64,000 nucleotides of DNA from Kiritimatiellia bacterium (GCA_050949565.1 JBMNFY010000017.1:1024001-1088000); one strand, 5' to 3'. Shown: positions 1 to 64,000, numbered from the stretch's first letter. The notes: generated by a model not told the origin, from the letters alone. Program-made: numbers and translations.

Positions 1-124
1 CGAACGCCTCGTAGGTCACGACATCCTCGCCCCCTTGGCCTTCAGCCGGTTCTGCACCATAAACGATCTGCGCCCCGCACACGACCGTCACCAAAAATCC
101 GATCATCGTCATCTTCATCATCAT
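1..124 (-). CDS. 5' end of a secreted protein running off the window; possibly a pectin-lyase-fold/glycoside hydrolase
   Basis: Manual translation MMKMKMTMIGFLVTVVCGAQIVYGAEPAEGQGGEDVVTYEAF(G): signal peptide and a VTYExFG start typical of Pectate_lyase_3-like domains; GGAGG RBS upstream. Confidence 0.55.
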   Translation of the reverse strand, partial: MMMKMTMIGFLVTVVCGAQIVYGAEPAEGQGGEDVVTYEAF

Positions 125-162
125 CACGTCCCCCTCCCTCTCGTCACCCTATCGGCAACGCA

Positions 163-966
163 TCATTTTTTCTGATAAAACCGGACATAGTCAATTTCGT
201 AGCGTTGCGGGAAAATCGAATCATCGATCCCCTTCTGGCCTCCCCAACTTCCACCGATCGCCAGATTCAAGATCAGGTAGTGCGGCTTGTGAAAAGGATT
301 GGCGTCATCCACTCCGGCCTTGGACAGCGGACAGGTGAAGTAGAGGGTTTCATCGTAGTAGAAGTCCATGCGGTCGGCGAACCACTCCACGGCATAGATG
401 TGGAAGTCGTCCGACGGCTTCTGATCGTTCAGCTTGCCTCCGGACGAGGTGTGCCTTCCCTTCCCTGTGTCGAACCAATGCAAGTTCGCATGAACGGTGG
501 CCGGCTCATGTCCCACGAACTCCATGATGTCAATCTCACCGCAGCGCGGCCAGCCGATGCCGTGGATGTTCGTGCCGAGCATCCAGATCGCCGGCCACAT
601 GCCGCGCCCGCGCGGCAGCTTGGCCCTGACCTCCACGCGTCCGTAGGCCAACGCGAATGTACCATCCGTGGTCACGCTTGCCGCCGTGTACGACGCGGTC
701 TTACCATCCGGCGCGGTATAAGCCTCCTTGCGCCCTTCAATGATCAGTCGGCCATTCTCAACACGCGCATTTTCCGCACGATTGACCGTATAGTATTGTG
801 CTTCCTTGTTGCGCACAAATCCCTTTTCATAGGTCCATTTGGACGGGTCGGGTAATCCGTCCCGATCAAATTCATCCGCCCACACCAGCGTCCATCCCGC
901 GCGTGTCTGCGCTGAGACCGTCACCGCGGCCAACACGGCCATTACCGCCATCCCCCACTGCTTCAT
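163..966 (-). CDS. Glycoside hydrolase family 16 (laminarinase/beta-glucanase-like), secreted
   Basis: WPAIWMLG and GEIDIMEFVG catalytic ExDxxE motif, LVWADEFD N-terminus, signal peptide; start placed at MKQW after GGGAGG. Confidence 0.93.
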   Translation of the reverse strand: MKQWGMAVMAVLAAVTVSAQTRAGWTLVWADEFDRDGLPDPSKWTYEKGFVRNKEAQYYTVNRAENARVENGRLIIEGRKEAYTAPDGKTASYTAASVTTDGTFALAYGRVEVRAKLPRGRGMWPAIWMLGTNIHGIGWPRCGEIDIMEFVGHEPATVHANLHWFDTGKGRHTSSGGKLNDQKPSDDFHIYAVEWFADRMDFYYDETLYFTCPLSKAGVDDANPFHKPHYLILNLAIGGSWGGQKGIDDSIFPQRYEIDYVRFYQKK

Positions 967-985
967 ACACCCTCCCTTTTCCCTT

Positions 986-3900
986 TCACTCAACTTCGTA
1001 CAACGCCCCGAACACCTGTTCCGACAACGCGCCGTCCAACGTCAGCGGCGTAACCTGCACTTCGACCACGCCACGCTGCGTGAGCGTGAACGGCTCCTTG
1101 TACTCCGGCGAATCCGCCTTCGGCGCACTGCCGTCCAACGTGTAACGCACACGTACCGATGGCTCTTTGACAAGCCGGATTTGCGTACCACGCGCCACAC
1201 GCCCGCCCGCTGGCTCCAACCGAACCCGCCACGCCGCAGGCGACAACTCAGGCGCGATGCGCAGGTCGTCGAACAGCGACTCAAAGCGTCCCCCGCCCTT
1301 GCGGGTATCGTAGGCCGCCATGACCGTCACGATCGTATTGCCCGCAAATTTACCGAGCGGCACCGTGATCTGCGTCCATGCATCAAGCCGGCCGCGCTTG
1401 ACTCCCGGAAAAGTGGAGATGCCGTCGCGGTCCACCGAGCCGCTCTGGCGCAAGGTCTTGCCATCGGCGAACAAAAGATCAATGCCCGTGCCGCGCCCGC
1501 TTTCATTGAGCGGCTTGAACCAGTAGGTCAGGACCGTGTCGGGCATCACAAAAACCGGTTGCTTGAACAGCGTCTGATACACGAAGGAGTATGCGGGATC
1601 ATCGGAAACCCCGGCGAGCCGCACGGCGTAGCGCCCGCTGTGCGCGTCCGCGCGTTCGACCGCACCGCAACGGTTGTCGCTCACCCGGCGCAACCCGCCA
1701 CCCCGCGTGGCCACCGTGTCAACAACTGCCGCAGGCTCGCCCGGTTCAAACCCGCTCGCCAACTGCGTCGGCACGTCCCCCGGATCCAGTGCGGGCGGCA
1801 CCGACGACAGCGAATTCGCGAAAGTCCGCACATGACGGCGGTCCGCCTCAACCCGCAAGGGACCGCGCTCGAACAGCGTGCCCACCACCTCGCCCCGTGC
1901 CGGAGCCGAGAAGGACAGATGCGGCGACAGCACGCGATCAAACACACCGTTGAGCACCTCCAAGCGTCCGGCCCGTGCCTCGATTGGCCCGGTCAGCGTG
2001 TTGAACTGTTCGAGCCGCACCGTGCCGCTTCCCTCCAGAATAGCCGTGGCCGGTCCCGCCCACATCTGCGAATTTAGCAATCGCGCTGTGCCGCGATCGG
2101 CGGGTAGCGTGACAATCGCGGCCTGCGCCCAGTCGCCCAACGACACGAGCTGCGTCAGCGCCATATCGACGCGCGCGCCACGCGTCATCTCAAACACCAC
2201 GGCCCGGCTGCCCGTGTCCGTGCCGTGCATCAGCACCTGCGCGCGGCAGTCGCCGCGAAATGCGAGTCCGTCATAAGCCGCATACAAGAAGGTTCCCCGC
2301 AGCCGCGCATCCCGGCAATCACGTATGACGATCCCCTCAAGATGCTCACGCTGAAATTGAATGACGCGCCCGCCCACATCGCCGGGCCGCTCGCCCTCCA
2401 CGCGCGGCAAATCCTTCGGCAGGCGACAGGCGTAATGCGGATTGAACTGCACATCCTCGATCCAGCCGGTCGCCTTGCATCCACCCACGAACAAGCCGCG
2501 CCGGAACATCGCGCCAGCGAGATACGAGACCCGGTGGCCGTCGCTACGGTGTGTGGCAAGATCAACCGCTTGCCAGGCGTTGCCGATCGTCACATCCTTC
2601 AGCCAACAGTGCTTTCCGAGCGCACGCACGGTCCACGGATACGGTTCCGGTGCCTTCAACGGTTGCTCTGGATACCAGAAGGTCACGCCCCGCAAGCCGG
2701 AGCCGCCAGCCAAACTCACAAAGGGCGATCCCGATTCCGCGCCACGGTTATGATAGACCAGCAGGACCGTCCCGCCCGATACCGTGTGATGCGGCACATC
2801 CGAACAACCGCGCAACTCCACGCCAGTCGGCACGACGATGTCGCCCCGAAACGCATACCGCCCGCCGGGCACATAGACCGTACCGCCGCCGGGATTCGCG
2901 CCCGCTTTGTCCAGCGCCGCCTGAAACGCCGCCGCGTTATCCTCGCGCTCCGGCGACGCACCAAATGCGGTCACCACAAACAGCGCATCGGACTTTGGTC
3001 GCGGGAACGGCGGCGGATCACCCCAGACAACCGGTTCGCCCGCCTTGCCGCAAGCTGCCGCGTGAACCATCACATCGCCAGCCGCATCCAATCCGTCCAC
3101 GCGCGCCTTTGCGGCGTCGAATCCGAGCAACCGCACTCGACGGGCCGCCAACGTGGCGCGCCCCAGTGCGCAATCCATCGCTGTGAGTTGGCCGTCAGGC
3201 ACACAAGTCACGTCGGCCGTCGCAAGGTCGCAGGCATGAAAGGTCACCACACCGCTGCCGTCGTTGGCCGTCACGCCGTCGAACCGACACGAATGGAACT
3301 GCACCACGGCATCAAAGGAGGGTGTGCCGAACCACGCATGTTCGGTACCCGCGAACTCGCAACAGTATGCGGAGAGACCGACCTGATTCAACGCCTGCAC
3401 TTCACAGGCGCGTCCGCAACCGGTGAGACGCGACTCCGCCATCACCGCATTAGTAGTGCCGCGCGCGCCCTTGCGGAAAACCAAACCACGACGGTATCCG
3501 AAGACTTCCAGCCGCCAAATATACTCCCAGTCGCTACGACCAATCATCACGCCAACCGTGTCTTCGCGCAACAGGTGGTCGCGCAGCGCGGACGCGGACG
3601 GCACACCAGGCAGACCGCTCTCCAGCCAGACCGCTGGCGCGACCGTCACCTTGCTGATGCGCCCGATGTCGGTGGTGCTGTCGATCTCAATGCCGGTCTT
3701 CAATGCGCAGATTTTGAGATTGCGGAAAGTGTGTAGCTCATTGCCGTCCGGCCCGATGCAGATCGCTTTCCAAGCGTTGACAAAGGTGCAGTCCGCCACG
3801 GTCTGATTGTCGTTGGCGGGCATCGTGGCATTCTTGATGGTCCAAGGATAAGGCACCGGATCAGGCAACCGCTGTTCTGGATACCAGAAGGTCAGCCCTA

Positions 3901-4291
3901 CCAGACCGCCGCCGCGCTCAATCGAAAAGGTGGCGGGCGCGTCCTCGCGACCCTTGTCCGCCGTGATACTCAAGAGTGTTCCGGCCCCGGGGGCCTGTGC
4001 GGAAAAGTCACCGCGCAGCGTCACGCCTTCACGCACGATAATGCGCGAGGCGATGCGGTATGTGCCCGCCGCCGCGAACACCGTACCGCCGCCGCGCTGC
4101 GCCGTCCGGTCGATCGCGGCCTGCAAGAACGGCGCGGCATCGGTGTCGGTTGCGGCAGGCGGCGTCACGATCTCTTCGGCAATCACCAGATCGGACGTCG
4201 GGAAGCGGGGCGTCACCGCCTGTGGTCCGGCCCACGTCGCCGCTGTCACCGCCGCCACCAGAACGGCGACTCCTATTTTTTGCGCTGTCAT
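986..4291 (-). CDS. Secreted double beta-helix (Pectate_lyase_3/GH55-like) protein with C-terminal CBM-like and Fn3-associated/chitobiase domains
   Basis: Two DxxxAxQAAxD...GGGTV..xG.Y modules; C-terminal VRYTLDGSAP motif; signal peptide. Confidence 0.75.
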   Translation of the reverse strand: MTAQKIGVAVLVAAVTAATWAGPQAVTPRFPTSDLVIAEEIVTPPAATDTDAAPFLQAAIDRTAQRGGGTVFAAAGTYRIASRIIVREGVTLRGDFSAQAPGAGTLLSITADKGREDAPATFSIERGGGLVGLTFWYPEQRLPDPVPYPWTIKNATMPANDNQTVADCTFVNAWKAICIGPDGNELHTFRNLKICALKTGIEIDSTTDIGRISKVTVAPAVWLESGLPGVPSASALRDHLLREDTVGVMIGRSDWEYIWRLEVFGYRRGLVFRKGARGTTNAVMAESRLTGCGRACEVQALNQVGLSAYCCEFAGTEHAWFGTPSFDAVVQFHSCRFDGVTANDGSGVVTFHACDLATADVTCVPDGQLTAMDCALGRATLAARRVRLLGFDAAKARVDGLDAAGDVMVHAAACGKAGEPVVWGDPPPFPRPKSDALFVVTAFGASPEREDNAAAFQAALDKAGANPGGGTVYVPGGRYAFRGDIVVPTGVELRGCSDVPHHTVSGGTVLLVYHNRGAESGSPFVSLAGGSGLRGVTFWYPEQPLKAPEPYPWTVRALGKHCWLKDVTIGNAWQAVDLATHRSDGHRVSYLAGAMFRRGLFVGGCKATGWIEDVQFNPHYACRLPKDLPRVEGERPGDVGGRVIQFQREHLEGIVIRDCRDARLRGTFLYAAYDGLAFRGDCRAQVLMHGTDTGSRAVVFEMTRGARVDMALTQLVSLGDWAQAAIVTLPADRGTARLLNSQMWAGPATAILEGSGTVRLEQFNTLTGPIEARAGRLEVLNGVFDRVLSPHLSFSAPARGEVVGTLFERGPLRVEADRRHVRTFANSLSSVPPALDPGDVPTQLASGFEPGEPAAVVDTVATRGGGLRRVSDNRCGAVERADAHSGRYAVRLAGVSDDPAYSFVYQTLFKQPVFVMPDTVLTYWFKPLNESGRGTGIDLLFADGKTLRQSGSVDRDGISTFPGVKRGRLDAWTQITVPLGKFAGNTIVTVMAAYDTRKGGGRFESLFDDLRIAPELSPAAWRVRLEPAGGRVARGTQIRLVKEPSVRVRYTLDGSAPKADSPEYKEPFTLTQRGVVEVQVTPLTLDGALSEQVFGALYEVE

Positions 4292-6018
4292 TCCCGTACG
4301 ATCCTGACGCCGTCGGGCGCCTGTATCTCGCTTTTGACCGAACCGTCGGCCTGTCGTGTATGCTTAACCTTGATCACGCCCAACGGTGTCGGGAACGCGC
4401 CTTCGGCCCAGGCCAACCCGCCCAGATACGGTTTGACGCGCACCGTTTTGCAACCGACCTCCACCGGCTGGATGCCCAGCACATGCGCGATCAGCCAAGG
4501 TGCCGGTCCCGACGACCAGCCATGACAGAGGCTGTGCCTGAACCCCTTGTAACAGAACTCGCCATAGTCACCGTGGATATCTTTCTTGCCCGGCACCGGC
4601 AGCTCATCAATGCGGAACGCCTGATTCGTCCAAGCGACATTGAAATCCTCCCAGAAACTGGTAGCGCCCATATCCAGCATCGCGCCCCAGTAGTCGCGCA
4701 CCGTGTCGATGCCGCGTTGCAGGTCGCCCGCCTTAGCCAGCGCTTCAAGCATGTAGTAGCCGTAGAAGGTCGAAACACCCTGCACGCCGTTGCGCGACAA
4801 CACCTGCTCGTGCATGGCCGCCGGCTCGGCGAGCCCCGAGAGCGCGAGCAGCGCAGCCGCCTGCTTGCTGTCGTGCGGCTCAGGACGCACTTTGCGCAGC
4901 CGCGCCGCGCCCTCCGTACAGCGTGCGGCGAGTTCAGTGTCGCCCAACACAGAGGCCAGACGCGCGCCGTCTTCGAGCGCCATCAGCATCAGCGCCTGCA
5001 TACCGGCGTCGACCGCCTTGCGGTTGTGCTGAGTCGGCCAATCCAGAAAGCCACTCGGCAATCCATAGTGACCTTCAGGCGTGATGTGCTTCAGCACATT
5101 CGCGAGCACGTCTTTGAGATACGCCTGCTGCTTGGCCAGATACGCCCGGTCGCCCGTGTAGCGGTACCAATCGTGTTGGCAACGGATCCACCACAACGTA
5201 TACGAAGGCATGGTGTTCATCCAGCGATCCGCCGGTGTGGTTTGCCGCATGTAATCCAGCGAATCGGTCAGCACCTGCTGCGGACCGAACACCGCCATCA
5301 GCGCCATGACCTCGGGGTGCATGTCCCCCATCCACACCAACCGGTCGCGCTTGATGCCATCCCAAATGTACTCTTGGCAACAGAGATGCAGCGTGCGGGC
5401 CGCAGTCGCCCAGATTTGGTTCAGGCGCTCATCGCTGCACGTGAACGCACCAAGCTGCGGCATGGGCCGCATCAGCGACACCGCGCGGATCGACTCCAGA
5501 CTCAGCACACCGGGCGAAACCAGATCCACGCGCACAAAACGGAAACCGGTATTACCCAGTTCGCGCGTGCCGAACCACGGCAACTCCACCACATCATCGC
5601 GAATCGCATGATCGTTGCAAGCTCCCCGCTCGCCGAGTTCAGCCATAGCCTCGGCGGCCGACTCGCCAAAGCGCAGGCGCACCTTCATCCCCTTTTTGCT
5701 CGGTCCGCCCGAAGCGAGTTGTACGCCGCCATGCAACTCACGCCCGAAATCCACCAACAGCGAAGCTGGCGCGCCCTTATTCTCCATGCGGCATCCAGAA
5801 CCCGCCAAAAAGATACCCTCCGGCACCTGCCCGTGCTTCTCCTTCAGCAGGATGTCGGCGTTCTCAACCCGCGACGAAGGCGTATTGGCCGAGGTCCACA
5901 TCACGCGCTGCGGCATGATCAGCGTACGCACGCGCGGATCCGTCCACCCCTCCTCCGCCCATACATCGGCCATCATGCAGACCGCCATGCTCACCATAAT
6001 CATCCCGATTCTTCTCAT
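4288..6018 (-). CDS. Alpha-L-rhamnosidase (GH78 family)
   Basis: DGIKRDRLVWMGD, GATSFWEDF and SLCHGWSSGP motifs; signal peptide. Confidence 0.9.
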   Translation of the reverse strand: MRRIGMIMVSMAVCMMADVWAEEGWTDPRVRTLIMPQRVMWTSANTPSSRVENADILLKEKHGQVPEGIFLAGSGCRMENKGAPASLLVDFGRELHGGVQLASGGPSKKGMKVRLRFGESAAEAMAELGERGACNDHAIRDDVVELPWFGTRELGNTGFRFVRVDLVSPGVLSLESIRAVSLMRPMPQLGAFTCSDERLNQIWATAARTLHLCCQEYIWDGIKRDRLVWMGDMHPEVMALMAVFGPQQVLTDSLDYMRQTTPADRWMNTMPSYTLWWIRCQHDWYRYTGDRAYLAKQQAYLKDVLANVLKHITPEGHYGLPSGFLDWPTQHNRKAVDAGMQALMLMALEDGARLASVLGDTELAARCTEGAARLRKVRPEPHDSKQAAALLALSGLAEPAAMHEQVLSRNGVQGVSTFYGYYMLEALAKAGDLQRGIDTVRDYWGAMLDMGATSFWEDFNVAWTNQAFRIDELPVPGKKDIHGDYGEFCYKGFRHSLCHGWSSGPAPWLIAHVLGIQPVEVGCKTVRVKPYLGGLAWAEGAFPTPLGVIKVKHTRQADGSVKSEIQAPDGVRIVRE

Positions 6019-6356
6019 CCCTTTCCTCCTCTAAAAACTTGAACTCGAAGGTTGAGCGTTTCAGCTATCCCTAAAAACCTTTTCACGACACAGTGTAATC
6101 CCCTCCGCATATCAAATGCAAGGGCGCGATTCAACTCCGGGCGCGATTCAAATAGTTGATGGTTAGGCGGCTGTCAGATGGGATTTGAGTCGTGCGGCGA
6201 GCGCGCAGATCGCGGCGGCCGGGCGAAAAACTCCCGCCAGGATGCCGCTACTCTATCATCTATTTTGAGTTACACCCCTGCCCCAACGATCGCTCGCTAT
6301 TCACTTTTCACATCCCGCGCAATCGTGATACCCTCATTGCGATGGCAGGAAAAAAC

Positions 6357-7769
6357 ATGATGAATACGACACGGCGTGAATTTGCTCAAGGGATTTTGAC
6401 CTTTATCGGCGGGACGGCCTTCCCATTCGACCTGTTTGCCGACGCGGGGCGTCCGGCATTGAGATTCGGTGCGATTACCGATGTCCACATCGGCGGGCGC
6501 GGTACGGCCAAAGCCAATCTGGAGAAGACGTTGCGATGGCTGTCCACCCAAGCGATTGATGCTGTCGTCTGTACGGGCGACATCGCCCACACGGGGCTCA
6601 TCCAAGAGATCGAGCCGTTCGCCGAAGTCTGGCACCAAGTCTTCCCCGGCGGTAAGTCGCCTGACGGACGGAAAGTCGAACTGATGATCGCCACCGGCAA
6701 CCACGACGTGGATGGTTACTCCGGACGTTGGAAGGGTTTTTCCGAGGAGAAACTCCGCGCGTGCCGAATTACCCATCGCGACAACCCCGAGCGCCTGTGG
6801 CAGCGCCTCTTCAACGACAAATGGGAACTCATCTGGCGCAAAGAGGTGAAGGGCTACACCTTCATCGGTTCGCAGTGGCAGAGTCTCAATCCGCCCATCG
6901 AGGCGTACATGCAGGAGCATGCGGACACGCTCAAGGGGACGAAACCGTTCTTCTACTGCCAACATGCTGTCCCCCGGGGAACGTGCGGTGACCCCGGCAG
7001 CTCAGACACGGGCGCGTCCACGCGGGCGTTGACATCGTTCCCGAACGCGGTGGCGATCAGCGGACACTCGCATCTCACGCCGGCCAACGAGTTGATCGTC
7101 TGGCAAGGGGCGTTCACCTCTATCGGTTCGGGGTGCTTGCACGAAGGGGGCAGCCCGTTCAAAAATTACGAGAACGCCTCGGCCTTCTGGCACCCGACCT
7201 TCAAACAGCGCAAGATGGCACCGATCGGTGACCCGCTCGCCTGGGGTGGCGATCCCTCGGGCGCCTGCTTCATGCTTTACGAAGTCTATGACGATCATCT
7301 GGTGGTGCATCGTCGTTCCGTGCCGTATGAGTGCCCTATCGGCCCTGCCTTTGTGATCCCGATTCCCGCGCGGCCGGATGGTCCGTTCGATCTCAAGCGC
7401 CGGGCCGCGGCGCGCCACCCGCCGCAATTCCCCACACAGGCGAAGGTAGTGGTTAAGACCTGTCCCGACGGCCATCCGCTAGCGGGCAAGTCGTTCGAAG
7501 GGAAGCCTTGCGTGTACGTGACATTCCCGCATGCCAAGAGCGTTGCAGGCGGCAGGCGCGTCTATGACTACGTGGTTGTAGCCGAAGCCGCCGACAAGAA
7601 GATCGTCCGCGAGATCCTCGCCGCCGGGTACTGCCGTCCAGAGGGCTTCGCTGACCTGCCGGGCGAATGTATCTTCCTCCAAGACGAACTGCCCGCTGCG
7701 CAGGACACTCGTTATACCGTCACGCCCCGCGACTGTTTTGGCAACGCAGGGGTATCCATCAAAAGCTGA
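6357..7769 (+). CDS. Tat-exported calcineurin-like metallophosphoesterase
   Basis: TRREF twin-arginine signal; DVH, GD, GNHD and GHSH motifs. Confidence 0.88.
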   Translation: MMNTTRREFAQGILTFIGGTAFPFDLFADAGRPALRFGAITDVHIGGRGTAKANLEKTLRWLSTQAIDAVVCTGDIAHTGLIQEIEPFAEVWHQVFPGGKSPDGRKVELMIATGNHDVDGYSGRWKGFSEEKLRACRITHRDNPERLWQRLFNDKWELIWRKEVKGYTFIGSQWQSLNPPIEAYMQEHADTLKGTKPFFYCQHAVPRGTCGDPGSSDTGASTRALTSFPNAVAISGHSHLTPANELIVWQGAFTSIGSGCLHEGGSPFKNYENASAFWHPTFKQRKMAPIGDPLAWGGDPSGACFMLYEVYDDHLVVHRRSVPYECPIGPAFVIPIPARPDGPFDLKRRAAARHPPQFPTQAKVVVKTCPDGHPLAGKSFEGKPCVYVTFPHAKSVAGGRRVYDYVVVAEAADKKIVREILAAGYCRPEGFADLPGECIFLQDELPAAQDTRYTVTPRDCFGNAGVSIKS

Positions 7770-7872
7770 TCGTCGATTGCGGATTGTCCGATATCCACCT
7801 TTTGCGCTTGTCAGTCTCCCTCGTGAAGCGGTATGCTTACCATAACCGTGATCTAAGACGGAAGGAGTAGTC

Positions 7873-10800
7873 ATGAAAAAAATGTTATTCACCTTGTTCG
7901 CTACATGTGTGGCGGTGACTTCTGTGTCATTGGCCCAAGATCCAGACACGAGTGACTATGCCGTGATCGACCTGTCTGAAGGTAGCGCGGCGGTCAGTTA
8001 TCCCATCTCGTACATGACGAGTGTACCTGCTGGCGGTTGGACGAACGACCTCGCCTATGTGACCAACAAGCTCGTCCTGCGCAAGATCGTCGAGACGAAC
8101 GGCACGTTTTACTATATGGGTGTCTTTGAACTGACGCGAGGGCAATTGAACTGTCTAAGGGGCACCAGCTATAGCGACCCTCAACTGCCGGTTACAGGCG
8201 CGCAACATCCATACACCGACGGATCGCTTAATGAAGCCCTGCAGAAGAGCGGGTTGCTTTTTACATTCCCGACCCAAGCGCAGTGGGAATACGCTTGCCG
8301 CGCCGGTACGACAACCAGTTACCACTTTGAGGGCGGGACTGACGATCCGGCTTCGCTCGGGGATTATGCGTGGTATGTTGCCAACTCCGGTGGTAACGCC
8401 CATGAAGTCGGACAAAAGTTGCCGAATCCGTGGGGGCTCTACGATCTCTACGGCAACGTAGCGGAGTTTTGCATCGGCGATGTCTCGCGCGGCGGACATT
8501 ATGGGTCGGCCGCTGGTCCATGTTCCTCATCCGGGTTACCCTACAGTTTTGGCGCTTTCGACACGGAGTATGGCTACCGCGTCTGTGCGCGCCTGCCTCT
8601 CCTGACCGTCAACGGCGGCACCGGCGGCGGCAACTGGCTCAAGGGGACGACCAACACGGTTGCTTGGACGCCGGTAGCGCACCATAACTTCTTGTATTGG
8701 CAGGTTGATCCGCCGTCTGTGACCAATGCGCAGGGGCTGGGTGAGGCCTTTTCGGACACCAACGCCACGACCACCGTGGTCATGCCCTTTGCCGACGTGA
8801 CGCTGACGGCCATTACCGAGCCGATCCTCTATCCGCTGACAGTCGTAAACGGCTCGGGTAGCGGCAGTTACACCAACGGTCAGATCATAACGATCACGGC
8901 CAATCCCACCAACACGCTGTACTTTGAATTTACCCAATGGACTGGAGACACGCATGTGTTGGCAGAGACAACCAACGCCACCACGACAGTGACCATGCCC
9001 GGTTACCCGGTTACCGTCACAGCCAATTATGGCGACAAACGCTACGCCCTGACGGTCAATTTCGCTTCCGGAGGCGGAAACTACACGAACGGGCAAGAGG
9101 TGACGATCGGTTCGAGCACCACGCCCCCGACCGCAGGTCATGAGTTCGATCACTGGGAGGGCGACACCGCCACGGTGGCCGACGTGAACAGTGCCCCAAC
9201 CACATTCAGGATGGGCGCGACCAACATGACGTTAACCGCCATCTTCCGGCCGAAAGTCGTACCGCAAAACACCTATTTGGCGTTCAACCTCACTGACAAC
9301 ACTGCATCGTACAGCGACGCACCGCCCGTGGGCGGCTGGACCGATCAGCACAAGACCACGCAAATGGTCTTCCGCAAGATCTCTGCCGGCAGCTTCACAA
9401 TGGGGAGCGCCTCCGGTCAACCCGGTGAAACGCAACACGCTGTGACGCTCACCAGGGACTTCTACCTCGGGATCTTTGAGGTGACGCAAAAACAGTGGGA
9501 AGAGATCCGGGGAACGAAGCCCAGTTTCTTCACCGGCGATACCCTGCCGGTGGAGCGCGTCTATTACTCAGACATCCGTGGCAATAATGACGGTAAAAAC
9601 TGGCCGGCGGACAACAAGGTCGACTACGATTCCTTCATGGGGCGTCTGCGCCCGAAGAGCCCCGTGGTCAGCGCGGCCGACCTGCCGACTGAGGCGCAGT
9701 GGGAGTACGCCTGCCGCGCCGGCACGACCGGCGACTATGCCGGTCCGGTGGATGCTCTGGGCTGGCATGCGGGGAACACCGCGCCTGCCCGCACCCAAGT
9801 GGTGGGAAGCAAGCAGCCCAATCCCTGGGGACTCTATGACATGCACGGCAACGTGTGGGAGGTCTGTCTAGATTGGTATAAAATGGACTTGGGGGCTGCG
9901 GCGCAGACCGATCCGGCCGGACCGGACGGCGTGGGCCCCAGACTGCCGCCGCTTCGGGTGATGCGTGGCGGCGCCTACAATGAACCTGCGGAAGGACTTC
10001 GTTCCGCCATACGCCAGAACATGATCGCGACGAACCAGTTGGCTGGCGGCGGCAGCGCCACGAACTTGGCACTGCCATACGGCACGTACGGTTTCCGTGT
10101 CGCGCTACCGCAGTCCACCACTTCGTTTGAGTTGACGGTTGTCGGCGGCGAGGTCAACACCAGCGGCGTGTTCACGGTGGGCACCAAGATCGGCCTCTCA
10201 CCGGCACCGGCCCCCGCCGGCATGAAGTTCGGCGCCTGGCAGGTGAATCCGGTTGGGATGGACCTAGGTGCAGGGTTCTCGCCCACCAACCAGCAGCCGT
10301 TGCTGACGATGCCGGCCGCCAATTTGACAATCACGGCGATCTACATCCCCGAAGACTCCTCTGGACTCTTCCGCTTTGTGCAAAACAATCCCGGGGCGTC
10401 AGTCGAGAGCTGGCGGGCCAACGGCGAGACGTTTACGATCACCGCGCCGGCGGCGACGCCCGGATATCGCTTCAGCACCTGGACGGTAACGCCAGCCGCC
10501 TATCTCGGAGCCGGCTTCGTGTCGACCGACGCATCGACCACGGTGGTGATGCCGGCAGTGGACGTAACGGTCATTCCCACGTATGTGCTGAATGTGCCGG
10601 ATCCCATAGTGGCGACGCCAACGGCGGGCGTGGCCTTTACGCTGGATGCCGGCGCAGGCATAGACGCGGCCAAGTTTAGTGCCAGCGGCCTGCCGCGCGG
10701 CCTGCGCATCGATAATACGACCGGCACCATATCGGGCGTGCCGTCAAGGCCGGGTGACTACGTAGTAACCATCACGGCACAGTACGCGGATGGAACCACC

Positions 10801-11952
10801 GTTACATACGATGTGGCCTTTACGGTCGAGCCGCTCAGCCCCGAGTTGCAAGGCTCCTTTACCGGCTATTGCTACGCAGAGGACTCCGCCGGGCAACGCC
10901 ATGCGCGCGGCTTGGTGACGCTCAGGGCCACCAAAGCCGGACGATTGACTGCCAAAGTCTCGCTGCAGAGGCTGAATCTCAGTTTCTCGGCTAAATCGTG
11001 GAGTGGAATGACGAGCGAAACGGAGTGCACGGTGACGATGGAACGCCGTCAGGGCGAACGTTTTGATCTGACGGCGGACAGCGCGACAGGTCTTGTGGAA
11101 GGGAAGCTGACCGGCGGAAGTCTGGGTGACGCGCTCCTGTCTATCGTCGCACAGCGTAACGCCTTCCAAGATCGCAACGACGTTGCAGCACAAGAGGTGC
11201 TGGCAACCTATAAAGGATACTACACCGTGGCGCTACCGACGGAGGTATGCGAGACCGATCCGGCGATCGACAACCAGCAGAGTGGATCGGGCTATGTCAC
11301 GCTCACGGTGCGCAACCGCGGAGTCGTCAGAGTCGCCGGCAAGATGGCGGACGGCACGCGAGTCTCGCAGTCGACAACGTTGTTTGTGGACGATTACGGC
11401 GCGTATGTACCGCTTTTCGTGAGGCTATACGCGCGGCGCGGCGTTTTCGCAGGTCTTCTGCAGCTTGACGGCGGAACGCAGCCTACGGACCTGAAGATCA
11501 ATGCAGAGCCCACGGTATTGCTCGAGTGGATTTATCCAGGCTCGACTATGCTGGAACTCGCCGACCGTTTCGATGCGCAGTTGTCGGCGATCGGAGCCTA
11601 TTACGACTCGCTGACTGACTTGCAGGCCGCTTATGCAGGCATGTTCCTACAAACCGAGGAGATAGCGATGCCTCTGGTTGCGGGAAGAACAGCGGGTTCG
11701 TTGGTGATTGATCCTGCGATCGACAATCCACAGGCCGTCAAGTTCAGGGTAACGCGTCGGAGTGGTCTCTTCTCAGGCTCATTCCGTACGCTGAACGAGG
11801 CGGGGCGGACCGTAACGCTTAGATACGCCGGTGTGTTGACCCGTGATGGTGACTTCTACATCGGAGACGGCGCCTACGTCGAGCAGCGTACGATCAACAA
11901 GAGGCGGATCAAATCGTCGCATCGCATCTGGATCGACACGCCTGCGCCTTGA
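7873..11952 (+). CDS. Large secreted protein with two FGE-sulfatase (SUMF1) domains, InlB-B/Flg-like repeats and a putative Ig domain
   Basis: Two PT(E/Q)AQWEYACRAGTT...PNPWGLYDxxGNVxE modules; LTVxxGxGxGxY repeats; GLPRGLRIDNTTGTISGVP He_PIG motif. Confidence 0.85.
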   Translation: MKKMLFTLFATCVAVTSVSLAQDPDTSDYAVIDLSEGSAAVSYPISYMTSVPAGGWTNDLAYVTNKLVLRKIVETNGTFYYMGVFELTRGQLNCLRGTSYSDPQLPVTGAQHPYTDGSLNEALQKSGLLFTFPTQAQWEYACRAGTTTSYHFEGGTDDPASLGDYAWYVANSGGNAHEVGQKLPNPWGLYDLYGNVAEFCIGDVSRGGHYGSAAGPCSSSGLPYSFGAFDTEYGYRVCARLPLLTVNGGTGGGNWLKGTTNTVAWTPVAHHNFLYWQVDPPSVTNAQGLGEAFSDTNATTTVVMPFADVTLTAITEPILYPLTVVNGSGSGSYTNGQIITITANPTNTLYFEFTQWTGDTHVLAETTNATTTVTMPGYPVTVTANYGDKRYALTVNFASGGGNYTNGQEVTIGSSTTPPTAGHEFDHWEGDTATVADVNSAPTTFRMGATNMTLTAIFRPKVVPQNTYLAFNLTDNTASYSDAPPVGGWTDQHKTTQMVFRKISAGSFTMGSASGQPGETQHAVTLTRDFYLGIFEVTQKQWEEIRGTKPSFFTGDTLPVERVYYSDIRGNNDGKNWPADNKVDYDSFMGRLRPKSPVVSAADLPTEAQWEYACRAGTTGDYAGPVDALGWHAGNTAPARTQVVGSKQPNPWGLYDMHGNVWEVCLDWYKMDLGAAAQTDPAGPDGVGPRLPPLRVMRGGAYNEPAEGLRSAIRQNMIATNQLAGGGSATNLALPYGTYGFRVALPQSTTSFELTVVGGEVNTSGVFTVGTKIGLSPAPAPAGMKFGAWQVNPVGMDLGAGFSPTNQQPLLTMPAANLTITAIYIPEDSSGLFRFVQNNPGASVESWRANGETFTITAPAATPGYRFSTWTVTPAAYLGAGFVSTDASTTVVMPAVDVTVIPTYVLNVPDPIVATPTAGVAFTLDAGAGIDAAKFSASGLPRGLRIDNTTGTISGVPSRPGDYVVTITAQYADGTTVTYDVAFTVEPLSPELQGSFTGYCYAEDSAGQRHARGLVTLRATKAGRLTAKVSLQRLNLSFSAKSWSGMTSETECTVTMERRQGERFDLTADSATGLVEGKLTGGSLGDALLSIVAQRNAFQDRNDVAAQEVLATYKGYYTVALPTEVCETDPAIDNQQSGSGYVTLTVRNRGVVRVAGKMADGTRVSQSTTLFVDDYGAYVPLFVRLYARRGVFAGLLQLDGGTQPTDLKINAEPTVLLEWIYPGSTMLELADRFDAQLSAIGAYYDSLTDLQAAYAGMFLQTEEIAMPLVAGRTAGSLVIDPAIDNPQAVKFRVTRRSGLFSGSFRTLNEAGRTVTLRYAGVLTRDGDFYIGDGAYVEQRTINKRRIKSSHRIWIDTPAP

Positions 11953-11992
11953 TGACAGATGCGTGTCGGTCGGCGCGCGGTGAGGATTGTTC

Positions 11993-12469
11993 ATGGGATC
12001 CGTAGTGACGTGGGAAAAGCTAGACGCCTTGCGCGTCCAGTGGCGGCGTGAGGGGCGGTGTGTGGTATGGACCAATGGCTGCTTCGATCTCTTGCATGTC
12101 GGCCACCTGCGCAACCTGCAAGCCTGTAAAGCCTGCGGCGATGTGCTGGTGGTCGGCCTGAACAGCGATGCCTCCGTGCGTGCCATCAAAGGGCCGTCGC
12201 GCCCCGTCACCTGCGAAGCGGACCGTGCGGAGTTGTTGGCCGGTCTGGCTTGCGTCGATGCTGTGGTGGTGTTCGACGAGACCACACCCGAGGTCTCGCT
12301 GGCGCGGCTGAAGCCCGAAATTCACTGCAAAGGAGCAGACTACGCGCCGCCGCACGGGAAACCGATTCCCGAGGCCAAGGTCGTGGCCGCATATGGCGGC
12401 ACCATCCGCTTCATCCCGCTGGTCCCGGGCCGTTCCACCACCGAAACGCTGGCGAAAATCACCGGATGA
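11993..12469 (+). CDS. rfaE2: D-glycero-beta-D-manno-heptose 1-phosphate adenylyltransferase (RfaE domain II)
   Basis: TNGCFDLLHVGH, VGLNSDASVR, KGADY and STT motifs. Confidence 0.88.
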   Translation: MGSVVTWEKLDALRVQWRREGRCVVWTNGCFDLLHVGHLRNLQACKACGDVLVVGLNSDASVRAIKGPSRPVTCEADRAELLAGLACVDAVVVFDETTPEVSLARLKPEIHCKGADYAPPHGKPIPEAKVVAAYGGTIRFIPLVPGRSTTETLAKITG

Positions 12470-13557
12470 AAAACTTGATCACTACGGAAGCTGACCTTAC
12501 GGCCTTAGCGACACGGTTGCTGAACGCTGAGGCAGTGGCGGTTGATACGGAGTTTTTCTGGGAGCGAACCTATTACCCGATACTCGGCTTGGTGCAACTC
12601 GCGACGACCGACGGTTGCTGGCTGGTCGATACCGTGGCCGTGCGCGACCTCCGCGCACTGGGACCGGTACTGGCTGCGCCGAACGTCACCAAGCTGCTAC
12701 ATGATGCTCATCAGGATCTCACGATTCTGGCCCGCGCGACCGGCACCGCACCGCGAACCGTGTTCGACACGCGTGCGGCGGCGGGCTTCGCCGGGTTCAG
12801 TTCCACCAGTTCTTTGCAGGCGCTGTTGCGCGATGCGTTAGGCATCGAACTGGCCAAAGCCGAGACCCGTTCCGACTGGTTGCGCCGTCCGTTGAGTGAA
12901 AGTCAACTCCGGTATGCGGCCGAAGATGTGATCCACTTGATCCCGCTGCGCACGGCGCTGCTGGCGCGTTGCGCCGGCGACATGCCCCGCGCATGGATGA
13001 ACGAGGAAATGGCGCATCTGGATGACGCGGCGCTATATAGCGACCGCGATCCACGCTTGATGTATCAGCGCGTCAAGGGCGGAGCGCGTCTTGATGCACG
13101 GTCACTCGCGGTGCTACGCGAAATGGCGGCATGGCGTGAAGAGGAAGCGCGGCAACGCGACCGGCCGCGCGAGTATATCCTGTCCGATACGCTGCTGGTG
13201 GCGATCGCCGAAGCCCAGCCGAATGGCCGCGCGGCGCTGGCCGCGTTGCCGGGTTTTCCACGTCGCATGCCAAACCGCGTGATGGATGCGCTGCTTGCGG
13301 CCGTAGCATGCGGGTTAGCACTGCCTGAGGAGGCGTGCCCGCAGCCTACAGGGTTCCGGCTGGACGAGAAACGCGCACTCAAAGCGCCGTCCGATCACCT
13401 GCTGACCCGTATCCGCACCGCCTGCGATGCGCACGGGATTGATCCGGCATTGGTGGCATCGCGTGCTGACGTCGAGAGCTATCTCAGGGCACAGCAGAAA
13501 GGTCGGGGCGCAGAACACCTACTCGGACAAGGCTGGCGCGCACAACTCCTCGCCTGA
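12466..13557 (+). CDS. rnd: Ribonuclease D
   Basis: AVDTEFFWERTYYP, SDWLRRPLSESQLRYAAEDV, HRDC region; ATGA overlap with the upstream gene. Confidence 0.92.
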   Translation: MKNLITTEADLTALATRLLNAEAVAVDTEFFWERTYYPILGLVQLATTDGCWLVDTVAVRDLRALGPVLAAPNVTKLLHDAHQDLTILARATGTAPRTVFDTRAAAGFAGFSSTSSLQALLRDALGIELAKAETRSDWLRRPLSESQLRYAAEDVIHLIPLRTALLARCAGDMPRAWMNEEMAHLDDAALYSDRDPRLMYQRVKGGARLDARSLAVLREMAAWREEEARQRDRPREYILSDTLLVAIAEAQPNGRAALAALPGFPRRMPNRVMDALLAAVACGLALPEEACPQPTGFRLDEKRALKAPSDHLLTRIRTACDAHGIDPALVASRADVESYLRAQQKGRGAEHLLGQGWRAQLLA

Positions 13558-13651
13558 AAACCTAACCTTTTCCCCCGCCTTGATTTAGGACAGGCGATAT
13601 GCGAAACTAACAGCGAGATTATTGAGAGTCACGAAACAAGGAGACAAAGCA

Positions 13652-14509
13652 ATGTCAGTTCCATTCAAGGTTGATTTGAAAAACAAGGTGGCGGTGGTGA
13701 CCGGCGGCGGCGGTGTGCTGTGCAGCGCGATGGCCAAGGCACTGGCCGAGTGCGGCGCGGCGGTGGCCGTGGCGGACCTTAAGCTTGAGGCCGCGCAGCG
13801 CGTAGCCGACGAGATCACGGCGGCGGGCGGCAAGGCGATAGCCGTAGCCTGCAATGCGCTGGAGAAAGAGAGCCTCGAAGCGGCCAACGCTGAGATCGAA
13901 AAGAATCTCGGCCCGGTTTCGATCTTGATCAACGGCGCGGGCGGCAACCACCCCAAGGGCACCACGGCGATGGAATACCTGAACCCTGACGACCTGCTGA
14001 AGGAGAACCGCGATTTCGTGACCTTCTACGATCTGGATCCTAAAGGTATCGAGTTTGTCTTCAATCTCAATTTCCTCGGCACGTTGTTGCCGACCCAGGC
14101 TTTCACCAAGAAGATGGCGCTGGACCGCTCAGGCGTGGTCATCAACATCTCGTCAATGAATGCCTTCCGCCCGCTCACCAAGATCCCCGCCTACAGTGCG
14201 GCCAAGGCAGCGGTCAGCAACTTCACGCAGTGGATGGCGGTACACATGGCCAAGGCCGGCATCCGCGTCAACGCGATTGCGCCGGGCTTCTTCTTGACCG
14301 ACCAGAACCGTTCGCTACTGACCAACCCGGACGGCAGTATGACCCCGCGCTCCGAGAAAATCATGGCGCACACGCCAATGGAGCGTTTCGGCGATCCGTC
14401 CGACCTGATCGGTGCGCTGCTGTGGCTGGTCTCGGATCCGGCGGCAGGCTTCGTGACCGGTGTGGTAGTACCGGTGGACGGCGGTTTCGCGGCCTACAGC
14501 GGCGTGTAG
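13652..14509 (+). CDS. SDR oxidoreductase, D-mannonate oxidoreductase (Bacteroides/Firmicutes UxuB-like) type
   Basis: TGGGGVL, NGAGGN, PLTKIPAYSAAK and IAPGFF motifs. Confidence 0.82.
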   Translation: MSVPFKVDLKNKVAVVTGGGGVLCSAMAKALAECGAAVAVADLKLEAAQRVADEITAAGGKAIAVACNALEKESLEAANAEIEKNLGPVSILINGAGGNHPKGTTAMEYLNPDDLLKENRDFVTFYDLDPKGIEFVFNLNFLGTLLPTQAFTKKMALDRSGVVINISSMNAFRPLTKIPAYSAAKAAVSNFTQWMAVHMAKAGIRVNAIAPGFFLTDQNRSLLTNPDGSMTPRSEKIMAHTPMERFGDPSDLIGALLWLVSDPAAGFVTGVVVPVDGGFAAYSGV

Positions 14510-14614
14510 TCTTTGGACGATCAGGCTGATTCGACTGATCCGACAAATCAGACAGATCAGCCCCTCACTTAACTCGAAACTCTTTCGAATCCCTCGAAAA
14601 AAAGGAAAACAATC

Positions 14615-16081
14615 ATGGCAAAGAAAGTAACCAAAGCGGACATCGGGCTCATCGGCCTCGCGGTGATGGGCGAGAACCTCATTCTCAACATGGAGAGCAA
14701 AGGCTACACCGTAGCCTGCTACAACCGCACGGTCGAGAAGGTTGATGCCTTCATCAACGGCCGCGGTGCGGGTAAGCGCCTGATCGGCTGCCGCTCGATG
14801 CAAGAACTGGCGGACAGCCTCAAGAAGCCGCGCCGCGTAATGATCATGGTCAAGGCCGGAGCGCCCGTGGATCAGACGATCGAAGCGCTGCTGCCAGTGC
14901 TGGAAAAGGGCGACATCATCATCGATGGCGGCAACAGCCACTTCCCTGACACGATCCGCCGTACGCGCTATTTGGCGGAAAAGGGCCTGCGCTTCATTGG
15001 CGCTGGCGTCTCCGGCGGTGAAGAGGGCGCCCTGTTGGGCCCGGCGATCATGCCCGGCGGCGACGTCAAAGCGTGGCCCCATGTGAAGTCGATCTTCCAG
15101 GACGTCGCGGCGAAGGTCGAAGACGGCACGCCCTGCTGCGCTTGGATCGGCAGCGATGGCGCCGGCCACTTCGTCAAGATGGTACACAATGGCATTGAAT
15201 ACGGTGACATGCAGCTCATCTGCGAGGCGTACGACCTGATGGCGCGCGGCCTCGGCATGTCCGCCGCAGAGATGCAAAAGGTCTTCGCCAAATGGAATGC
15301 AGGCGACCTCGATAGCTATCTGATCGAGATCACGGCTGACATCCTTTCGCAGACCGATGCCGAGACCGGCAAGCCGATCGTTGATATCATCCTCGACACG
15401 GCTGGTCAGAAGGGCACTGGCAAATGGACCTCTCAGGCCGGCCTCGACCTGGGTGTCGCCATCCCGCAGATTGCCGAAGCGGTCTTCGCGCGTTATCTAT
15501 CGGCTGTTAAGGATGAACGCGTCGCAGCGTCCAAGTTGCTGAAGGGACCGGCCAAAAAGATTGACGTCGACAAGAAGCTCTTCATCAAGCAACTCGAACA
15601 AGCAGTCTACGCCTCGAAAATCTGCTCGTACGCACAGGGCTACCAACTGTTGCGCGCCGCTGCCGAAGAGTACAAGTGGGATCTCAACTACGGCGAGATC
15701 GCGCTGGTCTGGCGTCAGGGCTGCATTATCCGCGCCCGCTTCCTCGGCAAGATCAAGGAGGCTTTCGACGCCGATCCGAAACTCGCTAACCTGTTGCTCG
15801 ACCCCTACTTCAAGAAGACCGTCGCCAAAGCCCAGAGCGCATGGCGCGCCGTCATCAAGACGGCTATCGACCTCGGCATTCCGGTGCCGGCGATGGGCAC
15901 CGCGCTCAACTACTTCGATAGCTACCGCAGCGCCCGCCTGCCGGCAAACCTGCTGCAGGCGCAGCGTGACTACTTCGGCGCGCACACCTTTGAGCGCGTT
16001 GACAAGCCGCGTGGCGAGTTTTACCATCACATCTGGACTGAGAGTGGTGGCAGCACCGCCGCTTCGACTTACACTGCGTAG
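14615..16081 (+). CDS. gnd: NADP-dependent 6-phosphogluconate dehydrogenase
   Basis: [31 protein letters not shown] and [10 protein letters not shown] motifs. Confidence 0.97.
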
Positions 16082-16101
16082 TACAACGAGGAAAAACCGT
16101 T

Positions 16102-17175
16102 ATGAAAAAACTTGGCAAGATTCTGATGTGGCTTGTGATCGTGGTCGTGGTGGTGCTGCTGGTGGCGGTGCTGACGTTGCCGATGACCATCGGGCCGATC
16201 GTCAAGACCGCTGCTTCGGTAGGCGGACCTAAAGCACTGGGCGTGCCGGTTTCGGTCGGTGACGTCAAACTCAACGCGCTGGCCGGCAACCTCACGGTGT
16301 CGCAGGTCAAGGTTGGCAACCCTCAGGGCTATTCCGATAAGGACGCCTTTGCAGTGGACAAGGTTGAAGTAGGCCTGAACATGCGCTCGCTGATGAGTGA
16401 TACCATCGTAGTGCGCAAGATCCAGATCGATGCGCCGGCCATCTCGTTTGAGAGTAAGGACGGCAAGTCGAATTTCGACGCCATGATGGCAAATACCAAG
16501 AAAGCTTCCGAAGAAGAGAAACAGAAAACCGAAAAAGAGAAGAAGCCCGGCAAGAAAGTCGTGATCGAGGAGTTCTCGCTGAACAATGCAAAAGTCTCGT
16601 ATGCGTCGGGCATAACGCTGGGCAAGTCGATCACTGTTCCCCTGCCCTCGCTGGTTATACGCGACATCGGCAAGAAATCGGGCGGCGCGACGGCCGCCGA
16701 TGCACTGACCGAGGTCATCAACGGTATCCTAGGGGGACTCTCTCAGGCTGTGACAGGTATAAGCGGCGCAGCGAGCGACTTGCTTAAAGGTGTCAGCGGC
16801 GCGGCGGACGGCCTGCTCAAAGGTGCCGGAGACGCGACCAAAGGCGCAACCGATGCGCTCAAAGGCGTGACCGACGGCGCATCGGATGCCGCTTCAGGCG
16901 CGGCCAAAGCGCTCAAAGACGTGGCCGGCGGTGCGACGGACGCCGCATCAGGCGCGGCCAAAGCGCTCAAAGACGTGGCCGGCGGTGCGACGGACGCCGC
17001 ATCAGGCGCGGCCAAAGGCGTGACCGATGCGCTCAAAAGCCTGACCGGCGGTAGCGCGGCGGACGGTGCGAAAGAGACCGCAGCGGATGCGACAAAAAGT
17101 GCTGAGGGTACAGCCAAAGACGCAACCGACGCCGCCAAAGATGCCGCCAAGAGTCTAAAGAAACTCTTCAAGTGA
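16102..17175 (+). CDS. AsmA-family protein with Ala/Gly/Lys-rich repetitive C-terminal tail
   Basis: N-terminal TM helix, VGNPQGYS..AF and SNFD motifs of AsmA N-terminal domains. Confidence 0.7.
   Translation: MKKLGKILMWLVIVVVVVLLVAVLTLPMTIGPIVKTAASVGGPKALGVPVSVGDVKLNALAGNLTVSQVKVGNPQGYSDKDAFAVDKVEVGLNMRSLMSDTIVVRKIQIDAPAISFESKDGKSNFDAMMANTKKASEEEKQKTEKEKKPGKKVVIEEFSLNNAKVSYASGITLGKSITVPLPSLVIRDIGKKSGGATAADALTEVINGILGGLSQAVTGISGAASDLLKGVSGAADGLLKGAGDATKGATDALKGVTDGASDAASGAAKALKDVAGGATDAASGAAKALKDVAGGATDAASGAAKGVTDALKSLTGGSAADGAKETAADATKSAEGTAKDATDAAKDAAKSLKKLFK
16894..17017 (+). repeat. In-frame 54-bp tandem repeat (about 2.3 copies) encoding SGAAKALKDVAGGATDAA
   Basis: tcaggcgcggccaaagcgctcaaagacgtggccggcggtgcgacggacgccgca at 16894 and 16948, partial copy at 17002. 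Confidence 0.9.
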
Positions 17176-17197
17176 TCATCCCGCCATCCGCATCCGT

Positions 17198-18052
17198 ATG
17201 CGTGGCGCGGTCGCCCCGAAACGTCTGATGACTAACTTGCTCCAGATGATCGAGGCGACCGCCGCGCGCGGCGCGGATGGGCTCGTCGGCACGGCGCGTG
17301 AGGAGTTAAGCCGCGCGTTGTATGCGTTACGGCGCGACGACGGCGGTTTCGCGGGATTGGACGGCCGTTCCGATCCTTACTACACGCTTTTCGCCTGGTT
17401 CGGGTTACGCGCACTCGGCGCATCTTATGATCGCGACCGCCTGTGTGCGTACATGGCAACGCACCGGCATGCGGCGCACGCCATTGACGCACAATGCGCC
17501 GCGTTGCTTATGGCCTGCGAGGGCCGGAGCCCGCATGCAACACAGTGGTCGCTTATCCAGTCGTTGTTGCGCGGCGATGCGCACGGCGGGGCTTACGCTC
17601 TCTTTTTACGATGTCTCGCGGTGCGGCGCATACCACGTTGGGCCGCGCGCGCGGCATGGTGGCATCAACGGCGTCTCTTTCAGGCAGACCGCGCCTCACG
17701 CCTCCCCACACCACAACTGGCCGCTGGCCTTGTTCTGGCCGCGCTAGCCGGAGCGGAAGCACTCGACCTCGTCAGTGCGCTGGCAGGCCGACAGTGCGCG
17801 AACGGCGGATTCGTCTCCGCCCCCAACGCACCGGCCGACCTGCTCGCCACAGCGGTGGCGCGATTCGCACTAGGACTCTCCGCCAATGCAGACAAGGCAC
17901 CCTGCCTTAGAGCAACACAGGCGCAGGACCTGACCTTTATCGAGGCGTGCTGGCTGGACGACGGCCTGTTCGGCGCGTCACCCGCCGCCGCACACGGCGA
18001 CGCTGAGCACACATTCTATGGCCTACTCGCGCTGGGCGCAGCAATCGGTTAG
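17198..18052 (+). CDS. Prenyltransferase/squalene-oxidase-repeat (alpha-alpha barrel) protein
   Basis: DGGFAGLDGRSDPYYTLF, NGGF...DLLATAVA and DAEHTFYGLLALG repeats. Confidence 0.75.
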   Translation: MRGAVAPKRLMTNLLQMIEATAARGADGLVGTAREELSRALYALRRDDGGFAGLDGRSDPYYTLFAWFGLRALGASYDRDRLCAYMATHRHAAHAIDAQCAALLMACEGRSPHATQWSLIQSLLRGDAHGGAYALFLRCLAVRRIPRWAARAAWWHQRRLFQADRASRLPTPQLAAGLVLAALAGAEALDLVSALAGRQCANGGFVSAPNAPADLLATAVARFALGLSANADKAPCLRATQAQDLTFIEACWLDDGLFGASPAAAHGDAEHTFYGLLALGAAIG

Positions 18053-18386
18053 CGACAGGGGATATGCGAGTTTAGTGCGTGTTTTGTGTGTGCGCAGCTG
18101 AGATCGCGGGCGTCCCCGCCCGCGGAAAGTTGAGCGTTGAAAGTTTTTTAACGCAGAGAGCTTTTACGGGGCGGCGGCGTGACCGCCGCAGGGAGGGGCA
18201 AGCGTCTGCTTGCCCGCGGACGAGCAGACGCTCGTCCCTCCCGGTGCTCCGCAATGAACCTGAAATCATCCTTCCGCACAGCGGAATACGGCTCGTGGGG
18301 ACACTCGCCCTCCAAATCATGTCGTTTATGCGCCCGCGCAGCGAGAAATCAGGTCAGCCAGGTCAGTCAGGTCAAAAAATGAAACC

Positions 18387-18430
18387 ATGGAACACGGGCA
18401 AGATGCCCGTGCCACACCCTTTTGCAAGAC
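18387..18430. repeat. REP-like palindrome (cacgggcaagatgcccgtg) with a ttttgcaaga flank
   Basis: Same family as 28825-28875, 43482-43576 and 47118-47163. Confidence 0.75.
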
Positions 18431-18537
18431 ACGTTGTTGCGGGCGAGGACACCCGACTCCCGACTCTCTGCTCTCACTTTCGCCAGAAACGCACGCTCTT
18501 CGCACATCCCCTGTCGCTGACCGATTATCCAGGGGCA

Positions 18538-20907
18538 TTACTCAATCCGGGCGATCTCCAGTTTGTCGATGTAAACCGCCGCGTACGCCGGACTTTCGGC
18601 GTGTACCTTCTTGTCAAAGCGTCCGGGGCCGATCCAGAAGTAGTGGTCCGCCTCCGGCACCCACTCCGTCACGTTGTACCAGTGATACCCCTCGCCGACC
18701 GCCTCCACCGCGCGTGCACAGTCGCCGCAACTGCGCCGGTTCTTGGCGTCGTACACACCGCTCCAGAACGCCTCGCCCGTCTGGCCGGGTTTCTTCTCAA
18801 CCCGTACACGCATACGGATGCGGTAACGCGCGCCGGGATCGAACGCCACTTGGCTGAAGCGCAGCGTGGTGCACCACTCATAGTGCGTGTTGTTGAGCTT
18901 CATCGCCGAGCCGTCCTCGGCCAGCGGATCAGCTACCGTATCGCCCCACGTACCGCGATTGCCCAACGAAAGCGCGGTGTCTTCCACCGTCGCCGACGTC
19001 TTCACCTCCGCAGCAGGCGGCACGCCCGGCCCTGACAGAAACCGCCACGTTTCAAGTATACGCTCGTGCGACTCCGCGCCCTCGGAGAGGCGTTTGTTCT
19101 TCGCCTCGCCAAACCGCGTCAGCAGTTCCTTCGCCAACCGACGGTGTTCAGCCGGCACAGCATGCTGCATCGGGTCTGACGTGACCCAGACCTTCTTGGG
19201 CTCATGCGTCGGCAGACGTGCCAGACGCGCGGCCAACACCGGCACTGCACCCATGCGCACGTTGTAAAGATGCGCAGGCGAGTCCTGAACCGCTGCTTCA
19301 GCCTGCTGCCACAGTTTCTCGGCGCGCACGTAAAACTCATCCGGAATGATTGGGGCTTTCACGTCGTCAAAAATCCGCAGCGGCGCATTGGTCGTCACCC
19401 CATAAAAGCCGTGTACCTCATCGAAGTACTGCCGCACCTGCGGCGCAGCCGCGCCATAGTAACCCTCGAAGAAGGTCTTGAGCAGCGGCTCAGCCGGCAA
19501 CTCAGGATTCCACAACCACTTGGCGAGCAACCAGCCTTTCAACTCGGCAAAGTCTGCATGCCGCCCCTGATACGCGCCCTGTTCGAAGAGTCCGATCACA
19601 TGGTTGTCGCGGAAAAAGCGCACGTTTTCCTGTAGCGCGCGCACGTTGGGAAACGGCGCGATATAGAGGCGGAAATTGGTGGTGTAGTCCCAGATGAACA
19701 GCGTTTTAGAGATCGCGCTCCAACCGCGGATATCCTCAACGAAACTGCGGTTTTCTTTGAAATCGCTGACGGTGAGCGGTCGTGAGAAATCGCACTCGAT
19801 GGTGCAGAGACGCGGCACCACATTGCGGCGCGGCCGCACCGTCTTGGGCGGCTTGCGCGTATACTGGTAGGCAAGCGTCTCAATCCAGACATCGGGAAAC
19901 TCTTTTTCCACGGCCTCGGCCACCTGATTCACGAAGGTAATCAACGTGCCGGCATGTGAGCCTTCGCGCTCGTCGATCGCGCGGCAAGCCGGGCAGGTGC
20001 AAGGGTTGCGCCAATCGTTCTGGCTGACGCTGAAGAGCTTGGCTTTCGGATCCTTGCGGATGCGCGCCAGCAGACGCTCGGTGACAATCCGCAAAACATC
20101 CGGATGGGTCAGGCAGAGCTGCGTGTGATCCTTGATGCGGCGCCCATTGACCTCGCTGAAGTACTCTGGATGCTCTGCGAAAAACTCATCCGGTGGACAC
20201 AACACGTTGAAGGTATGGCAAAAGAGCCCGCCACCGAAGCGGAAGCTGTTGCCGCCGTGCCGTTCCTGCAAGCGCATGCTATTGCCGTTGGCCTTGTTGC
20301 GCGCCGCGAAATCACCGTTGAACAGATCAAACCAGAATGGCTCGCGCATCGCAAAGGCAGGCCGCTGAGTCTCATCGAGCGTCGGCACTTCCAATGTCTC
20401 GCGCGACGGAATGACGCTGTGCCACGAACTGAGCCAGCGGCAGCCGCCGAAGCGTTCGAGCACCTCGTACACGCCGTTTAGCGTGCCGCGTACCGGCCCG
20501 CCGAGAATCAGCAGATGCGGCGGCCGACACACCAGCCGGAATCCGTCCTCACCCAACGCCGCCACTTCCGCTGGGGCGCCGAGCGCCGCAGCCGTGTGGC
20601 GCGTGTCGCCGATCAGTACCGCGCGCTCCGGCAGCGGCCCCTCGTCGGTTACGATCGGTAACGTCACGCCAGTCAGTTGCGCCGTGAACCGCTGCAACTC
20701 CTCCGCCGCATACACCTGCGACGGCGATGACTGCGCCGGCCGCACCAACGTGACCGCAGCCGGTTCTCCGCGCCGCGCCAGCGTCACCGACTGCGCTACA
20801 AGGCCGAACGGCATCAGCAACGCGACGGACAGACACAGGCCAGCCTTTTTCAGCATACGCGTGATTGACGATAGAGATGTACGGGGACTTGTTCTTTTTT
20901 TAGACAT
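18538..20907 (-). CDS. DUF4838 domain-containing secreted protein (putative glycoside hydrolase)
   Basis: YAAEELQ, RGTLNGVYEVLE, HTF...HPEYF, QLCLTHP and TLAYQYT motifs. Confidence 0.85.
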   Translation of the reverse strand: MSKKRTSPRTSLSSITRMLKKAGLCLSVALLMPFGLVAQSVTLARRGEPAAVTLVRPAQSSPSQVYAAEELQRFTAQLTGVTLPIVTDEGPLPERAVLIGDTRHTAAALGAPAEVAALGEDGFRLVCRPPHLLILGGPVRGTLNGVYEVLERFGGCRWLSSWHSVIPSRETLEVPTLDETQRPAFAMREPFWFDLFNGDFAARNKANGNSMRLQERHGGNSFRFGGGLFCHTFNVLCPPDEFFAEHPEYFSEVNGRRIKDHTQLCLTHPDVLRIVTERLLARIRKDPKAKLFSVSQNDWRNPCTCPACRAIDEREGSHAGTLITFVNQVAEAVEKEFPDVWIETLAYQYTRKPPKTVRPRRNVVPRLCTIECDFSRPLTVSDFKENRSFVEDIRGWSAISKTLFIWDYTTNFRLYIAPFPNVRALQENVRFFRDNHVIGLFEQGAYQGRHADFAELKGWLLAKWLWNPELPAEPLLKTFFEGYYGAAAPQVRQYFDEVHGFYGVTTNAPLRIFDDVKAPIIPDEFYVRAEKLWQQAEAAVQDSPAHLYNVRMGAVPVLAARLARLPTHEPKKVWVTSDPMQHAVPAEHRRLAKELLTRFGEAKNKRLSEGAESHERILETWRFLSGPGVPPAAEVKTSATVEDTALSLGNRGTWGDTVADPLAEDGSAMKLNNTHYEWCTTLRFSQVAFDPGARYRIRMRVRVEKKPGQTGEAFWSGVYDAKNRRSCGDCARAVEAVGEGYHWYNVTEWVPEADHYFWIGPGRFDKKVHAESPAYAAVYIDKLEIARIE

Positions 20908-21056
20908 GATTTTGTGACCTCTATGCTTGTTGTACCGGAAGAGGTCAAGCGTCTGCTTGACCGGCGGCGTTAACGCTGCCCACAGAACCGGCTCGCGGCA
21001 CAAAGGGAAAAACTCCTAAATCCTAAATCCGTGCGCAGGCGCGGCGGAGCCGCGCG

Positions 21057-22058
21057 TCAGCACGGTGGCCGTCCTAGAGTCGCCTCGATGCGTTGCGCCA
21101 GCCGCCGCGCGAAATCATCCAACTTATCGCGCGTCCACGGCGTCACCACGATTTGCCGCGTATCGACAAGCAGCCGCTTGTCGCGCGCCTCGTTCTCTTC
21201 ACACGTCCAGAAGATCGGTTTGCCGAGACCGATCGCCAGCCCCGCATCGAAAAAGGCCGGTGGCGACTGACCGGTAAGATCCGCCACCACGATCGACGCA
21301 CGGCGCAGTTCCACAATCCGCTCATCCGTGATCTTGTTGGCGTATTCGCGGCTGTCGATGCGCACTGCTGCATAGCCCGCGGCTTGGAGACCCGCCGAAA
21401 GGCCCTGCGTCCAGAGCGCGTCCGCATCTTTGTCGAGCGTCAACGAGACCGCAGCCAGCGGCTGCTCCGGCTGCAAGTGCGCCGTGTCGAGCGCCGCCCA
21501 GCCGGCCGGCGTCAGGCGGTAGACCATGCCGCCACCGCCACCGCCGCGCTGAGGACGCGGCCCCCTGCCATCGCCACGCGGCGCGGACGCCACCTCTTCG
21601 ATCAGGCCGCGCTCAACGAGGTAGCGCAGGCAGAAGAGCAACTCCTGTCGGTTGGCGCAAAAGCCAACCGACAGATCATTTTGTGAGAGCGTCACGCTAT
21701 CCGCGAGCGTCCTAGAGCGTCGCCGCAGATAGCGCAACAGACTATCGCCCTTGGCCGCCACGTCGGTATCGCGCGGCACAGGCAGTTTGGCCGCCTTGTC
21801 CAGTTCCGCCCACGACTTGAAGAGATCGACCGTCACCAGCAACCGCTCGCCCAGAGTGTCCCAGGTGTTACGGCAGAGCCCCGAGAGCAGGTGCGTCGGC
21901 GGAAAAGCCGGCGGGCTGTTCATGAGCTGAGTCTCGGCCAGAGCCTGAATCTGATAGCGTCCGCAACGCTGACAGGTGATCTCGAAAGTATTGGCGCCGG
22001 CGCCCGAACGCTGTGCGTTCGGGGCGCGGCAAACCGGACAAGGCGAGCGGTTATCCAT
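21057..22058 (-). CDS. Zn-ribbon + winged-helix + nucleoside 2-deoxyribosyltransferase/TIR-like domain protein
   Basis: CPVC...CQRC; YLVERGLI...YRLTPAGW; VVADLTGQSPPAFFDAGLAIGLGKP. Confidence 0.65.
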   Translation of the reverse strand: MDNRSPCPVCRAPNAQRSGAGANTFEITCQRCGRYQIQALAETQLMNSPPAFPPTHLLSGLCRNTWDTLGERLLVTVDLFKSWAELDKAAKLPVPRDTDVAAKGDSLLRYLRRRSRTLADSVTLSQNDLSVGFCANRQELLFCLRYLVERGLIEEVASAPRGDGRGPRPQRGGGGGGMVYRLTPAGWAALDTAHLQPEQPLAAVSLTLDKDADALWTQGLSAGLQAAGYAAVRIDSREYANKITDERIVELRRASIVVADLTGQSPPAFFDAGLAIGLGKPIFWTCEENEARDKRLLVDTRQIVVTPWTRDKLDDFARRLAQRIEATLGRPPC

Positions 22059-23290
22059 TCGTCTTTTCCCGGACGGCGGGCTTGAAGGCCACCGCCATCA
22101 GCACGGCCAGGACCAGCGCCATGGACCAGTGCGATCAGATACGGGGTCGTCCACACATGCTTACCGATGTTGGGACCTTCCGTGATCACGTTCTTCTTGA
22201 GAATCCCGTCAAACACAAAGTTCGAGAGGAAGGTGCCCAGACTGAACATAATCAAGCCGATGAAGCCCTGCGCTTGGCCGCGCAGATCGGCGGGTGCCGC
22301 CGCATCCACATACATCTGGCTACCGACGATCAGCATCCCGAAGATCAGCCCATGGATCAGGATACCGGCATAGTCGCAGATCTGCAGCCCGTTCGCCGCA
22401 CCCAGATAGAACATGACGTAGCGGAAGGCCAATGCCAGCAAGCCCAGCACCATGCCCCATTTGTAGCCCGCTTTCTTCAGGACAACCGGGATCATGAGCA
22501 TGAAGACCAGTTCCAGCACCTGCCCAAGGTTCATGACCCCCGTCAGATACTCGTAACCGCGCTCCTGCAGATAGGTGCTATTGTAGACGTTGTACCACTG
22601 GAACGGCACCATCGCCAACAGGATGAGCACCGAGAACACCAAAAAGTCCGGGCGCTTGAGCAACACCAACGCGCGCAGCCCCAGCGTATCGACCACTGAC
22701 ATCTTCTCGCCCTTGGCCGGCGGCGGGGTCGGCGGCAGGAAGAGCGCCAACACACCGGCCAGCACCGCAGCGATCGCGCCGGCCGCAAAGATGTGCGGGG
22801 TGGTGTCAAACTGCGCGATACCGAAAACCTTCGTTCCGATGACACTGAAGATCGCCGACGCAACCCAGCCCAGCGTGCCGAACACGCGAATCTGCGGGAA
22901 CGCCTCGGTCGTGCTGCTCCCCATCGCGATCGTGGCGGTCAGCGACCAAGTCGGCATGTAAAACACCATCACCAGCAGCAACGTCACGAACAGTGCCCCC
23001 GGCGTCTTGACCGTGTAAGCGTAAGCCAACAATATGGCCGTCGCGAAGTTACAGATCGCCAGCACCTTTTCGCTGTTCATCAACCGGTCGACGAACATAC
23101 CGAAAATCGGCGACGCCAACGCACCGAACCCCATAATCATGCCGCACAAAAGCGGCAGGATGCTACCTTCCGGCGCCATCTTAGTGATGTACGGAAACAT
23201 CGGGATGAACCAGACCGGAAGAATCATGTACTGCAAGAACATCATCGCGCTGAGTTTAACGCGCGTTCCCATCGGCATCGAATTCGACAT
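22051..23290 (-). CDS. MFS nucleoside:H+ symporter (NupG/YegT family); apparent +1 frameshift near 22126
   Basis: LSAMMFLQY, FPQIRVFGTLGW and GQVLELVFM motifs; removing one C restores the last TM helix LVMALVLAVLMAVAFKPAVREKTNG* ending at 22051. Confidence 0.85.
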
Positions 23291-23463
23291 ACTTACTCCC
23301 TTTTTACGGCACGGGCTCACCCCGTCCGCAGGATGGCGGACACTCGGCACAGGCTCCCCTCGGAGCCTCCCGCACGTCGTCCGTTCTTCAACCACATTAG
23401 CGTGCGTCTATTATCAACACGCCCGCATTGAAATGTCAACGAAAACCGTGTATTCTTTCCTAC

Positions 23464-24114
23464 ATGAAACTGCTAATTACCGCAGGTCCGACGCGCGAGC
23501 ATCTCGACCCCGTCCGTTTTCTCAGCAACCGGTCGTCCGGCAAAATGGGCTTTGCAGTCGCCCAGGCGGCGGTCGAGCGCGGCCACACCGTCACGCTCGT
23601 CGCCGGACCAGTCACACTGCCGACCCCCGAGCAGGTCTTCCGCGTCGACGTCGTGAGCGCGCTCGACATGCTGGCGGCCGTACGCCGTCTGCTCCCCTAC
23701 CAGCACGCACTGGTCATGTGCGCGGCCGTCGCCGACTGGCGACCGAAAAGCCAGAGCGATACCAAACTCAAGAAAACCGAGGTGCCGATAGAGGTCGCGC
23801 TGGAGCCCAATCCCGACATCCTCAAAACGATGCTTCCGCTCAAGGAGGACCGGATCTTCGTGGGCTTCGCCGCCGAAACCGGCGACCCGCTGGCCGAGGC
23901 GCAACGCAAACTGACCAGCAAGGGACTCGACCTGATCGTCGCGAACGACGTGACGCGCCCCGACGCCGGCTTCGAGGTGGATACCAACCTTGTCACCTTC
24001 CTCACCCCATCCGAGCCGCCCCGCGCCCTGCCGCTGCAAAGCAAGCTCGACATCGGCCGCGCCATCGTTGACTGGCTGGAACAGCGCGAACGCGCTGCGC
24101 CGAACATCACTTGA
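23464..24114 (+). CDS. coaB: Phosphopantothenate--cysteine ligase (stand-alone CoaB domain)
   Basis: [31 protein letters not shown] and VGFAAET motifs. Confidence 0.9.
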
Positions 24115-25537
24115 GGCTTTCCAGCATACGGAGCAACTGATCGATCATCTTGACCGATGCCTCGATCTCCAGTCGGCTGGTACCCAGCCAGGTTTCATAC
24201 CCGCCAAGTGCGTGCTGTTCCGGCGTCGGCAGATAGCCGAAATAGCCGTGCGCCAGCGAGACCGTAAAAGAGGGCTTGAACGGATTGCGCTTCTTCAGTT
24301 CCAGCCCGATCTCGCTGAACACCTCGTTGGGAAATGTCGTGATCCCGACATCGCCGATCCGAAACGCCTGCAACGCGAAGCGGGCACGCTCAGGCTGACT
24401 CTGCACGCCCATAGTACGGGCAGCGTAGATCTCTCCGAGCGTTTTGGGCTTGGCGTCCGGCTCGAGTTTGGCCAGCGTGTCTTTGGCCCACTGAAGTTGT
24501 TCCGGCGTGGGCCGACGGAAGGCCAGATCGATCTCCTCGAAAGCAGCGCCCAACGGCACCTGATCGCGCCATTCGATCGTTTGATAGGCAGCATGCACGG
24601 CTGCGGCTACATCGTACGCCACCTCACGCATGCGGGTGTACGGCGCATACCGCTCGCCCTGACGGGTGAAGTCGATGTTGTTGATGTTGCCGCTGGTACC
24701 GTTGCTCATGATCGCCAGAAACTCAGGCGACTGGCGTTCGGCGTCCAGCAACTCCCGCATGCGGGCGTCAAAGATGCCATAGTAATCGGCCGAGATATCC
24801 GCGCCACGCACACCGCCCACATAGTGCAGCGAATAGTTCGCGAACAGAGCGAGCGGCCGCCCTTCGCGCGACTGCACACCGAGAATGGCCACCTGGGGAT
24901 CGGTCGGCCCGGCCGGGCGAACCAGATCCTTGCTGCCGCGCGCCGGATTCATCTTGACCAGATCGTTGGTGTTGCCGAACGGGTTGACCGGCATCGTGCC
25001 GGGCTTGAGGAACCAGCGCCGACAGAAGACATGCTGCGGCACATCGGCGGTCGTCCAGCCGATCTTTGCCGGCTCGAGATTGTTGACCGCGCAGCGCACG
25101 GCATCGGCAACGCGGCGCGCCACAAACTGCTGGTAGGGACTCAGTTTGGCGGCGAGATCGTAGCGTTCGCCCAGCGCGCTACACGCCGAGTGCGTGTGCG
25201 TCGCAGAGACCAGCACATGCGACATCGGTATTTCCGTCGTCTCTTGAACCAGCCTGCGCGCCTCGTCGCACAGCGTGTGCGAAAGCCCCAGCAGGTCACA
25301 CACCACCAGCGCCACGCGCGTCGTCCCGCTCTCCAGCACCAGACACTTCGCCCACAGTTCATCATGTACATGCTTCGCCGGGAAAGGATGGAAGCCGCCG
25401 ATGATCGGCTCCCCCAGCGATGGCGTGATATTGCTCTTGGCAGCCCCCGCGCGGAACGGCACCTGCTCCGCAGCCTCAGCGAGCGGCGCGCATACCACGC
25501 AGACACCCGCGAACACAATCAGAAAACGCCTCAACAT
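24107..25537 (-). CDS. Neutral/alkaline ceramidase-like secreted hydrolase
   Basis: ATHTHSA, ANYSLHY, SADYYG and YLPT...GGYET motifs; signal peptide after GGAGG RBS. Confidence 0.8.
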   Translation of the reverse strand: MLRRFLIVFAGVCVVCAPLAEAAEQVPFRAGAAKSNITPSLGEPIIGGFHPFPAKHVHDELWAKCLVLESGTTRVALVVCDLLGLSHTLCDEARRLVQETTEIPMSHVLVSATHTHSACSALGERYDLAAKLSPYQQFVARRVADAVRCAVNNLEPAKIGWTTADVPQHVFCRRWFLKPGTMPVNPFGNTNDLVKMNPARGSKDLVRPAGPTDPQVAILGVQSREGRPLALFANYSLHYVGGVRGADISADYYGIFDARMRELLDAERQSPEFLAIMSNGTSGNINNIDFTRQGERYAPYTRMREVAYDVAAAVHAAYQTIEWRDQVPLGAAFEEIDLAFRRPTPEQLQWAKDTLAKLEPDAKPKTLGEIYAARTMGVQSQPERARFALQAFRIGDVGITTFPNEVFSEIGLELKKRNPFKPSFTVSLAHGYFGYLPTPEQHALGGYETWLGTSRLEIEASVKMIDQLLRMLESLK

Positions 25538-25553
25538 ACTTCCTCCCTTTTTT

Positions 25554-28124
25554 TCAGTATTCCCTTTTGCGTTTGGCGCGCAGCGCATCCGCCGCGCGGT
25601 TCAACTTGCGATTCAACTGGATCGCCTCTTGATCGGGCTCCGGCGCGGCGACAGCCTGCTGCCAGTCGCGTGTCACGGTCGTGACTTCAGGCACCGCAAT
25701 CACGCCGTCCAGCAATGCGTCCAACAGGCTCAGGGTGCAGACGCGCACCGCGTTGGATTCTACCAGAAAGAGTTCCAGATTCTCGTCATGCACCCCCGGC
25801 GGCAACGGCGGCACGCAGGCCGGACAGCCGTTTTCACAGGAGCACTCGCGGATCATCCGGCGGCAAAGCTCCAGCGTCTCCTCGATCTTTTCGAACACCT
25901 TCTCCGCATAACCAGCTCCGCCCTCCAGCCGGTCGTACAAAAAGAGCGCGCTCTCGAACGCCATATCCTCCCAAGCAGGCGGCGGCAACGGCATGAATCC
26001 CTCGGTATCCGTAACCTCGTTGGGCGTTGGATGTTGAGCGTTGAGCGCTGAGCGCTCTTCCCCGCCTTCCTCCTCGCGGTCAAGCGGCGCGAGATCGGTC
26101 TCGAGGTCGGCCGGGTCAGACATGCTCACGCTTGACGCGGCGTGACGCAGGATATAGCGCAGGCCAAAAAGCGCGGCCGGTGCGAGCCGCTTGTCGCGTT
26201 CATCCAGCGCACGGCTCCACGGCTCGGGCGCGCGCAGGGCGAAGCCCACGGTGTCGTACTCAAAGGGCGGCAATGTAATCGGTCCGTAGCCCACATTCTC
26301 TAAGGTACGCTCGCGCACTTTCTTAAAGAGCTTGGGCTGCCTATTCACATGCAACGCGCCGAAACGCAGTTCCGAGTCGTGCAATGTCTTGCGTCCTTCA
26401 TCCGTTGTCAGGTCCAGCCGACTCTCCCACTCCGATTCGGTGTAGTAATCCACCTCCACCGGCTCGACGGTACACAGCTTCTTCTCAAGGTCCAGTTCCA
26501 TGGACATGTAACGACGGCCGAGATGCTGATAGATCGCGTCTTTGTAGAGTTCGGCGCGCGCACCGATTGGGTCGATCTCGCCGATCACCTCGCCGTGGCA
26601 GACGATCTCCACGTTATAGTCGGTCATGCCGCGCAGGTTGACGCCGCGGGCTGGATAGTCGGGCAGCGCGTAGCGCCAGCAACCTTTGTACGGCTTGAGC
26701 GTGCCGTCCTCTTTAAGAATGTCGAGCGCGAAGCCGTAGGCGCGCGTATCAAAGAGCGGTTCCTCATCGCGCAACGGATGTTCGTGCGCGGCGCATGGCA
26801 GGTGCTGCAACATGATGTACGGGTTGTCGGCATGCAGCCACGCCTGTTCGATCGGCGTTCCGGTAATAAATTCGGGGTGGTTCACCAAGTATTGATCCAC
26901 CGGCGCGTCCTGCGCCACGTAGAGAATCAACGCGCGGTTGCCTTTGCGCCCGACGCGCCCGGCCTGTTGCCAGAAACTGGCCAGCGTGCCCGGATGACCA
27001 GAGAGGATACAGACGTCGAGATCGCCGATGTCGATGCCCAACTCAAGCGCGTTGGTCGAGATGATAACGGTGATGCGCCCCTCGAAAAGATCCTTCTCAA
27101 GCTGACGCCGCTCGGCCGGCAACAATCCCCCGCGATACGGTTTGACCCGCTCTTTCAACTCGGGGTGACCGTCGGTAACTGCGCGCCAGAGACGCTCCAC
27201 CCGCTGCCGCGAGCGGCAGAAGCAGATGGTGCGGACGCCGGCGGCCGCAGCGGCGCGGATCAGCGGGATCGAAACCGAAGCCGGCCCCTTGCGGAAACGC
27301 GCGGAACCGGCACTCTCCACCAGCGGCGGATTAATCAGGTAAAGATCGCGGCGCGGCCGCGGCGAACCGTCGCGGTCGATCACTGTAAACGGACGGTGGA
27401 AGAGCGCCTGGACATGCTCGCCCGGATTGCCCACCGTCGCGGAGCAGCAGACAAAGCGCGGCGACGAGCCGTGCATGGCGCAAACGCGCAACAGACGGCG
27501 GAAAACATTGGAGACGTGCGACCCAAACGCGCCACGATAGGCATGCACCTCATCTACGACAATATACTTGAGGCGTCCCAGCAGATCACTCCAGCCGCGA
27601 TGGTGATTGGGCAGGATTCCCGCATGCAGCATGTCGGGATTGGTGATCACAAAGTCCGCCCCCTTCATGATCTTGCTGCGCTCCTCGCGCGGGGTGTCGC
27701 CATCAAAGGTGCCGAGTTTGCGGGTGCCGAGCGCAGCTTTAAGCAGTGCGCCGAGCGTACCTTCCTGATCGCGTGAAAGCGCCTTGGTCGGATAGAGCAG
27801 CAACACGCCGAAGGGCGCTTCGCTTTTGCAATAATCGCTCAAGATCGGCAACAGGAAGGCCAACGTCTTGCCCGAGGCCGTACGCGAGACCAGCACCGTA
27901 TCCTTACCGGCCGCGACCGCCTCGAACGCGTCGGCCTGATGCGAATAAAGCTGCTCAATCCCGCGCTCGCGCAGCACTGCGGCGAGGCGCGGATCGAGTC
28001 CGTCGGGGAAAGGCACCCCGTCCGCCTCTTCCGCCGGCATCACCTGATGCGCGCGGATTTGGCGTTCAAACCGCGTACGCAGCACCGTTTCAACGGCATC
28101 GATATGAGAACCCACTGATTGCAT
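25554..28124 (-). CDS. DEAD/DEAH-box helicase, Hrq1/MrfA (DUF1998) family
   Basis: LYSHQ, TASGKT, YPTKAL, DEVH, SATVGNP, TNALELGIDIG, QQAGRVGR and CSCENGCPAC motifs. Confidence 0.9.
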   Translation of the reverse strand: MQSVGSHIDAVETVLRTRFERQIRAHQVMPAEEADGVPFPDGLDPRLAAVLRERGIEQLYSHQADAFEAVAAGKDTVLVSRTASGKTLAFLLPILSDYCKSEAPFGVLLLYPTKALSRDQEGTLGALLKAALGTRKLGTFDGDTPREERSKIMKGADFVITNPDMLHAGILPNHHRGWSDLLGRLKYIVVDEVHAYRGAFGSHVSNVFRRLLRVCAMHGSSPRFVCCSATVGNPGEHVQALFHRPFTVIDRDGSPRPRRDLYLINPPLVESAGSARFRKGPASVSIPLIRAAAAAGVRTICFCRSRQRVERLWRAVTDGHPELKERVKPYRGGLLPAERRQLEKDLFEGRITVIISTNALELGIDIGDLDVCILSGHPGTLASFWQQAGRVGRKGNRALILYVAQDAPVDQYLVNHPEFITGTPIEQAWLHADNPYIMLQHLPCAAHEHPLRDEEPLFDTRAYGFALDILKEDGTLKPYKGCWRYALPDYPARGVNLRGMTDYNVEIVCHGEVIGEIDPIGARAELYKDAIYQHLGRRYMSMELDLEKKLCTVEPVEVDYYTESEWESRLDLTTDEGRKTLHDSELRFGALHVNRQPKLFKKVRERTLENVGYGPITLPPFEYDTVGFALRAPEPWSRALDERDKRLAPAALFGLRYILRHAASSVSMSDPADLETDLAPLDREEEGGEERSALNAQHPTPNEVTDTEGFMPLPPPAWEDMAFESALFLYDRLEGGAGYAEKVFEKIEETLELCRRMIRECSCENGCPACVPPLPPGVHDENLELFLVESNAVRVCTLSLLDALLDGVIAVPEVTTVTRDWQQAVAAPEPDQEAIQLNRKLNRAADALRAKRKREY

Positions 28125-28180
28125 AACCACCTGATGACAATGAGTGTAACACGCCGTGCGCGGGTCGTCTACTCTGCCGC

Positions 28181-28657
28181 TTATTTCGCGGCCACCAAAA
28201 CCAGCACGATCACGCCTGCCACAAATAATCCGATTGGAACGAACCATCGGGCGGCACTCACGATCTGGCATTCGAGTCTCCCCGATGGATCGTACCAGAC
28301 TAGGACATGAGTACCGACGGCGGAGCGCTCGATTCCGTAACCGGCATCTGTCTGCTTTCGAATTTTTCGCCCAGATTGATCGGTGAATTCCACGACAGGA
28401 GTGTAGTAGACCTTATCGTCGCTGTATTCCATTTTGTGGTCGACCACCGTGGCCGGAACCAACCGCCCGATGCGGACCATCCGTACATTCTTGACTCCCA
28501 GAGTGACGCCAAGGAGAACGAATACGCCCCCTACCACGACCCCGGACAGCCAGCCGTGGCAGAGAAAACAGTCGGCGCACATAAGGGCAATGAACAGGGC
28601 GGCAACAATCATACCCCGCCAGTCAAACCCTCTGATTCTCCCCTTCCACTGCTGCAT
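28181..28657 (-). CDS. DUF3592-like membrane protein
   Basis: TM helices, ATVVD...YTPVVEF and VGTHVLVWYDP motifs; AGGAGG RBS before ATG at 28657. Confidence 0.7.
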   Translation of the reverse strand: MQQWKGRIRGFDWRGMIVAALFIALMCADCFLCHGWLSGVVVGGVFVLLGVTLGVKNVRMVRIGRLVPATVVDHKMEYSDDKVYYTPVVEFTDQSGRKIRKQTDAGYGIERSAVGTHVLVWYDPSGRLECQIVSAARWFVPIGLFVAGVIVLVLVAAK

Positions 28658-28725
28658 GTTGTCCTCCTGTCGTACAGTGTTTGCTGTCTGTGCTTGACGG
28701 TAAACGATCCACCACAGACAGCTTG

Positions 28726-28755
28726 AGTGTATGGCCCTCTCCACTTGTGTGTCAA
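28726..28755 (-). promoter_or_regulatory. Sigma70-type promoter (TTGACA-18-TACACT) for the DUF3592 gene; repeated in every 729-bp unit
   Basis: Reverse strand reads TTGACA cacaagtggagagggcca TACACT. Confidence 0.65.
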
Positions 28756-29090
28756 GATTGACCGTTGAACAGGAGACGGCTCATGGAGACACTCGCCCCC
28801 CCCTGCGGTCAAAATAAAAAAACTTGTTTCATGGGCGTCCCGCCCATGAAACACAGGAAAGATGCCCGTGCCACACCTCTGCGTCTCTGCGCCTCTGCGT
28901 TAAACGAACCCGAACCATGAAACACATGAAACTTCATGAAAAATCATGCCATGCCTTTCCGTGTGTTCAGTGTGTTCTGTGGTTAAATAAACCCGAGCAG
29001 CGCCCCCAAAAAATCTTCGTGCCCTTCGCGCCTTCGTGTGAGAAACAAAAAACGGCAAAAAACGGCACGCACTCAACGTGTTCAACGGAG

Positions 29091-29119
29091 TTGAACCGCT
29101 CCCTCTTTTAGCCTATACT
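29091..29119 (+). promoter_or_regulatory. Sigma70-type promoter (TTGAAC-17-TATACT) for tRNA-Ser; repeated in every unit
   Basis: TTGAAC cgctccctcttttagcc TATACT, 16 nt upstream of the tRNA. Confidence 0.75.
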
Positions 29120-29135
29120 AATCGGCTTCTTTTTC

Positions 29136-29223
29136 GGAGGGGTGTCTGAGTGGTTTAAAGAACCGGTCTTGAAAACCGGCGTGCCGCAAGGTACCGGGGG
29201 TTCGAATCCCTCCCCCTCCGCCA
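29136..29223 (+). tRNA. tRNA-Ser(UGA), copy 1
   Basis: GGAGGGG acceptor stem, anticodon arm ccggt-cTTGAaa-accgg, long variable arm, GTTCGAATCC T-loop, encoded CCA. Confidence 0.97.
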
Positions 29224-29864
29224 CTTCCGAATCTTCAGCGCCCGATCAATCGTCGTCGTAACCGGCCGTCGTCGTGGCGGCGATCAATGCGCGGTAGCCC
29301 TTGGCGAGTTGCTCGCACACATGATCCACGGTGAACCGGCTCAACACGCGCGCGCGCCCCGCAGCGGCAAGGGTGGCGGCGCGGGCGGGGTCGTCCAGGA
29401 GCGCCAGCGCTTCGTCGGCCATGCGCAACGGAACGATCCACCACAGACAGCTTGAGTGTATGGCCCTCTCCACTTGTGTGTCAAGATTGACCGTTGAACA
29501 GGAGACGGCTCATGGAGACACTCGCCCCCCCCTGCGGTCAAAATAAAAAAACTTGTTTCATGGGCGTCCCGCCCATGAAACACAGGAAAGATGCCCGTGC
29601 CACACCTCTGCGTCTCTGCGCCTCTGCGTTAAACGAACCCGAACCATGAAACACATGAAACTTCATGAAAAATCATGCCATGCCTTTCCGTGTGTTCAGT
29701 GTGTTCTGTGGTTAAATAAACCCGAGCAGCGCCCCCAAAAAATCTTCGTGCCCTTCGCGCCTTCGTGTGAGAAACAAAAAACGGCAAAAAACGGCACGCA
29801 CTCAACGTGTTCAACGGAGTTGAACCGCTCCCTCTTTTAGCCTATACTAATCGGCTTCTTTTTC

Positions 29865-29952
29865 GGAGGGGTGTCTGAGTGGTTTAAAGAACCGGTCTTG
29901 AAAACCGGCGTGCCGCAAGGTACCGGGGGTTCGAATCCCTCCCCCTCCGCCA
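29865..29952 (+). tRNA. tRNA-Ser(UGA), copy 2
   Basis: Identical to copy 1. Confidence 0.95.
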
Positions 29953-30593
29953 CTTCCGAATCTTCAGCGCCCGATCAATCGTCGTCGTAACCGGCCGTCG
30001 TCGTGGCGGCGATCAATGCGCGGTAGCCCTTGGCGAGTTGCTCGCACACATGATCCACGGTGAACCGGCTCAACACGCGCGCGCGCCCCGCAGCGGCAAG
30101 GGTGGCGGCGCGGGCGGGGTCGTCCAGGAGCGCCAGCGCTTCGTCGGCCATGCGCAACGGAACGATCCACCACAGACAGCTTGAGTGTATGGCCCTCTCC
30201 ACTTGTGTGTCAAGATTGACCGTTGAACAGGAGACGGCTCATGGAGACACTCGCCCCCCCCTGCGGTCAAAATAAAAAAACTTGTTTCATGGGCGTCCCG
30301 CCCATGAAACACAGGAAAGATGCCCGTGCCACACCTCTGCGTCTCTGCGCCTCTGCGTTAAACGAACCCGAACCATGAAACACATGAAACTTCATGAAAA
30401 ATCATGCCATGCCTTTCCGTGTGTTCAGTGTGTTCTGTGGTTAAATAAACCCGAGCAGCGCCCCCAAAAAATCTTCGTGCCCTTCGCGCCTTCGTGTGAG
30501 AAACAAAAAACGGCAAAAAACGGCACGCACTCAACGTGTTCAACGGAGTTGAACCGCTCCCTCTTTTAGCCTATACTAATCGGCTTCTTTTTC

Positions 30594-30681
30594 GGAGGGG
30601 TGTCTGAGTGGTTTAAAGAACCGGTCTTGAAAACCGGCGTGCCGCAAGGTACCGGGGGTTCGAATCCCTCCCCCTCCGCCA
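30594..30681 (+). tRNA. tRNA-Ser(UGA), copy 3
   Basis: Identical to copy 1. Confidence 0.95.
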
Positions 30682-31322
30682 CTTCCGAATCTTCAGCGCC
30701 CGATCAATCGTCGTCGTAACCGGCCGTCGTCGTGGCGGCGATCAATGCGCGGTAGCCCTTGGCGAGTTGCTCGCACACATGATCCACGGTGAACCGGCTC
30801 AACACGCGCGCGCGCCCCGCAGCGGCAAGGGTGGCGGCGCGGGCGGGGTCGTCCAGGAGCGCCAGCGCTTCGTCGGCCATGCGCAACGGAACGATCCACC
30901 ACAGACAGCTTGAGTGTATGGCCCTCTCCACTTGTGTGTCAAGATTGACCGTTGAACAGGAGACGGCTCATGGAGACACTCGCCCCCCCCTGCGGTCAAA
31001 ATAAAAAAACTTGTTTCATGGGCGTCCCGCCCATGAAACACAGGAAAGATGCCCGTGCCACACCTCTGCGTCTCTGCGCCTCTGCGTTAAACGAACCCGA
31101 ACCATGAAACACATGAAACTTCATGAAAAATCATGCCATGCCTTTCCGTGTGTTCAGTGTGTTCTGTGGTTAAATAAACCCGAGCAGCGCCCCCAAAAAA
31201 TCTTCGTGCCCTTCGCGCCTTCGTGTGAGAAACAAAAAACGGCAAAAAACGGCACGCACTCAACGTGTTCAACGGAGTTGAACCGCTCCCTCTTTTAGCC
31301 TATACTAATCGGCTTCTTTTTC

Positions 31323-31410
31323 GGAGGGGTGTCTGAGTGGTTTAAAGAACCGGTCTTGAAAACCGGCGTGCCGCAAGGTACCGGGGGTTCGAATCCCTCC
31401 CCCTCCGCCA
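31323..31410 (+). tRNA. tRNA-Ser(UGA), copy 4
   Basis: Identical to copy 1. Confidence 0.95.
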
Positions 31411-31432
31411 CTTCCGAATCTTCAGCGCCCGA

Positions 31433-32587
31433 TCAATCGTCGTCGTAACCGGCCGTCGTCGTGGCGGCGATCAATGCGCGGTAGCCCTTGGCGAGTTGCT
31501 CGCACACATGATCCACGGTGAACCGGCTCAACACGCGCGCGCGCCCCGCAGCGGCAAGGGTGGCGGCGCGGGCGGGGTCGTCCAGGAGCGCCAGCGCTTC
31601 GTCGGCCATGCGCAACGGATCGCCGCCACGCACCAGAATGCCGGAAACGCCGGACTCAATGATCAAGGCGGGACCGGCTGACTCAGCGGCGATGACAGGA
31701 ACCGAGGCGACCATCGCCTCGCAGACGGCGCGTCCGAAGGGTTCGTCCTTCGCGGGGTGGAGCATCAGATCAAAGGCACTCAAGATCTGCGCGGCATCGT
31801 CGCAGTCACGGACCCAATGGAACTGATCGCCGATCCCGGCGGCCGCCACCATCTCTTCAAGCTGCGCGATCCACCGCGCATGCTCATTGAAAAGGTCACG
31901 CCCGACCACCACGAAATGCACGTCTGGCCTTTGACGGTGGATCTCTGCCGCGGCCGTAATAAAGGCGTCGTGCCGCTTCCAAGGGATAAGGTGCGCCACC
32001 ATGCCGACGATCGGCCCCTCAGCGGGCAGCCCGAAACGCTGACGCGCGGCGGCACGGGACACAGCGGTGAAGCGTTCCGGATCGATCCCATTGTGGACCA
32101 CGCGGATCCGGCCGAGGATGCGTGGCGAAAGGATTTCCACCAGGTATTCATCCACCGCGCCCGAGACAGCAATGATGCGCGAGGCCCTCTTTGCCGCATC
32201 GCGAGCGACCACGGTCGGCAGCCGTACGTCGCGCACATGCCACACCAACGGGATGTTTGATGAGATTGTGCGGGACGCGAGAAAAGCGGGAAGGCTGTTG
32301 GCGTGAACGATATCCGGCTTGACGGTGTGGGCAATCCGGTAAATCGTACTGGGTGCGCGCATCAGCTTAGCCGCCGTTGAGAAAAGGCCCCGCCCGCGCC
32401 GCGACGCACGCAATGGCGATACAGGAAAAACCGCGACACCGCTTGCCGACAAGCGGTCAAACAAGGGTCCCTGCGGAACGGCAGCTACAACCTCAACTCC
32501 GTGCGACGGCAATCGGGCACACACTTCGAGCAGACTGTACTGCGCACCCCCCAGTTCAGAAACTAGGTCAACCCACAACACACGCAT
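31433..32587 (-). CDS. Glycosyltransferase family 4
   Basis: GGAQ, VHNGID, WKRH and EPFGRAVCEAM motifs; its last ~186 bp are also present in each 729-bp unit. Confidence 0.9.
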   Translation of the reverse strand: MRVLWVDLVSELGGAQYSLLEVCARLPSHGVEVVAAVPQGPLFDRLSASGVAVFPVSPLRASRRGRGLFSTAAKLMRAPSTIYRIAHTVKPDIVHANSLPAFLASRTISSNIPLVWHVRDVRLPTVVARDAAKRASRIIAVSGAVDEYLVEILSPRILGRIRVVHNGIDPERFTAVSRAAARQRFGLPAEGPIVGMVAHLIPWKRHDAFITAAAEIHRQRPDVHFVVVGRDLFNEHARWIAQLEEMVAAAGIGDQFHWVRDCDDAAQILSAFDLMLHPAKDEPFGRAVCEAMVASVPVIAAESAGPALIIESGVSGILVRGGDPLRMADEALALLDDPARAATLAAAGRARVLSRFTVDHVCEQLAKGYRALIAATTTAGYDDD

Positions 32588-32719
32588 AGAAGGGAAATGA
32601 TACCAAATCATCCCCAAATTCAAAAGTCGGAAATTGAAAAATGAGTTCACTCCGTAGTAAACGATATTGCTCTATCCGGCGCAACGGCAAGCACAAGGCA
32701 ACGCAGAACGCCTTCATCA

Positions 32720-33477
32720 TCACGGCACCCAATCAAGCCAGACACAGAACCGCCACTTGTTTTCATGCCAGAGAACCGTGACATTGCCCCAATCTTTGTC
32801 CCCCCCCCCGCCGATGGGCTTGATTCGGGAACCTGCATCCACAAATTGGTGGCCGCTGGCCCATCGGAGCTATATGTGAACCCGAGAATGCTTGGCGGAT
32901 AATACGTCTGGTCACACAAGTCCGACATGATTTGCGGTGCAAGATTGACGATCGCGTTTGACTCGGCATTCGCGTCCGGGAGGGCATTCTTAAACATAAT
33001 GTAGTCGGGCAAAGCATTTGACGACATGCCAGGAAAGTTCGTTGACGAGACGAACGCCACAAACTCATAGGCTGCGGCCACGATGTTTGAGTTCGCGGCG
33101 GCGAACGCGAAGGCGTTGGTGTAGGCGTCGCTGAGTTTTTTGGGGATATGTAAAGCCAGACCTGCTGCACCGCTTGACACGACGTTGTCGGGGAAGTCGA
33201 TTGTCTCTGGATAATACGGGGTAATGTCTGGATTGTGAAGATGCGCGACAAAAGCGGGGTCATCAGCACCCAGCCTGAACTGCGTCGCTTTTCCCCACTC
33301 ACTCAAGCATATCCGCAAATCAGCCGTGATCGCCGACTTAGCCGATTCGGAAAGATTGGTGTCAGCAAACGCGAGGTTGATCGCGTTTGAGTGTGTCCCG
33401 TAATAAACGACATTGCTTTGGCCGGTGCAGTAGCAAGCACAAAGCACGGCGGCAATTAAAACGGTCGGTGTTTTCAT
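32720..33477 (-). CDS. Exported partner/immunity-like paralog 6; frameshifted at a G10 run (32800-32809)
   Basis: Shared signal peptide and SDAYTNAFAFAAANSN core; the shifted frame gives DKDWGNVTVLWHENKWRFCVWLDWVP*, matching the family C-terminus. Confidence 0.75.
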
Positions 33478-33480
33478 GGG

Positions 33481-34230
33481 TTATTGCGGTAGCTCATAAT
33501 GCGGATTCTTTTCCCAAATGCTGAATTTCCACTTCCCGTCATGCCAGATGGCGGTGACTGGCCCCCATTCGATATATCCGCACACGGGGGATGACGAGGG
33601 GATGTAGAGCCACAGATTGGTCGGCGCCGGCCCTTCTGGACTGTAGTGGAAGCCGAGAACGCTCGGCGGATAGTAGGATGACCCATGAACGGAATTTGTC
33701 AGGTCGTGGAACGCCAACTGATATAACTGCGGTGTGGCTTGGTTGAACAGGAAGTAATTTGCTATTTGGTTGGAGGTGACGCTTAAAAAATTGGTTGAGG
33801 AGACGAATGCCACGAATTCATAGGCTGCGGCCACGATGTTGGAGTTGGCGGCGGCGAACGCGAAGGCGTTGGTGTAAGCGTCGCTGAGTTTTTTGGGGAT
33901 ATGTAAAGCCAGACCTGCTGCACCGCTTGACACGACGTTGTCGGGGAAGTCGATTGTCTCTGGATAATACGGGGTAATGTCTGGATTGTGAAGATGCGCG
34001 ACAAAAGCGGGGTCATCAGCACCCAGCCTGAACTGCGTCGCTTTTCCCCACTCGCTCAAACACACCCGCAAATCAGCCGTGATCGCCGACTTAGCCGATT
34101 CGGAAAGATTGGTGTCAGCAAACGCGAGACTGATCGGGCTTGCGTTCGTCCCGTAGTAAACGACGTTGCTCTGCCCGGCGCAATGGCAAGCACAAAGCAT
34201 AACGGTAATTAAAACGAATTTCGTTTTCAT
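33481..34230 (-). CDS. Exported partner/immunity-like paralog 5
   Basis: Family motifs QSNVVYYGTNAS, CLSEWG, SDAYTNAFAFAAANSN and WHDGKWKF. Confidence 0.8.
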   Translation of the reverse strand: MKTKFVLITVMLCACHCAGQSNVVYYGTNASPISLAFADTNLSESAKSAITADLRVCLSEWGKATQFRLGADDPAFVAHLHNPDITPYYPETIDFPDNVVSSGAAGLALHIPKKLSDAYTNAFAFAAANSNIVAAAYEFVAFVSSTNFLSVTSNQIANYFLFNQATPQLYQLAFHDLTNSVHGSSYYPPSVLGFHYSPEGPAPTNLWLYIPSSSPVCGYIEWGPVTAIWHDGKWKFSIWEKNPHYELPQ

Positions 34231-34242
34231 GTCAGTATTCCC

Positions 34243-34581
34243 CTATGGCAGAACAGGGCGTCTTTTGACGTACTTGTCTGTGTTGGGCCCCACGTAAATG
34301 CAGGGGCGGTTGAGATTGCGGTTGATGTCCGTGGACAGCACCGGATTGCCATCAAGTTGCAAAGCGCGGATGAACGGATAAACATCTTGATCTCTGTGGC
34401 TTTTTGCTGACGAGGGTATCCCCAGTGAATCGAATGGTGCGTACAGGTCGGCTGTCCCTGCCGCGATCGGAGCAGTAATGAGTTGTCCTTGGTCGTCATA
34501 CATCGCCTGGTGCCCATGCTTGTCGGACACCGGGTTTGAACGCATCTCGTACTTCGCGTCATGGTGCAAATACGTGTCCAT
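34243..34581 (-). CDS. Orphan C-terminal module (AMOP-like putative toxin tip), nearly identical to the tip of 38073-40193
   Basis: LHHDAKYEMRS...HGHQAMY...AGTADLY...HRDQDVYPF...DKYVKRRPVLP. Confidence 0.75.
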   Translation of the reverse strand: MDTYLHHDAKYEMRSNPVSDKHGHQAMYDDQGQLITAPIAAGTADLYAPFDSLGIPSSAKSHRDQDVYPFIRALQLDGNPVLSTDINRNLNRPCIYVGPNTDKYVKRRPVLP

Positions 34582-34616
34582 GGGTTAAAAAACAAAAAAA
34601 CAGGTGTCTTGCGTTC

Positions 34617-35393
34617 TCACGGCATCCATTCATTCCAAGAACAAAACACCCATTTGCCATTGTGCCAGAGAACGGAATAACCTGACCACTCCATCATATT
34701 GTTAGAGGGAAGTGTCGAACTTGGAATATTTAACCACAGATTGGAGGCCGAAGGTCCCTCTGGGCTATAATAGAAACCCAGAACACTCGGAGTGTAAAAG
34801 GTCTGGTAGCATAACCCCGGAATGATTTGCGATGCAAGGCGAACGATCTCGTTTGACTCGGTGATGGTTTCGGAATACTTGTTTTTAAGCAGGATGTAGT
34901 TCGGCAAAGCGTTCGACGAGAGGGAAACAAAATTACTGGATGAAATGAACGCCACGAACTCGTAGGCGGCGGCCACGACGTTGGAATTTGCGGCGGCGAA
35001 CGCGAAGGCGTTGGTGTAGGCGTCGCTGAGTTTTTTGGGGATATAAAGGGCGGGGCCTGACGGGGTGTTTGTGACACCTTTAGGAAATTCAATGTTTTCT
35101 GGATAATGCGGGCTGATGGAGGGACGTTCAAGATAGCCGATCAGTCCCGGCTCATCGGCACCGAGATCAAGGCTTAAGTACGTCTCTTTGCCCCATTCGC
35201 TCAAACATATCTGCAAATCAGCCACAATAGAAGCCTGCGCTGACACGGAAAGGCTGGCGTCAGCAAACGCGACATTTATCGGGCTTGCGTTTGTCCCATA
35301 GTAAACGACGTTACTCTGTCCGTGACACTGATTGACCAGTAACAACACGGATACGAAGAGGATGGAAGGACTAACTGTTTTTTTGATTTTCAT
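34617..35393 (-). CDS. Exported partner/immunity-like paralog 4
   Basis: Family motifs; distinct signal peptide; start overlaps the stop of the upstream orphan tip. Confidence 0.8.
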   Translation of the reverse strand: MKIKKTVSPSILFVSVLLLVNQCHGQSNVVYYGTNASPINVAFADASLSVSAQASIVADLQICLSEWGKETYLSLDLGADEPGLIGYLERPSISPHYPENIEFPKGVTNTPSGPALYIPKKLSDAYTNAFAFAAANSNVVAAAYEFVAFISSSNFVSLSSNALPNYILLKNKYSETITESNEIVRLASQIIPGLCYQTFYTPSVLGFYYSPEGPSASNLWLNIPSSTLPSNNMMEWSGYSVLWHNGKWVFCSWNEWMP

Positions 35394-35758
35394 CGTTGTT
35401 TTCCTGTTGGTAAAACGGGGCGCCTTTCGACGTACTTGTCCGTGTTGGGTCCCCTGTAAATGCAGGGGCGGTTGAGATTGCGGTTGATGTATCGAGGGAG
35501 CACCGGATTGCCATCGAGTTGCAACGCTCTAAGAAACGGTTGGACATCTTGTTTCAAATGCTTATTCCCTGTCCTTGCGCGCAACGTGTCGTTGGCATGG
35601 TATGGAGCCGCAATATCCGCCGTTCCTGCGGCGATGGGAGTTTCAATCAGCACGCCATTCGCATCGTATGTGGCCTGATGGCCATGCCCACCTGAAATAG
35701 GACCCGAGCGCATCTCGTACTTCGCGTCATGGTGAAGGAAGGCGTCTTTCGTTCTCAC
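35390..35758 (-). CDS. Orphan C-terminal module, divergent variant
   Basis: FLHHDAKYEMRS...HGHQATY...AGTADIAAPYHANDTLRARTGNKHLKQDVQPF; possible GTG start overlapping the upstream TGA (GTGA). Confidence 0.7.
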   Translation of the reverse strand: MRTKDAFLHHDAKYEMRSGPISGGHGHQATYDANGVLIETPIAAGTADIAAPYHANDTLRARTGNKHLKQDVQPFLRALQLDGNPVLPRYINRNLNRPCIYRGPNTDKYVERRPVLPTGKQR

Positions 35759-36498
35759 GGCACCCAACTGTCCCAGATGCAGAACTTCCATTTGTTGTCA
35801 TGCCAGATGGCAGGAAAGGCATTCCATCCTTTCTCATCCATATAACGAAGAGGGATCGAGCAAGGAACAAGCATCCATAAATTTGTAGCGGCAGGCCCCT
35901 CGGCACTGTATTGAAAGCCCAGAATGCTGGGGGGGTAAAACGTTTGACACCGTAACTCGGATATGGTCTCCTGTGCGTCGGCAATAATCTCGTTCGAAGT
36001 GGTGTTTTTTTGCAGGACATAATTAGGAAGGTCATTGGAAGAAATGGCAACAAAGTTGCTGGAAGAGACGAACGCCACGAACTCGTAGGCGGCGGCCACG
36101 ATGTTGGAATTTGCGGCGGCGAACGCGAAGGCGTTGGTGTAGGCATCGCTGAGCGCCTTGGGAATCTGCAGTGCGGGGCCTGACGGGGTGTTTGTGACAC
36201 CATCAGGGAAGTCAATGCTTTCTGGATAATGCGGGCTGATAGAAGGACGTTGAAGGTAGCCGATCAGCCCCGGCTCATCGGCACCAAGATCAAGACTTAA
36301 ATACGTCTTTTTGCCCCACTCGCTCAAGCATATCTGCAAATCAGCCACAATGGAGGCTTTTGCCGACACGGAGAGGTTTGGGTCAACGAATGAGACGCTA
36401 ATCGAACTTGCATTGGTTCCGTAGTAAACGACGTTACTCTGTCCGGCACAATGGCAAGCACAAAGCACGGCGACAATTAAAGCACTCGTTGTTTTCAT
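35755..36498 (-). CDS. Exported partner/immunity-like paralog 3
   Basis: Family motifs. Confidence 0.8.
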   Translation of the reverse strand: MKTTSALIVAVLCACHCAGQSNVVYYGTNASSISVSFVDPNLSVSAKASIVADLQICLSEWGKKTYLSLDLGADEPGLIGYLQRPSISPHYPESIDFPDGVTNTPSGPALQIPKALSDAYTNAFAFAAANSNIVAAAYEFVAFVSSSNFVAISSNDLPNYVLQKNTTSNEIIADAQETISELRCQTFYPPSILGFQYSAEGPAATNLWMLVPCSIPLRYMDEKGWNAFPAIWHDNKWKFCIWDSWVP

Positions 36499-36510
36499 GT
36501 CGGTATTTCC

Positions 36511-36570
36511 TCAAGGCAGAACCGGGCGTCTTTCGACGTACTTGTCCGTGTTTGGCCCCGTGTAGATGCC
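36511..36570 (-). pseudogene. 19-codon stub of the tip domain (GIYTGPNTDKYVERRPVLP*)
   Basis: Manual translation; followed by the same ggaaataccgacATG linker seen after the full-length gene. Confidence 0.8.
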
Positions 36571-36581
36571 TTTCAGGATTC

Positions 36582-37313
36582 TCAATCGCGCCATACGCAG
36601 AATTTCCATTTTCCATCATGCCAGATGGCGGAGAAGGCATGCCATCCTTTCCCGTCCATATAACGAAGAGGGATCGAGCACGGAACAAACATCCATAAAT
36701 TTGTAGCGGCAGGCCCCTCGGTACTGTATTGAAAACCTAGAATGCTGGGGGGGTAGTACGTTTGACACCGTAACTCGGATATAGTTTCCTGTGCATCGGC
36801 AATAATCTCATTTGTGGTGGTGTTCTTTTGCAGGACATAATTGGGTAGGTCGTTAGAGGAAATCGCAACAAAGTTGCTGGACGAGACAAACGCCACAAAC
36901 TCATAGGCCGCAGCCACGATATTGGAGTTCGCGGCGGCGAACGCGAAGGCGTTGGTGTAGGCATCGCTGAGTTTTTTGGGAATATGCAGGGCATAGCCGC
37001 ATAAATCGCTGGACACAACATTATCAGGGAAGTCAAGCGTTTCAGGATAATATGGTGTGATCTTGGGATTGTAAAGATGCGCAACAAAAGCGGGATCATC
37101 AGCGCCAAGCCTGAACTGCGTCGCTCTCCCCCACTCACTCAAGCATATCCGTAAATCCGATGTGATGGCCGATTTAGCGGATTCTGAAAGATTGGTATCT
37201 ACAAACGCGAGGCTGATCGGGCTTGCATTTGTCCCATAGTAAACGACGTTACTCTGTCCGGCACAATGGCAAGCACAAAGCACGGCGACAATTAAAACGG
37301 TCGGTGTTTTCAT
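36582..37313 (-). CDS. Exported partner/immunity-like paralog 2
   Basis: Family motifs. Confidence 0.8.
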   Translation of the reverse strand: MKTPTVLIVAVLCACHCAGQSNVVYYGTNASPISLAFVDTNLSESAKSAITSDLRICLSEWGRATQFRLGADDPAFVAHLYNPKITPYYPETLDFPDNVVSSDLCGYALHIPKKLSDAYTNAFAFAAANSNIVAAAYEFVAFVSSSNFVAISSNDLPNYVLQKNTTTNEIIADAQETISELRCQTYYPPSILGFQYSTEGPAATNLWMFVPCSIPLRYMDGKGWHAFSAIWHDGKWKFCVWRD

Positions 37314-37319
37314 GGGGTG

Positions 37320-38060
37320 TTACGGTCGAGTATAAAAGGGATTCTTTTCCCAAATGCTGAATTTCCACTTTCCGTCATGCCAGATGGCGGTGACTGGCCC
37401 CCATTCGATATATCCGCACACGGGGGATGACGAGGGGATGTAGAGCCACAGATTGGTCGGCGCCGGCCCTTCTGGACTGTAGTGGAAGCCGAGAACGCTC
37501 GGCGGATAGTAGGATGACCTGTGGACTGAATTTGTCAGGTCGTGGAACGCCAACTGATATAACTGCGGTGTGGCTTGGTTGAACAGGAAGTAATTTGCTA
37601 TTTGGTTGGAGGTGACGCTTAAAAAATTGGTTGAAGAAACAAACGCCACAAACTCATGGGCTGCGGCCACGATGTTGGAGTTGGCGGCGGCGAACGCAAA
37701 GGCGTTGGTGTAGGCATCGCTGAGCGCCTTGGGGATATGCAGAGCCAAACCTGATGCGCCGTTTGACACAACATTTTCAGGGAACATTATGTCTTCGGGG
37801 TAATGCGGACAGTGGGTAGGGTTGTCGATGTATCCGACATACCCCCCCTCGTTCATCATGCGCAATTCGCCCTTCCCCCACTCACTCAAGCATATCCGTA
37901 AATCCGCCGTGATCGCCGATTTAGCGGATTCTGAAAGATTGGTATCTACAAACGCGAGGCTGATCGGGCTTGCATTTGTCCCATAGTAAACGACGTTACT
38001 CTGTCCGGCACAATGGCAAGCACAAAGCACGGCGACAATTAAAGCACTCGTTGTTTTCAT
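37320..38060 (-). CDS. Exported partner/immunity-like paralog 1 (cognate, directly downstream of the full-length gene)
   Basis: Family motifs; starts 12 bp after the stop of the 706-aa gene. Confidence 0.8.
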   Translation of the reverse strand: MKTTSALIVAVLCACHCAGQSNVVYYGTNASPISLAFVDTNLSESAKSAITADLRICLSEWGKGELRMMNEGGYVGYIDNPTHCPHYPEDIMFPENVVSNGASGLALHIPKALSDAYTNAFAFAAANSNIVAAAHEFVAFVSSTNFLSVTSNQIANYFLFNQATPQLYQLAFHDLTNSVHRSSYYPPSVLGFHYSPEGPAPTNLWLYIPSSSPVCGYIEWGPVTAIWHDGKWKFSIWEKNPFYTRP

Positions 38061-38072
38061 GTCGGTATTTCC

Positions 38073-40193
38073 TTAAGGCAGAACCGGGCGTCTTTCGACG
38101 TACTTGTCCGTGTTGGGTCCCCTGTAAATGCAGGGGCGGTTGAGATTGCGGTTGATGTCCGTGGGCAGCACTGGGTTACCATCAAGTTGCAAAGCGCGGA
38201 TGAACGGATAAACATCTTGATCTCTGTGGCTTTTTGCTGACGAGGGTATTCCCCGTGAATCGAATGGTGCGTACAGGTCGGCTGTCCCTGCCGCGATCGG
38301 AGCAGTAATGAGTTGTCCTCCTATGTTGTACATCGCTTGGTGCCCATGCCCGCCGGACGTCGGTTTTGAACGCATCTCGTACTTCGCGTCATGATGAAGG
38401 AAGGTGTTTTTCGCTTCGGGAGCATGCCATCGTCCGCCGATGCCGAAAGGATTGGGTTCCGGATCGACGGCATTTGTGGTTCCATTGGAAATATTGATGG
38501 TGATGCTGGCAAACGGGCGCGGCAGGTTTGTCGTCCAACTGATGTCGGCGTTTTGCGCGTACCAATCATCGAATTTTGCCTGTGTGTCAGACCTGTTGAC
38601 GACCACCCAAAGCTTGTCGAAAATAACGCCTGGTTCCGAATCATTGGGCTTGTAGTGCAGCTTGACCAGCGAAATGGCGGGCTTAAATTCCTTAGGATTT
38701 TCGCCAAAGATCAGTTCGCCGTTGCCGTTGACCGTCAGGTTGTCGGAGGTGAAGCTCAGCTTGTCAATATTAGGCATGTTCAGATAGCAGTCGTCCAGCA
38801 GGTCGAACAAGTCAATCTTCTCGCCGGCGCTCCAGACCACGCCGAGGCAGTGCTCGGTGGGGTTGAGGTCGGTCTTGTCGGGCCCGATGTAGGGGAAGAT
38901 GTTGCGGGTGTTGACGGCGGAGTGACTGAAGCCGATGTCCCAACGCGGCCCGCCGTCACAGATGCAGCCGATCCCGCCGCAAAGGGATGAATCGTGGTAA
39001 CCCGGCTCGTGCCAATAGTTTTGTTCCGCGCCGAAGACCCCGCCGACGGCCTCGCACAGCCTGACCCGGAAGATGACCCTGCCGTGCAGGAAGGGGTAGG
39101 CCGCGTTCGCCACGGGCTGGGTCACCGTGCACTCGATGCAGGGCTGCCGCGCAAAGAAGGTATCCAGCGCGTCCTCTTTGGGGATGAGCGGGGTGTCGCC
39201 CTTGACGCCGTTCATCGCCATGCTGACGGTATCGCAGCCGATCATCGCGTAATCCGGCCAGGTGCACGAGTCATTTTCGCACAGGCAGTACCAGCCGCTC
39301 CCGCCCAGGAACACTGTGCCATCCGTCATGCGCAGGGGCTGGACCGTGACGGACGGGGCCGGTGTATCCAGAGGGCGGACGGGACCGGCGGGCGGCGGCG
39401 CGAGCAGGAGGAGGCCGTTCACGCTGTCCGGGTTGCCGGGCGGGGGCGGCGGCGTCTGGCCGGCCGTGAAAACGACGGTGTTGGCGTGCGCCGGAAGGAC
39501 GGACATTTCGCAGAGCCACGGCCCGTTGGTCGCGCCGGGGAGTTCCGCGAGCGTTCCGGGCAGGGGGTCGAGCGTGAGCGTGACCGGCCCGCCGTAGGCC
39601 GCCCGGAGGCGCACGCGGCCGGTCCCGGCCCGGACCGGGAAGCTGTTGGTCGTGAGCGCGTCGCCCACCGTGAGCCACACGGGCCGGTCGGTGCGCGTCT
39701 CCAGCCAGAAATCCACGGTGCCCGCCTCCTCCGAGTAGGGCGGCGTGTTGTAGACGAATCCCGAGTAGGCCACGGCAAAACCCTCCGTGTTGGTGGCGGT
39801 CAGCCTCTGCCACGTCTGCGCGTCCCAGCCCAGCCACGCCAGCCACTGGGCGTGGCTGACCGTCGGCACGACCCGGAAGGCGGCGTCCAGCCCCGCGCCG
39901 CGCTTCTCGAGGTCCGACCAGCCGTCGCCCATGGTCGAGAAGGTGCGCGGGTCGGAGCCGAAGGCGAACTCCTCCAGGTCGGTCAGCCCGTCGCCGTCCC
40001 GGTCGAGGTGGGAGTCCGCGACGGCCGGGTCGCTGAACGTCCTCCGCTCCCAGGCGTCGGGGATGCCGTCGCCGTCGGTGTCCGCCGCGGGCAGCCCCGC
40101 GTCCTGATACCACTGGGGAAGGGCGGCCCGCCCCGGCAAGACCGCGGCCAGCAAACCGGCCGCTGCGCAACAGATTGGAAGCATGGTTTTCAC
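38073..40193 (-). CDS. Exported polymorphic-toxin-like protein: DxDGDG Ca-binding repeats, Cys-rich trunk, AMOP-like C-terminal tip
   Basis: Signal peptide, DTDGDGIPDAWE and DRDGDGLTDLEE, GSDP, Cys clusters; tip repeated downstream as orphans. Confidence 0.7.
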   Translation of the reverse strand: MKTMLPICCAAAGLLAAVLPGRAALPQWYQDAGLPAADTDGDGIPDAWERRTFSDPAVADSHLDRDGDGLTDLEEFAFGSDPRTFSTMGDGWSDLEKRGAGLDAAFRVVPTVSHAQWLAWLGWDAQTWQRLTATNTEGFAVAYSGFVYNTPPYSEEAGTVDFWLETRTDRPVWLTVGDALTTNSFPVRAGTGRVRLRAAYGGPVTLTLDPLPGTLAELPGATNGPWLCEMSVLPAHANTVVFTAGQTPPPPPGNPDSVNGLLLLAPPPAGPVRPLDTPAPSVTVQPLRMTDGTVFLGGSGWYCLCENDSCTWPDYAMIGCDTVSMAMNGVKGDTPLIPKEDALDTFFARQPCIECTVTQPVANAAYPFLHGRVIFRVRLCEAVGGVFGAEQNYWHEPGYHDSSLCGGIGCICDGGPRWDIGFSHSAVNTRNIFPYIGPDKTDLNPTEHCLGVVWSAGEKIDLFDLLDDCYLNMPNIDKLSFTSDNLTVNGNGELIFGENPKEFKPAISLVKLHYKPNDSEPGVIFDKLWVVVNRSDTQAKFDDWYAQNADISWTTNLPRPFASITINISNGTTNAVDPEPNPFGIGGRWHAPEAKNTFLHHDAKYEMRSKPTSGGHGHQAMYNIGGQLITAPIAAGTADLYAPFDSRGIPSSAKSHRDQDVYPFIRALQLDGNPVLPTDINRNLNRPCIYRGPNTDKYVERRPVLP

Positions 40194-40203
40194 GTCATCG
40201 CAC

Positions 40204-41182
40204 TCATTTTAGGAGAAGCACCGACCCCCACACAAGCCCGTAGCTGAGTCCCGCGTCGATCGCGGCCCGGCGCTGCTCCGGCGAGGCGGGGTGCGGGGCA
40301 AGACCCCAGCGGATCGAGAGATAGTTGGCCACGCCCGCCCGGACATCCGCGTCCGGCGGCGTGTTGAACCCCACGATCTCCGCGATCTCCCCCCCGCCAG
40401 CCGCGATTCCAGGCGGGGCGTCCGGCTGTGCCGCCGAAAAACATTTCGGTGAGATCGGCGGGACTTTCGAAGTCGACGGCGACAACCTGCCACTGCTGCG
40501 GGATGAATTGCTGTGTCAGCGACAGCTCCGCCGCCCCCGGCTCCGTCTGGCGGCTGCCGTCGGAAACGAGCCGCAGGCGCGCCGTTTCCGGCGCGTCAAC
40601 GAGCGTGGCGAGGTCGGCGGCGTCCCCGCGCGTCACGAGCATGAGGGTCTGGACCGTGACCGCCGCGACATTGGAGAAACAGACGGGGGAGACGGGGTTC
40701 GTCGCGTTGCCCGCGAACGAGAGCGCGTTGAGCCTGGGCGTGGCGGGCACGGCGGCGGGCAGGCTCCAGCCCGGCTCGCCGCTGAACGCGGCCGCGACCC
40801 TGGGGTCGGCGGCGAGTGTGGCCTGGAGCACAATGCGGGAGGGTTCGGACTGGACGCCGGACGGTCCGCCCTGCGTCGCGGGCAAGGGCGGCTGCGTTGA
40901 GGGCGAGGCGGGCTGCGCCTGTTGTTGCTGAGCGACCGCGCCGCCCGCCGGCTGTCCGGTGTGCGGCGACGCGGCGGTGCTGTTCACGTTGGTCGGCTTC
41001 TGCGCGACCACCGTGCAATACACGCATAACACGGCCATGATGGCCTTCGTGGAAGGCGGCAAGGTTGCCCAGTTCCGCCATACGTCGCGGAACCACCCGC
41101 GCTCCAAACCGAGGGCGATGAACCAGAGCGTCCACAGGATGCTGACCGTGATCACGCAATAAAGGTATGAAGGAGTTGGCAT
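40204..41182 (-). CDS. Membrane-anchored protein with a LamG/ConA-like C-terminus; frameshift at a G7 run (40389-40395)
   Basis: N-terminal TM helices; deleting one G gives WRGEIAEIVGFN...VANYLSIRWG, a typical LamG-like ending. Confidence 0.55.
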
Positions 41183-41453
41183 ATCCAAATAACGTTAGAG
41201 CTGACTCTGGGCGGCTCTTTCTTGGGCCAGAAGGTGACGACTGCCCCCGCCCTTGCGCCACCTCCACATTCAATCACACGGGGACTCTACTACATCACGG
41301 GCCGATCAGTCAACCCGAAAGCGGTTTCAAACGGCGAACGGCACAGCACGTTGACGGTCTGTCGACTAAAATGATAGAGTCCCAGTGTATCGCAAGTGAT
41401 GTTTCGTATGTTTCTTGGTATGGTGAATCGCTGAAACTATATGGGGGAGAATC

Positions 41454-43463
41454 ATGATGTCATGCTTTTATCGTTGGAGCAGTGTGTTGATCGTTTCTGT
41501 AGGGGCAGTTTTTCTGATCCGCACCGCGCTATGCGAAGCCGTTGTTCCACCGTTGGAACTCATCGCTGTCAGTGATGCGGTGCGCGTGTTTGAAGATGGA
41601 TATGGGTTCACCAACAATCAAAGTCAGGCCCAAGAAATCAACGTATTCGGGTTGCGGAGCGAGACCATCTCAGCGCAGTGTGTCGTGCGCGCGGGGCGCG
41701 ACCTGCCCAAATTGACAGCCACATTGACCCCACTGAAAAAGGAGGGAAGCAATGCCCAAATCCCTGTTGAAAACCTGACTTGGAGGTTCGTGACGGACAT
41801 TCTCGTGTTGACGAATACGCCCAGAATGTGGGTGTCTGACCTGACGCGCCCGGCACCTGCCCGCTTCCCCGACTGCCTGTCTGAAGATCGTCAGTGTGCG
41901 GTGACCAATGGCGCGCTGAAAGCGATTTACCTGACGCTGCGCATACCGGCAGACGCGGAGCCGGGAGAGTACCGCGGTCATTTGAAGGCCAGTTCCGACG
42001 ATGTCGCCGCCACATTGCCCATCACGCTGAACGTGTACCCCCTGACGATGCCCGAACAACGGCACCTGCTGGTGGTTGAGTGGATGTCCACCAGACATTT
42101 TAAAAAGTTTCACGAGGTAGAGTCGGATCAATCAGATCGTTACTGGCAAATCCTGCGGGCTTACGCAAAGAACATGGTCGAACACCGGCACAACACGTTC
42201 AAGATCAGCCTTTCGCTGATTAAAACCACGGTGGATGAGAATGGCAACTACAGCTTGGACTTCTCTGAGTTCGACCGGTATGCGCAGGTTTTTTGGGAAA
42301 CAGGCCTCATGGATGCGATGGAAACCGGCTTTGTGGCGCGGCATGTCCCAGGCGGATGGTATAGCCCTGAAATCAAGATATATGACTTTTTCACGGTCTA
42401 CAACAAGGCCGACGGCAAGGCGCAAAAGGTTCCCGGCGAGGAGTTCTTGGCCAAGTTCCTGCCGCTTTTCGTCAACCATTTGCGCGAGAAAAAGTGGCTC
42501 GACAAGACGTTTTTCCACATTTGCGACGAACCCGCCAACCACAACATTACGCACTGGCGGAAGGCCTCCGAATTTGTACATCGCTGTGCGCCGGAACTCC
42601 GCAGGATTGACGCGATCGAGACGCCGCACTGTCAGGACCGGTTGGAGGTCTGGGTTCCCAAACTGGACCATCTTTCGACGTGGCAGGGCGCCTTCGAGGA
42701 GGCGCAACGGCGCGGCAATGAGCTGTGGTTCTATACGGTGGGCATCTATCAGGGCGGCGCGTTGATGAACAAGACCGTGGACGTTCCGCTGATCGACACG
42801 CGACTGATGCATTGGCTCAACTACCGTTACCAGCTTAAAGGTTATCTGCACTGGGGGTTCAATGCCTGGACCGATGACCCGTGGGAAGCGCCGGGACTGC
42901 ACCGCGGCGACGGTTGGCATGTGTACCCCAAACGGGATGGATTGCTGGATTCATTGCGCTGGGAACAGATGCGCGACGGCCTTCAGGATTATGAATGCCT
43001 GTGGTTGCTGGAAGACAAGATCCGCCAGATCGCGGCGTCGCTCAGCCCGCAGGTGGCCAAAATGATCGAGCCCACCCGGCGCGGTCGGGAGATCGCGTCC
43101 CGCGTTGTGCGCTCTTACACAGACTTCAGCCGCGATCCACAAATCCTCTACGCTGCCAGACGCCAAGCGATCGAAGAGACACTGGCCATGGATGCCGCGC
43201 CCCGTATCATCCTTCAAACATTCCCGCCGGAGCACTCCGTGACGGCACGAAATTGCGCGATTGATGTCCACGGCTGGGCTGAACCCGGAACGCGCCTGAA
43301 AATTAACAATGGTAAAGAAGCGGTGCCCGTGGCAGATGACGGCTCGTTCTTCGCGCGTGCCCATCCTTCACGTACTACGGGAATCGTTGAATTCGAGGCA
43401 GAAAATGCGAAGGGAGAACGTAAAACTTTCAGCCGCTGCTTCCGCCTGCAAACATCCCCGTGA
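41454..43463 (+). CDS. DUF4091-containing glycoside hydrolase-like protein (GH123-related)
   Basis: ICDEP, LWFY, GYLHWGFN, GDG..VYP and SLRWEQMRDGLQDYE motifs. Confidence 0.8.
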   Translation: MMSCFYRWSSVLIVSVGAVFLIRTALCEAVVPPLELIAVSDAVRVFEDGYGFTNNQSQAQEINVFGLRSETISAQCVVRAGRDLPKLTATLTPLKKEGSNAQIPVENLTWRFVTDILVLTNTPRMWVSDLTRPAPARFPDCLSEDRQCAVTNGALKAIYLTLRIPADAEPGEYRGHLKASSDDVAATLPITLNVYPLTMPEQRHLLVVEWMSTRHFKKFHEVESDQSDRYWQILRAYAKNMVEHRHNTFKISLSLIKTTVDENGNYSLDFSEFDRYAQVFWETGLMDAMETGFVARHVPGGWYSPEIKIYDFFTVYNKADGKAQKVPGEEFLAKFLPLFVNHLREKKWLDKTFFHICDEPANHNITHWRKASEFVHRCAPELRRIDAIETPHCQDRLEVWVPKLDHLSTWQGAFEEAQRRGNELWFYTVGIYQGGALMNKTVDVPLIDTRLMHWLNYRYQLKGYLHWGFNAWTDDPWEAPGLHRGDGWHVYPKRDGLLDSLRWEQMRDGLQDYECLWLLEDKIRQIAASLSPQVAKMIEPTRRGREIASRVVRSYTDFSRDPQILYAARRQAIEETLAMDAAPRIILQTFPPEHSVTARNCAIDVHGWAEPGTRLKINNGKEAVPVADDGSFFARAHPSRTTGIVEFEAENAKGERKTFSRCFRLQTSP

Positions 43464-43481
43464 TCGGCAACACAACCGGGA

Positions 43482-43576
43482 CTCTTGCAAAACCCTTTGC
43501 TTGCAAGTGTGGCACGGGCATCTTGCCCGTGTGTTTCATGGGCGAGACGCCCATGCCACGAGGCGTTTTGCAAGAG
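43482..43576. mobile_element. MITE/REP-doublet-like element with 12-bp perfect terminal inverted repeats
   Basis: ctcttgcaaaac...gttttgcaagag enclosing cacgggcatcttgcccgtg and catgggcgagacgcccatg hairpins. Confidence 0.6.
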
Positions 43577-43710
43577 CCTCAACCGACAAAAAAACAGCGA
43601 GGTTGCTTGCACTGCCCAACGATTTGTTGTAAAAAGCAAGTGAATCTGGAGGGAGGTTTGGGTCGGGGTGTGTTCACGCCCTGAGTGTTAGCAAGAAGAG
43701 GATCTGAACC

Positions 43711-44246
43711 ATGGATACAGAATCTGACCGTCCGCAACGCGATCAGCATCCCACAGCAGATGCATCGGCAATGGAACAGCGAACAGACTGCCCATCATGC
43801 GGCAATGCCGTCTCCGATCCAGTCATGCCGTCTCCCCCTCCTGTACCACAAACATCGAGCGAAATTATGTTCTGCCCGAAATGTGGACAGCAGAACCTGG
43901 AAAACAACTTCAGATGTACGCGCTGCGGGTTTGTCCTTCACGACCCCGCACAGCCGCAATATGTCGTCACGGATGACAACACGCTGGCGGGCTGATCCCA
44001 TACAAGAATGTGCAAGCGTTATTGGCATACTACTTGGGGGTCTTCTCGCTTATCCCATGTATCGGCATTCCCCTCGGAATAGCGGCGCTGGTACTGGGAA
44101 TCAAAGGTCTGAAGTATGCCAAGCTTCATCCCGAAGCCAAGGGTAAAGCGCACGCATGGGCAGGAATTATCTTGGGCACACTCTGTGCCGTCGCCTATAC
44201 CCTGCTGACGCTGATCGTGGCGTCGGTGTCATTCATGTTTGGATGA
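43711..44246 (+). CDS. Zinc-ribbon + DUF4190 membrane protein; 1-nt deletion near 43988
   Basis: CPSC, FCPKCG...CTRCG; adding one G gives TLGGLIPYKNVQALLAYYLG...GKAHAWAGIILG. Confidence 0.75.
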
Positions 44247-44279
44247 TGGATGTGTCCAACTAACAGAAAGGAACGAGAC

Positions 44280-44638
44280 ATGTACTGCAGGAAATGTGGC
44301 ACACAGAATGATGACAACGCACACCTGTGTATCAAGTGCGGCGAGGTGCTTCAGCAGATCGGTGGGGCAGGCGACCCTCCGGTGAAAATTCCCAATTACC
44401 TCGCGCAATCCATTCTGGTGACGCTGTTCTGTTGCATGCCGCTTGGCATCCCCGCGATCATTTTTCCGCTCAGGTGAACGGTAAGATTCAGGCGGGCGAT
44501 ATTCCCGGTGCGCTGGAGGCGTCTCGCAAAGCCAAGGTTTGGGCCTGGTGGTCGTTCGGGATCGGCCTCATTTCATCGGTACTCTATGCCATTAGTGTAA
44601 TCGTTGGCATGTTCGTCGAAACCGCAGGTGCCCGATAA
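44280..44638 (+). CDS. Zinc-ribbon + CD225/dispanin family protein; 1-nt deletion in the T-run at 44461
   Basis: MYCRKCG; PNYLAQSILVTLFCCMPLGIPAII(FS)AQVNGK...GA.EASRKAK. Confidence 0.8.
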
Positions 44639-44639
44639 A

Positions 44640-45023
44640 TTGGTTCGAGAAAAGAAACGCTCTCTGGCGGCGCTCATCATTGGGGGGGCAGTCGCCTTCA
44701 CAGCACTCTGTGTCTTGTACGCCGTCAACCCCTCAAAATCGCAGCTGTTTCCGCCGTGCCCCCTGTATCGGTTGACCGGCCTGTACTGCCCGGGTTGTGG
44801 TTCGCTACGGGCAACGCACTCGCTGCTTCACGGAGATCTTAAGGGCGCGCTCGGCATGAATCCGCTGATGGTTCTTTCCTTGCCCATCCTTGGCCTTCTT
44901 TTGATGCGGCCGCGTTGGGCATATTTACGGTGGATGCCGTGGGCCGCATTCGTACTTCTGGTCGTCTATGGCGTTGCCAGAAACATCCCGATGTGGCCGT
45001 TCACCTTGCTTGCGCCAAGATGA
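44640..45023 (+). CDS. DUF2752 membrane protein
   Basis: PCPLYRLTGLYCPGCGSLRA and ARNIP motifs. Confidence 0.88.
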   Translation: MVREKKRSLAALIIGGAVAFTALCVLYAVNPSKSQLFPPCPLYRLTGLYCPGCGSLRATHSLLHGDLKGALGMNPLMVLSLPILGLLLMRPRWAYLRWMPWAAFVLLVVYGVARNIPMWPFTLLAPR

Positions 45024-45026
45024 CGT

Positions 45027-46358
45027 TCAGCTAATTTCGCGCGCAGTGCGGCGGGGACGGCGGCGGCGGGAGCGGCGGCGCGTACCGCTGCTCTCCTTTT
45101 CAGCATCGCGCGGCGCGTCCGTGTCGTCCCGCGTTTCGCGCTGTGCGCGCTGGCCCGCCTGCTGCGCGTACAATGCCTGCCACTCATCGAGACAAGAGTG
45201 ATCGGCCTTCTCGGCGGTCAGCAGGATACGCTGGAAGGCCAGCGCTTCCGGAAAACTCGGGTGAGAAAGAAAACGACGGCCGCGTCCTTTGGTCGGCGAG
45301 TCGGCGAACCGGCGCGGCACGTCCATCAATGCCTGTGCCGTGTAGAGCGTGGCTTTGGGGATGTGCAACCGCTGCGTCACGGTGTGCAGTGCCCGACGCG
45401 CGACATGCTGCCGGTTGACGCGGCCATTCGGACTGCGCCGTTCCTCCTGCCGCAACAGGCTGAAAAAAAACGGGTAGATGAGACAGGCGAGACGCACGCC
45501 GTTGGAAAGCTCCTCGTTGGCGGCATCGGCATCAAGTGCGCCCAGATAGTCCCAAAGCGGCGACTTCTTGCCGCCCGATTCTTTAATGTAGGCGTCCAAC
45601 TCCGGCAGCAGATCACCCAGCAGTTCATACTCCCACAGTAGCATGAACGCGGCGCGGGACGAGCCGAACGTAAAGAGGCGAAAGATCTCCTCGCAGAGAC
45701 GGGGCGCAGAGGCCTTGAGAATGTCGGCGTGATGTTTCAAGATGGCCTTGCTGCTGGCGCGGTCGACCGTGAACCCCAGACGCGACGCAAATTTGACGGC
45801 CCGCATCATGCGCACCGGGTCTTCGCGGAAGCGGATGTTAGGATCGCCGATACACCGCAACAGCCGCTTCTCAAGGTCTTTCAGGCCGCCCACATAGTCG
45901 ATCACAGAGAAGGTTTTGATGTCGTAGAAAAGCCCGTTCACTGTGAAATCACGGCGCTTGGCGTCCTCCTCCGGCGTGCCGAAGGTGTTGTCTTCGGTTT
46001 GGTACAGGCCGTTTTCACTCTCCACTGTATCGGGCTGACGCCGGAAGGTGCTGGTTTCGATCACCTTGCGTCCAAAGACGATGTGTGCCAACCGGAAACG
46101 CCTACCGATCAGAAAGCAATTGCGGAACAGGCGGCGGATCTCATTTGGCCGCGCATCCGTTCCGACATCAAAATCCTTGGGCTGGCGGCCGAGCAACAGG
46201 TCGCGCACGCTACCGCCAACAAGATAGGCGACGTGCCCGGCTTTTGCCAGGCGATAGAGCACTTTCAGTGCGTCGGGATCAATGTTTGAGCGTGAAATAC
46301 AGTGTTCAGCGCGTTCGCAGATCACGGGCGCGTCATTACGTTTAAAAAAAGGAATCAT
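45027..46358 (-). CDS. pcnB: Poly(A) polymerase I
   Basis: VGGSVRDLLLGRQPKDFD, PAP signature LIGRRFRLAHI, RRDFTVN, EDPVRMMRA; Arg-rich tail. Confidence 0.9.
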   Translation of the reverse strand: MIPFFKRNDAPVICERAEHCISRSNIDPDALKVLYRLAKAGHVAYLVGGSVRDLLLGRQPKDFDVGTDARPNEIRRLFRNCFLIGRRFRLAHIVFGRKVIETSTFRRQPDTVESENGLYQTEDNTFGTPEEDAKRRDFTVNGLFYDIKTFSVIDYVGGLKDLEKRLLRCIGDPNIRFREDPVRMMRAVKFASRLGFTVDRASSKAILKHHADILKASAPRLCEEIFRLFTFGSSRAAFMLLWEYELLGDLLPELDAYIKESGGKKSPLWDYLGALDADAANEELSNGVRLACLIYPFFFSLLRQEERRSPNGRVNRQHVARRALHTVTQRLHIPKATLYTAQALMDVPRRFADSPTKGRGRRFLSHPSFPEALAFQRILLTAEKADHSCLDEWQALYAQQAGQRAQRETRDDTDAPRDAEKESSGTRRRSRRRRPRRTAREIS

Positions 46359-46497
46359 CGTGCAAATCGTTCGTTCATGTTTACAACAACCGGGCAAGTA
46401 TGACAAAAAGCCCCCCCCGAAACAAGTTGGTTTCTGGTTTTGACTTACCACCGCGGTATCGCGGTTTGACCGCGCGTGCTTATTGAATCGTAAGGCA

Positions 46498-47025
46498 CTA
46501 ATTTCCCCAACGGCCGTTGTGCACGAAATCCGGATTGAAGCGCGTACGGGGCGCAGGCGTTTCCGCCGGTCGACCGATGGAGATCGCGGCGATCGGCAGG
46601 ATCGCCTCGGGCACACCGAACAGGCGGCGAATACCGGTCACGCGGTCTTCGTTCGGGTGGACACCCAGCCAAACCGCACCGAGCCCAAGCAGATGCGCGG
46701 CTATCAGCAGATTCTGGACGGCGGCTGAACAGTCCTGTAACAGGTAGGAGAGTTCTTGGCGATTAGCCTGCGCCTGATCGCCGCAGACAATGATTCCGAG
46801 AGGAGCGTGACGGAGCATCTTGCCGTACGGCAGCAGGTCCGCCAACGCATCGAGGTCCGCGCGCTCGCGTACCACTAGAAAGCGCCACGGATCGCACGCC
46901 CTGGCGGACGGCGCGGCCATCGCAGCCTGCAGTAGAGCGCGAAGCTCATCATCACTGACCGCCTCGCCTTGACGGTAAACGCGAACACTGCGCCTTTCTA
47001 AGAGGGGAAGAATCTTATCGTTCAT
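46498..47025 (-). CDS. Nitroreductase family protein
   Basis: RRSVRVY, AAMAAPSA..PWRF and GLGAVWLG motifs. Confidence 0.9.
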   Translation of the reverse strand: MNDKILPLLERRSVRVYRQGEAVSDDELRALLQAAMAAPSARACDPWRFLVVRERADLDALADLLPYGKMLRHAPLGIIVCGDQAQANRQELSYLLQDCSAAVQNLLIAAHLLGLGAVWLGVHPNEDRVTGIRRLFGVPEAILPIAAISIGRPAETPAPRTRFNPDFVHNGRWGN

Positions 47026-47291
47026 AGGTCACTCCTTCTTTCATTTTCTGTTCCAAACGATCATAACAAAACCGCCCCAAAACGCAAATTGCAGATTGCG
47101 GCTCTTGCACCCCGCACGTGGCATGGGCGGTCCGAAGCACACGGGCAGGATACCTGTGTCACATGAAGGTTCAACCCTTTCCAAAAAAATAACTGAATGG
47201 TGGACATGACGCAGAGGCGGAAATATGCTTTAATAGCTACGCTGAACTGGATAGAAGGCCCGCAGACAAGTTGTTAAGTACGGGGGATAGC

Positions 47292-48083
47292 ATGCACATT
47301 GTTGTTTGTGTCAAACAGGTTCCGGATACGACGAATGTCCGTATCAATCCGGAGACCAATACGTTAATGCGTGAAGGGGTGGAAAGCATCATCAACCCCT
47401 TCGATGAATTCGCTTTGGAAGAGGCGCTCAAGCTGAAGGATGCCCACGGTGCGCGCGTCTCGGTCGTCTCGATGGGACCGCCGCAGGCGGAGGTCGTGTT
47501 GCGCGAGGCCATGGCCCGTGGCGCTGACGATGTGGTGTTGCTGACCGACCGTGCCTTTGCCGGCGCGGATACGCTGGCCACCTCGTATGCGATCTCGCAA
47601 GCGATCAAGAAGATCAACGCGCGGCCCGATCTGGTGCTCTTCGGAAAACAGGCGATCGACGGCGACACCGCGCAGGTGGGGCCCGGCGTCTCGGAGTTTC
47701 TGGGCTACCCGCTCGTCACGTATGCCAAGTCGATCAAGGTCGAGGGCGATACGTACACCGTCGAGACCATGATGGATGAGGGCGTGGACGTGATCGAAGG
47801 GAAGCTGCCTGCCGTGATGACCGTCGTTAAGGAGGCTTCGACGCCGCGCTTCGCCACGCTCAGCGGCTGGATGCAGGCCAAGAAGGCCGATATCCCGCGC
47901 TGGGGGGCGAAAGATGTCAATGCGGACCTTACCATGTGCGGGCTGGATGGATCGCCCACCAAGGTGGTCAAGATCTTCGCACCGCCGGTTAAGACTGGCG
48001 GGACGCGCATGGATGGCCGCGAGCAACCTTCGGCGGCGGTTGACGCGATCGTGAAACTGTTGCAGGAAAAGGGAGTGGCATAA
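47292..48083 (+). CDS. etfB: Electron transfer flavoprotein beta subunit
   Basis: VCVKQVPD, GADTLATS, GKQAIDGDTAQVGP and GSPTKV motifs. Confidence 0.93.
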   Translation: MHIVVCVKQVPDTTNVRINPETNTLMREGVESIINPFDEFALEEALKLKDAHGARVSVVSMGPPQAEVVLREAMARGADDVVLLTDRAFAGADTLATSYAISQAIKKINARPDLVLFGKQAIDGDTAQVGPGVSEFLGYPLVTYAKSIKVEGDTYTVETMMDEGVDVIEGKLPAVMTVVKEASTPRFATLSGWMQAKKADIPRWGAKDVNADLTMCGLDGSPTKVVKIFAPPVKTGGTRMDGREQPSAAVDAIVKLLQEKGVA

Positions 48084-48085
48084 TT

Positions 48086-49288
48086 ATGGCAGACGCACCG
48101 ATTTTCATTGATCCCGAGAAGTGCCGGGGTTGCAAGAAATGTATTACTGCGTGCCCGTTCGACGCGCTTTACATGGAGGGCAAGTTGGCGGTGGTCAAGC
48201 CGGACGAGTGCCGCGCCTGCAACGCCTGCGTTAAAGCCTGTCCGTTCAAAGCGATTGTCTCGACAGCGGCCGAGACCCCGAAGGCCGACCTCAGCGCTTT
48301 CAAGGGCATCTGGGTCTTTGCTGAGCAGCATCAAGGCAAGGTGCAGGAGGTGGCGTATGAGCTGCTGGCCACAGGCCGTCGTTTGGCCAAAGACCGTGGT
48401 TGCGAATTGGCGGCCGTGGTGTTGGGCCACAACGTCAAGGATTCGGCAGCGCACCTGATTGCGGCCGGTGCCGACAAGGTTTATATGGTCGATCAGCCCG
48501 AACTGGCTGCGTACGAGGCGGATGTCTACACCGACGCGCTCAACCAGTTGATCGCGAAATACAAGCCTGAAGTGGTTCTCGCGGGTGCCACGGCGGTGGG
48601 GCGTGCCTTCTTTGCCAAGGTGGCGGTGCGTGCGCGTACCGGCCTGACGGCTGACTGCACGGCGCTGTCGATCGACAAAGAGAGCTATCTGTTGCACCAG
48701 ACCCGTCCGGCGTTTGGCGGCAACATCATGGCTACCATCATGACGCCCAACCATCGGCCGCAGATGGCGACGGTGCGTCCGAAGGTCTTCAGGATGGCAC
48801 CGCCCGATCCCAAACGCAAGGGCGAGACGCTGATCGAGGCGCTCAAGTTGGTCGCCGGCAACACGCGCATCATCAAGACCGAGCGCAGCTCATCGAGCGT
48901 GAATATCGCCGAGGCCGAAATTATCGTGGCCGGCGGACGCGGCCTGAAGAAGGCCGAGAATCTGGAGCAACTCAAGCGTCTGGCCGACTTGCTCGGCGGC
49001 GTCGTGGGCGTGTCGCGCGCCTGCGTGGATGCCGGCTGGATCTCGGCCGCGTATCAGGTGGGGCAGACCGGTAAGACCGTGTGCCCGAAGCTCTATTTGG
49101 CGTTCGGCATCTCCGGCGCGATCCAGCATCTGGAGGGCATGCGTGGAGCCGATACGATTATTGCGATTAACACCGATCCCCATGCCGCGATTTTCAATGT
49201 GGCGGATCTCGGGATCGTAGGCGACCTGTTTGAAATCCTGCCGATGCTGATCGAAGCGATCGAGGCAAAACACAACGGCGCGAAATAA
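48086..49288 (+). CDS. etfA: Electron transfer flavoprotein alpha subunit with an N-terminal 2x[4Fe-4S] ferredoxin
   Basis: CRGCKKCITACP and CRACNACVKACP; TGLTADCT, QVGQTGKTV and GISGAIQH motifs. Confidence 0.93.
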   Translation: MADAPIFIDPEKCRGCKKCITACPFDALYMEGKLAVVKPDECRACNACVKACPFKAIVSTAAETPKADLSAFKGIWVFAEQHQGKVQEVAYELLATGRRLAKDRGCELAAVVLGHNVKDSAAHLIAAGADKVYMVDQPELAAYEADVYTDALNQLIAKYKPEVVLAGATAVGRAFFAKVAVRARTGLTADCTALSIDKESYLLHQTRPAFGGNIMATIMTPNHRPQMATVRPKVFRMAPPDPKRKGETLIEALKLVAGNTRIIKTERSSSSVNIAEAEIIVAGGRGLKKAENLEQLKRLADLLGGVVGVSRACVDAGWISAAYQVGQTGKTVCPKLYLAFGISGAIQHLEGMRGADTIIAINTDPHAAIFNVADLGIVGDLFEILPMLIEAIEAKHNGAK

Positions 49289-49323
49289 GTCAGGAAACCG
49301 GAATTTTTTGGGGAGAAGGCATT

Positions 49324-50961
49324 ATGGCGAACACGACGAAACAGCCGATTCACACCGACATCCTCTGCGTAGGGGCTGGCGTTGCCTCGCTGGCGACAGC
49401 GCTGGCGTTGCTGCGCACGCTCAAGGCGCAGGCGAAAGGGTCTTTGCCGCGTGTGACGATCATTGAGAAGGGCCGCAATGTGGGCAGCCACGTGCTGTCC
49501 GGCGCGGTGATTGACATGAGTGGGTTCGAAGGGCTGCTGACCAAGGAAGAGGCCGACAAGATACCGGTCGAGGCGCGCGTTACCACTGAAGCGTTCCACA
49601 TGCTGTTCAACGCGACGAGCGCGATGAAGATCCCGTGGGTCCCGCCGATGATGCAGGCGCACGGCTATCCGGTCGGCTCGTTGACCAAGCTCACGCAGTA
49701 TCTGGCGCAGCTCTGCGAACAAGAGGGCGCAGAGGTTTACGCCGGTTTCGCTGCGACCGAGCTGATCGAGGACAATAAAGGCCGTGTGATCGGTGTCAAG
49801 ATCGGCGACAAGGGCCTGGATCGCGAAGGCAAGCCGAAGAGCAACTACACGCCGGGCGAGGAAGTCTACGCCAAGGTCGTGGTGTTGGGCGAGGGCGCTT
49901 GCGGCATCCTGACCGACAAACTGATCGCGCGTAAGGGCTTGCAGGGGCGGCGCGGCCAGTCCTACGCCGTGGGCATCAAAGAGGTGATCGAGATTCCGGC
50001 CAACGAGGCGCGGAGCGGCGAGATCGCCCACACGTTTGGTTACCCGGCCGACTGGAGCACCTACGGCGGCGGATTCATTTATCATATGTCGCCCACGCAG
50101 GTGTTAGTCTGCTACGCCTACGCGCTGGACTATGCTCATCCCGAGGTCGACCTACACATGCTCTTCCGCAAGTTCAAGGCGCATCCGGTGGTGGCCGAGC
50201 ATATCAAAGGCGGCAAGGCCGTGGCCTACGGCGCCAAAGTAATCCCCGAGGGCGGTGTCTACTCAGTACCACAGGTGGTCGCCGACGGCGCGTTGATCGT
50301 GGGTGACGGCGCGGGTCTGGTGGATACGTTGCGCATTAAGGGTATTCACATCGCGGCGCAGTCCGGTCGCGCGGCGGCAGAAACGCTGGCCGAGTGCTGG
50401 AACAAGAATGACTTTTCGTTCGAGGCGCTCAAACCCTACGGCGAACGGCTCAAGCAGACCCAAGGCTGGAAGCAGCTCGAACGCGTCAAGAACGTGCGCG
50501 CGCCTTTCTCGACCAACCTGTTGCTTGGCGTGATGAGCGCGGGCTTTGCTTGGGCGACCTTCGGCAAGTTCCCCTTCTGGATGGTGCCGATGGCCCCCGA
50601 CCACGAGGAAACGCTACCGCTCAAGGGCGGACGCATGCCGGAGCCCGAGAGCATGGAGACCAGCCCACTCTCGCCTGACCGTCTGACCGACGTCTTCATG
50701 TCCGGTACGATCCACGACGAGGATCAACCGTGCCACCTGAAGATTCTGGACCGCGCGAAGTGCGAGGAGTGCATCAAGGTCTACGGCGCGCCCTGCCAGC
50801 GCTTCTGTCCGGCTGAGGTGTACCGTTTAGAGGATGGCCACATCCATGTGGACTTCTCCAACTGCCTGCACTGCAAGACCTGTCAGATCAAGGATCCGTA
50901 CCAGAACATCGAGTGGACCTTCCCGCAAGCCGGCGACGGTCCGCGCTACACGCGCATGTGA
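49324..50961 (+). CDS. ETF-(ubi/mena)quinone oxidoreductase
   Basis: GSHVLSGA, IPEGG, KGIH, HDEDQPCHL and RFCPAEVY...NCLHCKTCQIKDP motifs. Confidence 0.9.
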   Translation: MANTTKQPIHTDILCVGAGVASLATALALLRTLKAQAKGSLPRVTIIEKGRNVGSHVLSGAVIDMSGFEGLLTKEEADKIPVEARVTTEAFHMLFNATSAMKIPWVPPMMQAHGYPVGSLTKLTQYLAQLCEQEGAEVYAGFAATELIEDNKGRVIGVKIGDKGLDREGKPKSNYTPGEEVYAKVVVLGEGACGILTDKLIARKGLQGRRGQSYAVGIKEVIEIPANEARSGEIAHTFGYPADWSTYGGGFIYHMSPTQVLVCYAYALDYAHPEVDLHMLFRKFKAHPVVAEHIKGGKAVAYGAKVIPEGGVYSVPQVVADGALIVGDGAGLVDTLRIKGIHIAAQSGRAAAETLAECWNKNDFSFEALKPYGERLKQTQGWKQLERVKNVRAPFSTNLLLGVMSAGFAWATFGKFPFWMVPMAPDHEETLPLKGGRMPEPESMETSPLSPDRLTDVFMSGTIHDEDQPCHLKILDRAKCEECIKVYGAPCQRFCPAEVYRLEDGHIHVDFSNCLHCKTCQIKDPYQNIEWTFPQAGDGPRYTRM

Positions 50962-51201
50962 CCCGGCGCCGCACAACAGCGCGGCGCGCGGAGTTGACAT
51001 TTAGGATTTGGGATTTAGGAGGTTTTGGCAGTGTCGCCAGTCGCCTGTCGGCTTTCCCCTTGTTGCAACCACGCAGTGGTTCGCAACGGTAAGTGTAAAG
51101 GCCTTGGCATTGCTCACCACTCGCCCCGCGCTGTGCGCGGATTCAGCTTTCATGAAGTTTCATGTGTTTCATGGTTTCACTTCAGCGTTGAGCGTTCTAC
51201 C

Positions 51202-52098
51202 TCAAAACACGCGCTGTAGCGCCATGCGGAATCCCGGTGCAGGGGTGCCGTGCATGGCCACGGTGTTGTCCAGCTGGTCGGCATACGTCTGCGGACGCAG
51301 TGTTACGCGGCCGGTCAGGATCCATTCGCGGCCCAAGAGGCGGTTAACACCTTGTCCCAGATGGTCGATCGGATCAAGCAGGAACAACGAAATGCCGCCG
51401 ATGGTCTTTGATCCCAAGACCCGGCTGTCATTCTCTTCGATTCTTTGCTCGCACCGGTACGCCCATTCACCGTAGATCCACCCGCCCAAGGGTGTGACAA
51501 ACAGGTCCTGTATTGAGGGACGCTCGGCAAAGGCCTCGATGCCGTACTCCCAGAAGAACGTGGACATCAACGTGGTGTAGACAAACGAATCCCACTGGTT
51601 GTACCCAGATTTGCGCGCCATCATGTAGTAAACGCCGCCGCAATAGGTGTGCCCGACGTAGTTGATGGCCCAGTCATCTTTGTCCCATACCGGGCTCCGA
51701 GAGACGTTCTTCCACCAGCGGCTGGGCAGATCCTCGATGCCGTCGTCGCGGTCCCAGTTGGTAACGCTTTCAGGCATGCAGTAAAGCACGCCGGCGGCTG
51801 CAACGCCCGCACCGAGCAGCAGCGTGGTCTGTGAGCGCAAACGCCGGCCATCGGCATTTTCCGAGGTGATGAACCACGGTGACGACTTGGCTGCGTCATC
51901 CATCTGTGCCGCGTCCTGATTAAGGTTCAGCGGCTCGGCTGCAGTTTCGACGTTCTCGGCCTGCTTGGCTGTCGCGGCGTTCGCGGAAATTTCAGCGGCT
52001 TCCTCTTGCTGTGCCAGCACGACCTGCATGGCGGGCACGGCAAGAAACAGAGCACCAAGAAGGGTTAAAAGCAGATTGATCGCTTGTCTGTTTTTCAT
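51202..52098 (-). CDS. DUF3943 exported/outer-membrane protein
   Basis: WDKDDWAINYVGHTY.G..YY..AR and WEYGIEAFAERPSIQDL motifs. Confidence 0.85.
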   Translation of the reverse strand: MKNRQAINLLLTLLGALFLAVPAMQVVLAQQEEAAEISANAATAKQAENVETAAEPLNLNQDAAQMDDAAKSSPWFITSENADGRRLRSQTTLLLGAGVAAAGVLYCMPESVTNWDRDDGIEDLPSRWWKNVSRSPVWDKDDWAINYVGHTYCGGVYYMMARKSGYNQWDSFVYTTLMSTFFWEYGIEAFAERPSIQDLFVTPLGGWIYGEWAYRCEQRIEENDSRVLGSKTIGGISLFLLDPIDHLGQGVNRLLGREWILTGRVTLRPQTYADQLDNTVAMHGTPAPGFRMALQRVF

Positions 52099-52379
52099 AG
52101 CGCATAACCTGTTTTGTCGTTTACAGAATAACTACGCTCACGGGGTGTTACCCGCACCGACGGATGCAAGATAGCAATTCCGTGTGGCTATGTCAAAAAA
52201 GGCGTCCACACGATGCGCGGAAGGCGGAGTTAATATTCAGGAATTGGCCTGAATGTCACGCGTTCGACTCGCATGAGCCTTGTCACCGAACGATTACGCG
52301 GCTATACTATCCGCCACACCTTAGAGAAGAGAGAAGGGCGGAGGTTCGCCTGCTCGCGGGTGAAACGGGAGTCTCTTTT

Positions 52380-53810
52380 ATGGCAAACACGGTCTCGCGC
52401 ACGAAACACACAAACTCGGCACTGCTGTATATCGTGATTGTTTCGGCTTTGGGTGGATTTTTGTTCGGCTTCGATTCCGGCGTGATCTCCGGTTGTGAGA
52501 AGGCGATCCAGAATGAATTCCAGCTTTCGGGCTTCTGGCATGGCTTCACGGTTTCCGGTGCGTTGATCGGAACGATCTTCGGCGCGTTCGGCGTGGGGTG
52601 GCCTTCTGACCGCTTCGGCCGTCGTCCAACGTTGATGCTGATGGCTGTCCTGTTCCTGATCTCGGCGGCGGGTTGTGCATTTTCCAGTTCACAGCCGATG
52701 CTGGCCTGGATGCGTTTCATCGGCGGCCTGGCCATTGGCGGCTCGTCGGTCGTGGTGCCGCTTTACATCGTGGAAGTCTCGCCGGGACCGGTGCGCGGGC
52801 GCTTGGTGGCCATGAACCAACTCAACATCGTCTTCGGCATCCTGATCTCGTACGTGTCGAACTACTTCGTCGCCAAATTCATGCTGTCGGGAAGCTGGCT
52901 GGGCAGGGCATGTGAAAGTCTGGCCAAGGTTTTCACCTCGAACCCCATGACGACCGAAGAGGTGATGTGGCGCGTGATGCTGGGCGTGGAGTGCATCCCG
53001 GCGATTCTCTTCCTGGTTCTGCTCTTTACCATTCCGGAGTCGCCGCGCTGGCTGGTGCGCGCGGGCCGCAAGCGTGAAGCGGGCGAAGTGCTTGAACTGG
53101 TGGGCGACCCCGATCCGGGGCAGACGCTTGTGGAGATCGAAGAGACGTTGGCGGAGACGGAGCGCATCGGGAACGTGCCGCTCTTCCAGCGGCGTTACTT
53201 GAAGCCGATTGTGCTGGCCTTCTTCATCGCCTTCTTCAATCAGGTCTCCGGCATCAACGCCATCAACTACTACGCGCCGCGCATCTTCGAAAACTTTGTC
53301 GGTGCCCAGGCCGCGCTGGCTGCGACCATCGGCGTCGGCACGGTCAATCTGATCTTCACGATGCTGGCTTTTCTGATCATTGACAAGTTCGGGCGACGCG
53401 TCATGATTATCGGCGGGTCGATCGCTATGACGCTGATGCACCTTCTGGTGGCATGGCAACTCTCGCTCGGCGATCAGGCCAACGCCGTGCTCGCCATCGG
53501 CGGGATTCTGGGGTTCATTGCCTTCTTCGCCATCTCGTCCGGTGCGGTGATCTGGGTCTTCATCTCAGAAATCTTCCCGAACGCCGTGCGCGCCAAGGGG
53601 CAGGCATTCGGTTGCTTTGTCCATTGGTTCATGTGTATGCTCATCTCGTGGGCCTTCCCGGCGGTGGTCGAGCGCGCCGGCACCTACGTCTTCGGCTTTT
53701 TCGCCGTGATGATGGTCTGCCAGATCATATTCGCCATCCGCTGGATGCCGGAGACCAAGGGCGGCACGATCGAGGACATCGAAAAGCGACTGGGCATTGC
53801 TCAGAGTTAG
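52380..53810 (+). CDS. Sugar porter family MFS transporter (XylE/AraE-like)
   Basis: GGFLFGFDSGVISG, DRFGRR, PESPRWL, SEIFPNAVR and PETKG motifs. Confidence 0.92.
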   Translation: MANTVSRTKHTNSALLYIVIVSALGGFLFGFDSGVISGCEKAIQNEFQLSGFWHGFTVSGALIGTIFGAFGVGWPSDRFGRRPTLMLMAVLFLISAAGCAFSSSQPMLAWMRFIGGLAIGGSSVVVPLYIVEVSPGPVRGRLVAMNQLNIVFGILISYVSNYFVAKFMLSGSWLGRACESLAKVFTSNPMTTEEVMWRVMLGVECIPAILFLVLLFTIPESPRWLVRAGRKREAGEVLELVGDPDPGQTLVEIEETLAETERIGNVPLFQRRYLKPIVLAFFIAFFNQVSGINAINYYAPRIFENFVGAQAALAATIGVGTVNLIFTMLAFLIIDKFGRRVMIIGGSIAMTLMHLLVAWQLSLGDQANAVLAIGGILGFIAFFAISSGAVIWVFISEIFPNAVRAKGQAFGCFVHWFMCMLISWAFPAVVERAGTYVFGFFAVMMVCQIIFAIRWMPETKGGTIEDIEKRLGIAQS

Positions 53811-53906
53811 GATTTAGGAGTTAGGAGTTGGAATGGCTCTCACAGAGGCACAGAGGTTTTTGGAATTTGGACACGATTGACGTGATTGACAATCAGGAGG
53901 TAAGCT

Positions 53907-56030
53907 ATGACACCGCGCATACAAGCTTTGTTGGAACACATCCTTGAAAAGCGACACGCCGCGCTGCGCCGCGATGTGACGTGGACGCTGGCTGAACGCT
54001 TCTGCCAAGAGGGTGTCGCCCCGGAGCGCCGCGCGGCCGAAGGGCTGCGCGCCATGCTGGCGGCGGAACAACCGGCGTTCCTTCCCGGTGAGCGTATCGC
54101 CTTTATCCGCACTGTCAAGCAGATCCCGGATCTCTACACACCGGCCGAGATGGAAGCACTGCGCAGCGAGGCCTTCTATGCCGAAAAGGGCTACGTCTTC
54201 AACATCTCGCCGGATTACGCGACGACGATCCGCGAGGGTCTGGACGCGCGGCGCGCGGAAATCACGGCGCGTCTGCAGCGGGCCAAGGATGAGGGCGATG
54301 ACGCGGGCGTGGCGTTTCTGGAGGCTGCCCTTTCGGGTGTTGATGCCGTGCTTGATCTGGCGGAGCGTTACCGCGCCGCCGCGCAGGAGCAGGGACTTAC
54401 CGAAATCGCGGAACTCCTTGCGCACGTGCCGCGGCAGGGTGCGACCACCCTGCACGAGGCGCTGCAATTTTTGCGCATCCTGCACTACACGCTCTGGTGC
54501 GAAGGCGAGTACCACAACGGCTTCGGGCGCTTCGACCAATACATGTGGCCGTACTATCAGGCCGACATCGCCGCTGGACGCCTGACCGCCGACACGGCGC
54601 TGGAACTGATCGAGGAGTTTTTCCTGAGTTGCAATCGCGACAGCGATCTCTACGTCGGTGTGCAGCAAGGCGACAACGGCCAAAGCATGATGCTGGGCGG
54701 CATGGACCGCGACGGTAAGGATGCGTTCAACGATCTCTCACGCCTTTGCCTGAAGGCGTCGTGTGAGTTGGCTGTGATCGATCCCAAGATCAACCTGCGC
54801 GTGACCTCCAACACCCCGATGGAGGTGTTGGAGGCCGGCACCGAGTTGACGCGCCAAGGACTGGGTTTCCCGCAATACGCCAACGACGACGTGGTGATCC
54901 CTGGGTTGGTGCGTCACGGCTATGCGCTCGAAGACGCGCTCAACTATACGGTGGCGGCCTGCTGGGAGTTCATCATTCCGGGTTGTGGCATGGACATCCC
55001 GAACATCGGCGCTGTCTCCTTCCCAGCCGCGGTGGACCGCGTACTGCGCACCAGCCAGGCCGCGACCTTCGAGGCGTTTATGGCGGACGTGCGCGCCGAC
55101 CTCATGGCCGAGGCGGATCGCCTGGCCGCGACCTTCGCGACGGTCAAAATCCTGCCCGGTCCCTTTGTCTCAATTATGTGCGACGGACGTGTCGAGGCTG
55201 CGCGCGATGTGTGCGAGGGCAACCGCTACAACAATTTCGGCATCCACGGTACCGGGCTTTCGACCGCCGTCGATTCGCTGGCCGTGATCCGTCAACTCGT
55301 GTTCGAGGAGCGTGCGCTGGATCTGCGTGCGTTGGCGGCCGCAGTCGACAGCGATTTCGCGGAACAGCCCGAATTGCTGGCCAAAGTCCGTTTTGGCGTG
55401 CCCAAGATGGGCAACGCTGAGATGGCCGTTGACCTGCTCGCCAAAGAGGTGCTTGATGCATTCGCCGATTCGTGGAAGGGGCGCAAGAACGGGCGCGGCG
55501 GTATCTACCGTTGCGGCACCGGATCGGCGATGTATTACATCTGGCACGCCGACGAGTTGCCCGCCTCGCCGGATGGGCGATTGGCCGGTCAGCCCTTCGC
55601 TGCCAACTACGCGCCGTCGCTGAACGTGCCGGTCAAAGGACCGCTATCGATTATCGAGTCCTTTACGGTGCCGGACTTGGGGCGCGTAATCAACGGCGGG
55701 CCGCTGACCATCGAGATCCACGACAGCGCCTTCAAGGAGCGCGACGGGATCACCAAGGTCGCGCAACTGGTGAAGTACTTCATTGATCGCGGCGGCCACC
55801 AGTTGCAGATCAACGCGACCAATCGCGATCGGCTCAAGGACGCGCAGGCACATCCCGAGGCGCACCGCAATCTGATCGTCCGCGTGTGGGGCTGGAGTGG
55901 CTATTTCGTCGAACTGGACAAGCCATATCAGGATCACATCATCCAGCGTGTTGAACTGACGGTCGGTGGCGGCAACGCCCCCAGTGTGCAGAAAAAGCCG
56001 ACGGGCGCGACGCGGATGCCGCAACCCTGA
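53907..56030 (+). CDS. Glycyl radical enzyme (PFL-like, uncharacterised subtype)
   Basis: GRFDQY, Cys loop TVAACWE, Gly-radical motif VRVWGWSGYF. Confidence 0.88.
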   Translation: MTPRIQALLEHILEKRHAALRRDVTWTLAERFCQEGVAPERRAAEGLRAMLAAEQPAFLPGERIAFIRTVKQIPDLYTPAEMEALRSEAFYAEKGYVFNISPDYATTIREGLDARRAEITARLQRAKDEGDDAGVAFLEAALSGVDAVLDLAERYRAAAQEQGLTEIAELLAHVPRQGATTLHEALQFLRILHYTLWCEGEYHNGFGRFDQYMWPYYQADIAAGRLTADTALELIEEFFLSCNRDSDLYVGVQQGDNGQSMMLGGMDRDGKDAFNDLSRLCLKASCELAVIDPKINLRVTSNTPMEVLEAGTELTRQGLGFPQYANDDVVIPGLVRHGYALEDALNYTVAACWEFIIPGCGMDIPNIGAVSFPAAVDRVLRTSQAATFEAFMADVRADLMAEADRLAATFATVKILPGPFVSIMCDGRVEAARDVCEGNRYNNFGIHGTGLSTAVDSLAVIRQLVFEERALDLRALAAAVDSDFAEQPELLAKVRFGVPKMGNAEMAVDLLAKEVLDAFADSWKGRKNGRGGIYRCGTGSAMYYIWHADELPASPDGRLAGQPFAANYAPSLNVPVKGPLSIIESFTVPDLGRVINGGPLTIEIHDSAFKERDGITKVAQLVKYFIDRGGHQLQINATNRDRLKDAQAHPEAHRNLIVRVWGWSGYFVELDKPYQDHIIQRVELTVGGGNAPSVQKKPTGATRMPQP

Positions 56031-56050
56031 AGGAGCCGGGGGACGGCGTA

Positions 56051-58000
56051 ATGACCACATGTTCGACACTTCGCCTGACGTTCGCGGTTTTCGGGCTTGT
56101 GGTCTGCGCCGGTCCGGTCTGCGGCGGACAGATTGCGGGCGTGGTCGTGGACGCCGGTGGCGTACCGCTCTCGCGCGCCTGGGTCATGACCTGCAATGGG
56201 CAGATTGTCCAGTCTGGAACGGACGGTGCTTTTACGATCGACGGTCTGGCGGACGGCGGCTATGCGGTCAAAGCGGTTTTCCCGGGCATGGCGGATGCGG
56301 TTTCCGCGCGGCTTGCGGTCACCTCGGATGTGCCGGTCACCTGCCGCCTGCAAATGACGCCGTCCGAAACGGCGGTCGTCTTTGGCTGTGTCACGGATGC
56401 GGTAACGGGTAAAGGTCTCGCGGCTTGGTTTGAAGCCCGAAGCGACTCAAAACCCATACGGTGGTTCGACGTGGCGGGCCGGCTTTATGGCGGGCGAACC
56501 GATCTACCGTCCGGGGTCTGGCATCAGGCTAATCGTCGTTTCTGGACCTCCGGCATGTTTGCTTTCTCGGCTGATCCGGGTCGGTTGCGCTTGACGGTTC
56601 GGGCGGACGGTTATGCACCGGTCACCGTTGAACGGGACTTGCGGGCGGGAGGTCAGGAATCACTCGCTATCGCCCTGAAGCCGTTGTTCGATCCTGCGGC
56701 AGCGGGATGGTACAAAGGCGATTTCCATGCGCATGGTGTTCATGGCGAGCGGTTCTACGATGTGAACATTCCCATGATCGCCTTCATGCTCCGCGCCGAG
56801 CATTACCGCTGGTTCTATCTCTCTTCCGACTTCAACAACGATGGCGTCCGCGTCGACGCCGCGTCGGCGGCTGCGGGTGCGAGCGGCTCCGATCTTCTGC
56901 TCTTTCTGAACGCGGAGTATCCGAAGACGGCTGGCGGCCATGTCGGCTCGGTCGGGATCGGGCCGCCAGCGAAACCGCGTCCCTATCCGCGTTACGCGAA
57001 CATCGAGGTGATCAAGGCTGACATCGTAGATCAAGGCGGTGCGGCTGTCCCGGTTCATCCGCTCTACGGGCACATGCGCTCCAGAGAGTTGCCGTTCATG
57101 CTTCTCGGTGCGCCGGAGTTGATCTGCGGGTTCGATTTTTACACGTCGTGGAATCCGGCGAGCGAAAAGACCTGGGCGCTTTTTCTCAACAAGGGCTACC
57201 GCCTCTGCCGGACGGCCACCAGCGACGCCGCCTTTGATCTGGGACGGACACCGGGAACGATGGGTGCCACCTTCATCCGTCCGGCCGACGGTCGGCTGAG
57301 TCGCGAGAGTGTCGTCGAGGCGTTTAAAAGCGGCCGGACGACGATCTCTTGGGACGGGGTGTTGCTGCTGTTCACAGTCGACGGCGCGGACTGTGGCACG
57401 GTTTTCCCCATAGAAGAAGCGGTGCGGAAGGCCGTCGTCACGCTTCACGATACGCCCGGCAAAAAACGGCTCGTGACGGTCACGCGAAATGGCGAAGTGT
57501 TCAAACGCATCCCGGTGACGGTGCCCGAGAGCGGCGTGACGGAGGTGCGCTTCGATCTCAGCGAGCGCGAGAAGACGTGGTACTCGGCCACATGCTCGGA
57601 AGACGGAAGGCTTGAGAAGGTCGTTGCGGCTTCGAGCCCCTTTTACTTCGGAGATTGGCGCACGCCCGTTCCCGTGCGTGCGCAGGTTACGGTAAAGGTG
57701 TTCGACGCCGAGACGCGGACGCCGCTTGATGCCGAAGTCTGCCTGTGCGACACGCAACAGACCGATGGGGTGTTCCGCACACAGGAAGGCGCTGCGCGTA
57801 TTGAGGCGCGGGTTTTTCACCGGCTCCGTGCGCGGCTTGCCGGTTACGAAGATGCGGAATCAGGAGTTCTCGGAGCACCGGCGATCCGCACTTTCATCGA
57901 CGCGCTCTCTGCGGAGGATCTTCAGTCATGGGAGACCTATGAGCAGGCGAAAGCGTTGCTGCAAACGGTCGAGTTGTCCCTGTTTTTAAAGCGGAAGTAG
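56051..58000 (+). CDS. Secreted CehA/McbA-type PHP metallohydrolase with carboxypeptidase-regulatory-like Ig domains
   Basis: GWYKGDFHAHG, VHP and ATSDA motifs; GxVxDAxG repeats. Confidence 0.7.
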   Translation: MTTCSTLRLTFAVFGLVVCAGPVCGGQIAGVVVDAGGVPLSRAWVMTCNGQIVQSGTDGAFTIDGLADGGYAVKAVFPGMADAVSARLAVTSDVPVTCRLQMTPSETAVVFGCVTDAVTGKGLAAWFEARSDSKPIRWFDVAGRLYGGRTDLPSGVWHQANRRFWTSGMFAFSADPGRLRLTVRADGYAPVTVERDLRAGGQESLAIALKPLFDPAAAGWYKGDFHAHGVHGERFYDVNIPMIAFMLRAEHYRWFYLSSDFNNDGVRVDAASAAAGASGSDLLLFLNAEYPKTAGGHVGSVGIGPPAKPRPYPRYANIEVIKADIVDQGGAAVPVHPLYGHMRSRELPFMLLGAPELICGFDFYTSWNPASEKTWALFLNKGYRLCRTATSDAAFDLGRTPGTMGATFIRPADGRLSRESVVEAFKSGRTTISWDGVLLLFTVDGADCGTVFPIEEAVRKAVVTLHDTPGKKRLVTVTRNGEVFKRIPVTVPESGVTEVRFDLSEREKTWYSATCSEDGRLEKVVAASSPFYFGDWRTPVPVRAQVTVKVFDAETRTPLDAEVCLCDTQQTDGVFRTQEGAARIEARVFHRLRARLAGYEDAESGVLGAPAIRTFIDALSAEDLQSWETYEQAKALLQTVELSLFLKRK

Positions 58001-58006
58001 GAGATC

Positions 58007-58933
58007 ATGTCGGTCGAAGGTGTCATTTTCGAAGTGCGCGAGTTCTGCCTGCACGACGGGCCGGGCATACGGACCACGGTCTTTTTCAAGGGATGCCCGC
58101 TGCACTGCGTCTGGTGCCAGAACCCCGAGGGGCTATCGCCCAAGCCGCAACTGCTGGTCAACACCGCACGTTGCGAGCAATGCGGCGCGTGTCGGCGTGT
58201 CTGCCCCTCGCCCGATGCTTGCACCGCTTGCGGTGCGTGCGTGGCGGTCTGTCCGCAGGGGTGCCGCCGGTTGTGCGGTCGCCGCGTTACCGCCGAGGAG
58301 CTGGCGACGGAGTTGAACACCAAGGCGGCCTTCTTTCAGGCGTATGGCGGCGGCATCACCTTCTCGGGCGGCGAGCCGTTGGCCCAGCCCGATTTCATGG
58401 TCGAGTTGGCCGGTCGACTGCGCCCCGTGCATCTGGCGGTCGAGACCTCCGGGTATGCCGCGCCCGATGATTACCGCCGGGCGGTGGAGGCGGTGGACCT
58501 GGTGCTCCAGGACCTCAAGCATCCCGACCCCGCGCAGCACGCCCGTTTCACGGGAGTGAATCCGCAACCGATCTTCGAGAATCTGGCATGGCTCAAAGCG
58601 AGCGGACGGCCGTTCGTCGCGCGCATTCCGCTGATTCCGGGCGTCAACGATGCACCGCAGCAACTTGCGCGCTTCGCCGAGTTGCTGCAGGGGCCGTCCG
58701 GTCTGGAACGCGTGGAGCTGTTGCCGTATCATCTGACCGCCGGTGCGAAGTACGCGCTGGTCGGCAAGACTTACGCGCCGCCGTTCGACGAGACGGTCAC
58801 GCCTGTGCCGGACCTGTCGGTGTTTGCGGCGCGTGGCCTTCCCTGTCGGGTGATGCAGCACGGTGTGCCGCACACTGCGGCTGAGACAGACGGAACATGT
58901 GAAAACGAAAACGGAAAAGGACAAGAAACATGA
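58007..58933 (+). CDS. Glycyl-radical enzyme activating radical-SAM protein with ferredoxin insert
   Basis: HDGPGIRTTVFFKGCPLHCVWCQNPE, CxxCxxCxxxCP twice, SGGEPL. Confidence 0.92.
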   Translation: MSVEGVIFEVREFCLHDGPGIRTTVFFKGCPLHCVWCQNPEGLSPKPQLLVNTARCEQCGACRRVCPSPDACTACGACVAVCPQGCRRLCGRRVTAEELATELNTKAAFFQAYGGGITFSGGEPLAQPDFMVELAGRLRPVHLAVETSGYAAPDDYRRAVEAVDLVLQDLKHPDPAQHARFTGVNPQPIFENLAWLKASGRPFVARIPLIPGVNDAPQQLARFAELLQGPSGLERVELLPYHLTAGAKYALVGKTYAPPFDETVTPVPDLSVFAARGLPCRVMQHGVPHTAAETDGTCENENGKGQET

Positions 58934-60336
58934 AACAGAGCAGACGAGATTTTCTAGCCGGGACGGCCTGGATGGGTATGGCGGCACTTTCGGCGGGGTG
59001 CATTAGCAAGGGATCGGGGCTTGCCGGCCTCGGTCGCGGCGCGGGTGCACCGATGCACGGATTTCGCGTGGCACCGATGAAAAAAGTGCGTGTGGGCATG
59101 ATTGGCGTAGGCTCGCGCGGCACGGGTGCCGTACGCCGTATCGCGCAGATTCCGGGTTGCGAGATCACAGCCTTGAGCGACATCAATCCGAAACGCCTTG
59201 ATGAAAATCAGGCGTGGCTGAAAGAGCGCGGATACAAGGCACCGAAAGAGTGGAGTCGCAACGGGGACGAGGAGGCGTGGAAGGGGCTTTGCGATTCAGA
59301 CGTCTGCGATGTCGTCTATTCCGCGACGCCGCGCCCGTTGCACGCGCCGATTAACGTTTATGCGATGGATCATGGCAAACACGTTCTCCAAGAGGTGCCC
59401 GGCGCGTTCAGCCTTGAAGAGTGCTGGGCGACGGTCGAGGCCGCAGAGCGCAACCGTCGCCACTGCATGATGCTGGAGAACTGCACCTACGGCGAAGAAG
59501 AGATGCTCGCATTCAACCTGATCCATAAGGGCAAGCTCGGCGAAGTCGTTCAAGCGGAGGTCGGGTATCAGCACGATCAGCGCTCGCTCCAGTACAATCC
59601 GCGCGACGGCCGTTTCTGGCGCATCGATCGCCACTTGCATCATCACGGCAACTACTATCCGACGCACGGACTGGTGCCTGCCGGGCGTTGCTTGGACATC
59701 AACCGTGGCGACCGCTTCGAATACCTTGTCTCGATGGAGACGAAGTCGGCCTCCTTCGAGCAGTTCGGTCGCGACAACTTCCCGGCCACCGACTGGCGGC
59801 ACAGCGCAAAGATGGTCAGGGGCGACATCAACATGTCGATGATCCGCACCGCGAAGGGCAAGGTCGTCACGCTTGCCCACAACGTCTGCACGCCGCGCCC
59901 GTATGATCGCGGCAACCTCTATATGGGCACGAACGGGATTTTCCGCAGCTATCCGTCACTGCTCATGTCGTGGGAAGAAAAGACCGGCGACAACGGCGCG
60001 CATCAGTATTTCCCGGCTGACAAGGCGCTCAAGATCAAAGAGGAGTACCGGCATCCCTTCTGGAAGGTCGCGGGCGACATCGCTAAAAAAGTGGGTGGCC
60101 ACGGCGGCATGGATTTCATCATGGACCTACGCTGGGCCTACTGTCTGCAGAACGGCTTGCCGCTGGACACCGATGTCTACGACCTCGCGACCTACTCCTC
60201 CATCGTTGAACTTACCGAGAAGAGCGTCAACGCCCGTTCGGCGGCGATCGACTTCCCGGATTACACGAAAGGCGGATGGAAGACCGCGCAGCCGTTCACC
60301 GTTGACGAGATCGACATCAGCAAGTTCGGGTGGTGA
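58930..60336 (+). CDS. Tat-exported Gfo/Idh/MocA oxidoreductase, GH109 (NAD-dependent glycosidase)-like
   Basis: SRRDFL; MMLENCTY, YPTHG, GGHGGMD and DVYD motifs. Confidence 0.88.
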   Translation: MKQSRRDFLAGTAWMGMAALSAGCISKGSGLAGLGRGAGAPMHGFRVAPMKKVRVGMIGVGSRGTGAVRRIAQIPGCEITALSDINPKRLDENQAWLKERGYKAPKEWSRNGDEEAWKGLCDSDVCDVVYSATPRPLHAPINVYAMDHGKHVLQEVPGAFSLEECWATVEAAERNRRHCMMLENCTYGEEEMLAFNLIHKGKLGEVVQAEVGYQHDQRSLQYNPRDGRFWRIDRHLHHHGNYYPTHGLVPAGRCLDINRGDRFEYLVSMETKSASFEQFGRDNFPATDWRHSAKMVRGDINMSMIRTAKGKVVTLAHNVCTPRPYDRGNLYMGTNGIFRSYPSLLMSWEEKTGDNGAHQYFPADKALKIKEEYRHPFWKVAGDIAKKVGGHGGMDFIMDLRWAYCLQNGLPLDTDVYDLATYSSIVELTEKSVNARSAAIDFPDYTKGGWKTAQPFTVDEIDISKFGW

Positions 60337-60387
60337 GCGGTCGGTGACCGAGGAGTTAGGAGGGAAGTCTGGAAGGAGAAAAAGCAG

Positions 60388-61335
60388 TCACGATGTTTCA
60401 TGCACTTTTCTCCGCCGCAAGACGAGCCACGCCGCTACCACTGCGACAATCCCCGCGACGATGGCGATAGCGACCTTCACGGGGCTTCTAGCGGGCGCAT
60501 CACCCGGCAACGGCGGCAGGTCGGGGAAACTGTCTCGGAGGTCGGTGAGGTCGGACGGCGGCAGTTTTTCGAGCTCCGCTTTGATCGGAGCGAAGTGTCC
60601 ATCCATCTGGCCGGTCATGTCATGCATGTTTTGCTTTCCCGCCAAATAAAGCCGCTGGCGGCTGTTCGTATATGCGGGCAGACTCCGTTGCAAGAACTCG
60701 TCGGCCTGCACCATTGCAGAAGCGTTTGTCGTGGATAAAGCTCTAGCGAGAAAATAACCATTTAGCTCTTTTTTCTGCTCCTCTGAAAGCTCCCTTTCCG
60801 ACATGTGCATCAAAAACCACTCCAGCATTAGGCTCTGCATGGGCAACCCTTCCTCTCCTCCCATATCATCAGGTTGCAACGCTACCATCCGCTTCAAGAA
60901 CGGGAAGGAATCGAACCCGCAACTAACGATGTGAACGCGAACGGCATCCAGACGATTGTGTTCAGTGTGAGCGGTCAGAGCCATGCGCTCGATGAACGGC
61001 AGCCAGCGCTTGTCCTGCGTGCGGCCAAGCAGAACAAGCATTTGGTTGCACACCCCATCCCAGTTCCCCCTCGGCGCATCCTGCTTGTCGGGGTCCTGAT
61101 TATCGTTTGCCGTTATAGCCATCCATTCCACTTCCGGCAAAATGTCTTCGAGCGTCAGATTCTCGCGCTTCAGAAAACCCATCAGATCCGCATAGCGAGA
61201 ATCTACTGTCCGATATGATTCTCCGCCCCATTGCCGTAATTTTTTCCGAACACGCATGACCTGATTGCTGTCCATTTCCGCAAAGCACACGCCCGCAAGA
61301 GGCAGAACTACCAACAGAATAATCCAACGTTTCAT
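60388..61335 (-). CDS. Exported helical protein with a C-terminal membrane anchor; putative partner/immunity protein of the upstream gene
   Basis: Signal peptide MKRWIILLVVLPLAGVCFA; PPLPG linker, TM helix and RRRK; lower GC than the flanks. Confidence 0.6.
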   Translation of the reverse strand: MKRWIILLVVLPLAGVCFAEMDSNQVMRVRKKLRQWGGESYRTVDSRYADLMGFLKRENLTLEDILPEVEWMAITANDNQDPDKQDAPRGNWDGVCNQMLVLLGRTQDKRWLPFIERMALTAHTEHNRLDAVRVHIVSCGFDSFPFLKRMVALQPDDMGGEEGLPMQSLMLEWFLMHMSERELSEEQKKELNGYFLARALSTTNASAMVQADEFLQRSLPAYTNSRQRLYLAGKQNMHDMTGQMDGHFAPIKAELEKLPPSDLTDLRDSFPDLPPLPGDAPARSPVKVAIAIVAGIVAVVAAWLVLRRRKVHETS

Positions 61336-61354
61336 CAGCGCTCTCCTTTCACCA

Positions 61355-64000
61355 TCAATGCACGGGTTCCCCCGCCTCCATGCTATTCCGGCCCACGGAC
61401 ACGGGGCCGAGCACAAGATTTGTTTGCGCGGGCGATCCAAGCCCTACGCCGTACACGCTACCACGGGGAATGTTGATCGCCACCGTTGTTTCCGGCTCGC
61501 CACCTCCGTACATCAGCAACCGCTCGCTATTGAAGTCGGCTTGCTGGAGTCCCGGCGGATAGTAGCCGCCACCCCAGTCGGCACTACTCAGGCGATCTGA
61601 TCCGACTTCTCCTGAAACGCTGAGACCGTCGTCGCTGTTGTAAATGTCCACAAGGCCGCACTCGTGCATCAGCTCGTGCGCCAGTGTGTGTCCCGTGGCT
61701 AGGCGGCCAAGAACCAGCCCCAGGCCTCTTGCGTTAAATCCGAGCGTGTCGTGTCCTCCGCCATATTCAATTATATCTTCCACGAAGTAAAGTTCGACCC
61801 CGCCGGTATTGTTCGTGCAATCCAACAGTTGCCAGACTGTTGAACCATTGGTCACGACATTGTCCGGCGGCAGATTCAGCTTGTACCAGTCGTTGCGATT
61901 CGTGTAGTTGATTGTCCCGTTCCACGCGAGCGTTATTGCGACTTGCCACAGAATCTTATTGGCGTCCGCAATCATTCCAGCGATGCGGGAGGGAGTGGCG
62001 GGAGTGTACCCAGCGGAGTGCCTCGCGACCCACACAGCTACAGGCACGGTCTTGGGTTGCAAGACTTCCCCCACGAAGAAGGGCCGGACGTGGGGCGGGG
62101 TGATGACGAGGCCTTTGATATCCACCTCCAGCCGGAAGGCGCCGGTCGATGTCGCAGTCACGGCGATTTCGGGGCCGGTGTTGCCGCCGGCGAAGGCGAC
62201 GCGCCCCGCGCCCTCCTTGATCGTCCAGGTGATGTCGGCGTCGGGCACGGCGCCGCCGGGCACCTCGACCTTGAAGCGGGCGGTGCCGCCCAGCGGCATG
62301 CCGCTGGTGTTGTACACGTGCCCGTCGGCGTCGGTCGCGGTGATGACCGGCGCGGCGATGGTTTGCATCGCCTCGAACGCGAGGTTGGTCGAGACGCTGC
62401 CGGGGAGGGCGCCGGGCAGTCCGTAGGCGACCGTGAAGAGGCGCTGCCCCGTCAGGGCGGCGGCGTAGCGCACCTCGGCGGTGCGGTTGGTCCCGGCGGT
62501 GTATTTGGCCAGCCACTCGGACGCCGCGTAGGAGTCCTGCAGCGGCTCGTACTGCCCGGTCTGGCGGTTTCTGACTCTGGCCGAGGCGGCGTCCGTGTGG
62601 CCGCTGAACGTGAGCGTGCCGCCGCCGTCGGCGGGGACGCGGGTCGTGACGGACAGGATGTTGGTGTGGCCGGCCTGCACGCGGGGCGGGGCGTCCGCCG
62701 GGGCGTTGGAGAGGCACACGCCCAGCCCGGCGACCGTGTAGCGGCCGCGGCTGAAGAAGCGCCCCGCCTGCCAGGTGAAGACGTCCGCCCCGGCCGAGGC
62801 GCTGGGGGCCGTGCCGGTGACGGTGAAGGCGCCCGAGGTTTCGGCGAAGCCCCCCGGCGCGGCGGAGAGGTTCGGGGTGCAGCGGAAGATCACGGCGGGC
62901 ACGGGGGGGGAGCTGCCGCCGGCGACGGTCTGCGTGCAGCCGCAGAGCATGCAGGCGCCGTCCAGCGGCGAGAGGCCCCTTCCCGGCGCGGGCGCGGCCG
63001 CGACCGTGTCGGGCGCGCCGCCCGCCAGCAGGAGCCGGCGGGGGCGGTCGACCGTGCCGGCGGCCTGTCCCGCGCTGTTGGTCGGGGTGCCCGTGTGGTA
63101 GGGGTCGAGGCACGTCGGGCACTCGCAGACGCCCGGCGATGCGCAGCGGCACAGGCAGTTGTTCGGCTCCGGGCAGCACGGGCACTTGCCGGGAGGGGGA
63201 TCGTTGAAGGGATCGCCTTCTTCCCCGCCCGCGAACACGCAGAGGTGGGCGGGCACCGTGTCGGTGTTCCCGCCGAACGCTTTCGCGGTGTTGTTTGTCA
63301 GGACGACCCCCAGCTTGACGGGGACCTGCACCGTGTGCATGCCGGGCGTCTCCGCCAGATGGGGGAACTTGCCCCTGAGGTACGTCTCGCTCACGCTGAA
63401 CGCCGGGGAGAGGCCGGGGGCGGTGCCGAAGCCGAAGGCCGCGACGCTCTTCGGCCGGGCGCCGACGATCCCCACGTTCACCGTGTCCCGCCCGGTATGC
63501 GGGCAGAGCGGCACGGGAGAGAACGCGTAATTGAAGTTGTGCATGGTGCCGTGCTTGGCGTTGCCCGGCGGAGGGGAGGCGGGCGCGGGCGCCGGGGGCG
63601 CGGCCGCGGGCGCGGGGGCGCCCGCCGGGGCGGGCACCCGGAAGACGTTGTCCGCGTCTTCGGCGACGGTGAGGGAGGAGGCCGCGGCCACCGTGACCGC
63701 GGCGTCGGCGGCGGAGGTCCCGGGGCCGGGGACCAGCGCGAACGGGACGTCCACACCCCGGGGGATGGCGACGCGCGAGAGCTGCGCCGTGCCCGGCGCG
63801 ACGGGCACGATGACCTCGCCGATGCGCAGCGCCGCCACGCCTGCGGAGGCCTCCAGCCGGGTCTCCAGCGTCAGCAGGGCCAGCCCCGCGCCGCCCTCCA
63901 TCCACGGGGGCGGCGCGGAGGCGAGCTGGACCGCGCCGACGACCCGCCAGAAGTCGTTGGTGCCGTCCCCCAGGCTGTCGGGGGTGAGCGGGTCGGTGCC
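61355..64000 (-). CDS. Second polymorphic-toxin-like protein with a C-terminal zinc metallopeptidase (metzincin-like) tip; 5' end outside the window
   Basis: Frame open to the window edge (GTDPLTPDSLGDGTNDF...); CPCC/CxC clusters; HTLAHELMHECGLVD and LLMY Met-turn. Confidence 0.72.
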   Translation of the reverse strand, partial: GTDPLTPDSLGDGTNDFWRVVGAVQLASAPPPWMEGGAGLALLTLETRLEASAGVAALRIGEVIVPVAPGTAQLSRVAIPRGVDVPFALVPGPGTSAADAAVTVAAASSLTVAEDADNVFRVPAPAGAPAPAAAPPAPAPASPPPGNAKHGTMHNFNYAFSPVPLCPHTGRDTVNVGIVGARPKSVAAFGFGTAPGLSPAFSVSETYLRGKFPHLAETPGMHTVQVPVKLGVVLTNNTAKAFGGNTDTVPAHLCVFAGGEEGDPFNDPPPGKCPCCPEPNNCLCRCASPGVCECPTCLDPYHTGTPTNSAGQAAGTVDRPRRLLLAGGAPDTVAAAPAPGRGLSPLDGACMLCGCTQTVAGGSSPPVPAVIFRCTPNLSAAPGGFAETSGAFTVTGTAPSASAGADVFTWQAGRFFSRGRYTVAGLGVCLSNAPADAPPRVQAGHTNILSVTTRVPADGGGTLTFSGHTDAASARVRNRQTGQYEPLQDSYAASEWLAKYTAGTNRTAEVRYAAALTGQRLFTVAYGLPGALPGSVSTNLAFEAMQTIAAPVITATDADGHVYNTSGMPLGGTARFKVEVPGGAVPDADITWTIKEGAGRVAFAGGNTGPEIAVTATSTGAFRLEVDIKGLVITPPHVRPFFVGEVLQPKTVPVAVWVARHSAGYTPATPSRIAGMIADANKILWQVAITLAWNGTINYTNRNDWYKLNLPPDNVVTNGSTVWQLLDCTNNTGGVELYFVEDIIEYGGGHDTLGFNARGLGLVLGRLATGHTLAHELMHECGLVDIYNSDDGLSVSGEVGSDRLSSADWGGGYYPPGLQQADFNSERLLMYGGGEPETTVAINIPRGSVYGVGLGSPAQTNLVLGPVSVGRNSMEAGEPVH

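Follow-up and report, generated by a model that had tools for sequence, protein, structure and literature searches.

The window analysed here, a 64,000-nt stretch of the genome of a Kiritimatiellia bacterium from an anaerobic digester, contains six minus-strand tandem paralogs (g1-g6, 32647-38060), here called partner genes, downstream of a large gene whose product ends in a C-terminal (CT) domain. The genes of this locus overlap or are spaced 3-83 nt apart, with g1 starting 12 nt beyond the large gene, and its features are the following:

40190-41188, minus strand: upstream gene, a 332-aa protein with hydrophobic N-terminal segments.
38073-40193, minus strand: large gene, a 706-aa protein with a hydrophobic leader, TSP3/Ca-binding repeats, a conserved middle and the CT domain.
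38076-38483, minus strand: CT domain, the last 136 aa of the 706-aa protein.
37320-38060, minus strand: partner g1, 246 aa, N type A, C type X; core 37641-37724.
36582-37313, minus strand: partner g2, 243 aa, types B/Y, no CT in front; core 36888-36971.
36514-36567, minus strand: CT 3'-end remnant, 18 aa, between g2 and g3.
35755-36498, minus strand: partner g3, 247 aa, types C/Y; core 36070-36153.
35390-35791, minus strand: orphan CT cassette o1, 133-aa ORF with a beta-type centre, preceding g4.
34617-35393, minus strand: partner g4, 258 aa, types C/Z, with a differing leader peptide; core 34947-35030.
34243-34581, minus strand: orphan CT cassette o2, 112-aa ORF, alpha-type, preceding g5.
33481-34230, minus strand: partner g5, 249 aa, types B/X; core 33805-33888.
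32647-33477, minus strand: partner g6, types B/Z', frameshifted; core 33052-33135.
~32652-32712, minus strand: 5' remnant of a seventh paralog, the leader peptide plus a QSNIVYYG-like stretch that contains a stop codon in frame.

The large protein has a leader that is hydrophobic by inspection and bacterial TSP3/Ca-binding repeats at aa 38-104, and it matches Pfam families PF18884 (E 2.5e-8) and PF03495 (E 5.1e-6). Its paralogs are found on contig C1 and at C17:743219-745858; these large proteins have a common C-terminal body, and their N-termini may differ, as in an 879-aa paralog. The layout of a CT followed by one or more partners is repeated at C1:52914-58021 and C17:743219-746632, and a further such locus begins, unfinished, at the end of contig C7, so that this genome holds three or four of them; five loci of a distant genome (G245) are arranged in the same way. 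The 332-aa protein has no match in Pfam or NCBIfam. Its gene also lies upstream of the loci on C1 and C7, and relative to those copies its 3' end is frameshifted here, the conserved C-terminus being encoded in an ORF at 40204-40485.

The CT domain occurs at the C-terminus of 101 proteins of diverse N-terminal architecture, in which H30, G47, Q49, A65, G66, A68, H86, D90, Q99, D101, G102, N103, P104, Y128, R132 and P133 are invariant; the many polar residues among these (H, H, D, Q, N, R) suggest an active or metal-binding site. Inside the genome the CTs are 68-88% identical, a moderate variation within one domain family. The remnant between g2 and g3 has 94% identity to the CT over its 18 aa (tblastn), o1 has no counterpart of the large protein's N-terminal body, and o2 together with g5 is a copy of the cassette formed by the CT and its partner (h1) at the C1 locus.

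The six partner products are predicted to be small secreted proteins, each with an N-domain and, as modelled, an NTF2-like C-domain. An initial sequence-only reading had described them as combinations of three N-half motifs (A, B, C) and three C-half motifs (X, Y, Z) on either side of a near-invariant 28-aa core block. All of these lie at the claimed places in the six translations, the ranges given as examples of the core overlap its mapped positions, and the combinations are indeed AX, BY, CY, CZ, BX and BZ, no two alike. Two details of that description change. Gene g6 does combine B with Z, but its ORF runs from 32647 to 33477 rather than ending at 32720; the frameshift lies in a G10 tract (32800-32809), and the homologous C-terminus near 32720 sits in another frame. 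The g6 cluster includes further 276-aa members in public collections, and a contig from run X7 is 2 bases shorter at 32800. Likewise, the type Z ascribed to both g4 and g6 holds only as a loose class, their C-halves being ~57-76% identical (50-nt windows) and falling into separate clusters at 70% aa identity. The remnant of the seventh paralog ends abruptly where a glycosyltransferase gene (31433-32650) begins.

The partner genes are true recombinant mosaics. Ten paralogs of this genome, with 354 informative sites, give a PHI of 0.452; permutation yields a mean of 0.663 (sd 0.005), and 0 of 1000 permutations attained the observed value. Separate trees of the two halves, which the sequence-only reading had proposed as a check, are incongruent: in AU tests the N-half alignment rejects the tree of the C-half (delta lnL 180, p 2.5e-7), and the C-half alignment rejects that of the N-half (delta lnL 354, p 4.7e-6). 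In addition, tracts of 77-188 nt at 100% identity, flanked by DNA that is 45-65% identical, are held in common by g1 and g3 (aligned nt 1-77, 77 nt), g1 and g2 (aligned nt 36-164, 129 nt), g5 and g6 (aligned nt 196-371, 176 nt), g1 and g5 (148 nt) and g5 and h1 (188 nt). PHI, the AU tests and these exact tracts all bear out homologous recombination or gene conversion as the source of the mosaics. For example, the backbone of g5 resembles h1 but carries an N-variable patch (~34050-33900) that matches g6 exactly: the o2-g5 cassette is 100% identical to the CT-h1 cassette of C1 over ~450 nt, and the next ~150-nt patch of g5 has 44-64% identity to h1 and is equal to g6. The N-half is itself a mosaic, beyond the switching between N and C. 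As to where exchange occurs, the single conserved core first proposed as the switch proves to be the main one, since a GARD-like scan places the best single breakpoint at aligned nt 460, its 3' edge (AICc 11570 to 10787), and also picks nt 340, its 5' edge. It is not the only one: further breakpoints fall at nt 200, 80 and 720 (AICc 10030.5, a total drop of 1540 with five breakpoints). These, together with a second linkage trough at the SEWGK block (below), imply at least three or four independently assorting segments and do not support the two modules originally envisaged.

At the family level, association between N-variable and C-half modules is almost free. In a set of 182 distinct proteins of the family, identity in the N-variable part shows no correlation with identity in the C part (rho 0.03); the 24 N types and 28 C types form 65 N x C combinations, compared with 81.4 +/- 2.4 expected under free association and 28 under full linkage, most public members being from short-read metagenome contigs in which chimeras at the core are possible. 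Family-wide, flank-to-flank linkage reaches its minimum across aa 105-145 (r 0.19-0.29), with the second trough at aa ~60, in the SEWGK block (r 0.30). All module types are old and subject to purifying selection, with dN/dS of 0.04-0.22 inside module types and, for the core, dS of 0.3-1.0 and dN of ~0-0.075.

The central region of the CT covaries with the distal C-half of the partner rather than with the N-half next to the CT. Within this genome, the partner that follows an alpha-type CT is of type X (3/3), that after a beta-type CT is Z or Z' (2/2) and that after the gamma-type CT is V (1/1), regardless of N type. Over 52 unique CT-partner pairs, the Mantel r between CT centre and partner C-half is 0.34 (0 of 5000 permutations), compared with 0.12-0.14 for the nearer lead, N-variable and core segments, and the CT centre is the same in 64 of 139 pairs with the same C type versus 112 of 1187 with differing C types. 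The coupling is imperfect (8 of 14 pairs for the commonest type), and it could be inflated by conversion of short patches that leaves the flanks untouched.

A structure model of the partner (pLDDT 88.9) appears NTF2-like at residues ~122-242 (Z 4-6), and in this model the core forms helices one and two of that region, where the N- and C-domains meet; structure comparison of the modelled N-terminal domain (aa ~22-110) gave no match. The best matches to the partner model are all NTF2-like (Z 4.2-6.0, Foldseek E >= 0.02), with Z values that are common for unrelated models. Comparable immunity or binding proteins with this fold, an alpha+beta cone of N-terminal helices packed on a curved sheet, are the Imm-NTF2 families, Tai3 and the NTF2 domains of Csd6 and Pgp2; the C-domain aligns with the NTF2 domain of Csd6 (Z 6.0, 101 aligned, rmsd 4.1) and with Tai3 of the Tae3-Tai3 pair (4hz9_B; Z 4.9, 93 aligned, rmsd 4.5), again at Z values common for unrelated models. 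Like periplasmic immunity proteins the partner is predicted to be exported, but unlike NTF2-fold immunity proteins it has no Pfam Imm-NTF2 match.

The CT appears weakly AMOP-like. Six CT relatives have sub-threshold Pfam matches to AMOP (PF03782; 12.0-19.8 bits, best E 9.1e-4, gathering score 25), and these are collinear with the profile from position 6 to 128 (of 143). For the CT of the window itself there is no match to this family; in profile comparison the CT matches Isthmin-1 at E 0.1. Motifs common to the CT and AMOP in HMMER alignments are an R-S stretch, the H in the GHGHQ region, A-G-T and H-x3-D-V-L-P-[FW]-I. The CT model is poor (pLDDT 61.8): Foldseek ranked Isthmin-1 (9c6t_A) first at E 0.54 and TM 0.32, and in VIA the AMOP fold as in 9c6t, a five-stranded half-barrel with flanking helices, had Z 2.5 at rank 27. 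One bacterial relative (P0307) carries a NIDO domain followed by this CT, the NIDO-AMOP order of MUC4 and SUSD2. Unlike the disulfide-rich AMOP, the CT has no cysteine among its invariant or nearly invariant columns; the copies in this genome have one in common (RPCIY).

The locus looks like a toxin-and-antidote or self-recognition locus of so far undescribed protein families. We hypothesize, with a probability of roughly 0.6, that it is a polymorphic-effector-type cassette locus in which segmental gene conversion shuffles a repertoire of immunity-like proteins or cognate binders. The putatively Sec-exported 706-aa protein carries the C-terminal, weakly AMOP-like CT, and its gene is followed downstream by six or seven tandem genes for putatively exported partners, interleaved with promoterless orphan CT cassettes. 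Short-tract gene conversion (tracts of ~80-450 nt) operates between neighbouring paralogs and between loci on other contigs, with the conserved islands QSNVVYYG, CLSEWGK, the 28-aa core and IWHDGKW offering the homology and the core, at the domain boundary, serving as the principal exchange point. The partner would be a cognate binder of the CT, immunity-like or inhibitor-like, with its C-domain matched to the variable central region of the CT; the extra partners may be orphan 'immunity' copies comparable to polyimmunity strings, and their shuffling would yield a combinatorial repertoire. The receptor or immunity function suggested earlier for these genes is plausible in view of the cassette architecture and of the covariation between CT centre and partner C-half.

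Among bacterial surface-protein families, cassette-type antigenic or phase variation arises by segmental gene conversion. Here too, conserved islands flank variable segments as homology and short patches are exchanged between paralogs, and the G10 tract that puts g6 out of frame recalls phase-variable surface proteins. Unlike in cassette-type antigenic variation, however, the array consists of complete genes with their own leaders, no silent cassettes feed one expression site, and the exchanged units are structural domains of a two-domain protein.

Further parallels are found in polymorphic toxin systems, for which Zhang et al. (2012; PMC3482391) describe NTF2-fold immunity families, immunity proteins with signal peptides and strings of immunity genes 3' of the toxins, as well as orphan toxin-immunity cassettes and polyimmunity strings; such systems include CDI, Rhs and MafB (see also Poole et al. 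2011, PMC3150448; Kirchberger et al. 2017, PMC5361080). As in such systems, the gene of a large exported protein that ends in a cassette domain has a small gene directly downstream, truncated CT-partner cassettes and additional partner genes are lined up 3' of it, and the orphan cassette of one locus (o2 with g5) equals the active cassette of another (C1). In contrast to classical polymorphic toxins, in which unrelated toxin folds are swapped, the CTs all come from a single domain family of moderate variability; no described Tox, Ntox or Imm family includes either protein, CT and partners having no Pfam or NCBIfam match at E <= 0.1, toxin and immunity families included; and no dedicated secretion genes (T5SS, T6SS, T7SS) were seen among the 16 neighbouring ORFs scanned. 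Also unlike these systems, the partner gene is a multi-segment mosaic with independently assorting halves, of which our literature search found no description; it likewise returned no paper on Kiritimatiell* with toxin and immunity protein, nor on AMOP with polymorphic toxin.

The CT and its partners might instead form a non-toxic recognition pair, in which the CT would serve for adhesion or as a ligand and the partners would be its polymorphic receptors, located at the surface or in the periplasm, for kin or self recognition, as in allorecognition pairs, with recombination diversifying identity tags. Adjacent, covarying polymorphic gene pairs would fit this equally well, and the AMOP leads given above (the sub-threshold matches in six relatives, Isthmin-1 at E 0.1 and 9c6t_A at E 0.54) point towards it, as AMOP, the closest known relative of the CT, is described in PMC12000326 as a disulfide-rich adhesion or interaction domain, an interaction platform with no known enzymatic activity; the TSP3 repeats, moreover, have weak matches to cell-cohesion and gliding proteins. 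We nevertheless consider it rather unlikely: promoterless orphan CT cassettes and strings of CT-less partners are the toxin-immunity signature described in PMC3482391, the invariant polar residues of the CT suggest an active or metal-binding site, and inspection of the partners shows no membrane anchor besides the leader peptide.

Still less probable is that the combinations serve no repertoire and that the partners are ordinary exported paralogs, such as chaperones or inhibitors of the large protein, whose tandem layout permits ectopic gene conversion. Conversion is indeed expected of tandem paralogs with common conserved islands, no pairwise dN/dS exceeds 1, and frameshifts in g6 and in the paralog h3, along with the seventh copy being a remnant, are consistent with decay. 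Yet conversion normally homogenises, whereas here deeply diverged types, often with saturated dS, persist under purifying selection. Module types assort almost freely across the 182 proteins, the CT centre follows the distal C-half more closely than it does the segments nearer by, and the family is patchy (present in 7 of the 301 genomes sampled from the phylum) and occurs in several copies wherever it is found, like accessory conflict systems.

Finally, it is highly improbable that the mosaics are chimeras of paralog reads mis-joined at shared exact stretches, as random chimeras at the core would erase the observed coupling of CT centre and C-half. Logan contigs from four runs are ~190-300 nt long across the array, end in shared stretches and bridge no core; contigs C12 and C16 are haplotig-like duplicates with 34.7 kb in common at 99.5%, the fourth locus is unfinished at the C7 end, and the exact g4 protein occurs on one contig only and that of g5 on two, chimerism being still unlikely but less improbable for these two genes than for the others. 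On the other side, public sequences from NCBI, JGI and ENA contain the exact protein of g1 on 13 contigs, that of g2 on 10 and that of g3 on 7, and the 1.97-Mb contig separates internal repeats of 3-7 kb that are 99.5-100% identical, indicating long reads. Among independent contigs, L009 and L010 cover g1 whole, L033 and L034 cover g2 whole, and L042 (32720-33834) does so for g6, in each case with unchanged neighbours.

The partner genes form part of a co-directional array at 32.6–41.2 kb, in which six paralogs of 243–276 aa (g1–g6) lie downstream of a 706-aa protein whose C-terminal domain (CT) recurs among them as orphan cassettes, with intergenic gaps of 3–83 nt or overlapping genes throughout.

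Features of the array (window positions) and of related copies elsewhere in the genome
40190–41188, minus strand: 332-aa protein with hydrophobic N-terminus
38073–40193, minus strand: 706-aa large protein
37320–38060, minus strand: partner g1
36582–37313, minus strand: partner g2
36514–36567, minus strand: 18-aa remnant of a CT C-terminus, before g3
35755–36498, minus strand: partner g3
35390–35791, minus strand: orphan CT o1, before g4, with only the last ~110–130 aa of the 706-aa protein
34617–35393, minus strand: partner g4
34243–34581, minus strand: orphan CT o2, before g5, with only the last ~110–130 aa of the 706-aa protein
33481–34230, minus strand: partner g5
32647–33477, minus strand: partner g6
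Contigs C1:51920–52903 and C7:253568–254551: intact 327-aa copies of the upstream membrane protein

All partner paralogs begin with M-K and a hydrophobic stretch followed by C-(A/H)-G-Q-S-N, which by inspection we read as a putative Sec leader. The last gene, g6, loses its frame after a G10 tract at 32800–32809; its homologous C-terminus (…LWHENKWRFCVWLDWVP) sits in the other frame and ends near 32720, and beyond it lies the 5′ stump of a seventh paralog, truncated by the start of a GT4 glycosyltransferase gene. The locus is flanked by GT4 and GH123 genes, and a scan of 16 neighbouring ORFs found housekeeping and carbohydrate genes only, with no dedicated secretion genes. Nothing convincing emerged from a promoter and terminator scan of the locus: the 10 promoter-like sites (4.8 ± 2.0 expected) were mostly intragenic, and terminator-like sites were at chance level.

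The partner genes are mosaics of recombinational origin. The sequence-only reading had sorted the proteins by N-half (A in g1; B in g2, g5 and g6; C in g3 and g4) and by C-half (X in g1 and g5; Y in g2 and g3; Z in g4 and g6), with the switch at a single near-invariant core. In a protein alignment the N types appear just as described, as does the core, a 28-aa block; the C types are seen as well, except that Z is a loose class, the g4 and g6 C-halves being just 57–76% identical in 50-nt windows. A DNA alignment of g1–g6 with four further paralogs of the same genome (h1, h2 and h3 on C1, and k1 at C17:745855–746598) contains a series of exact tracts – g1 = g3 at aligned nt 1–77, g1 = g2 at 36–164, g5 = h1 at 1–188, g5 = g6 at 196–371, g1 = h1 at 457–563 and g1 = g5 at 590–737 – whose borders are sharp and outside which the same pairs drop to 45–65% identity. 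The PHI statistic was 0.452 vs 0.663 ± 0.005 in permuted data, a value matched in 0 of 1000 permutations. Separate maximum-likelihood trees of the two halves (nt 1–345 and nt 463–785), a check that the sequence-only reading had proposed, conflict with each other: by the AU test the C tree is rejected on the N data (delta lnL 180.3, p = 2.5e-7), the N tree on the C data (delta lnL 353.9, p = 4.7e-6) and the whole-gene tree by both halves (p = 0.0085 and 0.00023).

The core is indeed the main switch, as the first breakpoint found by a GARD-like dynamic programme (FastTree likelihoods, 703 segments, 20-nt grid) coincides with the 3′ boundary of the core (nt 460) and lowers AICc from 11570 to 10787. 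Further breakpoints lie at nt 200 (SEWGK), 80 (QSNVVYYG), 340 (the 5′ edge of the core) and 720 (IWHDGKW), and the best model has five breakpoints (AICc 10030.5, with a conservative parameter count). Each conserved island serves as an exchange point, and a description as two modules joined at one core is too coarse. On a finer scale, o2 and g5 together (window 34572 to 33483) are a copy of the active CT and h1 cassette at C1:54699–55779, with 100% identity over ~450 nt (window ~34500–34050) and 90–100% identity over 33900–33483; the ~150-nt N-variable patch between (34050–33900) is just 44–64% identical to h1 and is identical to the neighbouring g6. This patch looks like a short gene-conversion tract between adjacent paralogs, of which either could be the donor.

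Such mosaics might also be produced by chimeric assembly, as the sequence-only reading had allowed, and the genome does show signs of strain mixture, since 34.7 kb of sequence is common to two of its contigs (C12 and C16) at 99.5% identity, in the manner of haplotigs. The mosaics are, however, probably not assembly chimeras. Identical copies of the g1, g2 and g3 proteins are encoded on 13, 10 and 7 contigs, respectively (NCBI, JGI/IMG and ENA), the exact g4 and g5 proteins on one and two, and the 276-aa frameshifted form of g6 on one, with four other 276-aa members of its cluster on further contigs. Independent metagenome contigs carry g1 whole (L009 at 99.9%, and L010), g2 whole (L033 at 99.6%, and L034) and g6 from 32720 through into g5 (L042, 98.0%), all with the same neighbours. 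The 1.97-Mb contig of the genome resolves 3–7 kb repeats at 99.5–100% identity, which points to long-read assembly. Logan contigs from four runs of four studies confirm segments of the array, many with 0 differences; in the array they measure only ~190–300 nt, and as not one of them crosses a core they speak neither for nor against the linkage there. Loose ends at 34043 and 37764 and joints in the Logan contigs are explained by the paralogous C1 locus, the end at 34043 running on into the N-variable sequence of h1, and are not counted as new combinations. Of the 24 listed runs, 16 each contain at least half of the sampled words, with 14 studies among 19 holders; the habitat labels of the runs (anaerobic digester, bioreactor and biogas) serve as context only.

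Three other places in the genome carry similar loci. The same layout is found at C1:52914–58021 (large protein, h1, CT, h2, h3, CT) and at C17:743219–746632 (an 879-aa protein, then k1 and remnants), and a fourth locus starts at the end of contig C7 (253568–254972), where the upstream membrane gene and 137 aa from the start of a large protein are present before the contig runs out, the remainder being absent from the assembly. In the 879-aa protein (C17:743219–745858) the shared C-terminal body follows a different N-terminal half, with the junction at LPGATNG-WLCEM; this half is unrelated to that of the 706-aa protein, and so the large proteins are recombinant too. The unrelated half contains repeats of the form '...LT.AP.LPA..L...CY..MF..C..L'. 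The partner family occurs in seven of 301 sampled genomes of the phylum, the present one included, and in none of 12 other genomes of its own taxonomic family, and is thus patchy in distribution. It is multi-copy both here and in G245, a distantly related genome from the same order, where CT is followed by one to four partners at each of five loci (L088–L092), four in tandem in one case. The paralogs of G245 likewise give a significant PHI result (0 of 1000 permutations) and include two pairs with discordant halves; for q6/q11, identity falls from 91% in the first part to 58% in the last.

Across the wider family – 228 members at E ≤ 1e-3 in a 90%-clustered collection, or 91 representatives at 50% identity, all unnamed or 'hypothetical' and, where named, mostly from Kiritimatiellia – the two halves assort in the same manner. 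Among 182 distinct near-full-length proteins (225–285 aa; own copies and database members), identity in the N-variable region (g1 aa 62–108) is uncorrelated with identity in the C-half (aa 143–238; Spearman 0.03): 569 of 16471 pairs combine N of at least 90% with C below 60%, 831 show the reverse, and 268 reach 90% in both. Other combinations, which the sequence-only reading had proposed looking for in related material, do occur: at 70% clustering, 65 combinations of 24 N types with 28 C types are seen (81.4 ± 2.4 expected under free association, 28 under full linkage), a count drawn from public members that are mostly short-read assemblies, in which core joins could be artificial; the coupling of CT to partner argues against wholesale chimerism among them. 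Flank-to-flank linkage has troughs at aa ~60 (r 0.30) and aa 105–145 (r 0.19–0.29), compared with r 0.67–0.87 within modules. Pairwise dN/dS gives no sign of positive selection and is 0.04–0.22 within types, with dS often saturated; the module types are old and constrained. In the core, dS of 0.3–1.0 with dN of about 0–0.075 indicates conservation at the protein level, and not merely homogenised DNA.

The coupling concerns the central region of CT. In the present genome, the CTs in front of the X partners (g1, g5 and h1, with N types A, B and D) are of alpha type (…QLITAP…PSSAKSHRDQDVYPFIR…), those in front of g4 and h2 (Z and the g6-like Z′) are of beta type, and the one in front of k1 (V) is of gamma type. 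From 87 fetched and three own loci we obtained 63 adjacent CT–partner pairs, 55 of them unique, and kept the 52 of the close clade (core at least 87% identical to g1). Along the DNA the segments run c1-c2-c3-leader-lead-Nvar-core-C, where c1–c3 are CT segments and c2 the CT centre. The CT centre covaries best with the most distant of these, the partner C-half (Mantel r 0.34, 0 of 5000 permutations), an imperfect coupling to which flank-sparing short-patch conversion could contribute; r is 0.14 for the lead, 0.12 for N-var and 0.14 for the core, and 0.05 between N-var and C-half. Similarly, the c2 type is shared in 64/139 pair comparisons with the same C type vs 112/1187 with different C, and in 36/150 with the same N-var type vs 140/1176 with different N-var. 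This covariation is suggestive of the C-domain being the part of the partner that is matched to CT. A corresponding match between the N-terminal part of CT (before GHGHQ) and the N-variable module, apparent in the six own-genome pairs only, fails in the 52 pairs (Mantel r 0.13, AMI 0.15; same type in 30/150 vs 135/1176).

Neither the partners nor CT have a match among Pfam or NCBIfam families. A predicted partner structure (pLDDT 88.9, pTM 0.84) has an N-domain at aa ~22–110 and a C-domain at aa ~111–240, and the invariant core corresponds to helices 111–126 and 128–141, the first of the C-domain, which places the principal exchange point at a structural domain boundary. The top-scoring structural matches of the C-domain are without exception NTF2-like cones, among them the Csd6 NTF2 domain (Z 6.0) and the T6SS immunity protein Tai3 (Z 4.9), values in a range flagged as possibly generic; Foldseek with the partner model gave no match at E ≤ 0.001. 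A complex prediction for CT with g1 scored 0.00, below the mark, and with controls not folded it is informative neither way.

The 706-aa protein has bacterial TSP3/Ca-binding repeats near its N-terminus, and its CT (the last ~130 aa) is the C-terminus of 101 proteins of 388–1236 aa with varied N-terminal architectures (TSP3, Ig-like, FG-GAP, NIDO). Sixteen positions are invariant in an alignment of 33 sequences, including H30, H86, D90, Q99, D101, N103, Y128 and R132. With moderate confidence we call the CT 'AMOP-like', on four weak leads that agree: six relatives match PF03782 (AMOP) below threshold (12.0–19.8 bits vs a gathering score of 25), collinearly with profile positions 6–128 of 143, and by Pfam's criterion the CT falls outside AMOP. 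A profile search matches Isthmin-1 (9c6t_A) at E 0.1 with shared motifs, an Atlas feature neighbour carries AMOP in 20% of its members, and Foldseek with a poor CT model (pLDDT 61.8) ranks the AMOP structure 9c6t_A first of 350,542 chains (E 0.54). VIA-align of CT with AMOP gave Z 2.5 at rank 27, no support for AMOP, and a VIA-wide search with the CT model reached Z ≤ 3.3 only; at these values and this model confidence a fold assignment is not possible. In a 548-aa protein from an Arenicella MAG (P0307), a NIDO domain (PF06119, E 2.9e-30) is followed by CT. The NIDO–AMOP order is known from animal MUC4 and SUSD2, and its bacterial counterpart hints at a bacterial origin or transfer of this architecture. 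To our knowledge the biochemical role of AMOP in animals is still unclear.

We favour, at a probability of roughly 0.5–0.6, the functional reading that the array belongs to a polymorphic-effector-type locus, made up of two families without previous description, and that its partners act as a repertoire of immunity-like proteins or cognate binders. Its organisation matches that reported for polymorphic toxin systems, where toxin–immunity cassettes follow a full-length gene on its 3′ side, successive replacements leave strings of immunity genes behind, some immunity families have an NTF2 fold and some immunity proteins carry signal peptides (PMC3482391). The main rival is that CT and partner are a non-toxic recognition pair; AMOP is described as a half-barrel interaction platform without known catalysis (PMC12000326). 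Among the open-access papers searched, none came to light that deals with such a system in Kiritimatiellia or links AMOP to polymorphic toxins.

A more elaborate reading, unlikely when taken with all its parts, would make the partner a two-key recognition protein in a combinatorial repertoire. The NTF2-like C-domain would fit the adjacent AMOP-like CT at its variable central loop (CT aa ~65–80), the N-domain would independently match a second, unlinked determinant, and segmental gene conversion among tandem and ectopic paralogs would recombine old balanced modules into new N × C specificities, yielding a combinatorial repertoire generator for bacterial immunity or self-recognition; CT would share ancestry with AMOP, an adhesion domain of metazoans, and a NIDO–AMOP-like architecture would already exist in bacteria. 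Polymorphic effector loci diversify by swapping toxin tips along with whole immunity genes, whereas in this locus the modularity lies within the putative immunity or partner protein, whose two structural domains assort almost freely family-wide, one of them tracking the effector's variable region. If function follows, pair specificity would be built combinatorially from a few old modules, a route to diversity unlike point mutation or whole-cassette replacement. CT and its partner make a tractable pair of uncharacterised families from Kiritimatiellia of anaerobic digesters, and the locus may supply a bacterial root for the AMOP domain.

Several smaller features of the locus involve frame differences and repeats. 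In h3 on C1 the frame likewise breaks at a G run, in the position equivalent to that in g6, and one contig from sequencing run X7 is 2 bases shorter at the G10 tract, with 3 nearby substitutions, which would restore the g6 frame; these differences may reflect phase variation, or strain or paralog differences. The membrane-protein gene at 40190–41188 is frameshifted near its 3′ end (alternative frame 40204–40485) relative to its intact copies, and has G runs at 40225–40229, 40389–40395 and 40534–40538. Self-BLAST revealed a 729-bp unit in ~4 head-to-tail copies at 100% identity (window 28703–31619), duplicating the 3′ end of the GT4 glycosyltransferase gene (31433–32650) and downstream sequence, which could be a true tandem amplification or a long-read assembly artefact; Tandem Repeats Finder, with a period limit of 500, reported nothing in 27500–40500. 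The peptide string '...TSASLRLCVKR...' occurs in each 729-bp unit (window 28824–31298) and again just inside the start of the 879-aa ORF (C17:743219), a recurrence that suggests a short dispersed repeat element.
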